DNA of 64,000 bases. Source: Owenia fusiformis. Lineage: Eukaryota. A program made the translations under genes and the position numbers. Under the pieces are notes generated by a model. The model searched no databases. It was not told the DNA's origin and was given only the letters and a program-made list of their open reading frames with translations. The stretch lies in assembly GCA_903813345.2 (NCBI GenBank), contig CAIIXF020000001.1, forward strand, positions 1,488,001 through 1,552,000. The letters run 5' to 3'. Below are positions 1-64,000 of this stretch, one piece after another. The first letter of the stretch is position 1. The number at the start of each line of letters is the position of its first letter.

Positions 1-233
1 TAATTATTATAATAATACCGTAATTTCGAATTATCGCGTTAATCATGACGTTTACTTATAACATTGTACCCCAGGTATGAACAACTGATAAGGGCGTTAC
101 AAACAAAAACCAATTTTGAAATCAATTTCTAGAAGTAAACAGGATGTGAATGGCAAGTATCCACCGTGATAGCGAATTATGAAAATTATGAAAACACGTT
201 TTTGACCTTTCTAAAGATAAATCATGTTCTTAC

Positions 234-1472
234 AATATGACACAATCCGATAGAAAAAAACTTTTGTTTTCTTGTTGAGTTAGAGGCTAAAATTGACACC
301 AGGGGTATCATGAGCGACCAGAACATTATCCACTGCAGGTTTCCAAATTGTGGAGAATGGAGGGAAATGAGTGGTATCGATATGGAGAACTGAATTCAAC
401 AATGTTTTTCTCTTAAACCAATCATTGAAAACATTCTGTTAAAAAGCACGGTATTTTATGTAATGTTGACTGATTGACAACAATTTGATGCGAAAATTAT
501 TTAGAAATATTTTATATAACAGTTTTTGTTAACATTTTTTGTTTTTTTTAGTGCAATTGTTTTTGCTCCTTTCTACCAATTCTTGAGAATGAAATAAAAT
601 GTCTTTCCGAACCTTGTTGGAACAAAATAGCATATACAACATGTTTTTAGACCTCTCAATATTATAGTTATACAAAGGAATTTTTGGTTGATTTTAAAAA
701 AGTATTCAAAAAATTAAAACAAAATCCCCCGAAAATAGATAAAAATCAAGATAAACCTTTTATTTCATTAACAAGATACTTTTTTTAAAATCAACCAAAA
801 TTTCCTTTATACGAGAAAGATGTTTCATTTCACTCGTCAATTTATAAATGGTCATCTTTTGGATGGTAACATAATAATTTGAAATATATTCATATACTTT
901 TCTCTATATTGTTTTAGAAAACACACGAGACACTTCTTTTGTTCTTGGTATCATATGTTCGAAATGAAATGAAACATCTATCCGAACCTCATTGGAACAA
1001 AACGACATAAACACAACGTGTTTAGGTCTCTCAATATTGTAAATGTACAAAGGAAAGTTTGGTTGATTTTAAAAAGATATCTTGTTAATGAAATAAGAGG
1101 TTAAACTTAATTTTTATCTATTTTGGGAGGTTTTGTTTTAAGTTTTTGCATACTTATTGTAAAATCAACCAAAATGTCCTGTGTATAACTATACTATTAT
1201 GAGAGGTCTTAGAAAATGTATGCTATTTTGTTCCAACAAGGTTCGGAAAGACTTTTTATTTCATTCTCAAGAATTGGTAGAAAGGAACAAAAACAATTGC
1301 ACTAAAAAACAAAAAAATGTTAACATTGATGAGTTCAGTTCATCATATCGATACCTATCCTTTGGGAATTTTCGTATTTTAAATTTTGGTCACTCATGAC
1401 ATCCCTGGTGTCAATTTTAGCCTCTGACTCCACAAGGAAAGAAACGTTTTTTAATCAAATTGTGTCATATTG
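234..1472. mobile_element. Large degenerate fold-back element with nested inverted arms
   Basis: Outer arms ~234-320 and ~1388-1472 (gaggctaaaattgacaccaggg / ccctggtgtcaattttagcctc); inner arms ~529-805 and ~1050-1323, bounded by TTAA. A CACCCTG-TA end near 1584-1591 may belong to it. Confidence 0.7.
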
Positions 1473-2174
1473 TTAGGAAATGATCAAAGCTTTTTCTTAC
1501 AAAATGATAGACAATACATGGCATCTGGTTCAGCATATATCATATAATATTCATCTTTAAACGTGTGTATTGTTTTTTGGCCCACCCTGTAAAATTGAAT
1601 AAATGTACACGGAAAATGAACTATAATTTGATGATGCGACATGATGACACCTACTACTAATTATAGGTGATGTCACTTAGTTTCATCGCACTGTAGACAC
1701 TAGTAGATATACAGTTTTATTGAAATTGAAATGATAAAAAGGACTCCTTTACCATCTCTAACATTTATGTAATTGGCAAATTATTATATTGGACGAAGCA
1801 AAAAATCAATGAAATTAGAGTATACATTGGGTTCTATTAAGCAAATTGCTTCTTACGTTTAATACTTGATGAAAATCTACCATGAATCAAGCAAATGGCA
1901 AAAGTGACTAATCAACAGAAGTTACATAATTTTAAAAGTTACGTCCCCAATCATCAAGCCAATATTTGACCAATAAGCCCAGAATAAAATATTATATGAT
2001 GTATGGATTAATTGGGCATGTAATCTGTCATTGGCTGTGGATAGGAATGGTCATTGTGAAACACCCTGGTCATCATCGTTGGAGTTTATCCCCGGAAATA
2101 TATATCTAAGCCGTTTTGAAGAAGTAGAACCTCAAAGACGACGGCATCGATAAAACAACTAAAAGAAGGCCTAC

Positions 2175-2256
2175 CCGCACCTGTAGTACCAATGACGTCA
2201 CCATTACAAATACACTCGTTTCTAACACCGCGTCCTCCATTGACACACTGTAATCT
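2175..2256 (-). CDS. Probable exon 2 of the PAN protein, EGF-like segment
   Basis: Acceptor ctgtttcag, phase 0: RLQCVNGGRGVRNECICNGDVIGTTGA. Candidate donor G|GTAGGC at 2175/2174; read-through stops at 2086. Downstream exons were not found. Confidence 0.5.
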
Positions 2257-2490
2257 CTGAAACAGAATTACAATTAGAAAAGTGATGAGACGTTCAGTAT
2301 GAATTATTGAAATCCATTCAACCTAGACCTTCAAAATCAATGTATCCCTGAGGAGGACTGTTTGAGATAAGTGCCGATGTATTTATAAAAGTCAATCGCC
2401 GATAGCTGAATTACGATGCATAATCCGGGTTGGATAACACTTTTGTTTTATGACATGACATGTACATTACTGAGAATATGCATTGTACCA

Positions 2491-3104
2491 TTAAAGGCTC
2501 CATATAAAGCTTAAATCACCTTGGCTAGTCTTACAGTACCCCAATTTTATCTAATATCTGAAACTTTGTTTTTGCATTTCAAAGGGACTTTTTGGTCGAA
2601 AAATCGTGAATTTATTCAAAACTAATTTTTAGAGCTCACACATATTATTTTAATAAGCAACAATTCACAACAATGCGTAGCGTTTATCCCCACATGTCTT
2701 TTGTACAAAGAATTAAGAAAATTGGTTGATAAATAAGCAAGAATTATATAAACTCAATTTCGCATGAAAGTGGTCCAGAGAAAAATGCATTTTAAAATTT
2801 TAGTTCTCATTGAAACCAATGGTACAGAGATATATAAAACATTTAAAATTATTCTTATTTCTAACCTAGATATACAGTGATATTTAAAACACAATATATT
2901 CTTATTTCTAACCTAGTTATACAATCAACATTTGGTTTGTTTTGAGAATCTAGCATATTTAAAAAAACTGAGAAAAATATTGGATTTTTTTCAAAACATT
3001 TTTGCAACCTAAATGACGATATCACTTGGGCGCAAAATATCTTTAATATGTTTAAGTGGCACATTAGGAACGATATTTTATTATTCAAACTGTATGGCCT
3101 TTAA
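2491..3104. mobile_element. Possible TTAA-flanked (Kolobok-like) MITE
   Basis: ttaaaggctccata ... tatggcctttaa; short imperfect TIRs only. Confidence 0.35.
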
Positions 3105-3797
3105 TATTTGCAATGGTTTTTTAAGTTAATATATTTTGCACTGTGTATTGTGGAATATTTTTGATAATTAAAAACGTTCATCTTTTATTTGATAAATGGC
3201 GGAAAATTTGACTTATTTGAAAAAAATTATCAAAAATTTCCCATATAACTTTCAAAGTCATAATATAGTAAATGAATGATAAAAACATATTTTCAAACTT
3301 AAGATATAATGATAATTCATGATGAACCAGTGAAAAAGTAAACTGAATAATAATTATATTATAATTATCACGGGTTGTCATTGAAAGATATGTCCAGCTT
3401 TGGTCACGATTTTCGGACTGCAACCAAAAATTGCCGAAAATGCTACAAAGAATTTCATTCATTGGTTCAAAAGTACCACCCACTCGCCCACACGATATAA
3501 ACATTTTCATTTGCATTCATATCAATGTAACATTTAAAATCTGAGTTGACATTTCTTCAAAATTAATCTGCATTATATATACTTCTTTCAGAATATTACA
3601 CATGGAAGAGTTCTACCTATTTTCCTTGGTTGGTGGACAAAAAGTTTATTTATTTTGTGCATCATTTTTTACAATTTGATCAGTTTTACTATTTTCAAAG
3701 TCTTCTTAGATTATATCATGATATATTATCATGATGAAGGGGTTATACTAAATTTCATGAAGGGGACAGTTGTTTTAGATACGTAACTTCATCTCAC

Positions 3798-4091
3798 CTT
3801 TACAAGTAGTCGCTCGACGGAAGAGCAAGGTGGTTCCAAAATCGTCAACTCGTATAAAGTACAAGATTTTGAGCTCTTTAAATACGACATCGCGGTGCAG
3901 CCAAGTGTTTCGAAGCATGTCCGTGCACATTTAAGTCTGCTTACGCCATGTAATTGAAACTGGATTGCAGATGCCAGTGTTGCGCCATCAGCGCATACAT
4001 CTTTGCTTTCAAAATCCCCATTTAGTACATTTGTGCCGTCTGTATTATTAGCAAAACATAATAAAACAATTACAAACAAAAACGCTTCCAT
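3798..4091 (-). CDS. Exon 1 of a secreted PAN/Apple-domain protein
   Basis: Hydrophobic signal peptide (MEAFLFVIVLLCFANNTDG), then SRLKCARTCFETLGCTAMSYLKSSKSCTLY = C-x3-C-x5-C...C-x-L-Y PAN pattern; ends at donor AAG|GTGAGA (phase 0). Confidence 0.7.
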
Positions 4092-5024
4092 GGTTACCGG
4101 TTCATCAAATTCCCCCGACTATATAATGACATCCCAAAGCCGACTGTCATCTAACATTCCCATGTTGCCAACTATAAGTTGCCCACTATAGGTTCTTTAG
4201 TCCCCATCGATTATATTCTTTCTTTCCATACGGGACGTGTAATTACTCTTAACATTGTGATTTGAATATGATCGAAATTCGAAACCGAGGCAAAAATAAG
4301 CTTAATCACACAAGTTTAGTTGATAAAACACGAAATGTCGTTTACTTTACTTCAAATATAGATTCGCTTCGTTTTCTAAGGATTGTCAACGTTATTACCC
4401 AGCGGGCATAAATCAGGTAGATTTCCTAATATGGTCCATATAGTTGAAATAATTACTCTCAAGCTCCACTTGAGATGCTGAAGGATATAGGTATTGTTTA
4501 CTATTGGCGCTGAACTCACAATTTTTTTCACTTGGCACCTTTTGAGGTGGATCCCGGCTATGATCATCACATGATATATCAATAAAGTTTTAAACAGATT
4601 CAACCTTCAACCAACACTTTTTGATAACTCATGAAATAAAGTCACTTTCAAAGATCTTAATATGGAAGTCAATGGAAGTCTGGCCCAAGAAAAAATCTGA
4701 ATAAAAGATGGTAGCACTGGTTTTCATTCATTTTTCAGCTATTTAGAAACTATCTTATTCATAACCTCATTACAACGTGCATTTTACCGAAGAGTATAAA
4801 CCGATGCGCGTTATACCAAAAACCATTACAACGAAGTGAAAACATATTTTTGAAGTTAAGCCAGGTGTAAAAGGGTAGAAGGTCCTATATGGCGACCTAA
4901 ATACAACTCCTTCCCTTATTATCTTATACGCAATCAGGGCCAGTAAGGGCCGTTAAGAAAGGGGACCATAATCCCTGGGGGACCATCATTTCTTTCACAC
5001 CGGTATACACCAATTGCGCAAAAT

Positions 5025-5182
5025 CCCACTTGCCCCATCTAGTCCCATCTCGCCCCATCGAATCCCAACTTGCCCCATCGAATCCCACGAAGTCTCATGA
5101 GACCTTGATGACTTTGCCCCATCGTGCCCCATGGAGTCCCATCGAGCCCTATGGAGTCCATCAAATCCTACTGTGCCCCATT
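5025..5182 (+). repeat. Degenerate ~10-bp (g/t)ccccatcga satellite
   Basis: Repeated gccccatc / gtcccatc / aatccca motifs. Confidence 0.65.
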
Positions 5183-5448
5183 GGTGTATGTATGTCACTT
5201 CAGGGACTTTACAGACATGATCAAAATGCTTTCAAATTGCAGTCAAACGCCTTGGTTCAGGGAGACATAAGAAGACATTTTGACCATGACTGTAAAGTTC
5301 TTGGAGAGATTTTGATGAAACTCCACAAATTCACCAAACATTAAGTGAGGATAATTTGTGCCAAATCTGAAGTGCCAAAACACTATGGTTAGAAAGTTAT
5401 TTGGTTTATTGCTGTGGCAGTCACCTCTGACTGCGTTTTCATATTTTC

Positions 5449-5757
5449 CTAGTACAACTGTCATTTGAGCAGGTGTCCAAGGCATCATGTTTTACAACTT
5501 ACTGACAACAGGAGCTATTCATACACAGTTTCTTCTTTCTTTTCCTGAAAAAATGAACATAATTGAATTAGTATTTTCCAAGATATAGTGATTTTCCATT
5601 CACGTTTTTCGTATTTTGCTAGTATAACTGTCTTTAAGCAAGTGTCCAAGACATCATGTTTTACAACTAACTAACAACAGTGGCTATACATATGATACAG
5701 TCTCTTCTTTCTTTCCTGAAAATATAACATAATTGGATTAGTATTTTCCAAGATAGC
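5449..5757 (+). repeat. Imperfect direct duplication, period ~170 bp
   Basis: gtgtccaag.catcatgttttacaact...tcttctttct..cctgaaaa...aacataattg.attagtattttccaagata occurs twice. Confidence 0.8.
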
Positions 5758-6341
5758 GATTTCTTTGGGTTGCATTTTTTTAACACCCTTGTATTTTGTT
5801 TATTATCGACGAAATCAACAATTATAAATTACTTTCGACCAATCAAAATTTGTGGCATCTCTACATTGACGACAGTTGGCGGTATCTCTGAACTCTTGGG
5901 TATTTCCCCCCCCCCCCCCCAACAATTAAGAATTGTAAAACGTCAACAATGAGGAAACCACCTGTTTCTCCCTTTGTATTTAACGTCCTTATTTCAGATA
6001 GCATTGCGGGTATAGGAGAAAGGTTCCCTTTAACTTGAATATTTATCAGTTTTAGTGGTTCAGTTTTCATATTAACCTTATGTATCTGATTGTTATACAA
6101 ATTAAAATATGTCCAGTAAAATAAAATATTATCTGTCTAATACAAGGAAATATATCTCACTTTTTGAGATTTTATAACATGGGGACTATGGGGAATCAAC
6201 CCGAACTACAAGTCACATTTTCAAAAAAATTAAATTTCATATTTCTAAATGTAATTTTACATATAGATTTCAAATAATATTTATATATGTTTTCAGCATA
6301 ACTCTGAAGGTATCAATAAGATCTATGTATTTGGTCTTTTT

Positions 6342-6665
6342 CACGCCCGGCGATCGTAAAAAATGGATGGAGGGGGGATTAGGCGATTTCTGCAAGAAAA
6401 CTCAACACATTTGGAAGATTTATTTCTTCATGAGAAAACTAACGACTGAATTGCCAAATGAATAGGCGCAGTGCATGGCAAAATATGTTAGGTCATCTAG
6501 TATTCTTTTTGAACTGATACCCTTCTAAGATATGAGATCTATTAAAAAAGGCGCATCATCACCAACGTGCAAAAGTCAATGTTTTTGCTATAAATCGGGC
6601 AACAATGGTCTGCACGACCTAAGGGACGTTATTATCACAACACTAATGACATTGCTCACTTTTTA
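6342..6665 (+). mobile_element. Truncated copy of the CACGCCCG-ended MITE family
   Basis: Homologous to 37819-38270 and 43930-44244 (gatttctgcaagaaaa...aataggcgca...gcaaaagtcaatgtttttgctataaatc). Confidence 0.85.
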
Positions 6666-7109
6666 AAGTTAGTTTCCATGCGTTATACAAAAAATAATCG
6701 AAATGAATTAATATTGGATGGAGGGGGGATTGGATGGAGGGGGGATAACGTGTATATAAGACATGATAAGACATGCTACTTGAATTTATTCTTATGACTC
6801 CAAATTTGTGACAAATATATCCTTACATTTGACAATTTGAACATTCATCTGACTGACAAGTGTTTTGAGAGTGACAAAAATAAAAAATTTGTTCTGAATG
6901 TAAATATATGCAAGTAAATGTGACTCATTCCAGCCAGTAATCAAAAATGGAACATAACAACTATTTGTTGCATTAAATTCTTTGCCTGACTAAAAAGGAA
7001 TAAAACTGACAAAATATGACAAGTAAATTTTTAAATTGACAAATGACAATTTTGAAAATTTAAAAGTGACTAAAGCGTCCTAACTGCCCCTTCTTTGGGA
7101 GCCCTATAC

Positions 7110-7671
7110 CAGGGTGTCAAATAAATCTGTTCTCCCCCCCCCCTTAACTTTTTTATTTTTGAATTTATCATACTTTCCCATATATCATTTTGAAGCTCAT
7201 GGAAAATGCTGATCACCCTCAAAAAATCAATAATGCAATATTCTTAATCAAATTCCTACAATGTTTCCAGGTATAGTGAATGAAAAGTGAAAGGTTGATA
7301 CTGCAGTGACAATGCCAACATTGGGTGATTTCGATGTTTCTCAGTATCATTACAGAGTAAAATGTATTACATTCAGGGGAGCCTTTGAAGCAGGGGCATC
7401 TTTCATCAAAAAATAGTTGATAACACCTAAAATTAAACGTTCTGAATGATTTATACAGGATCATATCCTCGTAGAATTGAGGCCATACAGGCTGCTGGGG
7501 GAGACATGCAGACTATTAAAAAGTGAAATATGGACATCACTAAAAATACTCTAAAAAATTTGGGATTTAACCAATCACTCTGAAATTTGGTGTGTGATCA
7601 GCAAATTAAAGCTATGTTATCTCTGAATTAAAAAAAGTTAAGGGGGGAGAACAGACTTATTTGACGCCCTG
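7110..7671. mobile_element. Tc1/mariner-type MITE with CAGGGTG ends
   Basis: TIR cagggtgtcaaataaatctgttctccccc..ttaactttttt / aaaaaagttaaggggggagaacagacttatttgacgccctg, followed by TA; a related left end lies at ~40598. Confidence 0.85.
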
Positions 7672-9326
7672 TAGTGCTGGAGCAGACCAATTACTTCAAC
7701 ACTTTCCAAGAAATATATAGCTAGGGGTCATTAACAGAAAATCTGTTTTTTAAGAATTGATAAATCAATTGTTGTAACCATGAATAAGTTGTTGGAAGGC
7801 TTTGTATATCATCAAAGAGTACGATCAATATTGAATGATCCAAACGACTCTTCTAAAGGCAATGAATTTAACAAAATCAAGTTGACACTGCATCGAATAT
7901 ACATATTGTCCTCAAGTTTCAAAGTTTGACAATTTCTAGGTGATCAGGTCATCGAATTCTGATAAATGGAAACATTATAAATAAATAAATAAATAAATAA
8001 ATAAATGAATATATCGATTCTTTTTACATTGGAGAGGAATTTTGAAAGTTATAAACATTTTGAATAACAGCCTGGAGTGAAGGTTGATCTCTTCTCGAGT
8101 CATTCACATGACTTTCAGAACCTTGCCTATGGACATATCTACAAAAAACAATTGATATATCAAGCAACAATATTTTACCATGGTATAGAATATCATGTCT
8201 AGAAGGCATCTAGGGTCAATGGAGCCAATTGAGGATACTTTTGTTGAATGAAATACATTTTAATTTCCTCGACTATACAATATTACATTTTCAATTTTTT
8301 TCAGCATGGTAGATAATGGTAATGATTTTAAGGCTAGTAGGTCTTTTCTATGGTTCGTAATGCTACGTACTGTTTTAATCCGTGATTCAGATATAATGTC
8401 ACTCGGATTGAATCTATAGAAATGTGGTGCGTGATTTCATCTCAACGTTCCAAGAAATTTTGGAAAAAGAGATTTGATTGAGTGCTTTTTAGAATAACTC
8501 ATTACATACTTTCAAAGGAGGAAACGTATTTTCATAGGAAAAGATAAAACAATATTACCTTAATTTTTTGAAAGCCTTGCTTGACCCCCTAGTCCCTCTC
8601 CCAATTTGCTTTGAAATTGACAGAAAAATAAGCAATAGTCAAAAAAATACACACATATCCATTTATTCTCAAATAATCATCCGATAGCTCGAATTTTCTC
8701 GATTCAGCTTGTACGTGCAACAACCATTTAAAAATAGTGCCATAAGTACTTGGCCATCTTTGTTCACTCGGCTCCTGTCGGAACGCAGTGAAGACCGAGC
8801 GTGCGAAGATGCACTGGATTCACATAGAAGTTTCAATATTTTCAATACTTAACAGTAGGAGCTAAAAAAAGTGTTTTAAGTTTTCTTTTGCATATGAAAG
8901 GTTAATATAGTAATATTGTACAAGTGCCTAGCTAAATTGAGAACGTGGGTATTAGCTTGGATCAATAAGTACGATTTTCCACAACAATTGAGTTGGAACT
9001 TCACAAGTACACTAATTGGTAGCTTTGTGCGTGATTTTTCTGAAAAAAGGAGATAATGTTTATAATCTTATAACTTCAAAATCATTTTTTCGATAAAATG
9101 ATTTTCGGTACAACGGGCATTGGTATGCTTTTCAGTACAATGCGTGTCTGTATAATGAGGTTACCCAATCTTAGTAAGGTCCTTGTGGACATCCTTGATG
9201 GACACCACACTAAGTTTTCCATATTTTTATTGTATTTTGCTGTATATCATGTATTTAGGGGTGTGAGTGCAAACTCCCACTTTCAAGAAAAAAGTTGACT
9301 TACAATTTCACTGTAATTTTAGTTGT

Positions 9327-9382
9327 GTACAGGGTGAGCACAGGGTGGTACAGGGTGAGCACAGGGTGGTACAGGGTGAGCA
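9327..9382 (+). repeat. 21-bp minisatellite x ~2.7 built from CAGGGTG motifs
   Basis: (gtacagggtgagcacagggtg)n. Confidence 0.85.
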
Positions 9383-10809
9383 AACAAATCTTACTAACTA
9401 AGTCTATGGTCACGATTTTATGGGCATTTTACAAAACAAGCTCCAAATGGCTGCCTTGTCCCTCACGAACAACCCCCCCCCCGCCTCCCCATCTTTGGAG
9501 CCATCTCAAAGATCATGTTAACACTAACAACAAAGACACATCAGAGTTCAACACAACCATAACTCGTAGCGACAAAATATAACTAATAAAAACACACCAA
9601 ATGATGATATAATTTGCATGGATGCATTTTATTTGTTAAATTAACACTAAAACTATAGCTTCTAGCTGTGAACATTCACTTAGTATATGATATATCCAAA
9701 CACTATGCTCAGGCATAGGAAACATGAACTACAGAATACAGAATACACATTATGTACATTAAATGTACTCAAGTTATTGCCTTAACTGTACAGACAATTG
9801 ACTTTGTCACAAATGTCTACATTCAAGTAGATATTAAGAGAGGAGAAACTGTTTTTTCTTTCAGTTGTTAACAACAGCTATAAACCTTCATTTTGCACAT
9901 AGTCTTCAAAAAATGACTTGTAAAGATAAGAAAATACATCATAATGTAAATATTTTCTTGATTTAAATTACATGAATAAATGCAATTTGAAACTAAAAGA
10001 ATATTGAATAATACCTTTTATATACTTGTATCTTCAGTGCCATCAATACTTTCAGAATGCATTTTAATGACGGAGAATAGTGTGGTTCATACAGTCATAG
10101 GTGTTAGAATTTCAACGTTTTCCTATATTTTATATTTACTTGACTTATTAAAGAACTTTCCTGAGTGAATATCAACAAGGATTAATTACAACAATTTGTG
10201 ACATGATTGCTATTCTTTTTTCTAAGAGCTATTCGTAATTGCTTTTTGAAGTTAACATCCTTGTCACAGGAGAGTTATAAGAATTAAGTCTGTTGATATA
10301 CAGGGTGTTCATAAAGCATTCTGGGAGTCAATCCTCCTTGACTATGAACCAAGTATATGGTATAATCATGATTTCCTACTCCTCCAAGCTGTAGCATATT
10401 ATTGCAAATTGTGTATTAGAATAGATCTTTCTTGAAATGTCTATATAACAACATAAAATAAAACAAATAATCAAATAATAGCAGCTATTGATTACAGCAT
10501 TAAAAGGCATTATGAGGACGAGGTCAATACAATTGATTCTCAAATGAAATGATTTTCAAAGTCACATTTTAGTGTTATTAAAATATAAACTATAAAAATC
10601 TTGATAAAGCAGAATTAATTTTCTGGTAGTACACCACAAGAGATCCTTGTTCTTACTATGAGGTCATATTTTCCAAGTAGAGAATGTTCTGATGGTTAAA
10701 CAATGCTTGGATGGTTTAGAAAAGTGTTTCACAGAAATACCAGTACACACATTATCCTATATTCAATTCTATGAGCCTGTCTTATTGATAACATTCCTTA
10801 TCATGTATA

Positions 10810-10886
10810 CAGGGTGTCCATCAAACCTCTTTTCAATTACAATACAAAATCTAAGTGAAGTGTAGAGAATCTTCATGGACACCCTG
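10810..10886. mobile_element. 77-bp hairpin MITE (TA|CAGGGTGTCCAT...ATGGACACCCTG|TA)
   Basis: TIRs and TA flanks; family members at 11538-11612 and 41702-41771. Confidence 0.85.
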
Positions 10887-11537
10887 TAAATTCTAGAAAA
10901 TTCTAAGATTCACAGCTTATTCAAGTGAAATCATATTTTTACATTTATAGCTATTTATTTTTCAATATGTTATATGATAATATTTCTTGAGATGTTGATG
11001 AACACATTGTTTGGATTCAAATGAGGATTCTAGTTACAACCAAGTTGTATAATATATTTATAACATATTTGTAATTCGTCATGCATAAACTAAGATATAA
11101 TAGACAGACACTGTGTATTTAATAAAACTAGTACATCAACTAGCAAATATATACGTTTGGTTAATGCTTTTGTCTTAATACAGTTCATAAATAAATTAGC
11201 ATAGCACCTTTTAATACATAACACCATCAACATAATATCTGTCAATTTATCGATTCAATCGAATGGCCTCTTAATAAAACAGAAAGAACATGTTCAAATA
11301 AATGCCTGATATTGTTCTTTTAAATATGACTTAAATATGAGCCTGTATCTTGATAATGTTATAAAACTAAATTGTGTATATCTCAAATATTCAGTATAAT
11401 CTTTCATTCTGTGCCATTGTTCTATGTAAATCTTAATACATATATTAAATGATGTCTAGACACTGAACATTAATTGGATGACAATGTTATACATTAAAAC
11501 ACCCTGTACAGTCATATATGTTTATACAGCATATATA

Positions 11538-11612
11538 CAGGGTGTCCATGAAGTCGCTTTACATTAACAATGCAGTCTATGTAAGGTGTAAAGAGACTTT
11601 ATGGAAACCCTG
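11538..11612. mobile_element. 75-bp hairpin MITE, 15 nt downstream of the ph stop codon
   Basis: ta|cagggtgtccatgaagtcgctttaca...tgtaaagagactttatggaaaccctg|ta. Confidence 0.85.
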
Positions 11613-11627
11613 TATTACACACTAAGA

Positions 11628-11819
11628 TCAATCATCTTTCAAAGCATTAATTTTTGCACATATTTTCAAAGCAGGGCCAAGTTTTATGTTCATGGTTGTC
11701 ATAAGGTGGTCTTCCTTGAGTAAAAGCAGAGCTTGGCCATCTATCTCTTGAGAACGGAACTCATCAGCGTATGTTTCACAACCTGGGAGAGAGTGGATGA
11801 ATTCATAAACTTCACGGAC
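11628..11819 (-). CDS. ph: Polyhomeotic last exon, SAM domain
   Basis: VREVYEFIHSLPGCETYADEFRSQEIDGQALLLLKEDHLMTTMNIKLGPALKICAKINALKDD*; typical Ph/Scm SAM; acceptor ttgcag at 11820-11825. Confidence 0.95.
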   Translation of the reverse strand, partial: VREVYEFIHSLPGCETYADEFRSQEIDGQALLLLKEDHLMTTMNIKLGPALKICAKINALKDD

Positions 11820-14800
11820 CTGCAATAGAAATACAATAAAGTAAAATAAAGTAATATACAATATACAATGACACTTTACATTTATTAGTTAATATCAATT
11901 AGTGCAGCATCAGAAAACTAAAAGAAGACTTCTTTTTTGTATTTGTATTTGTATTTGAATTGTATTTTTGTTTGTTGTCAATACTGCATTTGTTGTATTA
12001 CATTGTATTACTGTTCTTATGTTTAGAATCAATAATGGACATGATGACTAGTTCTGAAAACTAATTCAGAAAAAATACAGAACAAAACACCACCACTCAA
12101 ACCATATTTCTTACCGTCCACCTAGTTGGCTGTGGCATATTCTCTCTGTTTGTGTCTCGTGTTGGCTCAGCATCGGCTGGAGGTCTGTCTTCATCATCCA
12201 TCATGTCAACATCAACTGCAGGGTCAGATTCTGCAGGTGAGTTGGAGCTCTCATCGTGGTCCTCCTGGAGGGACGAAATACAAAGATAAAGAAACATTCA
12301 GATAATTTTGTTTAATAACAGCAAAAATATTTTTTCAATACACATCAATATGTGTATAACTGCTGTGTTTCGCTTATCAAATGCGCAATTATAATTCCCC
12401 TTATGACAGGTATTATGTACCCGATTCTTTAGTAAGTACAAACACAAAATACTTAACGACTCAAGGCCAAATCTAATACAGTCATTCTGAAATGACGGTA
12501 GGAAATCTGCATTGAAGTGAGAGCTACCTACCTGATGTCCTTGCTCTGTAATGCCACTGGTCTCTGTTGTTTCAGATGTGGTTGATTCAGTCTCCTGTTC
12601 ACCACTGCTGCTACTGGCATCTCTTTCTGCATCCACTGCCTTCTACAACATACCATTTTTGTGCACTGAAGCAATACAGTGAGGTCAGAGTCCAACATGT
12701 TTTACTAGTATTCAATAAAGTTTCAAGTATCATAATACTCATTCAAAGTGTGCTTTTTAGCATTGACATTATTCTCTTTTGGATGCTTTGTGGGTTTTAT
12801 TATCTATAGTCATCATTGATTAAGAGAGGATGAATTCTAAATATTATGACAATGTTTTGGGGCTGATTCCACAGTTTTCCTAGTGTTGTCCTTTGCATTT
12901 TCTGGCCATAAATCATACATACAGATTTAATGCATGTCATAATTCAGAAGCTCACAAGAAAATGCAGGAAAAGATTGGGAATTCAAGAATCATCTTCCTG
13001 AGCACTGAATAATTCATAAACATCAATAACAGAGGTGGATGGCATGCTTTGGAAAGTAAAAATATATATATCACCAAACTCAACTCTTCAATATGCTGAG
13101 TGTAATAAGTCTCTCATTCATCCAAAATATTCAAAATATGATTTTATCTTCTATTTTTTACCTTTTCAAGGTTAGCAGTGTCCACATTGCTCTGATTTGG
13201 GTCTGTCTTCCCATCAATTTTCCCAGAGATAGGGCTTTTGGAACCCCTCGGCTTTTTTACTCGCTTCACTGAAATACAGAATGCATAAGTTAAACATAAG
13301 TTAATATAATTAAATTTATGATGTAATCTAAAGAAGACATTTTTCCATCAAACTCAGGCCCAAAATATTTTTTCTTACATTGTTAAGGCCAGCTGGTTTG
13401 TCAAGAGCGTTTTTTAGAAAAAGGTTCAGATTTGAATTTCGTATTAAGTCAATATCAATGGTAGATTCCAAAAGTTGTTATCGATCTGAAACTGAAATGT
13501 TCTTGCGTCTCTCAGAACAACATCAGTTGAATATATTAAGTGAAAATCAGCAAAATGCCAATAGCATGCAAAATGTGGCAATTGTACTAATAAATATTAT
13601 AGACTTTTAAAAAGAAATGAATAAATCATAAGTGACCTATTTAACAAATAGACAGGAACTAAGTCTAAAAATGAATAAAATCTTTATCTGCTATTCATGC
13701 CTTATATTTAAAATACTTATGGTCTACTAATGTGCACATTCCTAAACCCTAACCATACAAAGCCCCCAAACTAACACAGAAATATGGAAATATAAGTTGT
13801 ATTTGGCTTTAGACCTGTGAATTTCTTCATATATGTTTGCGGTAATATTACAAAATCTGTAGGATTTACACATGTCCTGAAATGTGTGAACATCCAAGTG
13901 GGACTATGTCAGTTTAAATACAATGACATCAAGCTGTGAGGCTTTGCCATGAGGAGAGAATCAGGGGAATGGTCGATATTGCTACTTAACTGTGGCCTTA
14001 CCTTACTCACTTCGAGAGCCATGTTAGATTTTGAAACTTATGGCGACTCCAATGGAGAAATGGACAGCTGAATAATAGTGACCTTTGAAACTTGAAACAC
14101 GAATTAAGTCGATCAGTTGTTTTCTAACTATGTCATACATCATTATCATCCTTCCGTGCAAGTATTGGAGCGCTGAAGTACTTCCTTTTCGATCAAGACT
14201 TGTAATTGTTAGTCAAGTGAATGTTTTTTCTGCCAAATTCCAATATGATGTTTTCTACTCTGACATTTTTCATAAATCTCTGGAGGTTGTCCGAACCTAA
14301 TTCATTCTCAAAATTCATTTTGTTCATTGCGTATCTCGCTCCTAGCAAACTGCCATATTGGAAATGGGTCGAAAAAACATTCACTCGATGAACAATTTAC
14401 AAGTCTTGATCGAAAAAAGAAGTAATTCAGCGCTCAAATACTTGCACGGATTGATGATACTGATGTAAGACACAGTTAGAGACAAAAAGTAAGTCGCGGA
14501 TCTCATTATTCATGTTTTAAAGGTCACTATTATTCAGCTGTCCAAGTGCGCTGTGGGAAAGATATTATATCAAAATCCACATAGCTTTCGCAGGAAGTAA
14601 GCCTTACAAACCAACCAACTTGACATAACATGCAATTTTGAGATAACTTCTCCCTATTCTGCTATAACTTAACCAAGGTGCAAACATGTATATTGTGTAC
14701 GTACTCTAAAGCAGGACTTTAAAACACAATGATGAACCATGTACATATACGGGACAGGGAACATACAATTGACAAGTGCATGGCCTATTTGGTACAACAA

Positions 14801-17800
14801 AATTAGACAAAACGGTACACAAACAGGATCTCAAAAATATCATGGTGATGAAGAAATTAAACATGTTTGAAAAGGTAATTTGTAGTGTCCTATATAGTAA
14901 CTGCAATCCTCATAATCTTCAAAATGCCCTTCACAGTTAACATACTATGGTAGGTATTTATTAGAATTGTAGAGTAATGTTTGGGGATCCATGTATCTGC
15001 TCATTTGTTTATTTGTTTGATTGTTTGGACATATCATCTTAGATCATAAAATCTTGAGGTTATCAGTCTTAATAAAGGGTCAAAGGTCGATGTTCAGATG
15101 TGCCCAGCATGGCTTGGGTCAAACATTGTGACTTAATATATTTCTGAATGAATCCAATAAAATTTGATCATCACCATGACATTTCATACATGATTTATAA
15201 CCATAATTTTCATGAACCCACTACACGTGCTACACAAATGACTAGCTCGGGACTGACACAGGCATTTGCATTCTCATTTAACCCCAAAACTATGTGAAAC
15301 AAGTACATGAACACCTGACAACTTGTTTTCCAAATAAGAGTTTCAGGTACAGATTCAATCTGTCTTCCTTTGAACTTAAAATACACCAAAAATAATAAAA
15401 TTCAGAACTCCATGTAAATTGCACCATCAACAGATTTTGATACAAAACATCATGTCTATACATTGTATATTAAAGTTGGAAAAATGCTCAGCTATTGAGC
15501 AAATTAAAGGCTTTTAAAAATATATGAGGAGCACATCTTCATTCACTTGTCTCAAATCAGTGGCAGTGAACGCAGTTAAGACCAATGTGCAAAGATGTGA
15601 GAAGCATGCATATCGTTCGATCATTGATTTTCAAACTTAGGTTGCACAAATACTAATTTTATCAGGCTCTACAATAAGAGTCTATTGAAGATGCAATTTA
15701 TAAGTCGTTATGATTTTAAAATCTGAAAGTATTTTAGGATGTATATGGAGGATGAGCCACACTGAATGAGAAGACACCACCAAAACACTCACCAGTCAGG
15801 CGACTTAGGCCCCATAACTTTGGGGGTCGACCTCGTCGCCGCTTAATTTCTGAATTCAAGATAACATACTAGTTCAACTCTTATTTCTCAACACTACATC
15901 ATTAGAACCTATTTTTGATGGCAGTTAAGTTACCAGTTTGCCATGCATATCTTAATATATAATATTATAGTTCACTGTTATAATATTGTCTCAGAATACT
16001 GTATAAGTGGTAATTTTGCCTAATCATTTAATTTGCCTATTTCCTAATTTTTGCCAGGTTCGGAAAATTAAATGTCGGAAATATTGTCTTTATAATGTTA
16101 TCCAATGGGAGGTTTCTTGTCATTAGGAAAATTAAAATTAGGAAAATGATGAAATTTGACCATTCGGAAAATTAACCACTCGGATTAAATACCACTTATA
16201 CAGTAGTCCATTTTTGATCACCATGGAATTTCATGTAAAATTAATTTGCATTGTTCTTTATAGATTAGTTATCTGGGCGAAATAGCTATAAGTTTTTTTA
16301 ATCCGATTTTTTTATATTTTAACAATGCTAGACATTTCCTAATCCAGTAAAAATTACAAACAAAATTTTGTTGATCTTCGAACTGGTCAACATACCCTAG
16401 AAAGATCAAAAATGAACTATTTAAACATCGAAGTGAGAGAATAAGATTAGTAACAGTTAGAAAAGAACACCTAGTGAATTATAGAGAACTCAACAAGATG
16501 ATAAGAACCCAACTACATTGATAGTCATACCTTGATCAGGCTGGAAGAGTCCCATGCGTCGAGAACAGCCCACATTGTAGCGTTTAGCACAGGCAGTGGT
16601 GCAGAACCTCTTCGACCTCTTAAACAACTTTGCCATCATGACGCGGCCACAGAACTCACACTTCAAAGTAGGGCCATCACTACGATCTAAAAGGACAGCT
16701 TGGTTTTAAAAAAAATTACATTATGACATCATTAAATCAAATTAAATACCAGTAAGAGCTTTTATGACTTATTATGAATATGGGGTTACTGTACTTTGAA
16801 GTGAAATAAACCCTTTTAAACCATCGGCAAATATGGTGTATTAGCAAGTCTCAATCTCGTAATATTGGGGGAAAACAGAATATGTTTCCCCCTACCCTTC
16901 CCAAACATTACATCTTTGAAGGGAATATGAATATTTTAAAAATAATAGATGATTTCTGAAGTAAAATAGATGAATGAGAGAGATTGACTTCACCTTGCTG
17001 ATTATATTCACTATTAATAAGTGATTCTAAATGCTATATGCCTCCATTTTAAATGTACACAATCTTATCTATTGGGTCCTATACTAAAGTAAGGCATAAT
17101 ACCAACCAAATAAAACACAGATTCTACATATAGCGACACAAACCAAACCAAAAGTGTACACTTGATTATATTGAATAATAAATATCAATCACTATCATAA
17201 CAAAATACATTTTAATTTTGTTTAAGCTCATAACAAAAAAACACCATGCTTATTCAATAGGAAGACATTCTACACACATATAGAATCAAAAATGGATAAC
17301 AATGACACATTCATGACAGGTTGGTTAGGTGAATGCACAAAAACTAATTTTCAGTATACTATTAAATGTGTGTAACAATTAGGCAAATACAAATGTGAGA
17401 CCCAGTGGAATTATCTAAGGTGTAAAGAAATTTAAAGGGACACATCCCATGCATCGTGATATCACGCACACTTACTCCTATTTCTATGGTGGGCTGAGAG
17501 CCTATGTAATATTGCTGCAATATGGATAAGCAGTAAGTATATAATGTTAAATCCCATTAGAATCAAGTGGAAATACAGAACATTTTCACACATACTAGTT
17601 TTCTGCATGAAAACACCAGTTTCAGATGACAAATTGCATGAAAACACCAGTTTCAGATGACAAATTGCATGAAAACACCAGTTTCAGATGACAAATGGCT
17701 GTCTAAGGTGTCAAGGGGAGTGACAAATTTGAGACGAGATGGTTGTCTGGAAAAAATCTAGTTTTTAGAGAAATTAAGTGCAAAAAATCAAATTCTGACA

Positions 17801-20800
17801 AAATTTTGAAAACCAAAATTCTGCGGTTTTTCTGCAGCAAAGCTGGAATTCTAGTATGTGTGCATTTTATCTTACTGTTTTTATCATAATTGATGGACAC
17901 TTATAACTGAAGTTATTATCTGAAACTCTAGTTAATATAAAACATATAAGTATCACTGAAGGTTATAAAATGTCTCAATTTATGCAGCAAGAACCTGTAA
18001 AATATGCATTAAGTGAGAATCTCCCTTATATGAGTATGTTATTATAATAAACCCAACTGTGTTCACTATACACAGGTTTTACTGTACTGGTCTTGGAAAT
18101 TTTAAACTGTTTAATGGAGCATGAAGCACAGTATAAGAGAGTAAAGGGGGTATGTAGTTGTTACCTGTTGCTCTGGCAGAAAGGACTGGTTCCTCCCTGG
18201 CTATCTTACTGGGAGGACCTCCATCTGATTTGCTCTTCTCACTGAATGGCTTCTGAGGAGGCTAAAAACACAATATATATAACTTTACATAACAAAATTC
18301 TTGTAAGAGATCCTTATATAAGCCAGAAAAAAACATTAGGATTTTGTCAAGCTTGTCAATGAGCTGCCTTATGAATAAACTCATATCTGAAGTCTTTTCA
18401 GTTTGCACATATAGAGCACTGGTAATTATCTAATTACAAGTATACAAACTTTTACACAAACTACATCATCAAAACTCAACACACTCACTGGAAAAGGATC
18501 GGGTCCTTCTTGTATAACAAAGCCCTCTATTACATGTGTTAGCACCTGCGGTTTGACTATGGCTTTCTGGCGCTCCCCTTGAACAATGGCAGTAGGTGGA
18601 CCTGAGGTTGAGACATTCGTCAGACTGACAACCTTGTCTTCTAAATTAGAGAAACACAAATAGTAATATTATGGCATGGAAGGTACTTTTTCAATTACTT
18701 TTTCAAAACATTTTTAATTAAGGGAATATAGTTTTGATTCTCATCCTATAACTAATCCTAATAACACCAAATGTTTTTTAATTCATGACGATGTAACTCA
18801 CATATAAATCAACATATCTGAACATAAACCTCCTTTTCTGATTATAATCAAAGCTTAAAAAATCCTGATTTGCAAGCAGTACAAGTTACAAATTGAAAAA
18901 CTGATTGCATCTTTTAAAACTTCAAAAGACAATAAATACATTTCCTATATGAACATTTCTTAATTAACCTTATTGACAAAAAAATGTTTTTTTCCAATTC
19001 TATTCAATTTGATTGTGATTGTGTAAGTAGAAGTAACAGCAGACCAGAAAACATATAAAAATGGGTGTATTAGACGCAATGGTCAAGATTGCCAACAAGC
19101 ACATTCATATCAAAGGGCTGCATATGGTATAGTGTTTCCATTAAACTTCTACTTACCAGTTGGTGAGGCTGTTGGAGATGGAATTATATCATTATCAACT
19201 TCCATATTCTCTTCTTTATCACCAGATGACTCTGAATGTCCATTCACTGAAATATCTCCATTCGTTTTTACTTCATCGTTTATCTTATCATTACCATTTA
19301 ATTTCACATCTTTATTACTATTAATCAATGTTTTTTTACTTTGAGATTTATCTCCTCCCTGATGCTGTTTATTGTCAGAAGACGATAATGATTCAGAGCT
19401 ACTGGCGCCATCTGGTTTTGAACCAGAGTCTGATGATGCATCAGAAGATGTTGCAGGTTTAATATGTGAAATAGTCTTTTTTGAAGTGACTGGTGTAGAC
19501 AGTGGTGAAGTAATGTTTGTCGGAGGTTTACTTTGAGTAGACCCCTTTGGGCTAGTTTGTCTGATTTTGGATCCTCCCATTACTGGCTTACTGCCTGTAG
19601 ATGGTTTCGTGCCAATTGTTGTAGGTTTTGTACCACTTGGTGAAGGTTTTGGACCACTCATTGTAGGTTTTGAACCAGTTGGAGTTGATTTTGTTCCACT
19701 TGTGCTAAGTTTTGGACTACTTGTAGATTTTGAACCGACTGTAGTAGGTTTTGAACCATTTGTAGAAGGTTTCACACTCTGTGGTTTTGAGGCTGTAGTT
19801 GTGGTCTTACTTGACATTGTACTAGGTTTTGTAGTCACAGCTTGTGTTAGTTTAGTCCCAGTTACAGTTGCTGTTGCAACACTTGGTTTGGCCATTTGGC
19901 GTCCACGTACCTTCTGCACTTGTTTAGGCAAAATATGCTGTGCAGTTGTACGTGGTTTGGTCCCAGGGGTGCCAGCTGGAGGGGTCTGGGGTTTAGTTAT
20001 AGCTGCCTGAGGGGAGTTGACAACCTGTGTAGTTGTAGTGACTTTATTGTTGTTGCCTGCCTTGTTAGCAGAGGCCAGCAGCGCAGATATGCTTTTATTA
20101 CTGGAGCTGAGGGATCCAGTGGATTTGGCACCAGATCCTGTGACTTTGCCCACAGTGGCTGGATTAGTTGGCCTGACTCCCTGCTCAACTGCCACTTTGG
20201 CTCCTTTAGTGGCCTGATTGGGCATATTTTGGACCATGCACGCATGGTGAGTCTGCATGGGGCCTGCTGCACGGATAAACATTGGTGCGTTGGTTAGAAT
20301 AGTTGGGGACTGGGTGCCAATCAACTGCTGTGGTGCTATGGGGATATTCTGACCAAACTGCGCCATTGCTTGTAATTGATTTAACACTGTGGGGCTAGTG
20401 ATCATTGTTGGCTGGTTAGGCTGCGTCACCAGCTGTGCAGGGTTAGAAAGTCTGATCTGGCCAGGACTGAGAATTTGATTCTGAGTGGAGCTTGCTTGGC
20501 TTCTGATGGCATTTGATCCATTGTTCTGATTGGCTGACATTGAGCCTGGTGGCACAGAGGTCTGTACACCTATCATAGTACCTGCAAGGTTAAATAAATG
20601 GGGGATATAAAATATATATATTTGTGATACAGAGATCTGTTAAGAGTACCAGTGCAAAATCTACATCTATTGCTTTTTAAAAGTTTAAATCTACAACTAT
20701 TGCTTAAACTCAAATAAATTTCTTTTTTGGTGATACCATTTTTATCATGATAGCTAGGTCACTATTTGGAATCCTTGATAATGAGTATTTCTTCAAATCC

Positions 20801-23800
20801 AGGTAGCTAAGTTCCTTAATGCATCTGAATGACCTACCAAGTTGTTGTATGAAGAAAGGCTGTGACTGTTGAGCCATATTGTGAGGCTGACTTCCTTGAC
20901 GTTGTATCATTGCTTTCCCCATCATATTGGCAGGCATACCTAGACGAAGATTGTTAATAAGAATAACATATCAGTTTATCAAAGGTAATTATATGACCAA
21001 GGGCGATTTCCCCTGACGCTCTTATACTGTTTATGCATGTCACAGTACTTAATAGACCTTCACATATATAGAATATATCTGGTTAAGAGAATATACCTGG
21101 ATGAGCTAGCATCACTTGAGGCTGGATATGTGTAGGTTGGCTTCCATTTGGAGATTTTGTGTTATTGGACTTTGTAGGACTGGCAGTGGCTGATCCTGGA
21201 GAACCTGCTGGTGGCCCTCCATTTGGAGATTTGGCAGACATCTATAATAAGGAACATACATCCTTCTTAACTGAGTCATACATTAACAATAAGGCAAAAA
21301 ATTGTAAACTGTAATGGTTTCACTGAATTTATCTTGAAAACTTTTTTGAAAAATCTACATATTGCTGACATAACTGAAATAGATATGATGTGCCCAGTAC
21401 TTACTTGAACAGTGGTTGGAGATTGTGGTATGGGGGACATCACCCCAGGACTACGTGGGCTCATACCCAATTGCTGACATAATTGAAATAGATATGATGT
21501 GCCCAGTACTTACTTGAACAGTGGTTGGAGATTGTGGTATGGGGGACATCATCCCAGGACTACGTGGGCTCATACCCAATTGCTGACATAATTGAAATAG
21601 ATATGATGTGCCCAGTACTTACTTGAACAGTGGTTGGAGATTGTGGTATGGGGGACATCATCCCAGGACTACGTGGGCTCATACCCAATTGCTGACATAA
21701 TTGAAATAGATATGATGTGCCCAGTACTTACTTGAACAGTGGTTGGAGATTGTGGTATGGGGGACATCATCCCAGGACTACGTGGGCTCATACCCAATTG
21801 CTGACATAATTGAAATAGATATGATGTGCCCAGTACTTACTTGAACAGTGGTTGGAGATTGTGGTATGGGGGACATCATCCCAGGACTACGTGGGCTCAT
21901 ACCCAATTGCTGACATAATTGAAATAGATATGATGTGCCCAATACTTACTTGAACAGTGGTTGGAGATTGCGGTATGGGAGACATCATCCCAGGACTACG
22001 TGGGCTCATACCCAATTGCTGACATAATTGAAATAGATATGGTGTACCCAATACTTACTTGAACAGTGGTTGGAGATTGCGGTATGGGGGACATCATCCC
22101 AGGACTACGTGGGCTCATACCCAATTGCTGACATAACTGAAATAGATATGGTGTACCCAGTACTTACTTGAACAGTGGTTGGAGATTGTGGTATGGGAGA
22201 CATCATCCCAGGACTACGTGGGCTCATACCCAATTGCTGACATAATTGAAATAGATATGGTGTACCCAATACTTACTTGAACAGTGGTTGGAGATTGCGG
22301 TATGGGAGACATCATCCCAGGACTACGTGGGCTCATACCCAATTGCTGACATAATTGAAATAGATATGATGTGCCCAATACTTACTTGAACAGTGGTTGG
22401 AGATTGCAGTATGGGGGACATCATCCCAGGACTACGTGGGCTCATACCCAATTGCTGACATAACTGAAATAGATATGGTGTACCCAGTACTTACTTGAAC
22501 AGTGGTTGGAGATTGCGGTATGGGGGACATCATCCCAGGACTACGTGGGCTCATACCCAATTGCTGACATAACTGAAATAGATATGGTGTACCCAGTACT
22601 TACTTGAACAGTGGTTGGAGATTGCAGTATGGGGGACATCATCCCAGGACTACGTGGGCTCATACCCAATTGCTGACATAATTGAAATAGATATGGTGTA
22701 CCCAGTACTTACTTGAACAGTGGTTGGAGATTGCGGTATGGGGGACATCATCCCAGGACTACGTGGGCTCATACCCAATTGCTGACATAACTGAAATAGA
22801 TATGGTGTACCCAATACTTACTTGAACAGTGGTTGGAGATTGCAGTATGGGGGACATCATCCCAGGACTACGTGGGCTCATACCCAATTGCTGACATAAT
22901 TGAAATAGATATGGTGTACCCAGTACTTACTTGAACAGTGGTTGGAGATTGCGGTATGGGGGACATCATCCCAGGACTACGTGGGCTCATACCCAATTGC
23001 TGACATAATTGAAATAGATATGGTGTACCCAGTACTTACTTGAACAGTGGTTGGAGATTGCGGTATGGGGGACATCATCCCAGGACTACGTGGGCTCATA
23101 CCCAATTGCTGACATAATTGAAATAGATATGATGTGCCCAGTACTTACTTGAACAGTGGTTGGAGATTGCGGTATGGGGGACATCATCCCAGGTCTACGT
23201 GGGCTCATGCCCAATTGCTGACATAATTGAAATAGATATGGTGTACCCAGTACTTACTTGAACAGTGGTTGGAGATTGCGGTATGGGGGACATCATCCCA
23301 GGTCTACGTGGGCTCATGCCCAACTGCTGACATAACTGAAATAGATATGATGTGCCTAGTACTTACTTGAACAGTGGTTGGAGATTGCGGTATGGGAGAC
23401 ATCATCCCAGGACTACGTGGGCTCATGCCCAACTGCTGACATATTTGAAATAGATATGGTGTACCCAGTACTTACTTGAACAGTGGTTGGAGATTGCGGT
23501 ATGGGGGACATCATCCCAGGACTACGTGGGCTCATACCCAATTGCTGACATAATTGAAATAGATATGGTGTACCCAATACTTACTTGAACAGTGGTTGGA
23601 GATTGTGGTATGGGGGACATCATCCCAGGACTACGTGGGCTCATACCCAATTGCTGACATAATTGAAATAGATATGATGTGCCCAATACTTACTTGAACA
23701 GTGGTTGGAGATTGTGGTATGGGGGACATCATCCCAGGACTACGTGGGCTCATACCCAATTGCTGACATAATTGAAATAGATATGATGTGCCCAATACTT

Positions 23801-26800
23801 ACTTGAACAGTGGTTGGAGATTGTGGTATGGGGGACATCATCCCAGGACTACGTGGGCTCATACCCAATTGCTGACATAATTGAAATAGATATGATGTGC
23901 CCAATACTTACTTGAACAGTGGTTGGAGATTGTGGTATGGGAGACATCATCCCAGGACTACGTGGGCTCATACCCAATTGCTGACATAATTGAAATAGAT
24001 ATGATGTGCCCAGTACTTACTTGAACAGTGGTTGGAGATTGCGGTATGGGAGACATCATCCCAGGACTACGTGGGCTCATACCCAATTGCTGACATAATT
24101 GAAATAGATATGGTGTACCCAGTACTTACTTGAACAGTGGTTGGAGATTGTGGTATGGGGGACATCATCCCAGGACTACGTGGGCTCATGCCCAATTGCT
24201 GACATAATTGAAATAGATATGGTGTACCCAATACTTACTTGAACAGTGGTTGGAGATTGCGGTATGGGGGACATCATCCCAGGACTACGTGGGCTCATAC
24301 CCAATTGCTGACATAATTGAAATAGATATGGTGTACCCAATACTTACTTGAACAGTGGTTGGAGATTGCGGTATGGGGGACATCATCCCAGGACTACGTG
24401 GGCTCATACCCAATTGCTGACATAATTGAAATAGATATGGTGTACCCAGTACTTACTTGAACAGTGGTTGGAGATTGTGGTATGGGGGACATCATCCCAG
24501 GACTACGTGGGCTCATACCCAATTGCTGACATAATTGAAATAGATATGATGTGCCCAGTACTTACTTGAACAGTGGTTGGAGATTGCGGTATGGGGGACA
24601 TCATCCCAGGACTACGTGGGCTCATACCCAATTGCTGACATAATTGAAATAGATATGATGTGCCTAGTACTTACTTGAACAGTGGTTGGAGATTGCGGTA
24701 TGGGGGACATCATCCCAGGTCTACGTGGGCTCATGCCCAACTGCTGACATAATTGAAATAGATATGGTGTACCCAATACTTACTTGAACAGTGGTTGGAG
24801 ATTGCGGTATGGGGGACATCATCCCAGGACTACGTGGGCTCATACCCAACTGCTGACATAATTGAAATAGATATGATGTACCCAATACTTACTTGAACAG
24901 TGGTTGGAGATTGTGGTATGGGGGACATCATCCCAGGACTACGTGGGCTCATACCCAATTGCTGACATAATTGAAATAGATATGATGTGCCCAGTACTTA
25001 CTTGAACAGTGGTTGGAGATTGTGGTATGGGGGACATCATCCCAGGACTACGTGGGCTCATATCCAATTGCTGACATAATTGAAATAGATATGATGTACC
25101 CAATACTTACTTGAACAGTGGTTGGAGATTGTGGTATGGGGGACATCATCCCAGGACTACGTGGGCTCATACCCAATTGCTGACATAATTGAAATAGATA
25201 TGATGTGCCCAGTACTTACTTGAACAGTGGTTGGAGATTGTGGTATGGGGGACATCATCCCAGGACTACGTGGGCTCATATCCAATTGCTGACATAATTG
25301 AAATAGATATGATGTACCCAATACTTACTTGAACAGTGGTTGGAGATTGTGGTATGGGGGACATCATCCCAGGACTACGTGGGCTCATACCCAATTGCTG
25401 ACATAATTGAAATAGATATGATGTACCTAGTACTTACTTGAACAGTGGTTGGAGATTGCGGTATGGGGGACATCATCCCAGGACTACGTGGGCTCATACC
25501 CAATTGCTGACATAATTGAAATAGATATGATGTACCTAGTACTTACTTGAACAGTGGTTGGAGATTGCGGTATGGGGGACATCATCCCAGGACTACGTGG
25601 GCTCATACCCAATTGCTGACATAATTGAAATAGATATGATGTGCCCAATACTTACTTGAACAGTGGTTGGAGATTGCGGTATGGGAGACATCATCCCAGG
25701 ACTACGTGGGCTCATACCCAATTGCTGACATAATTGAAATAGATATGATGTGCCCAATACTTACTTGAACAGTGGTTGGAGATTGCGGTATGGGAGACAT
25801 CATCCCAGGACTACGTGGGCTCATACCCAATTGCTGACATAATTGAAATAGATATGATGTGCCCAGTACTTACTTGAACAGTGGTTGGAGATTGTGGTAT
25901 GGGAGACATCATCCCAGGACTACGTGGGCTCATACCCAATTGCTGATATAATTGAAATAGATATGATGTGCCCAGTACTTACTTGAACAGTGGTTGGAGA
26001 TTGTGGTATGGGGGACATCATCCCAGGACTACGTGGGCTCATACCCAATTGCTGACATAATTGAAATAGATATGATGTGCCCAGTACTTACTTGAACAGT
26101 GGTTGGAGATTGCGGTATGGGAGACATCATCCCAGGACTACGTGGGCTCATACCCAATTGCTGACATAATTGAAATAGATATGATGTGCCCAGTACTTAC
26201 TTGAACAGTGGTTGGAGATTGTGGTATTGGAGACATCATCCCAGGACTACGTGGGCTCATCCCCAACTGCTGACATAATTGAAATAGATATGATGTGCCC
26301 AGTACTTACTTGAACAGTGGTTGGAGATTGTGGTATGGGGGACATCATCCCAGGACTACGTGGGCTCATACCCAATTGCTGACATAATTGAAATAGATAT
26401 GATGTGCCCAGTACTTACTTGAACAGTGGTTGGAGATTGTGGTATTGGAGACATCATCCCAGGACTACGTGGGCTCATCCCCAACTGCTGACATAATTGA
26501 AATAGATATGATGTGCCCAGTACTTACTTGAACAGTGGTTGGAGATTGTGGTATGGGGGACATCATCCCAGGACTACGTGGGCTCATACCCAACTGCTGA
26601 CATAATTGAAATAGATATGATGTGCCCAGTACTTACTTGAACAGTGGTTGGAGATTGTGGTATGGGGGACATCATCCCAGGACTACGTGGGCTCATACCC
26701 AATTGCTGACATAATTGAAATAGATATGATGTGCCCAGTACTTACTTGAACAGTGGTTGGAGATTGCGGTATGGGAGACATCATCCCAGGACTACGTGGG

Positions 26801-29800
26801 CTCATACCCAATTGCTGACATAATTGAAATAGATATGATGTGCCCAGTACTTACTTGAACAGTGGTTGGAGATTGTGGTATTGGAGACATCATCCCAGGA
26901 CTACGTGGGCTCATCCCCAATTGCTGACATAATTGAAATAGATATGGTGTGCCCAGTACTTACTTGAACAGTGGTTGGAGATTGCGGTATGGGAGACATC
27001 ATCCCAGGACTACGTGGGCTCATACCCAATTGCTGACATAATTGAAATAGATATGATGTGCCCAATACTTACTTGAACAGTGGTTGGAGATTGCGGTATG
27101 GGGGACATCATCCCAGGACTACGTGGGCTCATACCCAATTGCTGACATAATTGAAATAGATATGATGTGCCCAGTACTTACTTGAACAGTGGTTGGAGAT
27201 TGTGGTATGGGGGACATCATCCCAGGACTACGTGGGCTCATGCCCAACTGCTGACATAATTGAAATAGATATGATGTGCCCAGTACTTACTTGAACAGTG
27301 GTTGGAGATTGTGGTATGGGGGACATCATCCCAGGACTACGTGGGCTCATGCCCAACTGCTGACATAATTGAAATAGATATGGTGTACCCAATACTTACT
27401 TGAACAGTGGTTGGAGATTGTGGTATGGGGGACATCATCCCAGGACTACGTGGGCTCATGCCCAACTGCTGACATAATTGAAATAGATATGATGTGCCCA
27501 GTACTTACTTGAACAGTGGTTGGAGATTGTGGTATGGGGGACATCATCCCAGGACTACGTGGGCTCATACCCAATTGCTGATATAATTGAAATAGATATG
27601 ATGTGCCCAGTACTTACTTGAACAGTGGTTGGAGATTGTGGTATGGGGGACATCATCCCAGGACTACGTGGGCTCATACCCAATTGCTGATATAATTGAA
27701 ATAGATATGATGTGCCCAGTACTTACTTGAACAGTGGTTGGAGATTGTGGTATGGGAGACATCATCCCAGGACTACGTGGGCTCATACCCAATTGCTGAT
27801 ATAATTGAAATAGATATGATGTGCCCAGTACTTACTTGAACAGTGGTTGGAGATTGTGGTATGGGGGACATCATCCCAGGACTACGTGGGCTCATACCCA
27901 ATTGCTGATATAATTGAAATAGATATGATGTGCCCAGTACTTACTTGAACAGTGGTTGGAGATTGCGGTATGGGGGACATCATCCCAGGACTACGTGGGC
28001 TCATACCCAATTGCTGACATAATTGAAATAGATATGATGTGCCCAGTACTTACTTGAACAGTGGTTGGAGATTGCGGTATGGGGGACATCATCCCAGGAC
28101 TACGTGGGCTCATACCCAATTGCTGACATAATTGAAATAGATATGGTGTACCCAATACTTACTTGAACAGTGGTTGGAGATTGTGGTATGGGAGACATCA
28201 TCCCAGGACTACGTGGGCTCATACCCAACTGCTGACATAATTGAAATAGATATGATGTGCCCAGTACTTACTTGAACAGTGGTTGGAGATTGTGGTATGG
28301 GGGACATCATCCCAGGACTACGTGGGCTCATACCCAACTGCTGACATAATTGAAATAGATATGATGTGCCCAGTACTTACTTGAACAGTGGTTGGAGATT
28401 GTGGTATGGGAGACATCATCCCAGGACTACGTGGGCTCATACCCAATTGCTGATGGTTTAACCCCTGCATGGCTGCTACAAAACAATACATCAAACAATA
28501 CAAACATTTTATGAATATTCACATTTTTTCACCTAATAAAAATATTTACAAATGAAAAGTAAAGGCTGTAGTAAATATTATTAAATATATAGCTTATCAT
28601 TTCTGAATTAGTATCAAGCCCTCTGTTTCACAGTCTTTGTTATTATTTGTACAAAACAAATATCAAAATTTAGGCAATCATTTCACCAGTTCTGTAATAC
28701 CGTTGCTATACTGTACAAAGAGAATTCAGAGCAACATGTTATATAGATACATTAATCAATAATTTACAGTGCAATTAATCAAATAATTATTTCTGTTTTG
28801 TTTTATGTGCATGACCTGTCTATGACCACCAGACAATACATATTACAAGCATAACTCATAAACTGATGGCTCTCTCTTATATTCTAACTTATAAGCCACT
28901 ACAGTATCTTATATTTTTACTTATATGCCATGGAACACAGCCTCCAAAATCAGTTTTCCTTCCAAATAGGTTTCTTGTTTGATATGTGAATGGACTGCAA
29001 TGTTATCATTGGAATATCCTTTTTCTGTTTTGGGAATGTACAAAAGAGAGGTATAAAAATCGAAATTTGCCAATTTATCGATCGGGGGGTAGAAATTGAT
29101 TTTCTACTGTAAATACAAGAAAATATTCAGCTTGATATTCAATACTTCAAATTCAGGACGCACAATAAAACCTGTGTAACGGAACACCTTTGTTACGGTG
29201 TTACCTCTAAAAAGTGACTCACTTTCATAGGTCCATTTAGCATTAAGTTAAACAATAGCCTTTCACTTACAGAGGTGTTCTACAAGTACTTTATATGTTT
29301 TAGTGTACCTGAATTGATGTTAAATGTGTAATGAGCCTTTCAACTATTCAATAGCAGTCTTGATATTTTTAGAATAAATAGAGCAGATTTAAAAGATGAA
29401 AATTTGCTCATTTTTGCCCCCCCCCCCCCCCTCCCCCTCCTTATACAATATGTGACACAAAAATGGATATCTGTATCTACAAAAATTTGATTTCTTCATT
29501 TTTTCACATCTACAATTATCACAATTAATGCTATTGCAAGAAATGCTTGACTTTGGCAAATATTTGAATGATGCATGTACATGTACTTGCCTTAGCCTAG
29601 TTATTGACTTACCCATTGCATTCTGTAGCATGATCTGCTGGTTATAGAGTTGCTGTAGATACGCAGTTGAACTTACTGCCATAGGCTGTTGAATCACTTG
29701 TACAGTTTGACCCATAGGTGGGCGGATCGTGTTATCTAACAAGGCTGCATGACTTGCATTCATTGCAATAGCTCCAGTTGATGGTATAGATCCTTGTACA

Positions 29801-30345
29801 TGTATAGTTCCTTGTGGTGTATGGGATAATGCCCCTTGTTGTACAGCCCCTTGTGCTTGAAGGATTGTCCCCGGGGGCATACTTGTACCCTGCGGTAGGC
29901 TACTCTGGGGTATGGATGTCTGACGCTGTACGTTAGGTGGGTGAAGGTTTGGCTGCATTTGATGCTGTTGTTGCTGCTGTTGTATTTGTTGACCATTTTG
30001 CTGCTGTTGAATAAGCTGGTGCTGTGGAGCATTTTGCTGCTGTTGCTGCTGTTGAATTTGCTGGTTATTTGGTTGTAGATGTTGAACTACTTGCTGGTCA
30101 TTCTGTAATTGTTGTTGGCCAGGGTGCTGGTTGTTTTGCTGTTGCAGTTGGTTTGTTTGCTGGTTGTTTTGCTGTGCCTGAAGCTGTTGTTGGTTGTTTG
30201 GCTGTGGTTGACTATTTTGCTGTTCTGGTTGTGCTGGGGGTGTTGTCACTGGTGTAGGGGGATGGGACGGTGGTTTAGGGGGATTCTGGGTTGGAGGGGG
30301 TGGGGTGGGCTGGGCCGATGGTGGTTGTTGGGGCGCCTCAGACAT
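11628..30345 (-). CDS. ph: Polyhomeotic-like protein (PRC1 subunit), 13 coding exons, ~1173 aa
   Basis: Hand-built exons (minus): 30345-29613, 28475-28381, 21241-21097, 20939-20838, 20581-19157, 18640-18489, 18261-18165, 16686-16531, 15849-15793, 13268-13162, 12642-12532, 12264-12115, 11819-11628. All introns are GT-AG and phase-compatible (total 3522 nt). Encodes a P/Q-rich N-terminus, an S/T/K-rich region, HD1 (KPQVLTHVIEGFVIQEGPDPFP), an FCS finger (CEFCG...KRSKRFCTTACAKRYNVGC) and a C-terminal SAM domain. Exon 15849-15793 is the least certain. Confidence 0.93.
14002..14601. mobile_element. 600-bp fold-back element in a ph intron
   Basis: Long imperfect arms (ggacagctgaataatagtgaccttt / aaaggtcactattattcagctgtcc; gatcaagacttgta / tacaagtcttgatc); flanked by the direct repeat CCTTAC (13996-14001, 14602-14607). 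Confidence 0.85.
15793..15849 (-). CDS. 57-nt symmetric (phase 1-1) exon encoding an AT-hook-like motif, in the Polyhomeotic gene
   Basis: ttcag|(G)AA ATT AAG CGG CGA CGA GGT CGA CCC CCA AAG ... ACT G|gtgagt = EIKRRRGRPPKLWGLSRLT; a GC-rich island in an AT-rich intron, in frame with both neighbouring exons. Confidence 0.7.
15997..16205. mobile_element. MITE with TACTGTATAAGTGGTA...TACCACTTATACAGTA ends
   Basis: 16-bp perfect TIR including the TA; internal ggaaaattaa repeats. Confidence 0.8.
16531..16686 (-). CDS. ph: Polyhomeotic FCS-type zinc finger exon (missed by the ORF track)
   Basis: Translates as DRSDGPTLKCEFCGRVMMAKLFKRSKRFCTTACAKRYNVGCSRRMGLFQPDQ; ttttag acceptor, gtatga donor, phase 1-1. 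Confidence 0.93.
17604..17696 (+). repeat. 31-bp tandem repeat x3
   Basis: tgcatgaaaacaccagtttcagatgacaaat at 17604, 17635 and 17666. Confidence 0.95.
18489..18640 (-). CDS. ph: Polyhomeotic HD1 exon
   Basis: KAIVKPQVLTHVIEGFVIQEGPDPFP matches the Ph homology domain 1; tttag acceptor, gtgagt donor. Confidence 0.93.
21361..28453 (-). repeat. Tandem array of ~65 x 109-bp units duplicating the exon-2/intron-2 junction of Polyhomeotic
   Basis: The 'ttgaac' anchor recurs at 21405, 21841, 21950 ... 28381 (6976 = 64 x 109), with no net length change. Sense unit: GTAAGTACTGGGCACATCATATCTATTTCAATTATGTCAG + CAATTGGGTATGAGCCCACGTAGTCCTGGGATGATGTCCCCCATACCACAATCTCCAACCACTGTTCAA. Confidence 0.98.
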
Positions 30346-33160
30346 CTCAAGGGCCTCTATTTCAGGCACAAACTGAAACAAAAATCACATACATAATCAC
30401 AACATGTACAAAAATGCCGACTTATATCACATTTCTATCAATAGCAAATTATCAAAATTAGATAGATGGTTTAAGGAAAGAATATCCTATGATTACGAGT
30501 GATATCATTTACAAATCAATGGAAGAAGCGATATCTGTGGAATATTCTCCATGTTTCATATAGCTACAGTATATTACTTTTTCCATGCATTTGAAAAATA
30601 TCATCAAAATACATGTTATAATACAGATTAGACCTAAACTATGGAATAACTTTAGATATGCATAGTTCTCTAACAGATATCTAGTAAGCTTTCTTATGAG
30701 TTTCTGGATTTTGACTTTGAAGACCTGCAATACAAAAACAAGGCAGAGAAGTCTAAAGAACAGCTGCTGAGATTTTCACGATACAATGCCATCAATGGAT
30801 AACATTTTTTATAAAATTGGTTTGAAAATACTGGCTGTCCTAATTTTTCAACATGATTTCATTTTAAACGACTTTTTACCATTCTTACAAAATATTGCCT
30901 GTCAAATGATGATGTCTACATAAGATATATTATAAAATGTATGCCTTGGGGAAATTCTTCGAACAAACATGTTCAACTTCCTTAAAGGGACTTAATCAAG
31001 TTATATTCAATATAAAATGTACATGTATAAGAAAAAATCAAAAATCACACATCACTGTAAAAAATACTAGAGAGGACCAAAAGTATCTGCTCTAACAGAT
31101 ATTGCCTCTTTAACAACATGTATATATTTCATTTAAAACTAACTTTAAGTGAATCACCTATGTTATTTTCACTTGTAAACGATTAAATATGAATAATAAT
31201 AAAAAGAACACAAATACTATACTCACTCTGTAATTTACAACTACATCTTCATACCACATATTTGCAGGAATACAAAAATGCAAGAATATATCTCATATCC
31301 TTCCCTCACAGTAAGTAAATCCAGGACAAATTGAAGTTATCTGATGTGTAATCTATACCATACAACTGACATGAACGTAGTAGTGCAACCAATCCATCTA
31401 CACTTGACTCAGAAAACTGGCCTTTTGAGAAATATCAAATAAATATTCATTTTTGAAAGAAAAAATGTCTAACTAATGACTTTACAAGTCAAGCATGTCT
31501 TAAAATCTTTACTGCCTTCTGTTCATATGGCTGACACTTTTGTTTAGCAATCATGCCATTTGTAATTCACATATTTCTAAAATTCATAAACATAATATAT
31601 CATTTCCCACTCATAAAACACAACACAAAAATGAAAGCCTATCCTGTCTGTACCAAGTCCAATTGTCTTTTATGACCCTGAACACCAAGTCTTTAACTAC
31701 AAACATACCAATTTTGACCAGTTCTTCTTATTAAAGACATCATAAAACTCACCCTCATAAAATCTGTACCAGTGTTCTAAGTTCGCCAATGCTCCCGGGG
31801 AACTTAGGTATAAGAAATGAAGATTTATGGTCAGTTTGAAGCCACTGATTTTATGCTGCAACTGTTGTGGTTAACCACTGGTTAACATTTCCTGTGAGTT
31901 TTTCAGTCAAAAATTCCCAAGTGCTACAGTATCTGCTTTGCATCTTATTTCATATAGGAATGTGTTAGACTTTCAAGTGGACCTCTAATTTTTTATTTCA
32001 CGTAAATGTAATAATATACTGTTTTGATCCTTTTGATAGTTGATACATAACTGCTCCTGTAACCAGTGCTATGAATAGAAAACTGCTTGTAAAGATTAAT
32101 GACAAAATGTAAAACGCCATTTCATATGCAAACTTCTTGAAGTCATTCTCAAACAACTTTTAGAATACAATCCATCATGTCATCATCTTCCAAAGTTAAA
32201 GTTTGAGATAATTGATGTCTCCTGATCTTTTCCACCTCATTGAGTTAGTTTACATATCAATGACTGGGGTCCCTTACATAAATACACATCCCCCAAACGA
32301 AATTTAAATAACTCATATTTCAAATATGGATAGATGGATTGATACACATTTTATTTGCTGCCTTACATTTGCTCCTACTACTGAACTCCGATCAATTAGT
32401 ATCCGTTTTTACAAGGGATGGTTTTTCCATCCAGACCAGTTAGTGTTGTACATTGGCAGTTTTTCTGATGAGCAGACTATGATTTTTGTGAAAATAAATT
32501 TTCAGTGTGAGATAAAAGAACTTCACAGTGACAAGTATAACAATATAAAGTATTGCTCCATTATGCTAATCATATCTTCAGTCATTATTTGTAATGTACA
32601 TTTGCTCTATTGACCATTTGTTCAACAACAATCCTAGCCCCATTATCATAACAGGCACATAATGCACATTATCTGCACCAAACTTAAAAGGATAATTTAT
32701 GTGATTTTGGGAGCTGTCAAGTCAGCCTGAACTATTGAATCAAAACTGCAAACTGAACAAATGTGAGGATCTAATCATAAGATTCCATAATTCTCTATAA
32801 CCACCCAATTCTGCCTTGAGTTTATATTGCAAATGGTTCATGTTTTTCCAAGTATGGAGAGCATTACTTTGTATCTTTTATAATAGTAGACATGCAAACG
32901 GAATGGCTTTGGTACCTCAAAATAGAGTTCTATTTGGGTTAAATTTATAATACTTTGAAAAGTGTTCAGTTCCACTTATAGGGGTGCTCCATTTACAAAG
33001 GCTTTTACCTTTACAGGTCTTACTACAACAAGATATTTCTTTAGTTTTATTTTGTGTCATCTACCTTTAGGATCTCTATCTCTATGATGAGACATCACTG
33101 ATTGCCCATGAAGAGAAACCAACTACCTTTTTCAAAAAGAATTAAAAAAATAAGACCAAA

Positions 33161-33327
33161 GCCTCAGTCACATTTGCTCTACGGCTAGTACACGGCAGCC
33201 ATAATTTTAAGAAATCAATATGAAAATCTAAATCGTAATGCTTATCCCTATATCTATGCTGCACATTTCTCTTGATTTGGGAACTATGGCTGCCGTACGG
33301 TTGCCGTGGATCAAATGTGACAGAGGC
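33161..33327. mobile_element. Short palindromic MITE (PIF/Harbinger-like)
   Basis: gcctcagtcacatttg..ctacggc....acggcagccata / tatggctgccgt....gccgtgg..caaatgtgacagaggc. Confidence 0.7.
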
Positions 33328-34375
33328 ATTAAGCTTAAGAATAAAATTGCCACTTGTCTTCCAGAATCTTGTTAACATCCATGAATGCCAGATAGACTTT
33401 GCTGTGTCAACCATTGAGCATAAGCATAATATCCAAGAGATATTACATCAACTGTAAAATGAACTCTTGCTTCCTCATAAGTTTCAGGAGTTTTGATATG
33501 CAATATTACTGAACACGTGTGACTTTTGGTTTGCTTTATTTTGAGCATGCATGCCCACATGTCATGTTAATCACTGTAAACTATATTTTTACATTCAGGT
33601 GGTGGTGCAATCTTTAACTTAAGTTTTTTTTGTTTGCGCAAAAAACAACTTTGCGCTGAAAAATGGAAAATTGAAAAAATTAGGTTTATTTCAATCAGAT
33701 ACCGTCCTTATGCTTCATGATCAACATATTAAAGCCGATAGAGTTACATTCATTAATGTTTATTAGCTTCTCGTAGGTGACATTCTTTAGCTAATTCTTT
33801 AATTCTAGCAAATCAGTCAAGCCATGAAACAGGTAGTAAGAGACAATGTATGCATCTTTAAACAGCTTCTTTTAGGTCTGTATCTTAAAGTATATATAAT
33901 TCCTTTATTGACAATAGTATCAAAACATGACGCATTAGTAGTCTTATGTACAGACTAGGCTATCTTAACTCAAGACAATACTTATAGTAAATAGTATAGC
34001 ATTCAGATCATTTGATTATTTTGCGCACATGAATTATTTGCTTCTGAGCACTTACAAGCTAACCACAATAAACAAACCTGGCAGAGAATACCCTTGGCCT
34101 ACTTCATTTTAGCGAAATTTCAGCTCAAACTCGTGAAAAATGCATTATGCATACGCTTGTTTGAAGCCTTGGAGACACTCATTTTGGTAAATATGATTTA
34201 CGGTGTATACTTTTCTGCAGTTTGTGAGAGTTTGGGACATTAAATGTTAAAATTCAAGAAAATATGCCAATTATACGACTAATCAATTAATATGTATCAG
34301 CATTGTATATATGCCAGTTGACGTTACAATTTCTCCACAGATAGCAATTCAACTTCCAGTAGACTACAGACTACA

Positions 34376-34580
34376 CCAAGGAGGATTGGGTGACGGGGTT
34401 CCATCTCTGTATACTGTTGAAGTTCGTCAAAGTCAAGGTTAGCGCTATTGCTAGAATATCGGTCACTCTCCTTGCTGACATGGACATGCACAGGCATGAT
34501 GATCTCTGAACACATTGCTTGTAGATTGAAAATATAGGTTTGCAACCTTGTTTGCAACCTTGGGAGCCAATCCTCCTTGG
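34376..34580. mobile_element. MITE with CCAAGGAGGATTGG / CCAATCCTCCTTGG ends
   Basis: 14-bp perfect inverted core; the same motif pair occurs at ~40005-40280, with solo ends at ~10321-10340 and ~37236-37258. Confidence 0.65.
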
Positions 34581-34604
34581 GTCTACACTTGGCTGTGCGC
34601 ATGT

Positions 34605-34884
34605 TAGTTCAACAAGTTAAACCCAATACCACGGCTTTAATTTTTTAATCTGAATGTTCGTGTTGCAGTGGTTGGGTTTAACTTCCGTGCTATGCTTTCA
34701 TTTGTTGCAAATTCTCACCATCAGTTATTAATTAAACGCGCATGGAATTTCATGCGCTACCATAGGCCACCATTAAATTTTTTTGCATCAAGGGCCGAAT
34801 AGGCACCGAAGTTAAACCTAGGGCGGGCCACAAGATATGTCAGATAAGAAATAAGGCCCAGACTAGGTTTAACTTGTTGAACTA
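34605..34884. mobile_element. 280-bp MITE with TAG termini and a 9-bp target-site duplication
   Basis: 19-bp perfect TIR TAGTTCAACAAGTTAAACC; TGCGCATGT is duplicated at 34596-34604 and 34885-34893. Confidence 0.9.
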
Positions 34885-35195
34885 TGCGCATGTATGCTCC
34901 AAATAGAGCGAAATGAGATGATCACGTCTACAAAGGTTCTTCATTCTAAGTATTCTTTATGAAATTTTCAACAACACCATCTTTATTGTTGGAAGACATG
35001 TACGAAAAACGGCAGACAGCTGACATCTAGAATCTCATTGAAAATGATGAATTTATTTTCTTTCTTTCAATTTTCGGCATCGGCACAATATTAAGTTTAT
35101 TTGAACTTCTACAACGAATGTACGCTCAAAACTTCCCTTGCATATGAATAATATGTATAAGTATATTTCTGTGAGATATGACATATAACTCTTAC

Positions 35196-35272
35196 CTAAA
35201 TGTGCAGTTATTCAACAAATATCACTGGTAATTATTTGCTTTTCGTCTTCCATGTTGATTTTAGTGACGTCA
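35196..35272 (-). promoter_or_regulatory. Putative non-coding first exon and proximal promoter of Polyhomeotic, with a CRE palindrome and a short uORF
   Basis: Coding exon 1 begins at an acceptor (tttcag, 30373-30378), so an upstream exon must exist. There is a strong donor AG|GTAAG at 35196/35195, a perfect TGACGTCA at 35265-35272, and CAACATGG at the uORF start 35253 (MEDEKQIITSDIC*). Assignment to ph is inference. Confidence 0.45.
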
Positions 35273-35372
35273 TGAGTTTTACATTTAGTTTTAGTGAAAC
35301 ACCATAGGCGAAGCACGGGACGTGAACGAGCAGCGTACGGCTAAATCATTAATCGATCCTAACTAACCCTTA

Positions 35373-37040
35373 CACGGGGGATAAGCAAAACGAGGGCGAA
35401 GCCACGGACTGCGACTCGCGTAACTTTACACCGCAGCCCAGCGCCAAAATGGAGGGACATCCTGCAGTGCCTTCTGCTTCTTCCGACAAAATAGAGAAAT
35501 CCAGGTATTTTAAATGCTATCGTAGTGTCTAATCCGCGGTGACCAAAATATTACTCTGTATCTACTGTTGGTCTGTAGATAAGAAAATAAGCAGTTGTCC
35601 AGATCAAGCTAAAACAGTAGCAAAGTTCTGATTTTACCTGTAAAATATGTGCATATTTTTTAATTTACTATACATTTGAAAGGAGTTTTAACACGTTTCT
35701 GATATCTAAAGGTTAGTTGAGGCTCCGAGTATAATTCGTGAAAATGATTTGATAATAGAATGTGTTCACGAGGAGAAAATTAGATTCAAACTGCGCATTC
35801 ATAGTGGACGCAGTCCAGTAAACAAAGCTATTTCAACAACGCAACACAGCCTCCATTGGTATTCTAAGTAACGCAGTCCAGCCGCGAACACGAAATAAAT
35901 AAGATAGTGTAAACTATATTCCTACGCTATTATTGTTTCAGGAAAAGAAAAGTCAGCATCCAGATTATCATTCAAAGTTACGTTGATTAACATATATCTA
36001 TTACCTGAATCAATGTCCCAAATTGCTATATTGTATCGTTTAAGACCTAGAAATATGGCAATTCAATAGCGTATTTGGCAGAACAGTCGAGCGCAAGATG
36101 ACAACGTAATATGTTTATTACAAACCAATTTGTGGATAGGGTTAAATATATAGATAATTGGATAGTGGTGAGACTTTTTATAAGAAGTAGAAATGCGAAA
36201 CAATTAGCTTTTTGATGATGCAATAAAAGCTGTTGGGGAAGGGTACATTAACTAGTATTTAAGATATCAGGAAAATATCAAATAATTGGAGAGTTGGTGA
36301 GTTAATGTAATTTTGGATGATCTTTCCAACAGTCCATCAATATTGCTAGCTACCATAAATTCATGATTTCAGCTGTATTTGACAGCTTGTAGATATTTGC
36401 AGAATGGATTGAGACACGATGTAGGTCTATTAAAATAGCCCTTTATATTCAATTTTGTCCAAAGTTGCTCCATTTCGGCCACACCTGTACTCACATTGTG
36501 CTATCTACCTTTGGCTGTGATTGCGTTCAGCTTCAGATATAAAGCAACACTGAGTCGCGGACTGCGTTGGGCAGATGGATGGACTGCGACTATTATAAAT
36601 TCCAATGTTCTATGTAATTGTACGTTTTCCGCTTACCAAATATCACACGAAGATGTAATTGTAACAACAGAACATGAATAATTATATTAATTCGATGTCA
36701 TTTCTGATTCCTTTGTTTAAATCGGTATATTAGGGACAAATATTGACAAAATTACATTTTTTGTGGCAGATTTCGAATTCATTTGTGTTCATGCTAAACT
36801 ATTGGACAGCCGAGCACCAAGAATGCCATTGCAGATGGAGTATGAATATGTTGATCACCGACTGGAACATACTAGCTATTCTGTAGAATATCCAAACCAA
36901 TAATCAACCCCAAATCCTAACATGTCTTCCAAATTAAGTTTGGACTTACTGCCATTGTTCAGCTATAATGCGTTGTAACCTCGTTTTGAATTACGCGAGT
37001 CGCAGTCCGTGGCTTCGCCCTCGTTTTGCTTATCCCCGTG
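35373..37040. mobile_element. 1668-bp non-autonomous DNA transposon, CAC termini, 5-bp TSD (Transib-like)
   Basis: ~50-bp TIR CACGGGG(G)ATAAGCAAAACGAGGGCGAAGCCACGGACTGCGACTCGCGTAA, identical at both ends except for one G; CCTTA at 35368-35372 and 37041-37045; no transposase ORF seen. Confidence 0.88.
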
Positions 37041-37818
37041 CCTTACTAGAATATTTTTAGTTCTCAATGAATTGATGTTTAGGCCTATGTCCAAGTCCAA
37101 GATTGGGCAGGAAATATTATGATATAGCCCAGGGGCAGAACTGAAACTGTAGAGTGACCCAATTTTGAAAATTTGGCCCTCAAATGTGAAAATGCGGGCC
37201 CTGAATTTTTACTATAGGCTAAAAATGAAAAATAAGGAGGATTGGCTCACAGGGTTCCATCTCGATATTCTGCCATATATGGAGTCATTTTGTGATAACA
37301 AAATTCTAAATCAAACAACCGCCATTTTTCACTTCAGTTCAATCGTTTGGTCTTATCCAAACAAAAAATTCAAAACTCACAAGTGAAAGTGATCTAAAAA
37401 GTTGACCCCCTGTTTTCAATTTTAATGAATTTTCCGAATTCAATGAAACTACATCTAACATGATCTCACCCACGAGACTTTTATATTTGATCTTATTTTA
37501 GCGGATAATTTAGGATCATTGTAAAAGAAACATATTGGCGTTTTTGGATAAGATTGATTCCCTTAAAAAAGCCGGACTAAGCCTTGTCTCGGAGAAGAAA
37601 GTTCATCAGTCTACTGCATGTTACGCCTGCCTTGGACAATTTTGATATTCTTACATATTGCAGATTTAAATGTCCTCTTTTGAATATCAATAATTTAATT
37701 TGGGTGATATTTCTATATATTTCACAAAAAATTATTAGCGCAACCGTAACTTGTCTTTTATTGAATCGGTCTACTGCACATTACGCCTGCTTCGGACAAT
37801 TTTGATATTCTACATATT

Positions 37819-38270
37819 CACGCCCGGTGATCGTACAAATGGGATGGAGGGGGATTGGGCGATTTCTGCAAGAAAAATCAACAAATGTGGAAGATTTATT
37901 TTTTCAAGAGAAAATTTACAACTGAATTGCCAAATGAATAGGCGCAGTGCATGGCAAAATATGTTAGGTCATCTAGTATTTTTTTGAACTGATACCCTTC
38001 TATTAAGAAAGGCGCATCATCACCAACGGGCAAAAGTCAATGTTTTTGCTATAAATCGGGCAACAATAATGGTCTACACGACCTGTAATAAATAGGTATA
38101 GGGGACGTTATTATCACAATACTAATGACGACATTGCTCACTTTTTTTCGGATTTATAGCAAAAATTGACTTTTGCACGTTTGTGACTTTGCGCCTTTTT
38201 AATAGATCTCATGTTTTAGAGGCATATCGGTTCAAAAGAACTCTAGAAGACCTAACATATTTTACCATTC
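37819..38270 (+). mobile_element. Copy of the CACGCCCG family with an internal inverted arm
   Basis: 5' part matches 6342 and 43930; ~38150-38270 is the reverse complement of ~37955-38055. Confidence 0.8.
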
Positions 38271-41200
38271 CGTAAATACTTCTTTCAATGGACGTCTCCT
38301 TTTTAGCAAATGTAATCACTCAATTTTCCGTCTGTCTGTCTATCCGTCAATCTATCCTTCCGTCCGTTAAAACCTCTGTCGATAGGATTATCCTGTTTTA
38401 ATCTATTTTTGTTCATCATCAATAAAACAAACCCCCTATAATTCCTGGTAAGAGTATTCCTCCGTCGCCATTTTTGTTGCAGAAAATTCACTTTTTGAGC
38501 TACACCTTGTGAGCCCAGCACCTAGTTAGTATTTATTGATTCTTACATTTTTGTATGGAATTAAATAATTTGAACTAAAAGTTGTTATTGTTCTAACTCT
38601 TTTATAGCTTATCATTTTATTTTCTGTGAACTTATTTTTACAAAATGATTGCATGAAAAAATTTAACTCATTTTTACTGAGCACATAATTTTGGAACAAT
38701 CTTGTTGCAGATCAAACAGACAAATGGTTATTATTAGGCGCCAAATTCAAAACCAATGGAAAAATCGTATCCGACGGATACTATTTTTAAGACGTCATAT
38801 GAGTCGGATACGATTTTAGTGGCGCGTACCAAAATTATCTGCCGTATCTCCGTATATATTTGGTATCCATGGGGTTATTAATAGTATTGTTAGTTGTAAC
38901 CTTTATTATACAGCAGATGCAGCATTATAGCACAATCTTGTCATCGAACAATTAACATTTTTACTAACTACAATATTCATTTACATGTTCACAAAGAGCT
39001 TTACATATTGTTAATTGTAATTGCCATGTTCGAACCAATGTTTAATTCCGTATTATGATCATGGTAAAATAATTCTTTAAAACGGACGCCCCGTGGAGAA
39101 GACTGAAAGCCTTACATGTTTTTGGAAGAAAAGGGTAAAAATGAGGCACAGCAGTTATTCTCCTCTTGAGTCTTTCTTCGATGATATCCCAGAGTAACAT
39201 TTTGGTAGCATTTTATACTTTATATACTATTTGGTATAATCAATTCACATCTTGATTGAAAAGGTGTCAGTTGTTTCTACGCCATCCCTAAACAAAGGAT
39301 CGTCAATAGATGGAAAGGGTGTAACTGTATTCCCCACTTGTTGGCTCTTGTTGTAATCTGAGCGCTTCTTAGATATCAGAATCTAAAATATCCGACTTTA
39401 TCAATGAAAAATGATTGGGATCATTGCCGACATCCTTGGTCCAATAGCGTATTTCACTTCTTCCATAAAAGCATAAATGAAGTCCTTTCAGTGAAGAAAA
39501 ATGGGATGAATGGTGTTGAGGCCTCAAGGTTCTCTCTGTTTTAATTCAGTAATAATACCAATTTTACAGGGACGATATTTATATAAACAAGGGCTGAATA
39601 GAATCATCTCATTTTAATGAAATAACCTATAGGCATTAACCAGACTTCAACATACCATGATTAAAATCACAACATTGCCGAACAACTCACAGTATTTTAA
39701 GGTCTGGTTGTACCAGCAAAAAAAGAATCTGGTCATGATTTTTCTGTCACTGCATAACAGTGAATGCGTCCATTTCAACTCTCATTTTCTCATGCCTTCC
39801 CTGACATGTTTTTCATTTTCCTACCGATTATCGAGATGGGGATGAAGGCGAGGGTGAGGACCAAGAGGCAGCACAATCCAAATAACACTCCGATGACGAC
39901 AGAACTCTGAAACATACAATTGACTGGATATATTCACAAGGGACGGTCGATATAAAGATGGCAGAAGAGGTAGAAAATGTATTATAATCCCTCTGAAGCG
40001 CAAAGAGGATTGGATCCCAGAATGCAATCTCGATATTTTCCAACCATGAACATGTCAAATAGTGTCGTTATTTTCTGAAATTATAACTGGCTATAAATTC
40101 ATAATCAACAGTCCAAAAGATTCGAACCAATATCTCTAACACGTCTTGTGTGTTTTTGGATTTTTTCGATCGAAATAAGACCAAAACTCGCGATAAATGG
40201 CGTCGCTTTTCAAGGAATTCGAATTTTGTAATCTCATCTCCATATCAGAATATCGTTTGGAACCCTGGGAGTCAATCCTCCGTGACGAAGAGAAAACATT
40301 TAAAATAGGTTGATTACACTGCCATCTTTATTTTGAAATTATTTCTATTTACTTCAGTCAAAGAATGAAATTCAACATAACCTGATAACTATGACAAAAA
40401 ATAAAGATTTGTTTACGATTTGTATAGGGAAGAGTTCCTATATTCCAGGTTATTCTATTGATACATTTTATTCCATTGATCGATGAAAAGTGATTGGAAT
40501 GATGTGACTTTGATTTGAAAAACTATAGCATGTACTCTTTAACCTCTTGAAAGCCTCTTTTCTTACCTCATTAATAATTCATAATTAATTCATAATACAG
40601 GGTGTCAAATAAGTCCCGTCCCCCCTGCTACAGCTAGAACCTAAATAGATGGTGCCTAGTGTGATATACCATTGGAAAGATCATACAAAGTTATGTTAAC
40701 TCACCAACTTTCAAGTATTTTGGATGAACTTCACCTATGTTTTCATGATGTCTTTTATAGTTAGCAAACCCTCCTTTAAGCAGGTTTTTTGCTTCAAAAT
40801 GAGAAGGATTCGACCTCAGAAATACGTCAAAAAGTTCACCTTTTTCGCATTCCCCCTTGTTATGTCCATATTTCTTACCTCATTAATAATTGATTCATAA
40901 TTAATTCATAATAATTCATGATATGTCCATATTTCTTACCTCAAAGGGGGTCAGGACAACAGAGCCTGAAATTGAAAATTAAATATGGGATCGATCATTT
41001 TTTCCTTTTTGACTTTAACTTCACAAATATCACAATATTCTCTCAGCAAATTAAAGCAAAGCTGTGCCAAAATATTTTTATTTTAGGCTACTATCAATTC
41101 ACGTTTCGAATGAGCAGGAAAACACGAACTACCGAGGGGGGTCAGCTGAGAGGTTAGATCTCCAACCGTAACTTATGTAGTCTTAAACATATACTTTATA

Positions 41201-41701
41201 TATACTTACCAAGGCGAACCTGACATTGGCAGTTAGTTGAATTATTCAAGAGATCACCTCCATTTGAGGTCACTACTGTTGTTGATTCATTCATTGTCAT
41301 CTATAGTTCTATTCTATATTGGAATGAGGAAAATCATATGGTAATAGTAACATACATAGTAATAGGAACAATATAGATCACAGATATTTTCTTCTTTAGC
41401 TGTTACATTCTATGTAGACAGATCGAGCAGAAAACAAGGCGCGTGCGTAACTAAGGGGCATATTTGGAAATCAAGAGGGAGGGGCCAAAATCTGAAAATT
41501 TGGGCCCTATTTATTAAAATTAATGCTCTGTTATGCCAGTTTGTTACCTAATGTGACTAATTGATGAGGAGAAAATCAGATTTTTGGGGCCAACAAAGGG
41601 GGGGGGGCGGCTGGGGGAGGTTTTGGTTAATATGAATAATCTAAATCAAAGTTTAATACTTCTAAATAAACGAAATTGTAACATAGTGATACAGGAATAT
41701 A

Positions 41702-41771
41702 CAGAGTGTCCATAAAGTCTCTTTTCACAGACGTTCACTTTTGTAATTGTAAAGAGACCTCGGACACCCTG
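41702..41771. mobile_element. 70-bp hairpin MITE, CAGGGTGTCCAT family
   Basis: ta|cagagtgtccataaagtctcttt...aaagagacctcggacaccctg|ta. Confidence 0.75.
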
Positions 41772-43929
41772 TATACTTAACGTGATAACATACCTATATT
41801 ATTTAATACTGTCAGTAGGAAAACCCTTCTTCATCAAACGGTCTTTTTTTAGTTCTACCAGATGTTTTACGTCACATAAGACGCACAGGTAGTATATTCT
41901 TGCTTTAAGACTAGTCTATGTTTCAGTAAATTAGGACTATGTCCACTTCCTAAACCAGGTCTCCAAACTTGTAAACAACAACCAGGACACGATAAATATG
42001 CATGCAAGTCACTGTGTGAATAGAAGTGAAGTCAACGAACTGAAACAAACAACAATTACGTATATCTTGTCCTGATAACGATCTTGAATTCATCGTTCTT
42101 AAATTCGAGATTTTAAATTGAAATACAGATGATCATTGAATAAATCTTAGATCTAATGAGGCCAATTTAGATTCATTGGCTATTGATTAGTCCAGTATCA
42201 AATCTCTTGACCCCCCCCATCTACTACACATGGAGGTGTTTAAGGGTGAGGTCGTAAGATGGGCTTGATGCAAGACTAGTTCGTGAAACATACCTTATTT
42301 TTGTGGCAATCTGTCTGTGTTCAATTTATCAACGTTTACCGCAGTAGTAACAAATGCGAAAAGAAAAGTTGGGCATGTAAACTAGAAGTGACCTAGGCCT
42401 AATTCGTTGAGTCAATGTTTTACAAAGCCACCATAATAGGATTATTTTGAACTATTTTAGGCCAAACAGGTTAAATTTCCGATTATTGGGACTTTTGTAT
42501 AATGACCGTGTTATCCAGGCTTTTCTTTGATTTGTAAAATTAATTGCTAAATACACATCTGATTGAGGGTAAAATCCCAAAAGGGCATCAGGAAGCTGCT
42601 ATAGCAGTGAAGCTCGATCTTGAAGGGGCCGGTGGGTTTGACAAAGAAGGTTTTGGGATGAGGCAACGCTAAACACATATTTACTTACTTCGACCGTACT
42701 ATGTTAAAAACATAAATTGTAAGGAAAGGATAGACATTCTTTGGGCAAGCCGAGTGGAGTAAATAATCTTTTACATGGACCAAAACATGATAATATACCT
42801 ATACACTTTTCTTGTTTCAATATTCCCAGGATTATCGCCCACACAATATGATCATCACTCATTAGATCCAGGGATAGCTTCGGAATGGAGCACATTAAAT
42901 ACATTCTGGATGAACAAACATTGCGTCATCTCTTTTTATACTTTATTTCCCATTCAAACATCCTTTTATTTCATGAAAACGAGCCACTGTTGACCATTTC
43001 ATGAATGTCTAAAGGTAAAATACAGTTAGTCGGCAAATGTACGCAATCCATCACAAAATGACAAAAATGTACACCCCCAAGGTCACGTTGACCTTGATTT
43101 GACCTTTGTTGACCTACTTTTTTTTAAAACCAATACTTTTTAATCCTCAGGGGGTCCAAATGAGTCCTCCCACACACACACACACAATGCTACTTCGTGT
43201 AATTAAAAAGGCTTCAGACATTAGGGTTGATTTAAACATTTACAAAATTGTTTTAAACTATCTTACATTTTTACAATTTAGTCAACGCTCAAAAGAATTA
43301 ACATACTTTTCCATTTCTTTGGGTATTCCTTAATCATATATCAAGAGGAAAACATGAGAACGATGATGTTGGGTGACGAAATCATAAAATATAATTATAT
43401 TTTATGTGTTTCCTGAACAATTCAAGAATAAATTATTTTAGGAAAGGGGATTTAATTGAATGATAATTACCCGGTAATGTCAGTTGTTATATAAATTGCC
43501 CAGATTATATGGGGAGGAGCAGATTTTTGGGCCCCAAAATGTTATCGTAAATCATTCACCCAATCACCTATTATACTACCCTGCGTGCAGAGTCTAGTTA
43601 AACTACAGACGGAAGCTCTCTTTTAAGAAGTGAAGTCGAACGAATGCAAAGGGTACTATTATACTTATTCGCAACTTTACTGATTTTTGAGAAATAAACC
43701 CCTGAAACATATCCGTCTAATCAGTCATTCTGATTTAACCACCTTTATTTAATGTTTGAGGGGAACTTTCGTAAGAAAATATGTCCCTGACTAGTCAAGT
43801 AAGCATGAAGGAATGAATGACTAGGAAAAACGTATTTTTCTTCTCTTTGCTGTAATCTCAATTTCATTAAATTCATGACATGGGAATTTATTGGTGGCTC
43901 GTGTTTCTAAATACAGTAAACACAGTAAT

Positions 43930-44244
43930 CACGCCCGCTGATCGGAAAATGGGACGGAGGGGGAGCAGGCAATTTCTGCTAGAAAATTCAACAAATCTGG
44001 AAGATTTACTTTTTCAAGAGAAAATTTTCTATTGAATTGCTGAATGGATAGGCGCACGGTATGGTAAAATAAGTTAGGTCTTCTGTGATTTTTTTTAATC
44101 GATACTCGTATAAGATCTATTTAAAAAGGCGCAACGCCACCAACGTGCAAAAGTCAATGTTTTTGCTATAAATCAAGCAACAGTGGTCTACACGACCTGT
44201 AATAAATACTTGTTGTAAGTCCCATTTTCCGATCACCGGGCGTG
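43930..44244. mobile_element. Complete 315-bp CACGCCCG-ended MITE (Transib-like)
   Basis: 26-bp TIR CACGCCCG(C/G)TGATCGGAAAATGGGAC; flanks GTAAT / GTATT (5-bp TSD with one mismatch). Confidence 0.85.
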
Positions 44245-44764
44245 GTATTGAATTCATAACTGTTAACATCATAACTGTTAATATTACCTTTTCTTATTGT
44301 TTTCCAATTTCAATTTTTGTAAAAAATCACATTCTTATATACATCTGTACATGTCACTGCAGGTTATGCCAACCCATGATACTCTTTGCTACATAGCTAA
44401 ATAAAGTTGAATAAATAGATGTCAGCACTTACTTTTATTTGTTTAGGTTGGACCAGATTGCTATATGCTTCTATTGTAAATACCCGCAAAAGTCAATTTC
44501 ATGATTTATCAAAACGTGTTCATTGAATCTGTTTAAAACTTTAGTGGCATACTGTGGGCTGATCCTGTTACATAATGTGATTAATCATGATGATTTGGGT
44601 TGTTGAACGAATAATAGCAAAAATTGAGATTTGACCCACACTTTTTTATAAAGTTTAAAAGGCCAGAGAAAATGATTTAAATAACATAACTGTATCACAT
44701 GAAGTTACTATTGTGTAAACTTTTCACTGAATTCAAATATGCTATTTGAGAATGAAGAGTACAT

Positions 44765-45343
44765 CACCCCATGCAGACAGATCGCCTAAAATTACATTCG
44801 TATGATGCGAGACTCGACATTCACTAGGAAGCAAATTTTTTTTTACTGCTTTATAAATGGTGAATGACAGTCACATTGAGTTCTTTAAGTATGAGAATAG
44901 CACGACGTCTTAATATTTCAAGGTAACTCGTTTGTAACTAAAGTGATGGCGGTGATTGAAAAAAACGATGTAAAGATAAAACCGCAACGAAATGTTTGTA
45001 GATTTCTTTGAAAAACTAAGAAATATACACATCACATATCGAATTTTTCATAACAGAAAAAACATGTATAAATAGTAAGGCCTGCAGGTCCGATTCCCCC
45101 TGGTAGCATTAACATTGGTTTTTTCAATCACCGCCATCACTTTTCAAACGACGTTACCTTGAAATATCAAGACATCATGCTATTCTCATACTTATAAAAA
45201 CTTAATTTGGCTGTCATTCACCATTTATCAAGCAGTAAAGAATTAATTTGCTCTATGGGTGACAAATTATTTCAAGTTTCCTGGTGAATGTCGAGTCTCA
45301 CATCATTCGAATGTAATTTTAGTCGATCTGTCTGCATGGGGTC
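44765..45343. mobile_element. ~580-bp fold-back element
   Basis: ~200-bp arms (ccccatgcagacagatcg.ctaaaattacattcg ... aagtgatggcggtgattgaaaaaa and their reverse complement); flanked by gtacat on both sides. Confidence 0.85.
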
Positions 45344-45714
45344 GTACATGTATGTCATTAGAGATTAATATGCAAATCTCTTAAAATCTCTTGAAAAGAG
45401 AATTAGCGAGATTTCAAAGCTAAATAGAAACTCCTCTATTGACTTGATTAGTCGTTCAATTTTAATTTAAGTAAAAAAACATCGTTATCACACTGCTGGT
45501 TCTCCAAGAGATTGTTCAGGCTTGGATTCCACAATTCTATTCAATATTTAGGGACATTGCGAGCAACTTTTGGAGAAAGTAGATCATCGATGTATTAAAC
45601 AATGTATTTCCATGTCCCTTTTATGTGTACCTTTAAAAAGCATTCACCTCTCAAAAGAGGGCTTCAACGACGAAAATGGGGCAAGAATGTTAATAACTCT
45701 TGGATTCGGTGTAT

Positions 45715-48700
45715 CTATTTACTTTGTTGATCAAGTCTAGCGTCCAATTTTTTCATTGCGTTGTCCATGAAGAGCGTCATAAAATATTTTGTCTTTTGGA
45801 GTTGGCGTCTGTTCGGTAATTCATCCACAATGTTGTACCTGTAAATATACGTAAGCATAAAGATACACCCCCCTCCATAAGTGATATATGTATCTAGTAT
45901 ATATACACTCCCCTCCATAAGTGATATATGTATCTAGTATATACGAGGGTTGATCATAAAGTTCTCATAATATCTCTCTAATTTCTTTATTTTTCAATAA
46001 TTTTCTATGAAATTTTCACAGAATGTGCAGCATGGAATGGTATATAAATCCAGCAAACAATATTTAGAATAACACAAACATTAAATAAGAAATGGTTGCC
46101 ATAGTAACTTGAAATCAAGGCACCCGGGGCAAATAAAAAAACTAGCTAGAATAGCCCCCATTAACTATGTTTAAATACATAATAAGTTGTCAAATAAGCT
46201 ATCAAACACATTAAATTATCAAATAATATGAGCCCTTGACTGTTGTGAACTATTATAATGGTCATGTGAATTGTGTGATCGCATAATGGATGATTGTTAT
46301 GCTTCATTAGAAGTGACTGTTAGACCCCATGACTGTTTTGTCAAATATCCTGAGGAAAATTGATTTTGCCCCTTTAGTTCATTTCAACATGTACAGACCA
46401 CACACAGGGTGTAATTTTGTTGATATCTTAGCAATATATTTGTTTTAGACCATGTTTAGTCTGACCAGAGGATCTTACAAACTTAACATAACATTTTATC
46501 AGTATGAATTTTATTTTGCTGAATATCTCTGCATCTGTTGCATTCTCTTACTCAGTCATTTCTGATATTTCAGCTTTGAGTGTCAGACTCTGGTATCACA
46601 TCTAACGGAGCATGAAAGCTCCCCCTTTGACATCACACAATTTACACGATCGGTTTATTTAATTGTTAAAGCACTTTACAACATATTCAAGTTAACATTT
46701 TAACGTGTTTGGTAATTCATGAGAGTTTATTATGTATGTAAACATGGTTAATTAAGCTCATTCTCTGAATTTTTTTTTATTTGCCCCGGGTGCCTTGATT
46801 TCCCGCTACTATGGCAACCGTTTCTTATTTAATATTTCTGTTAAACTAAATATTTTTTGCTGAATTAATAAGACATTCTATGCTGTACATTCTGTGAAAA
46901 TTTCATTGGAATATATTGAAAAATAAAGAAATTAGAGAGATATTATGAGAACTTTATGATCAACCCTCGTATATATATATACACTCCCCTCCATAAGTGA
47001 TATATGTATCTAGTATATATATACACTCCCCTTCATTAGTTTGGCAACCAGAAGTCCAATTTTGGATCACTTTTCAAAGCCTGTTTATGTTTGACGATTT
47101 AGGAAAATTCACCTTTTTCATAAATTTTCGAACTATTGCAATTATTAGAAAGAAAAGTAGGATTCAAACATTGAAAGGCTTTGGTATGCTGTCCAATGAA
47201 ATTACCGATTGGCAAAGTTGTGGAGGGGAGTGTACTATTATCTTACCATTGTTTTAATATTTTCTTTAAATGTTTTCTTCTTTTCGGTAACTTGATAAAA
47301 CAATGTTTTGCTTCATTGTACGAGGGGTTATTTAAAAGAAATGGAACTCAGAATGTAATGGAACGTAGAACGGACTCATTGTCATGGTTTTATAAAACAG
47401 TGCGAGGTTTCCAGAATTTAATACACGAGGCGTGTCTAACCATTCGTTCAATACCTCGGACTTAATTAAAGTACCATATTAAAAGGAATAAGATCTCTTA
47501 CTTGACATGTGGATGTTTAATGAGATATTTGCTGTGCGCGAACTCACAAGGTTTTTTCTTCAACAATACCATAGATCCTCCTTTAGGGTTACATCCCCCA
47601 TCCTGCAATTAAATATTATATAAGATGTTCTTCAAGGCTCGATCTTTGGCACCATTTCTTTTCTATGGCGATATTTTATCTAGTATAGTATTTCATTTTT
47701 GTAAACGTTCTATGCTAATCTCCTTGGTTACCTATGTCACATTCTTCCTTCTCAGTCTTGAGATGTCGTGAATTCATGTAAAAGGTTTAGCGATCCAGAT
47801 GATTTCAAAATCAAAACTCTATGAGATACTTTATTTTAGCTTATTTTTCATTATGTGGTCATGAAGCGAGTTACAATAATTTGATTTGTGTTTTACATGT
47901 AGTAATTGGGTCAACATTAAAACAGAGGATGGTGTCTTTTGTTTTATTAATGGATATTAAATGAACTGAAACATATGAGGACCAACACGAGTTTTTTCTG
48001 TTGCCTGGTGTTACTGAATAGAGACCACTGGTAAATGTTTTACAATAGCAACAATAAAGTGGTAACGCTTCACGTTTTTAAAAGAACACGTGCATGATCG
48101 CGAAATATTATGATCTCCAAGAGTACTGTTCCCCTTAATTGTTTACTGTCGCTATTTTCCTTAAAACCTTATATTTAATCGTTGAAGTAAATATTAAAAA
48201 GGAAAGAACCTATCCCTCGAGAACCTCAACACGTCTACGCACATGTTCTCTTTGAAAGAAATGTTTTAACTAACCTCACCAATGACCCTATATTTACCTG
48301 TACGGTGTACCGTTTAAGGCGATGTAGGTGTTTCTGCGGGGACTCTACCTTCTGGTCCCCATCTAATTTCGGTGTAACATTTATGTGGAAATTCTGTAAA
48401 CGTTTTTCAAGATAACTTAGCGTCTTGTCACTTGTCTCCCAATCTTTGAAATCAGGATATGAATCTCCCATAGACGTCCTATAGGTAACATATGCAGAAA
48501 TAAATTTCATTTTGATACGTCGCCATTTGTCCCCGGGTCGATGATCGCCAAATGTGAGAGCGTCTCTTTTTCGCCGGCCCTTTGATCGGTCAAGTACATC
48601 CGTAATTCGTTGGTCTCTTTGTTCAGTACTATGTGAATGAATTCCTTTTATTTTTTCTGTTGTTGCTTTTTTAACTTCACATTTCACAACAGCGCCACCT

Positions 48701-51700
48701 ACACTCTCTTTAGTTTTAGTACTTTCAGGTTGGATTTGAGATGATTTTAGAATTGAAGCTTGTCTTTCATTTTGTTTTGAATTCTTACTCATATCACTTC
48801 TTGACATTTTCAACTGAGCAGGATTAGATTCACTGGGTTGAGCATCACTGTCACGAAATCGCACGTGTTTTTCACGTGTTTCTGATGTCTCTACTTTTTG
48901 TTCATTTATCCAAAATGCTTCTTCTCTTCCTGTGCTTGGTATATTAGCATTGGATGTTCCACCTTCTACGGGAGTACCCGTTGTAGTTTCAAGTTCATCA
49001 TTTTCCATAGGTTTAGTATGTGTCGTTGTTGCGTAAGTATTTAAAGATGGACGCGTTGGGACGTATTTTTTCCGCCAAACATTACTCGCGCCATTGATTG
49101 CTCCCATCAGCCGCTTGGCCACTTCGCTCTCAGCGGCCTTTTCAGTGGTGAATTGTTTCTTCAATACATCACTGAGTTCTCTCCGAGACCGTGGCTTCCT
49201 ATCCAAGATCTTTTTTCGTTCCTTTAATTTTTCTCTCTCGATGAATATTTTAGTCACTTCGCCGCGTTCTACCTTTCGCTGCATCAACTGTGTTCTCTCC
49301 CTTGCCTTCTCTCGCATTTGTTCAAGAAGATAAATCGAATCCGGGTTGACAGGATCAACTAATGTCGTCCTTCCTTCTTTGAAACTTTTGATCAAATACC
49401 GATCTAGTAGGTCCTTTGATGGCATATCTTTGGACATTTTAAATGGTGGTAGTTGGCTTGATGGAGGCCTGGGCACGTATGTCATTGTGAATAACAACCG
49501 ATTCATCAAAGGACAAGAAAGATTTCTTTCTCGCAGTGAACTTATTCTCGTCATAAGTTTACTCTCGACTAAAAGCCTTATCACTTCACCTATCCCATAA
49601 TCCTTTCTGTTTAGCAGACGATCAGCATTCTCTGGATTTAAAACATACGTCTCCACTTGCGATAAACAAACTGCAGTCTGGAAATGGGTATTGAGACCAC
49701 ATACCAACTCAACATCCCCCATAATCTCACCAGGCTCTACACTGCACAACCCAACATATTTCTGAGACATCGGCTTCTCTGGAGGACGCCTCGTTGCCAG
49801 GACTGCCCCGACAGTCTTAGTTTTATCGACAAAGTGAATGCCTTCAGCTAGTTCTTCCTCTTGTTTAATAGCATCCTCCAGTATGTAAGGATATTGTATC
49901 TCATGTTGACTGGCATCAAATAACAGCTCTGCATGTCCCCTAAAATAGTCGGTTATAAGTGCATGTAACAAGGCTTAGAGGCGGGCTCAGAGGCTAGAAA
50001 TGAATAACACTATTAATCTATTAATCGACAGATGTATCTTAAGTTTACGTCTATGTTTTTTTCGAGGCACAACATGCATTGTTCATCTTCACTTTATTTC
50101 AATTTATTAAAGAAGTATACTATGTTGAATACCTAAAGAGGAACCTGACTCCAGAAAAGGGCTGTCCTTGTTTGTTGATACAGTTATCGTAGAGGAAACT
50201 CTCCTTTGTGAGGCTCATCTCCAGCTGCTTTCTCAGTTTTATACTCCATCTGCTGAAAATCGGGTGCGTCTCTACAAACTCACGCTTCTCTTGAAATTCT
50301 CGTTGTTGGAATGCCTGAAATATATGCACATTAAACAATTACAGTAAAACATGTCTGATCCGAACGCTATCTAATCAGGACAGGCAAAAAGTGTTCGGAT
50401 TAGCATGTGTTTTTATTATGTGAGTCTATGGGCCGGGACTGACCATGAGAAAGTCGTCACATTGGGAGGCGGTCTGATTAGATAGATGTTAGGATATAAA
50501 GGTTTTACTGTTAAATTATTTTAATCCGTGTTCTCTTTGTTCTACTGACATTCTGATAAATCTAGTTTTTTGACTGTATACCGTTTTCAGTGTTCCTTTA
50601 TATGTTATGTTCGATTTTAATTCTTTTTGAACGAATTGGCAGAAATGATTATACTACCTTCAATGTCCCTTCATATAGTGTTTTATCAATGACTAGAAAG
50701 TCAGCGTCCTCGTCTGCTATAACTGTGGCGTTTCTCTCATCTATCTCATCTGTGGATATGAGTGCCAGCTCACCAAAACTATCACCAGTGCCTGAAAAAA
50801 GAATGCATCAAATTCATTAATTTTGTTAAAATAGAGAACGGTGTACAATAAAGCAGCAACTACCACAAGGCCTTTCAAAACGTGAATCTATTCTAGTCAC
50901 TGTTCCACAACTAGTTACATTGACGGAACGTCAATGTAACAAAATGGATGAACTTCCTGAATACGAATTTTTGTTTTCTCGATTTAAACTTACGTATAAG
51001 TCACATTGCGGACTATCATTTGGCACAATGTTAAACAACATAGTTTAGCTTTGAGAAATGCTCTTGGTTTGGAATTTGATTTGAAATAAAGTTTAAATTT
51101 ATGCATTTAGACCATCGCTTTAAATCGAGAAAACAAAAAAATCATAACCAGGAAGTTCATTGACGTTCCGTTAAAGTAACTAGTGCTAGTGCTAGTTCTG
51201 AGATACAAGCCGTAACAAAATAAATATCAGCGTTTGGAAAACATATTTATAACATTTGAACGAACGTACCAAAATGGACTATGAATTTGCCGTATTCGTT
51301 CCTCTTTCTTTTGCGTCTAGACTTTATCACAGGTTTGTGATCATCTCCATCATTATCAAGTACGTCCACTATTCCCAAATCGTCCTCAATTTTAGAATCG
51401 ATATAGACAGAAACCGTCCCGCTAACAATAATGTAGAAACTGCAAAAATGGTTTACCATTGCAAGGCTTAAAAATATATTTAGCTACAATTTAAGTTTTT
51501 AAAAAGCATGAAAATTGTAGAAAGGTCCGTGATAAAACTAGACTATACTGAAGATCAACTAATAAATGCCATAAAACATAATCAAAATAATTTACCATAA
51601 GATATATTTAGCTATTGGTTTATGCTACGAATTTGAATAATTCAGTGTAATTTAAAAACACTATACACATTAATAAATGACATACCAATCTCCCGTTTCT

Positions 51701-53320
51701 CCTTGTTGAATGATGACGTCATCTGGACTTGCATGCTTATGTTGACATTTCTTAATAATCACTGACAGGACATCTGCGTGACAAAAATCAAACGGATTTT
51801 TATTGAATACAATAGTACTTATAAAACTGCTATTAAAGAATGTAAGATTTCAAAAGCAATCATGAAAAATCAATTATTACGATTCTAAATTAACCTTTTC
51901 CGGATACCTTATCATTGAAGATCTCATGTAATATAAAAACATGTAAATTTAAGTCAATCCATGGGTTGTGACCTAAATTAATATTGAAAAGAGAGAGGGA
52001 CGTCACTTTCTCTCATAGTTAGAACTAATCTTGCTTCAAGCCCCAAAGAAACATTAGAGACTGGATGCAAGACTACATGATATTTGAATCCTAAAAATCA
52101 GAACAATTGCAAAAACATGATATTTCAAGAAATAGGCATGACAAAGAATGATGCGAGTAAAATATTGTTACACGTCGCACGAAACTGGGGACAATTAGAG
52201 TAACATTATGGCGTCAAAATACCAAACAATACAATGGGCAGTATAGGGCGCAATCAGCATTATAACGTCAAAAACGACAAGCGTTACATTTTGTCAATTT
52301 TAGTCAACCTAGAAATAAGATGCTTTATTCTTATTCAATCCTGGTAAAATTCACAGAGCAACAAAATCTCGAGGACAATATTTCTAAAATGTTTTTGATT
52401 TTTGAAAAACGGTCAGGAAATCCACTCGGGGCGTTAGCAAAAATTGATATGTATGGGATTTGTGGTAAAAAATCGATGCGTTACATTTTTTCAAGTCTCT
52501 AAAAGCAACTCTTATTTTCTTATTATTTGAAGAATAAAGAAATCGGTTATTGTTTTGTAAATTTCGCCATGACAATATTGTGCAGTTAAATTCTTTTTGA
52601 AATCAGACCTAAATTAGGAGGTTAAATAAAGGTAAACTTATTGCCAGTCTCCTTCGTCTTCAAAACCTTACACAATTTTGAAAATTTTACAAGCGTTCAT
52701 ATAAGACGATTTGAACTTTAGCCGCTAGGCAATTGTGACGTCATAAAAGCACATGTTTCAATGAATAAAATGTGAAATTTTAGTAAAATTCTGATCAGTA
52801 TTTCAAAAGTTATCCCGAATTCAACGAACCGTGTAAGCATGGAATGTTACGTCTTACAGCGTATTTGACGATGTCGGAGTACATTTAACTTTAAAAATAT
52901 GGTAGATCTCATCAAACTTTTCAAGGAAAAATGATTTCAGTGAAATGCGAATAAAAAACACTTCAAAATGATATATAATGCACATAGTTAGCTTTTTAAA
53001 TAAGGCAGATATTAACGCTTGAAGCTGAGATTAGCCCGTATTTCCCGAATTGTCCCCAGGTCCGTGTACGTCATATGTACGATTTTTTTACAATAACTCA
53101 GTGTTCATCTCGTCCTTTCCTTATCCTTTTAAAATGAAACAAAAAAACAGCTCGTTTATTTCTATACAGCAAATCGTGTTATATTTTTAATTGCTTTACC
53201 TGGATGCAAATCCTTTAAAATGTTACTCTTTTTTCGTAACCATGGTAACACATCAGCTATTTGTGAAGAGCTTCTGTTCTCTGGCTTTTTAATAATCAAA
53301 TCTATTATTTTCTCAAACAT
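45715..53320 (-). CDS. Cyclic nucleotide-binding domain-containing protein (CNBD2-like), 8 exons, ~853 aa
   Basis: Exons (minus): 53320-53200, 51773-51686, 51439-51270, 50791-50658, 50314-50133, 49939-48298, 47602-47502, 45838-45715; all GT-AG and phase-compatible (2562 nt). CNB domain 1: DVIIQQGETGDCFYIIVSGTVSV...GDSFGELALISTDEIDERNATVIA. A second, degenerate CNB (CINKQGQPFSGVRFL...PGEIMGDVELVCGLNTHFQTAVC) is followed by a long low-complexity tail. Confidence 0.85.
45865..47023 (+). repeat. ~40-bp minisatellite (tacactcccctccataagtgatatatgtatctagta(ta)n) x3, interrupted by the mariner MITE
   Basis: Two copies at 45865-45943 and one at ~46980-47023. Confidence 0.85.
45944..46969. mobile_element. 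1026-bp mariner-type MITE (CGAGGG ends, TA flanks) in the last CNBD intron
   Basis: Terminal ~55 bp form a perfect inverted repeat (cgagggttgatcataaagttctcataatatctctctaatttctttatttttcaata); imperfect arms extend for ~300 bp. Confidence 0.92.
47024..47232. mobile_element. TA-flanked MITE with CACTCCCC...GGGGAGTG ends
   Basis: ta|cactccccttcattagtttggcaacc ... ggcaaagttgtggaggggagtg|ta; a related left end lies at ~62366. Confidence 0.7.
50342..50510. mobile_element. pogo/Tigger-like MITE (CAGTAAAAC...GTTTTACTG)
   Basis: ta|cagtaaaacatgtctgatccgaac.ctatctaatcag / ctgattagatagatgttaggatataaaggttttactg. Confidence 0.7.
50910..51184. mobile_element. Fold-back MITE in a CNBD intron
   Basis: actagttac.ttgacggaacgtcaatg...ttttctcgatttaaa / tttaaatcgagaaaa...cattgacgttccgttaaagtaactagt. 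Confidence 0.75.
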
Positions 53321-53488
53321 ACTTATTCCAAACTTGAGTTTAGTTTCTATCTAACTGACCAGTTAGTTGGTATTAGTATATATTGCTTTGTTACAATTCA
53401 AGTTTCAATTTCAATTGAGCGTATTTGTTTAATGAATGGGGGCGATTGTTAATTGTTTGTTTCGAAAAGCGCCTAAAGAACAGGAAAC

Positions 53489-53502
53489 GTAACCATGGCA
53501 AC
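53489..53502 (-). promoter_or_regulatory. RFX X-box-like palindrome upstream of the CNBD gene
   Basis: GTTGCCATGGTTAC on the minus strand, one mismatch to GTTNCCATGGNAAC, ~170 bp upstream of the ATG; a second copy GTTACCATGGTTAC lies at 53236-53249. Confidence 0.55.
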
Positions 53503-56198
53503 TGTCCACTAGTAGCTGGTTGATTTGATATTTTAGGTGACTTTTACATGAAACTCAAATAAACCGTGTTAGGGTGAATGAGACTATTTTATCACGATAG
53601 TTAAAAATGATCAACGCGACCATTTATGGAATATTATCTTTGGCAAAAATAAAGATGAATGGCTGCGTAGGCTGCACAACTTAACAACACTTTGGTTTGC
53701 AAAGTTACCCAATGTAATAAATCCAGTCGTTTGTTTATGTAGTATGTGAACATAATTATGTACGCACATTTAAGTTTGCATAAACATTCACAGGCGTAAA
53801 CAACGAACGCCTTAATGTATTCATACCTGTTCGACCCCCCCCCCCCCCCTTATGATGTGCTGTTTGAACCTTTTATATATAGGCCTATTTGGGGTAATAG
53901 ACAAGAGCAGCTGAGACAGGTGAACACTACGAAGTCTAATTGAATCTCTAATCAGCAATTCAATGACCAGGAAATTGTAAATTCTTAGGTGTGAAGTAGG
54001 TTTGTATCATAATTGTATAACATCAGATTAATATATATATATTAAGCTTGGAGACGTTCCTTAGTTGACATTATATATGATGTCATCATTTTAATTATTA
54101 GACTTAGCTGTCACATTTTCGAATGCTTGTCTGTCGGCAGGCATGCTGAGTGTATCTATTAAGAAGCTGTGTCAAATGAATGATTATACACTGTTTCTTT
54201 GAACAAAGATATTTTCTCAATAAGAAATGGATTTCCCCAAAATATCTTAAATAGACTTTCATGAGCTTAAATATCGCTTAAATATCTAAATAGCATTATT
54301 CAATCTTATTAAATTTTCTCAGAAAGAATTAATAGTTTAAGTTTGATGAATTAATCATCCTAAAACAATCGCTCATTTGAACGTTGAAATCAAGGTATTC
54401 GGCCAAAACTTTTCAAAAAATTAGTGCTGTCATTAATTTGTCTTTGAAACTTTGAAAGACACAATAACATTAGAAACCATGTCGTGTGGTATTAACAGAA
54501 GGCCTTCTTTTGGTAAGTGTTTCAGGTAGAAGCGACATCGTCATTACAGGTACAATCAAACTATAAAGTCTTGGAATACATCTGTTCAGGTATTATTATG
54601 ATGTCCAATACACATCAGAACAATCGTATAGATTTATGCAAATAAAAGAAATTGCTCTTGGCAGTAAACCAAATGTGTGATAAATGTTATGAAATAATTA
54701 TATGCACAAAAAGCCTTTCTAAAACCAGTTTTAAGTGTATACGAATATTTTATAGAAATATCAATCAATATTTGCAAATGTGGGAAAATAACTAAGATTC
54801 GGATATATGTCTATTTGTTTATGAGTTATATATAAACTATTATATACATGTAGAACATTATATAGAACAATTTCATCCTCACTGACTGATGGTATACCCT
54901 TAATAAATTGCAAATTGTAATTAGCATGTAAGAAGCGTTGACGTATTGAAATGAAGATATGTAAGCACACGATTATAATCACGTGATGAGATATATTGAG
55001 GCCTTTACAAATCAAATATCCGTTTCGCGACGCCTGTTCTTTCATACTAAAACATTGTCAAGTTTTTCTTTTGCGTCCTTTATCTATTGATTTTATATGA
55101 CCTGGATGATAGGTTATTCAGATGTGTATTTTAGCCATTTTAGATAAAATAAAACAGCCTGGTTTCACCTGGGTATTCTACCAAAAGATTCTGCTTTGGA
55201 GTTAAACAAACATTTAATCTCTATGAGTCTAATTGATGTATTTAATATCACCCAGTCAAGAATTCCAGTGGAGGCCAACAATTATATATTTAGAGCTTGT
55301 CAATTTCAGGGACTTCCGTTTCCCCTCAATTTCGCTCAAGTATTTTCAAATGTCAGAAGCATCGTGAACCAAGGAGCGCACTTTGTCGAAAGCTGATTAG
55401 ACTAGAATTGAATAATATATAAGATCGTTTTGTTCAGATTGGATTGAATTTTTTTCCAAAATTGATATTGCCGCTATGTAAAGGAATCATTGTTAGATAA
55501 GAGATAGCAAATATCCTTCTTTTGGACCATTGAGGGATAGAAAATACGACGTTTACCCATCGTAGCTTATTGTGTAGTCGTTAGGTGGACAACGATAAAT
55601 GGTATTTCCTATTTCAAAAATTGTTAGATTTGTTAGAGGAGGGTAGAAAATCAACACATCAAATCAATTAAATACTAGGTAAGTATGATTTAGTTGCTAA
55701 TCTGAAAATGTAATTAAATTATGATCATACAACTATTTTTAGGAAGGGCCTGAAATTTCAATTTTTTCAATTTTACTTAAGAGAATACATAGAAATTTAA
55801 AACTACGATAGAATAACTTGAATCGACATTAAAGCTATTTTAATACAACATTTTTTAGAAAAGGGCAACATTAGAAAACATGAAAAACATAACCTCTGCT
55901 TTATTCAATGTTATTATTTGCGCATTTTGGTTGAAAGTGTGACATTTTTGTTGATGTTACACTTTCATTAACTTTTTGTTAAATTACAGATTTGGAAAGT
56001 TTTTATAAACTGTTTACACGTACCGTACGCGTATGTGTATGAAAACACCATACGCAGATACTGTACATGTAGGTCCAAAACTTGTACCACTTGGACTTTT
56101 GCGGAGTGTATTTATTAACGTATACTTCATACAGGTCTGACGGACAGGTCCATACAAGATAATAATCATAAGGGACACATTTTTACAGATAATACACC

Positions 56199-59100
56199 AT
56201 GGACGCTTCGGAATTCCGCAAACGAGGTCGGGAGATGGTGGACTATATTGCAGACTATATGGAGACAATTGATAAGAGACGAGTAACCCCTGATGTACAG
56301 CCTGGGTATCTTAGGAAGATGTTGGACTCAAGGGCGCCTAAGAAGGGAGAGGAATGGGAGCAGATAATAAAAGATGTTGAGAAAACTATCATGCCAGGGG
56401 TAAATGTGAATTAGTGAATTCATACAAAATAATCTAAACGACTCTTAAGTTCTTCAAGAGTGCGTTAACTATTTTGTTTCGTAGACTTGAGACAGTTCCC
56501 TTGTGTAGAAATTACACATTTGCTAACAAGTCAAAAATTTTCAACATGTCTGTTTTGTTTACATATTACTTTCTTTTAGCTAAAAAGACTTTATATCGTT
56601 ACATTACTGCGATCATGAGCATTTCAATTCAAGCTTGTTTACAGGTGACACATTGGCAGCACCCCAGGTTCCACGCTTACTTCCCAGCCGGCAACTCTTA
56701 CCCCTCAATTCTCGGAGACATGCTCTCCGATGCCATAGGATGTGTCGGCTTCTCTTGGGTGAGTGATTCAATTCAGAATAGATACAGAAAAGAACATTTT
56801 TGCAGAAATACAAATGAGTACTTAACCGCATAACATTTTTGCGGAAATACAAATTAGTACTTAACCGCATTTCCCTGTTTTTTCTGGCAATATAAAAATA
56901 AAACGTGTTCTTCAGACTCGTTTGCTCAAAAAAGCTTCTTCAACAAAAGCGTTTGATTTATACTAGCCTCTAGCTTTAGGGTACTCTAGCCTAGTTTTTA
57001 AAATGACCGGGTGGATTACTTTGCCAACTGTTCATTGAGGACTTATTCATACTAATTTGACTTGAATCATACAAAAATAGAATAAAAAACGAGATGTACG
57101 AGACAATCTATTCTTTTATAACCAACTACTGAGCACTCGAAAATGTTTTCATCATTTGCTATGAATACCTAACAAGAGGATAATTCGACAAATGAATGGA
57201 ATGTACTAAAATCACTGGTGTTAATGAAACGTATGAATCGACACGAACTCAGGCCCTGTTTAATCTCGCTATAGAATCGTCATGAAAATTAGAAATGATT
57301 TACAATGCAGAACAATAAAGATTTCCTAGGAGTTTGCAAATATGTGGAAATAATTAACGATCTATGTGAAGCGTTTATCAATTGTAATCTTCTCGAGTTT
57401 TATTGATGTCTGAATCTTTGCCGAGCATATGATTCTTATGTGAATCCCATTCAATCACTAATGACTAATGGTCTTAAGAAACTACATACGTCAGCTGCGT
57501 CAGCTGCATACTTTTACGTAGGTCTACGTATCTAATATATCGTCACCAAAATGTGTTATCTAAGTTCAGTTTCATCTCTTTAGAACGTTCACGTCTGACT
57601 TCTTTCATTTGCATCGTTAGGAATTTCTATAAATGCACAAATGGCATCGCACCCCCTTACCCCCCCCCCCCCCCCGTGACCACGCCTTTGGATATTGTCA
57701 ACATTTGAGATAATTTTTTTAAATTCGAACTGCCAGTCTTTGCTATTTTCGCGCTTTCACCTTCAAGAAATGATATTCAATAATCATGCATAATAGTAAA
57801 TTAACGAGTCTGAATTATTTGATGATGTAAAAAATTCAATTTTCAATTCAGGCTGCAAGTCCTGCGTGTACAGAGTTGGAGACCATAGTTCTGGACTGGC
57901 TTGGCAAGATGATCGGTTTACCACAGATTTTTATGCATGATAGCGGCCTTGGCGGCGGAGTAATACAAGGCTCTGCGAGTGAGTGTATCCTCGTCACAGT
58001 ACTTGCCGCAAGACACCAAGCAATAAGGGAGCTGAAAAATAGATTTCCTTTCGTGGAAGATGGAGTTCTTTTGTCTAAACTTGTGGGATACTGCTCTAAA
58101 ATTGTAAGTTTGTTACTTAATTTGAAAAATCATATAACAATTATTCCGCAATTATTAGAATCAAATAACGATTTCTACACACTCTTCCTTCCTCAATACC
58201 TCTAGCTCTGTCGGATGTATGAGCTTAAGAATGTAATTAAAGCTGAAAATGTTATCCATGGCTTTACTTCTTGACTTGCAGGCACATTCCTCTGTTGAGA
58301 AGGCAGGTATGATCGGTTTTGTAAAAATGCGCTTTTTGGACGTGGATGACAACTACTCGATGCGTGGCTACACACTGGCAAATGCCATAGAGGTAGGTTT
58401 CCCGATTATGTGTCAACTGATAAGGTGTTAAAACTACCAACTGCATCTTTTAAGATTGCGCTTTACTGCCAAAGATTTGAAATACCCTTTTTTGGACCAA
58501 GAATGAACCAGCTGATGATGTAGAAACAATTGATTAGAATCCATATCTTCATCCACCCCACGTACATTGGTACGGCACATATGTGTAAATCACAGCAGAG
58601 ATGTTTTTCAAGTATAGATGTACGCAGATAGATGCACGCAGAGGTCTATTCCCGGGCCTCGAGTTATGGCGTTGGACATCCTTGATATCAATATGCCAAA
58701 TTATGACGTTTTCTTTTACTTACAGGAAGATAGAAAATTAGGTCTTATTCCATTTTACGTGTGCTGTACTCTTGGCACTACTGCGTGTTGTTCCTTTGAC
58801 AATCTAAATGAAATCGCTCACGTGACCGAACGTGAAAACATCTACCTTCACGTAGACGCAGCATACGCGGGCAGTGCCTTTATCTGCCCTGAGTTTCAGC
58901 ACTATATGAAAGGCATAGAGGTATGTTCAAAGTCTTACGCTCATTTCATGTTCCACTTATGTTCTGGCATACATTTTAAACATATATTTAAGCTATATCC
59001 ATAAAAACACCCATCGTTATCTTAATCATATACGGGACAGTTATCCAGTTTATTCCGGATCGAATATGAAATACGTATATTTCCAGAAAGATTTCTTCGA

Positions 59101-60871
59101 CCAATACTTTTTTATTTTCTTTCAGTGTGTCAACTCGATAAATATGAATCCAAATAAATGGATGTTGGTCAACTTCGATGTGTCCGCTATGTGGTAAGAT
59201 ATTGTTAGTCAAACTGATCTTCTATACTGCTTAATCTCAACTTACATAGTGGGCAACACTAAAGCTAAGTTCACACCAACGGCGCTTTGATGGCGCTTTA
59301 ATGCTACGTGCAAGGCCGCTTTGCAGGCCGCATTAAAGTACCATCAAAGCGCCGTTGGTGTGAACTTAGCTTTAGTGTTGCCCAAGCGCAGTACTGCCTT
59401 TTGCTATAGAATAATTATTCACTCACGACGTCACGATCTTAAAAGTGATTTAATGTTTCGTCTGACTGACCTTTGTGTAAAAGTTTTGATTTTGAATGAA
59501 ATGAGGGCGACTTTGATATAATATTTAACATTTTTGTGCCGTCCTACTGTATAGGGTAAAAGACCGACATGTCCTGACATCAGCGCTTACAGTTGATCCT
59601 CTCTACCTCCAACATCACCATTCAGACCAGGCCATAGACTTCAGGGTGGGTAGCCAAGTCTCGTAGCTACGTAGTCTATCAGACCGGGCCATATTTAAAG
59701 GCCCCGTGCTAAATCTGAAAATATTGTTTAACTATCCATATCGTATTTTTCATGACATAAAAATTGTTTGAGACATTTCGAACTCTTTTACGAAGAAGTA
59801 TTGGAAAAATTGAGGTTCCTATTCCGATTCTTTTTTATGTTTCTAATCTTTGATATTTATTTTTTGCAGCATTGGGGTATACCTTTAAGTAGACGATTTC
59901 GGTCTCTGAAATTGTGGTTCGTGATACGATCTTACGGTATTGAGGGTCTTCAGAAGTACATTAGGGAGGTATATAGTATATTGATACTAATATAGTCCGC
60001 ACAACATCATCCGCCACACTAGATAGCCTAATAAAAGTGCATTTTCAGTTTTGACCAATAAGAACGCGGAATACTAAATCCATGCTTGGTCTCGGACAAT
60101 GTATGGTCTTAATTTTCGACACATTATTGGTATATTTTTGAATCCTTTGAATATCATAAAGTTCAGATATATCATGTTTTGATTTACAGCATGTTCGTTT
60201 GGCAAAAAGGTTTGAAGCCCTTGTAAGAAATGACAGCCGATTTGAAGTATTAGGAGCGGTTACAATGGGACTGGTTTGCTTTAGATTGAAGGTAAATTAT
60301 TAGAATGCATAAAGTCAGATTCTGTAAGATCGAATAATAATGTCTTAAAGCATGATTAAAATACCTGAACCATAAATATTTCCAGGGGAGAAACCACCTG
60401 AGTCAACGTTTGTTACGTGCAATCAATGATTCGGGCAAGATCCACATGGTCCCTGCAATGATGAATGACAATTACATCATTCGGTTTGCTGTGTGTGCCC
60501 AGAACGCCAATGAAGATGACATCACATACGCTTGGGAAGTCATTACAACCACAACTGAAGACGTCATCGCCTCTGTGGACATTGACAGTAACAAAGAACA
60601 AGAGGAGCTCTGTGAAATCGAGGATCTCCAGGTCGAGGAAGATGATGACGTGTTTTTCTACAAGAAAGATATCAGCTTCGAGACAGACCGGAACGCAATT
60701 AGCTCCGCGAAGCTGAAACGCAATCTTTTCATGAAGATGGTGTCCGATCCAAAATGTTACAATCCCAAAGTGTGGCATTCTTTGTGCCAAAACAAAAACA
60801 GACGCTTCCCTTCAAACAATAGCAACGCTGCCACTAACCAGCCTCCCTTATTTGAAGCAACACCGGAATAA
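56199..60871 (+). CDS. Tdc2: Tyrosine decarboxylase (Tdc2-type, group II PLP-dependent aromatic amino-acid decarboxylase), 10 exons, ~572 aa
   Basis: Exons: 56199-56399, 56645-56758, 57852-58103, 58282-58392, 58726-58920, 59126-59193, 59555-59645, 59870-59968, 60190-60291, 60386-60871 (1719 nt, all GT-AG). Motifs: [40 protein letters not shown]-lysine [31 protein letters not shown] and C-terminal [11 protein letters not shown]. These favour TDC over DDC (NPHKW, HWQIPLG) and HDC (NPSKW). Confidence 0.92.
59250..59384. repeat. 135-bp near-perfect palindrome in Tdc intron 6
   Basis: 59250-59293 is the exact reverse complement of 59341-59384 (44 bp); a further ctttaatgc/gcattaaag stem lies inside. 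Confidence 0.93.
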
Positions 60872-61160
60872 TATTAGAAAATAGGTTTGAAAGCAGTTCT
60901 ACAACACATGTTGTAGACGGTGTAACTTTAAACACAATCGAGCAGTCATGTTAAAATGAATTAGTCATTTACAATATATACATAATATACTTTATCATGT
61001 ACGTGAACGTGGGGACTGTCAAACTGCTGTTGCGGACGAATCGGAAATCTGTAAAAACTGTCTGGCACATCGAAGCACATCGAATCTTGGTTTTAAAAAC
61101 CGTGGTTTATTCAGGGTAAACTAAAGCAAAAATAACATGACTATAGAAGTGGACTTTACT

Positions 61161-61243
61161 CCAAATACTTATTTGATGAAAACGTTGTAAATTGTACATT
61201 GACCTTCCAAATACTTATTTGATGAAAACGTTGTAAATTGTAC
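61161..61243 (+). repeat. Tandem duplication of ~37 bp in the Tdc 3' region
   Basis: ccaaatacttatttgatgaaaacgttgtaaattgtac occurs twice. Confidence 0.9.
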
Positions 61244-63637
61244 GACATTGACCTAAAGTGCACGTGTACATGTCTGTATGGCCTAAAAATAGTGCTTAAA
61301 TCAAAGGTGAAGGCGACTAGTTTGATAAATCAAAGATACTCTATAATATAGTATTTATTAAGCTAATAAATAATATAATGACATATTTAACAGCGGTGAT
61401 GCCTTTCTAGAGTTATACAAAACAAACCGGTGTCCCAAATCTGAATCATCCTTTAGCATTTTGATACAGATTCAAGAATTAGAAGGAACAGATAGACCTG
61501 AAAACAATCAGAATTTTTAAAAATCATGTCAATGTCCCTACAGACCTACATGTAATTTTATTTTTTGAAGAAGGATAGAGGTATCTGATCAAATATAACG
61601 AAAAGAAGATTAGAAAGCTCCAAATACATATACACCATAATTAAAAGTGGGATGACCCACTTTGTTTCGTTACAGATAGCCTTAATTATGTTAGCGCTCA
61701 AATGTTCCTGACTTAAAAAATCATAACTGTTGCACAAAGAATCATGAGAGCTGAATTATTGTAAAATTGTGACAAAATACCAAGTAAAAGTCATACCTTT
61801 GACCATTGCAACTCATGCAGTTCATTGATTTCAGCCTAATGTTCACCAAAATTTGATACCTTCGAAAATAGACTATCAAGGCTATACTACCTTCAAGTAA
61901 CTTTTAGATTATTTCTTCTTTACTTTATTTATGTAATAAAAATGACAAAACTAGATCATTTTGAGAAATTGTTTTCCTAGGGTTTCCTATTAAGTTATTA
62001 TCACAAGAAATATGATGAATTTCTGCCAAAAAATAATTCCCTTTAAAACGGTTGGTTGGTAAGTCTGGATCCTATGGCAGGACAATTACAATTTTGGGAC
62101 GGTCCTGCCCAATTTGTTTTGTTTGCCTTTCGTTAAAACGGGTAATAACAAAATGGGTAAAATTTGAAAAAACATTGAATACGATTGACATGTAGGTATT
62201 CAAGGATTCTATAAATATATAGTTTAAGGTTACATTTATAGTTGGTCTTTTATACACATGGTCGGTTTTGACCCATTTTTCTCCAACCTTTCTCTGAGGT
62301 GGGACTGGTCTTTTTCTATTTGTCCAACACTGGCCCTGTATATTCACTACATACATTTTAATGTACACTCCCCTCAATAAGTTTGGCAACATTTTCCCTA
62401 TACGTTTAACACATTATGTATTTTTTATTCAAATTTAAACAAATAGAGATATGAAAACATCCAGGTACACGACATTGTAATATGAATATTTATTAGGGAC
62501 CACATATATCCATAGGCATAGTAAATAGCCTAAATAAGATTAATATAGGAAATATATTAATATATAAGTTGAAAAATAAAAAATAAAGTGTGACAATACT
62601 GAAACTTTGTCATAACATTTTGATTGTATGTTAATAAGGGAGTTACTGTATAGCCTAATAGATAGATGTCTGCACTTGTTTTATTTGTTTTGGTGGGGTC
62701 TGCCTGCCATAGGCTTTCATGGAAAAATTCATAATTTTCATTTAATTCATTATAAAAAGGTGTTGGTTGAATCTATCTAAAACTCGAATGGCATACTATC
62801 TATGGGATGACATGCATAAATTGCTACTATTCATGAAAATGTTGGTCATTGAACGATGAGAATTAACGACATTTCAAAGCTAGGAAACTCATCTATGGAT
62901 CGTCAATCTAAAGGACGAGTGTCTTTATACCCTATATTAGCCCCCAAGATATTTAGAATAAAGGATATCAAAGGAGGGACTTTGTTTGGTAACCAAATCC
63001 CAAAATCAGGTCATTCTGATCCTTATATTTCAAATTATAGGTCATTCTATTGACATGTAGAAAATGGCCTTTTGAAGGAAACTTCAGTCTTTTCACATCA
63101 TCATTGTCACTCTGTTACTATTTATTTTCAAAATAATTACAATTTACTGTATTTTATGACTTTTTAATTGCCTTTCTTTGTATTTTCTTACATCATAAGG
63201 AAGCACAAAGGGCAGCATTGGAAAACACATAAAATATAATAAAAAGTGTGTATCAAACTATTGAATATTGATCTTCCTTAATTCTCAGCAATAAGGATCA
63301 TTGGTCACGCCTTACTATCGACAAAGTACAGTGACAAAATATACCGTAGTACAATTTTGATGTACGATGTCATTTCCGCCATTTTAAATGTAGATCGCCA
63401 TTTTCTAGAATGAGGAAGCGAGGTAAGAAATAGCATTGATTTGATCAGTATTGTGTCAATTCAACACCAGGTAGTCGGTGCATTCGTTTTGTAATTAAGT
63501 TGCAAATATGCATATCTACTTGAAATGATCCTCAGCAACTTCAATATCTTGTTTTTGATTTTTTAAATTATACCAAATGTATGAATATCTATTAAATCTT
63601 CACCCATCTTAAACTGTGTAGTTTAGGGAAACATATT

Positions 63638-63967
63638 CACTCTTAAAAATGAATTACTTGAGTATTTCCCAAGTATTTCCCAAGTATAAAAATTACTTAA
63701 AGTTAAATACTTAGTTTTACTTCATTTTACTTAGGTTTAACTTATATTGTCATTTTGAGTTTTTTAATTGATGTAATGATGATGTAAATGAGTATTACAA
63801 TTACTACAGTAAGTATTTCAATTTCTCTCCTTGCATTAGTAAATTCACCATAAATGAATTACTTAAAAATTATTCAGTAGTTCAAGATTATTTAAGTAAT
63901 TTTTGACTTAAAATGAGTAGTACAATTTCTCAATATAAGGAAATCCAAGAAATAATTTTTAAGAGTG
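63638..63967. mobile_element. 330-bp CACTC-ended (CMC/EnSpm-like) MITE
   Basis: tt|cactcttaaaaat ... atttttaagagtg|tt; 13-bp TIR, 2-bp flank, internal ttact/agta repeats. Confidence 0.7.
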
Positions 63968-64000
63968 TTCTCATAAAAATATTCGACACTCTGGGACGTC

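Follow-up and report, generated by a model that had tools for sequence, protein, structure and literature searches.

The question raised by this locus is whether a 109-bp minisatellite, which starts inside a coding exon of a polyhomeotic gene and repeats the end of that exon together with its splice donor, supplies the mRNA with extra exons or leaves with the intron. In the window (the whole stretch of 64,000 nt of DNA from the annelid Owenia fusiformis that was analysed, to which all positions refer), the host gene and every feature described below lie on the minus strand. The gene was identified as a polyhomeotic/PHC homologue by Pfam, which found both hallmarks of the family in its product, an FCS finger (zf-FCS_1, 6.9e-08; 16686-16531) and a SAM domain (SAM_1, 3e-14; in the last exon, from 11819). 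The stretch at 18640-18489, we assume, is HD1-like. Exon 1 (29613-30345) holds a Q-rich open reading frame that opens with the ATG at 30345, and the exon closes in phase 1, as indicated by the ORF list, the donor, an RNA joint and our spliced model. The annotated proteins begin only at the last ATG of this exon, 29616. Exon 2 (28381-28475, 95 nt), placed by the model, an RNA joint and coverage, consists of 26 unique nt and the 69-nt block that would have seeded the array. Exon 3 (21097-21241, 145 nt) starts in phase 0 according to the model and the consensus of loose read ends, and the remaining coding exons (11631-20939) were assigned by Pfam and the model. The spliced model exactly reproduced the annotated 943-aa isoform P0004 and confirmed that intron 2, with its donor at 28380 and exon 3 starting at 21241, is in phase 0 at both ends, as a preliminary description of this DNA had stated. 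The intron measures 7139 nt, that is, 163 + 64 x 109. There are 13 introns in the gene, all of at least 157 nt, and the 12 besides intron 2 span 157-2524 nt. The four annotated O. fusiformis isoforms are told apart by two true cassette exons at other places in polyhomeotic.

A single array was found by Tandem Repeats Finder at 21361-28453 (period 109, 97% matches, 0% indels, score 13045). It sits head-to-tail within intron 2, its first monomer starting inside exon 2 at 28453, and its length is 65 x 109 + 8, giving a copy number of 65.1 as read from the assembled sequence. Unit 0 is the real exon 2 end with its donor and units 1-64 are pseudo-exon units, which bears out the roughly 64 extra copies claimed previously. 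The unit structure reported with them, a stop-free 69-nt block in phase 0-0 lying directly upstream of GTAAGT and followed by a 40-nt spacer, held in 65 of 65 units, and every spacer opened with GTAAGT and closed with TCAG. GTAAGT occurs 65 times between 28380 and 21404, all 64 spacings being exactly 109, and the donor context, CAA followed by GTAAGT, is identical in all units (65/65). The most upstream donor occupies 28375-28380, and in RNA the 69-nt block ending here is followed by exon 3 sequence. The unit table places the first pseudo-exon (69 nt, open, phase 0-0) at 28272-28340 and the last one, with a private M-to-V change, at 21405-21473; behind it, the unique remainder of the ancestral intron (21242-21360, from sequence and model) ends in the exon 3 acceptor. 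The peptide QLGMSPRSPGMMSPIPQSPTTVQ is encoded identically by 56 of the 65 blocks, the other nine being off by one residue, and it carries the four SP sites, two of them in P-x-S-P context, that had been read from it before. Spacer variation is confined to positions 8, 10, 13, 17, 31, 32 and 36 among the 65 spacers. The array units possess all parts of a cassette exon: acceptor, open body in phase, and donor. The sequence predicted for a junction between copies had been said to be absent from the genome, and it had no match in the window DNA. Recursive splice sites and RS exons were rejected as an interpretation, since the block starts with CAA or CAG followed by TTG and the junction, CAA joined to CAR, lacks GT.

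The borders of the array suggest how it arose. The 8-nt direct repeat TCAGCAAT is found in exon 2 (28446-28453), at one end-point of the putative duplication, and again at the 3' end of the array (21361-21368); without the 64 extra units intron 2 would be 163 nt long, close in size to its neighbours (157 and 256 nt). We infer that a 109-bp segment, in which 69 nt from the end of exon 2 were followed by 40 nt from the start of a 163-nt intron, was duplicated between pre-existing TCAGCAAT repeats, and that unequal exchange or replication slippage then led to 64 extra units. Adjacent units (lag 1) show 2.67 differences, fewer than the 3.5-3.9 found between more distant ones (lags 4-12), and the 39 unit types form runs such as RSRSR and HHHH along the array; amplification may have proceeded partly by one- and two-unit steps. 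Given the 8-nt repeat in exon 2 and at the array end, the AG before each block would have been inherited from the duplication end-point and not built, and the copies retain an open frame, an AG and the GTAAGT donor since they descend from a junction that was copied recently. That such a junction was duplicated in tandem had been the second alternative of the preliminary description, and it is borne out by the repeat that bounds the array and by the 163-nt intron that is left.

For the RNA evidence, three raw runs (X17, X18 and X19) and one contig set (X9) were aligned to 28300-29900. The sample comprised 6-12% of each raw run, depth was low, and junctions were listed only when supported by at least three reads, so that events of one or two reads per run were not listed. 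The joint of exon 1 with exon 2 (28475 to 29613) was seen in 3, 0 and 10 raw reads of X17, X18 and X19, respectively, and in one X9 contig. Reads with loose ends at 28381 numbered three in X18 and seven in X19, and one X9 contig had 255 loose letters there; the 30-letter consensus of these ends equals the first part of exon 3 in reverse complement. The two joints, exon 1 to exon 2 and 69-nt block to exon 3, were the only ones listed. The copy-to-copy joint expected by the preliminary description (28381 to 28340) was listed in none of the four runs at this threshold and low depth. Taken alone, the 10 listed reads that reach exon 3 could stem from exon 2 or from one of the later copies; the annotation and the contig depths point to exon 2 as the source of the block in front of exon 3. 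In X9 the three contigs over the block add up to a depth of 320.4, against 270.5 for the exon 1-2 contig and 71.4 for the contig of unspliced units, and by this rough account no depth is left over for a second block in each mRNA. All four annotated isoforms contain one copy of the motif. Annotation pipelines tend to lose junction reads that map to multiple places, and the single-copy isoforms are therefore weak evidence. Searches of protein databases found no protein with repeated copies of the motif. Unspliced reads from the array were few and in sense orientation only.

Our results make it probable (about 70%) that the array is a minisatellite within the intron, with the real exon 2/intron 2 junction as its first monomer, and that the donor at 28380 is joined to the acceptor at 21241 while the copies stay silent. 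The most upstream donor would join the exon 3 acceptor, and the whole 7.1-kb array would consequently leave with the intron. Steric spacing and a shortage of acceptors may be the reason for the silence. Each AG in the array follows a strong donor by 40 nt, which would leave too little room for U2 to assemble at a branch site beside bound U1, so that no pseudo-exon would be exon-defined. A working acceptor ahead of a donor would exist only at exon 2. In human exon clusters, a donor-to-branch-point distance of <50 bp was taken as steric interference (PMC5740500). Read-through past the exon 2 donor meets a stop after 20 codons, which would make a downstream donor without its own acceptor unproductive. 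Adjacent copies are too closely spaced for cassettes, their 40 nt being below the 157-nt minimum of the gene's introns; non-adjacent copies are sufficiently spaced for splicing to each other, and the pyrimidine content of the pseudo-acceptors falls inside the range of polyhomeotic's real acceptors. It is possible that a copy is included now and then, at most as a minor product.

Some observations hint at such inclusion. In X18, two reads showed a block end, five letters and then TCAG plus block (39 + 73 + 5 + 34 = 151 letters). These lengths suggest that both continue into exon 3, i.e., an mRNA with two blocks 9 nt apart, and the pair fits an in-frame inclusion of 78 nt. However, the pair may represent one molecule, and it also fits an allele with a deletion of 31 bp, or slippage of reverse transcriptase at the 5-nt repeat TTCAA. 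At position 28450, 4 of 11 X19 reads carry the letter of the predicted junction, and a synonymous SNP would give the same. Five units have a good TTTCAG acceptor, which arises from an A-to-G variant at spacer position 31, and behind it an open 78-nt in-frame candidate exon, the form that fits the two X18 reads (23258-23335, 22713-22790, 22495-22572, 22386-22463 and 22059-22136). Among the variant classes in the block 6 of 10 are synonymous, where 23-26% was expected (P 0.014-0.024); over the whole unit, non-synonymous and splice-site classes make up 4 of 17 against 54-58% expected (P 0.004-0.010), and each of these four occurs in only 1-3 copies (Mann-Whitney P 0.011). Variation at the 10 splice positions was absent among the copies, which is not significant alone (about 0.11). 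Judged from the array itself, variation among copies thus looks selection-like, resembling purifying selection. The array might be a nursery of exons already in use, in which a unit, and maybe one of the five TTTCAG units especially, enters the mRNA as an in-frame cassette at certain stages or in certain individuals or tissues, but we hold this to be rather unlikely. If true, each inclusion would lengthen the disordered N-terminal part of Polyhomeotic by a module of 23-26 residues that carries four SP sites, and purifying selection would explain why variation avoids amino-acid-changing and splice-site positions.

The same hints bear on the stronger claim of the preliminary description, that the copies are 64 working cassette exons. 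A variable number of 69-nt copies, or of the 78-nt form, would then be placed between exons 2 and 3, and the length of the disordered region of Ph and its number of SP sites would be tuned. This agrees with the AG- and GTAAGT-flanked open blocks in all 65 units, with the selection-like variation and the TTTCAG acceptors, as well as with the X18 pair, read as block, 9 nt, block and exon 3, and the 28450 letter. We nevertheless consider working cassettes and the tuning that would follow from them distinctly unlikely, given a predicted joint listed in 0 of 4 runs against 10 reads and a contig that join block to exon 3, X9 depths without room for a second block, one motif copy in 4/4 isoforms, no repeated-motif protein in the database searches, a spacing of 40 nt between neighbouring copies and an X18 pair open to the other explanations named above. 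With no copy-to-copy joint listed and single-copy isoforms, the repeat-encoded dial of disordered-region length and SP number did not find support.

Another explanation is that the copies act unspliced, as a regulatory decoy array whose 64 strong donors, or pseudo-exons, capture U1 and further splicing factors but are not themselves used, which would slow or gate the excision of intron 2 and in this way set how much ph mRNA is made. A mechanism in which decoy exons favour the retention of an intron has been described (PMC6097662, PMC7373989), and the 65 identical strong donors, the invariant splice-site positions and the sense-strand unspliced array RNA would all be expected. However, X19 coverage was only about 2.6 over the whole collapsed array compared with about 10 on exon 2, which is small per 64 copies, the X9 values of 71 (array) and 270 (exon 2) are per copy comparable to ordinary pre-mRNA, and the invariance of the splice sites is not significant alone; a decoy function appears improbable. 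That the assembler made the tandem structure or the copy number is extremely unlikely, even though the count rests on assembled sequence. An X9 contig from an independent run (96 nt, 28315-28410) crosses from block through spacer into the next block, as do raw X18 and X19 reads, and 39 unit types in ordered local patterns are unlike a collapsed or inflated repeat. Furthermore, the public O. fusiformis genome, the probable source of the window in view of its exact match to the annotated protein, came from PacBio reads whose N50 (25-30 kb) exceeds the 7.1-kb array (PMC9977687).

The intronic minisatellite with a probably silent set of copies belongs to a known kind, in which the first monomer lies across an exon-intron boundary, as described for human F7, IFI6, CBS, LMNB2 and PDGF (PMC1557585). 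No ph gene with an equivalent repeat turned up in the literature searched, which agrees with the preliminary description, but the kind itself is known from these human genes. The array in Owenia is intronic and head-to-tail, its first monomer contains the authentic exon end and donor, and the donor is repeated identically; the most upstream donor seems to be the one mostly used (10 raw reads, one contig and 4/4 isoforms, at low depth, the two X18 reads being a possible exception). In the 37-bp VNTR of F7 intron 7, the authentic donor is likewise followed by identical pseudo-donors, the most upstream of which is used though the others are functional (PMC1557585). F7 has 5-9 copies with 4 exonic bp per monomer and no acceptor, hence no complete pseudo-exon, going by that account, whereas the Owenia array counts 65 copies of 109 bp that each hold an AG and 69 nt of in-frame exon sequence. 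Donor choice was tested by mutagenesis in F7, while in Owenia it was only observed, at low depth.

IFI6 (6-16) and CBS also have a donor reiterated by a boundary-spanning minisatellite, and there a few proximal pseudo-donors are used as well, leading to isoforms of differing length (PMC1557585); on this account they are the nearest precedent for a repeat-encoded change of length. In these genes, use of a donor farther downstream adds the extra sequence without a break. In contrast, the same route in Owenia stops after 20 codons, and the frame can be kept only with an acceptor that lies within the array. LMNB2 (100 bp x 10-15) and PDGF (81 bp x 16-18) use only the authentic donor as reported there (PMC1557585), and, compared by description only, they have a similar monomer size and a lower copy number. 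The array also resembles intron gain by tandem genomic duplication, in which splice signals are duplicated and the duplicate is removed as an intron (PMC3265369, PMC4974935). However, as the model is outlined in these sources, the new intron stems from exonic AGGT, whereas in Owenia an existing intron was lengthened and potential new exons appeared. Tandem exon duplication, known from cassette or mutually exclusive exons, shares with the array the in-frame units of similar length with splice sites on both sides, but differs in that the 40 nt between copies fall short of the steric limit and junction reads stay below the listing threshold.

With 65 strong donors of identical sequence and 64 plausible acceptors inside a single intron, the locus is a natural competition experiment in a spiralian, and the reads point to the first donor and the last acceptor as the joined pair. 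A puzzle of splice-site choice known from a handful of human genes is thereby carried over to a distantly related animal and to pseudo-exons that are complete. Those who annotate genes or map reads should also take warning, as junctions into arrays of this type map to several places and readily go missing. The disordered regions of the polymerising PRC1 subunit were reported to modulate condensate formation (PMC10634872, PMC7644731). If rare in-frame inclusion is real, the array would represent exon birth by junction duplication in progress, and this would take place in that polymerising subunit of PRC1.

Tandem Repeats Finder reported a single large array at 21361-28453 (period 109, 65.1 copies, 97% matches, 0 indels), and no other sizeable tandem array was present in the 64-kb window. 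Its organization, within intron 2 of polyhomeotic (ph) on the minus strand, agreed with the preliminary description: there were 65 GTAAGT sites on the minus strand, spaced by exactly 109 in 64 of 64 intervals, and each 69-nt block, a copy of the end of exon 2, was followed by GTAAGT and the remainder of a 40-nt spacer ending in TCAG. All 65 blocks are free of stop codons; 56 of them encode the peptide QLGMSPRSPGMMSPIPQSPTTVQ, and the other nine carry one-residue variants (S-to-R in three, P-to-L in three, G-to-D in two and M-to-V in one). The block peptide contains four SP sites, two of them in P-x-S-P context. Our results indicated, with a probability of about 0.7, that the array is an essentially silent intronic minisatellite. 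The open frame in all copies carries no weight as a sign of selection, because a stop would arise from only ~2-3% of single changes, and zero indels are not significant against a rough expectation of ~2. A long ORF through the array was rejected, as no frame reached 90 aa on either strand and read-through is unproductive, meeting a stop after 20 codons. Recursive splicing at the copies was dropped, GT not being regenerated, and an Rfam scan of 20500-30500 gave no match at gathering score.

In the host gene, Pfam located an FCS zinc finger (zf-FCS_1, 6.9e-08) and a SAM domain (SAM_1, 3e-14) in minus-strand frames downstream of the array. A query with the large exon returned one protein cluster, "unnamed protein product [Owenia fusiformis]", with four members (CAH1772278-81). 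The 943-aa isoform was placed on the window by a script using exact translation, which gave one solution with GT-AG introns; in this spliced model exon 2 lies at 28475-28381 and exon 3 at 21241-21097 (both minus strand). The introns measure 1137, 7139, 157, 256, 516, 227, 650, 789, 681, 2524, 519, 267 and 295 nt, that of 7139 nt bearing the array and being in phase 0 at both borders. All four annotated isoforms read TTVQ directly followed by MSAKSP, with a single copy of the motif. By annotation and model, they are distinguished by real cassette exons at 17514-17476 (39 nt) and 15849-15793 (57 nt), both on the minus strand, the second of which encodes a basic RRRGRP stretch. A perfect 31-nt tandem repeat (17604-17696; 3.0 copies, 100% matches) precedes the 39-nt alternative exon by ~90 nt on the gene strand, and the large S/T/K/P-rich exon of ph contains a degenerate 21-nt (7-codon) coding repeat (19603-19772, minus strand; 8.2 copies, 68% matches). 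The annotated start of all four proteins is the final ATG in exon 1 (29616, minus strand). No stop interrupts the frame of this exon as far upstream as an ATG at 30345, giving ~243 further, Q-rich codons (29613-30345, minus strand), and 29596-29900 has exon-level RNA depth with reads that splice into exon 2; the annotated ph models are probably N-terminally truncated. Neighbouring features are exons of a pyridoxal-dependent decarboxylase (57831-60871, plus strand; PF00282, 3.5e-22), a PAN-domain ORF (3789-4118, minus strand) and an open frame of 579 aa without a Pfam match (48235-49974, minus strand).

Three raw RNA-seq runs (X17, X18 and X19; 6-12% of each sampled) and one contig set (X9) were aligned to 28300-29900, which runs from the end of exon 1 through intron 1, exon 2 and a single spacer into the first copy, of which it includes 41 nt; exon 3, outside this stretch, is visible only as loose ends. 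There were 9, 9 and 42 mapped reads, respectively, and 18 contigs, and the first mate was on the plus strand in all reads, the orientation that a stranded library should give for a minus-strand gene. RNA shows the splice between exons 1 and 2: the joint (28475->29613, GT..AG, minus strand) was found in 3, 0 and 10 reads and in one contig, which shows that X9 holds spliced RNA. At 28381, the 30-letter consensus of the loose ends (three reads in X18, seven in X19 and one contig in X9) matches the opening 30 nt of exon 3 in reverse complement, and exon 3 sequence after a 69-nt block was observed in these 10 raw reads and one contig. The assignment of this block to exon 2 itself rests on the single-copy annotation and on depth in X9, as the reads alone cannot tell it from a downstream copy. 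The annotation was reportedly built from RNA-seq with Mikado, Portcullis, Augustus and PASA (PMC9977687), and is supportive but weak because such pipelines can lose multi-mapping junctions. In X9, the block contigs sum to a depth of 320.4, close to the 270.5 of the exon 1-2 contig plus the 71.4 of an unspliced-unit contig of 96 nt at 28315-28410, leaving nothing over for a second block in each mRNA, a rough estimate since depth is a poor measure. Depth of unspliced units over 28300-28353 was 0, 1.28 and 2.61 in X17, X18 and X19, and intron 1 was nearly without RNA coverage; with 64 copies collapsed onto a single position, the unspliced array signal corresponds to an ordinary pre-mRNA level. 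NAGNAG splicing at the acceptor of exon 2 was dropped, the contig ends at 28471 being explained by 30-letter unitig overlaps.

It had been proposed that the copies work as cassette exons, and an RNA search for copy-to-copy junctions was suggested as a check. The predicted joint, 28381->28340, was listed in none of the four data sets (X17, X18, X19 and X9, at 6-12% of each raw run and with few reads mapped), and with all four isoforms single-copy the proposal is not supported; the spacing of only 40 nt between adjacent units also argues against it. Each pseudo-acceptor stands only 40 nt behind a strong donor, a quarter of the gene's shortest intron. A 50-bp donor-to-branch-point limit has been reported for human exon clusters and ascribed to steric interference (PMC5740500). 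Because the 40-nt spacing is below this human limit and short against the gene's introns, the pseudo-exons would not be exon-defined, and commitment would be confined to the donor of exon 2, with its working acceptor 95 nt upstream.

Two reads in X18 are pertinent to inclusion of copies. On the sense strand they show a block end, TTATG and then TCAG with a block, and they lack spacer nucleotides 1-31. Since 39 (the median loose end to exon 3), 73, 5 and 34 total 151 nt, the read length, we infer that the same reads run on into exon 3, in the order block, 9 nt, block, exon 3. A G at spacer position 31 in 6 of 65 spacers creates TTTCAG, much like the real acceptor before the exon at 13268, and five of the six precede a block, each giving an open 78-nt exon that encodes LCQ plus the motif. 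The reads, which may come from one molecule, fit canonical splicing to the TTTCAG acceptor, a 31-bp-deletion allele between two TTCAA repeats, or reverse-transcriptase slippage at this 5-nt repeat. At 28450, the base before the block, A replaced G in 4 of 11 X19 reads. It is the letter expected from the predicted junction, and it could also be a synonymous CAG-to-CAA SNP, which is plausible because exon 1 has eight comparable variant places in the same table (29641-29893, within ~250 nt, at mixed frequencies in RNA reads) and is favoured because the listing showed neither a joint nor a loose end to match the letter. Silent variants that differ among the array copies (block positions 39 and 48) recur in reads of exon 2. 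Together with the variant places in exon 1, this suggests that the species is very polymorphic, and possibly that sequence has been exchanged between exon 2 and the array. Functional cassette use of the copies is unlikely, and a decoy or regulatory role of the array is likewise improbable. That the array is an assembly artefact is very improbable, as independent contigs and reads cross unit boundaries and 25-30-kb reads are reported for the species' assembly (PMC9977687).

Variation among the copies looks constrained. Six of 10 block variant classes were synonymous versus 23-26% expected (P 0.014-0.024), and across the full unit non-synonymous or splice-site positions accounted for 4 of 17 classes versus 54-58% expected (P 0.004-0.010). 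Those four classes occurred in 1-3 copies each, compared with up to 30 copies for other classes (Mann-Whitney P 0.011). The apparent constraint may be explained by variants seeded from the selected real exon, or by chance.

As for its origin, the array is 65 x 109 + 8 nt long, and the extra 8 nt, TCAGCAAT, lie within exon 2 (28453-28446) and recur at the border between the array and unique intron sequence (21368-21361). Intron 2 minus 64 extra units would be 163 nt, close to the neighbouring introns. An initial duplication between these two direct repeats of 8 nt, with amplification after it, is the probable origin. The sequence in exon 2 is CAT CAG / CAA TTG, and because of such a duplication the AG before each block and the block phase would be inherited side-effects. 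The alternative of tandem junction duplication, also raised in the preliminary description, thus gained support from the direct repeats and the 163-nt remainder. There were 39 unit types among 65 units (mean pairwise difference 3.4%); neighbours differed on average at 2.67 positions versus 3.5-3.9 at lags 4-12, and runs of unit types such as RSRSR, PP, QQ and HHHH were seen, a pattern that supports local duplication.

No literature on this Owenia locus was found, and a search linking polyhomeotic with minisatellites gave only an unrelated review, in line with the earlier statement that ph genes have no described equivalent. In searches for related proteins or for forms in which the motif is repeated, the N-terminal 130 residues matched only the protein itself among proteins of similar length, and residues 1-60 matched none of 24 shorter candidates. 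When the 31-aa peptide of exon 2 was used in a full HMMER scan, three matches were obtained: the protein itself, an unrelated PGPG-rich repeat protein (seven stretches, 41% identity) and a 196-aa low-complexity sequence. The ph array showed all four features tested for minisatellites whose first monomer spans an exon-intron boundary. Among the identical donors of the human minisatellite in F7 intron 7, the one furthest upstream is reported to win although the others are functional, and the same outcome is given for LMNB2 and PDGF; IFI6 and CBS additionally use two proximal pseudo-donors (PMC1557585). The ph array probably also favours the most upstream donor, as in F7, LMNB2 and PDGF. It differs from this class in its scale of 65 units and in that each unit forms a complete in-frame pseudo-exon.
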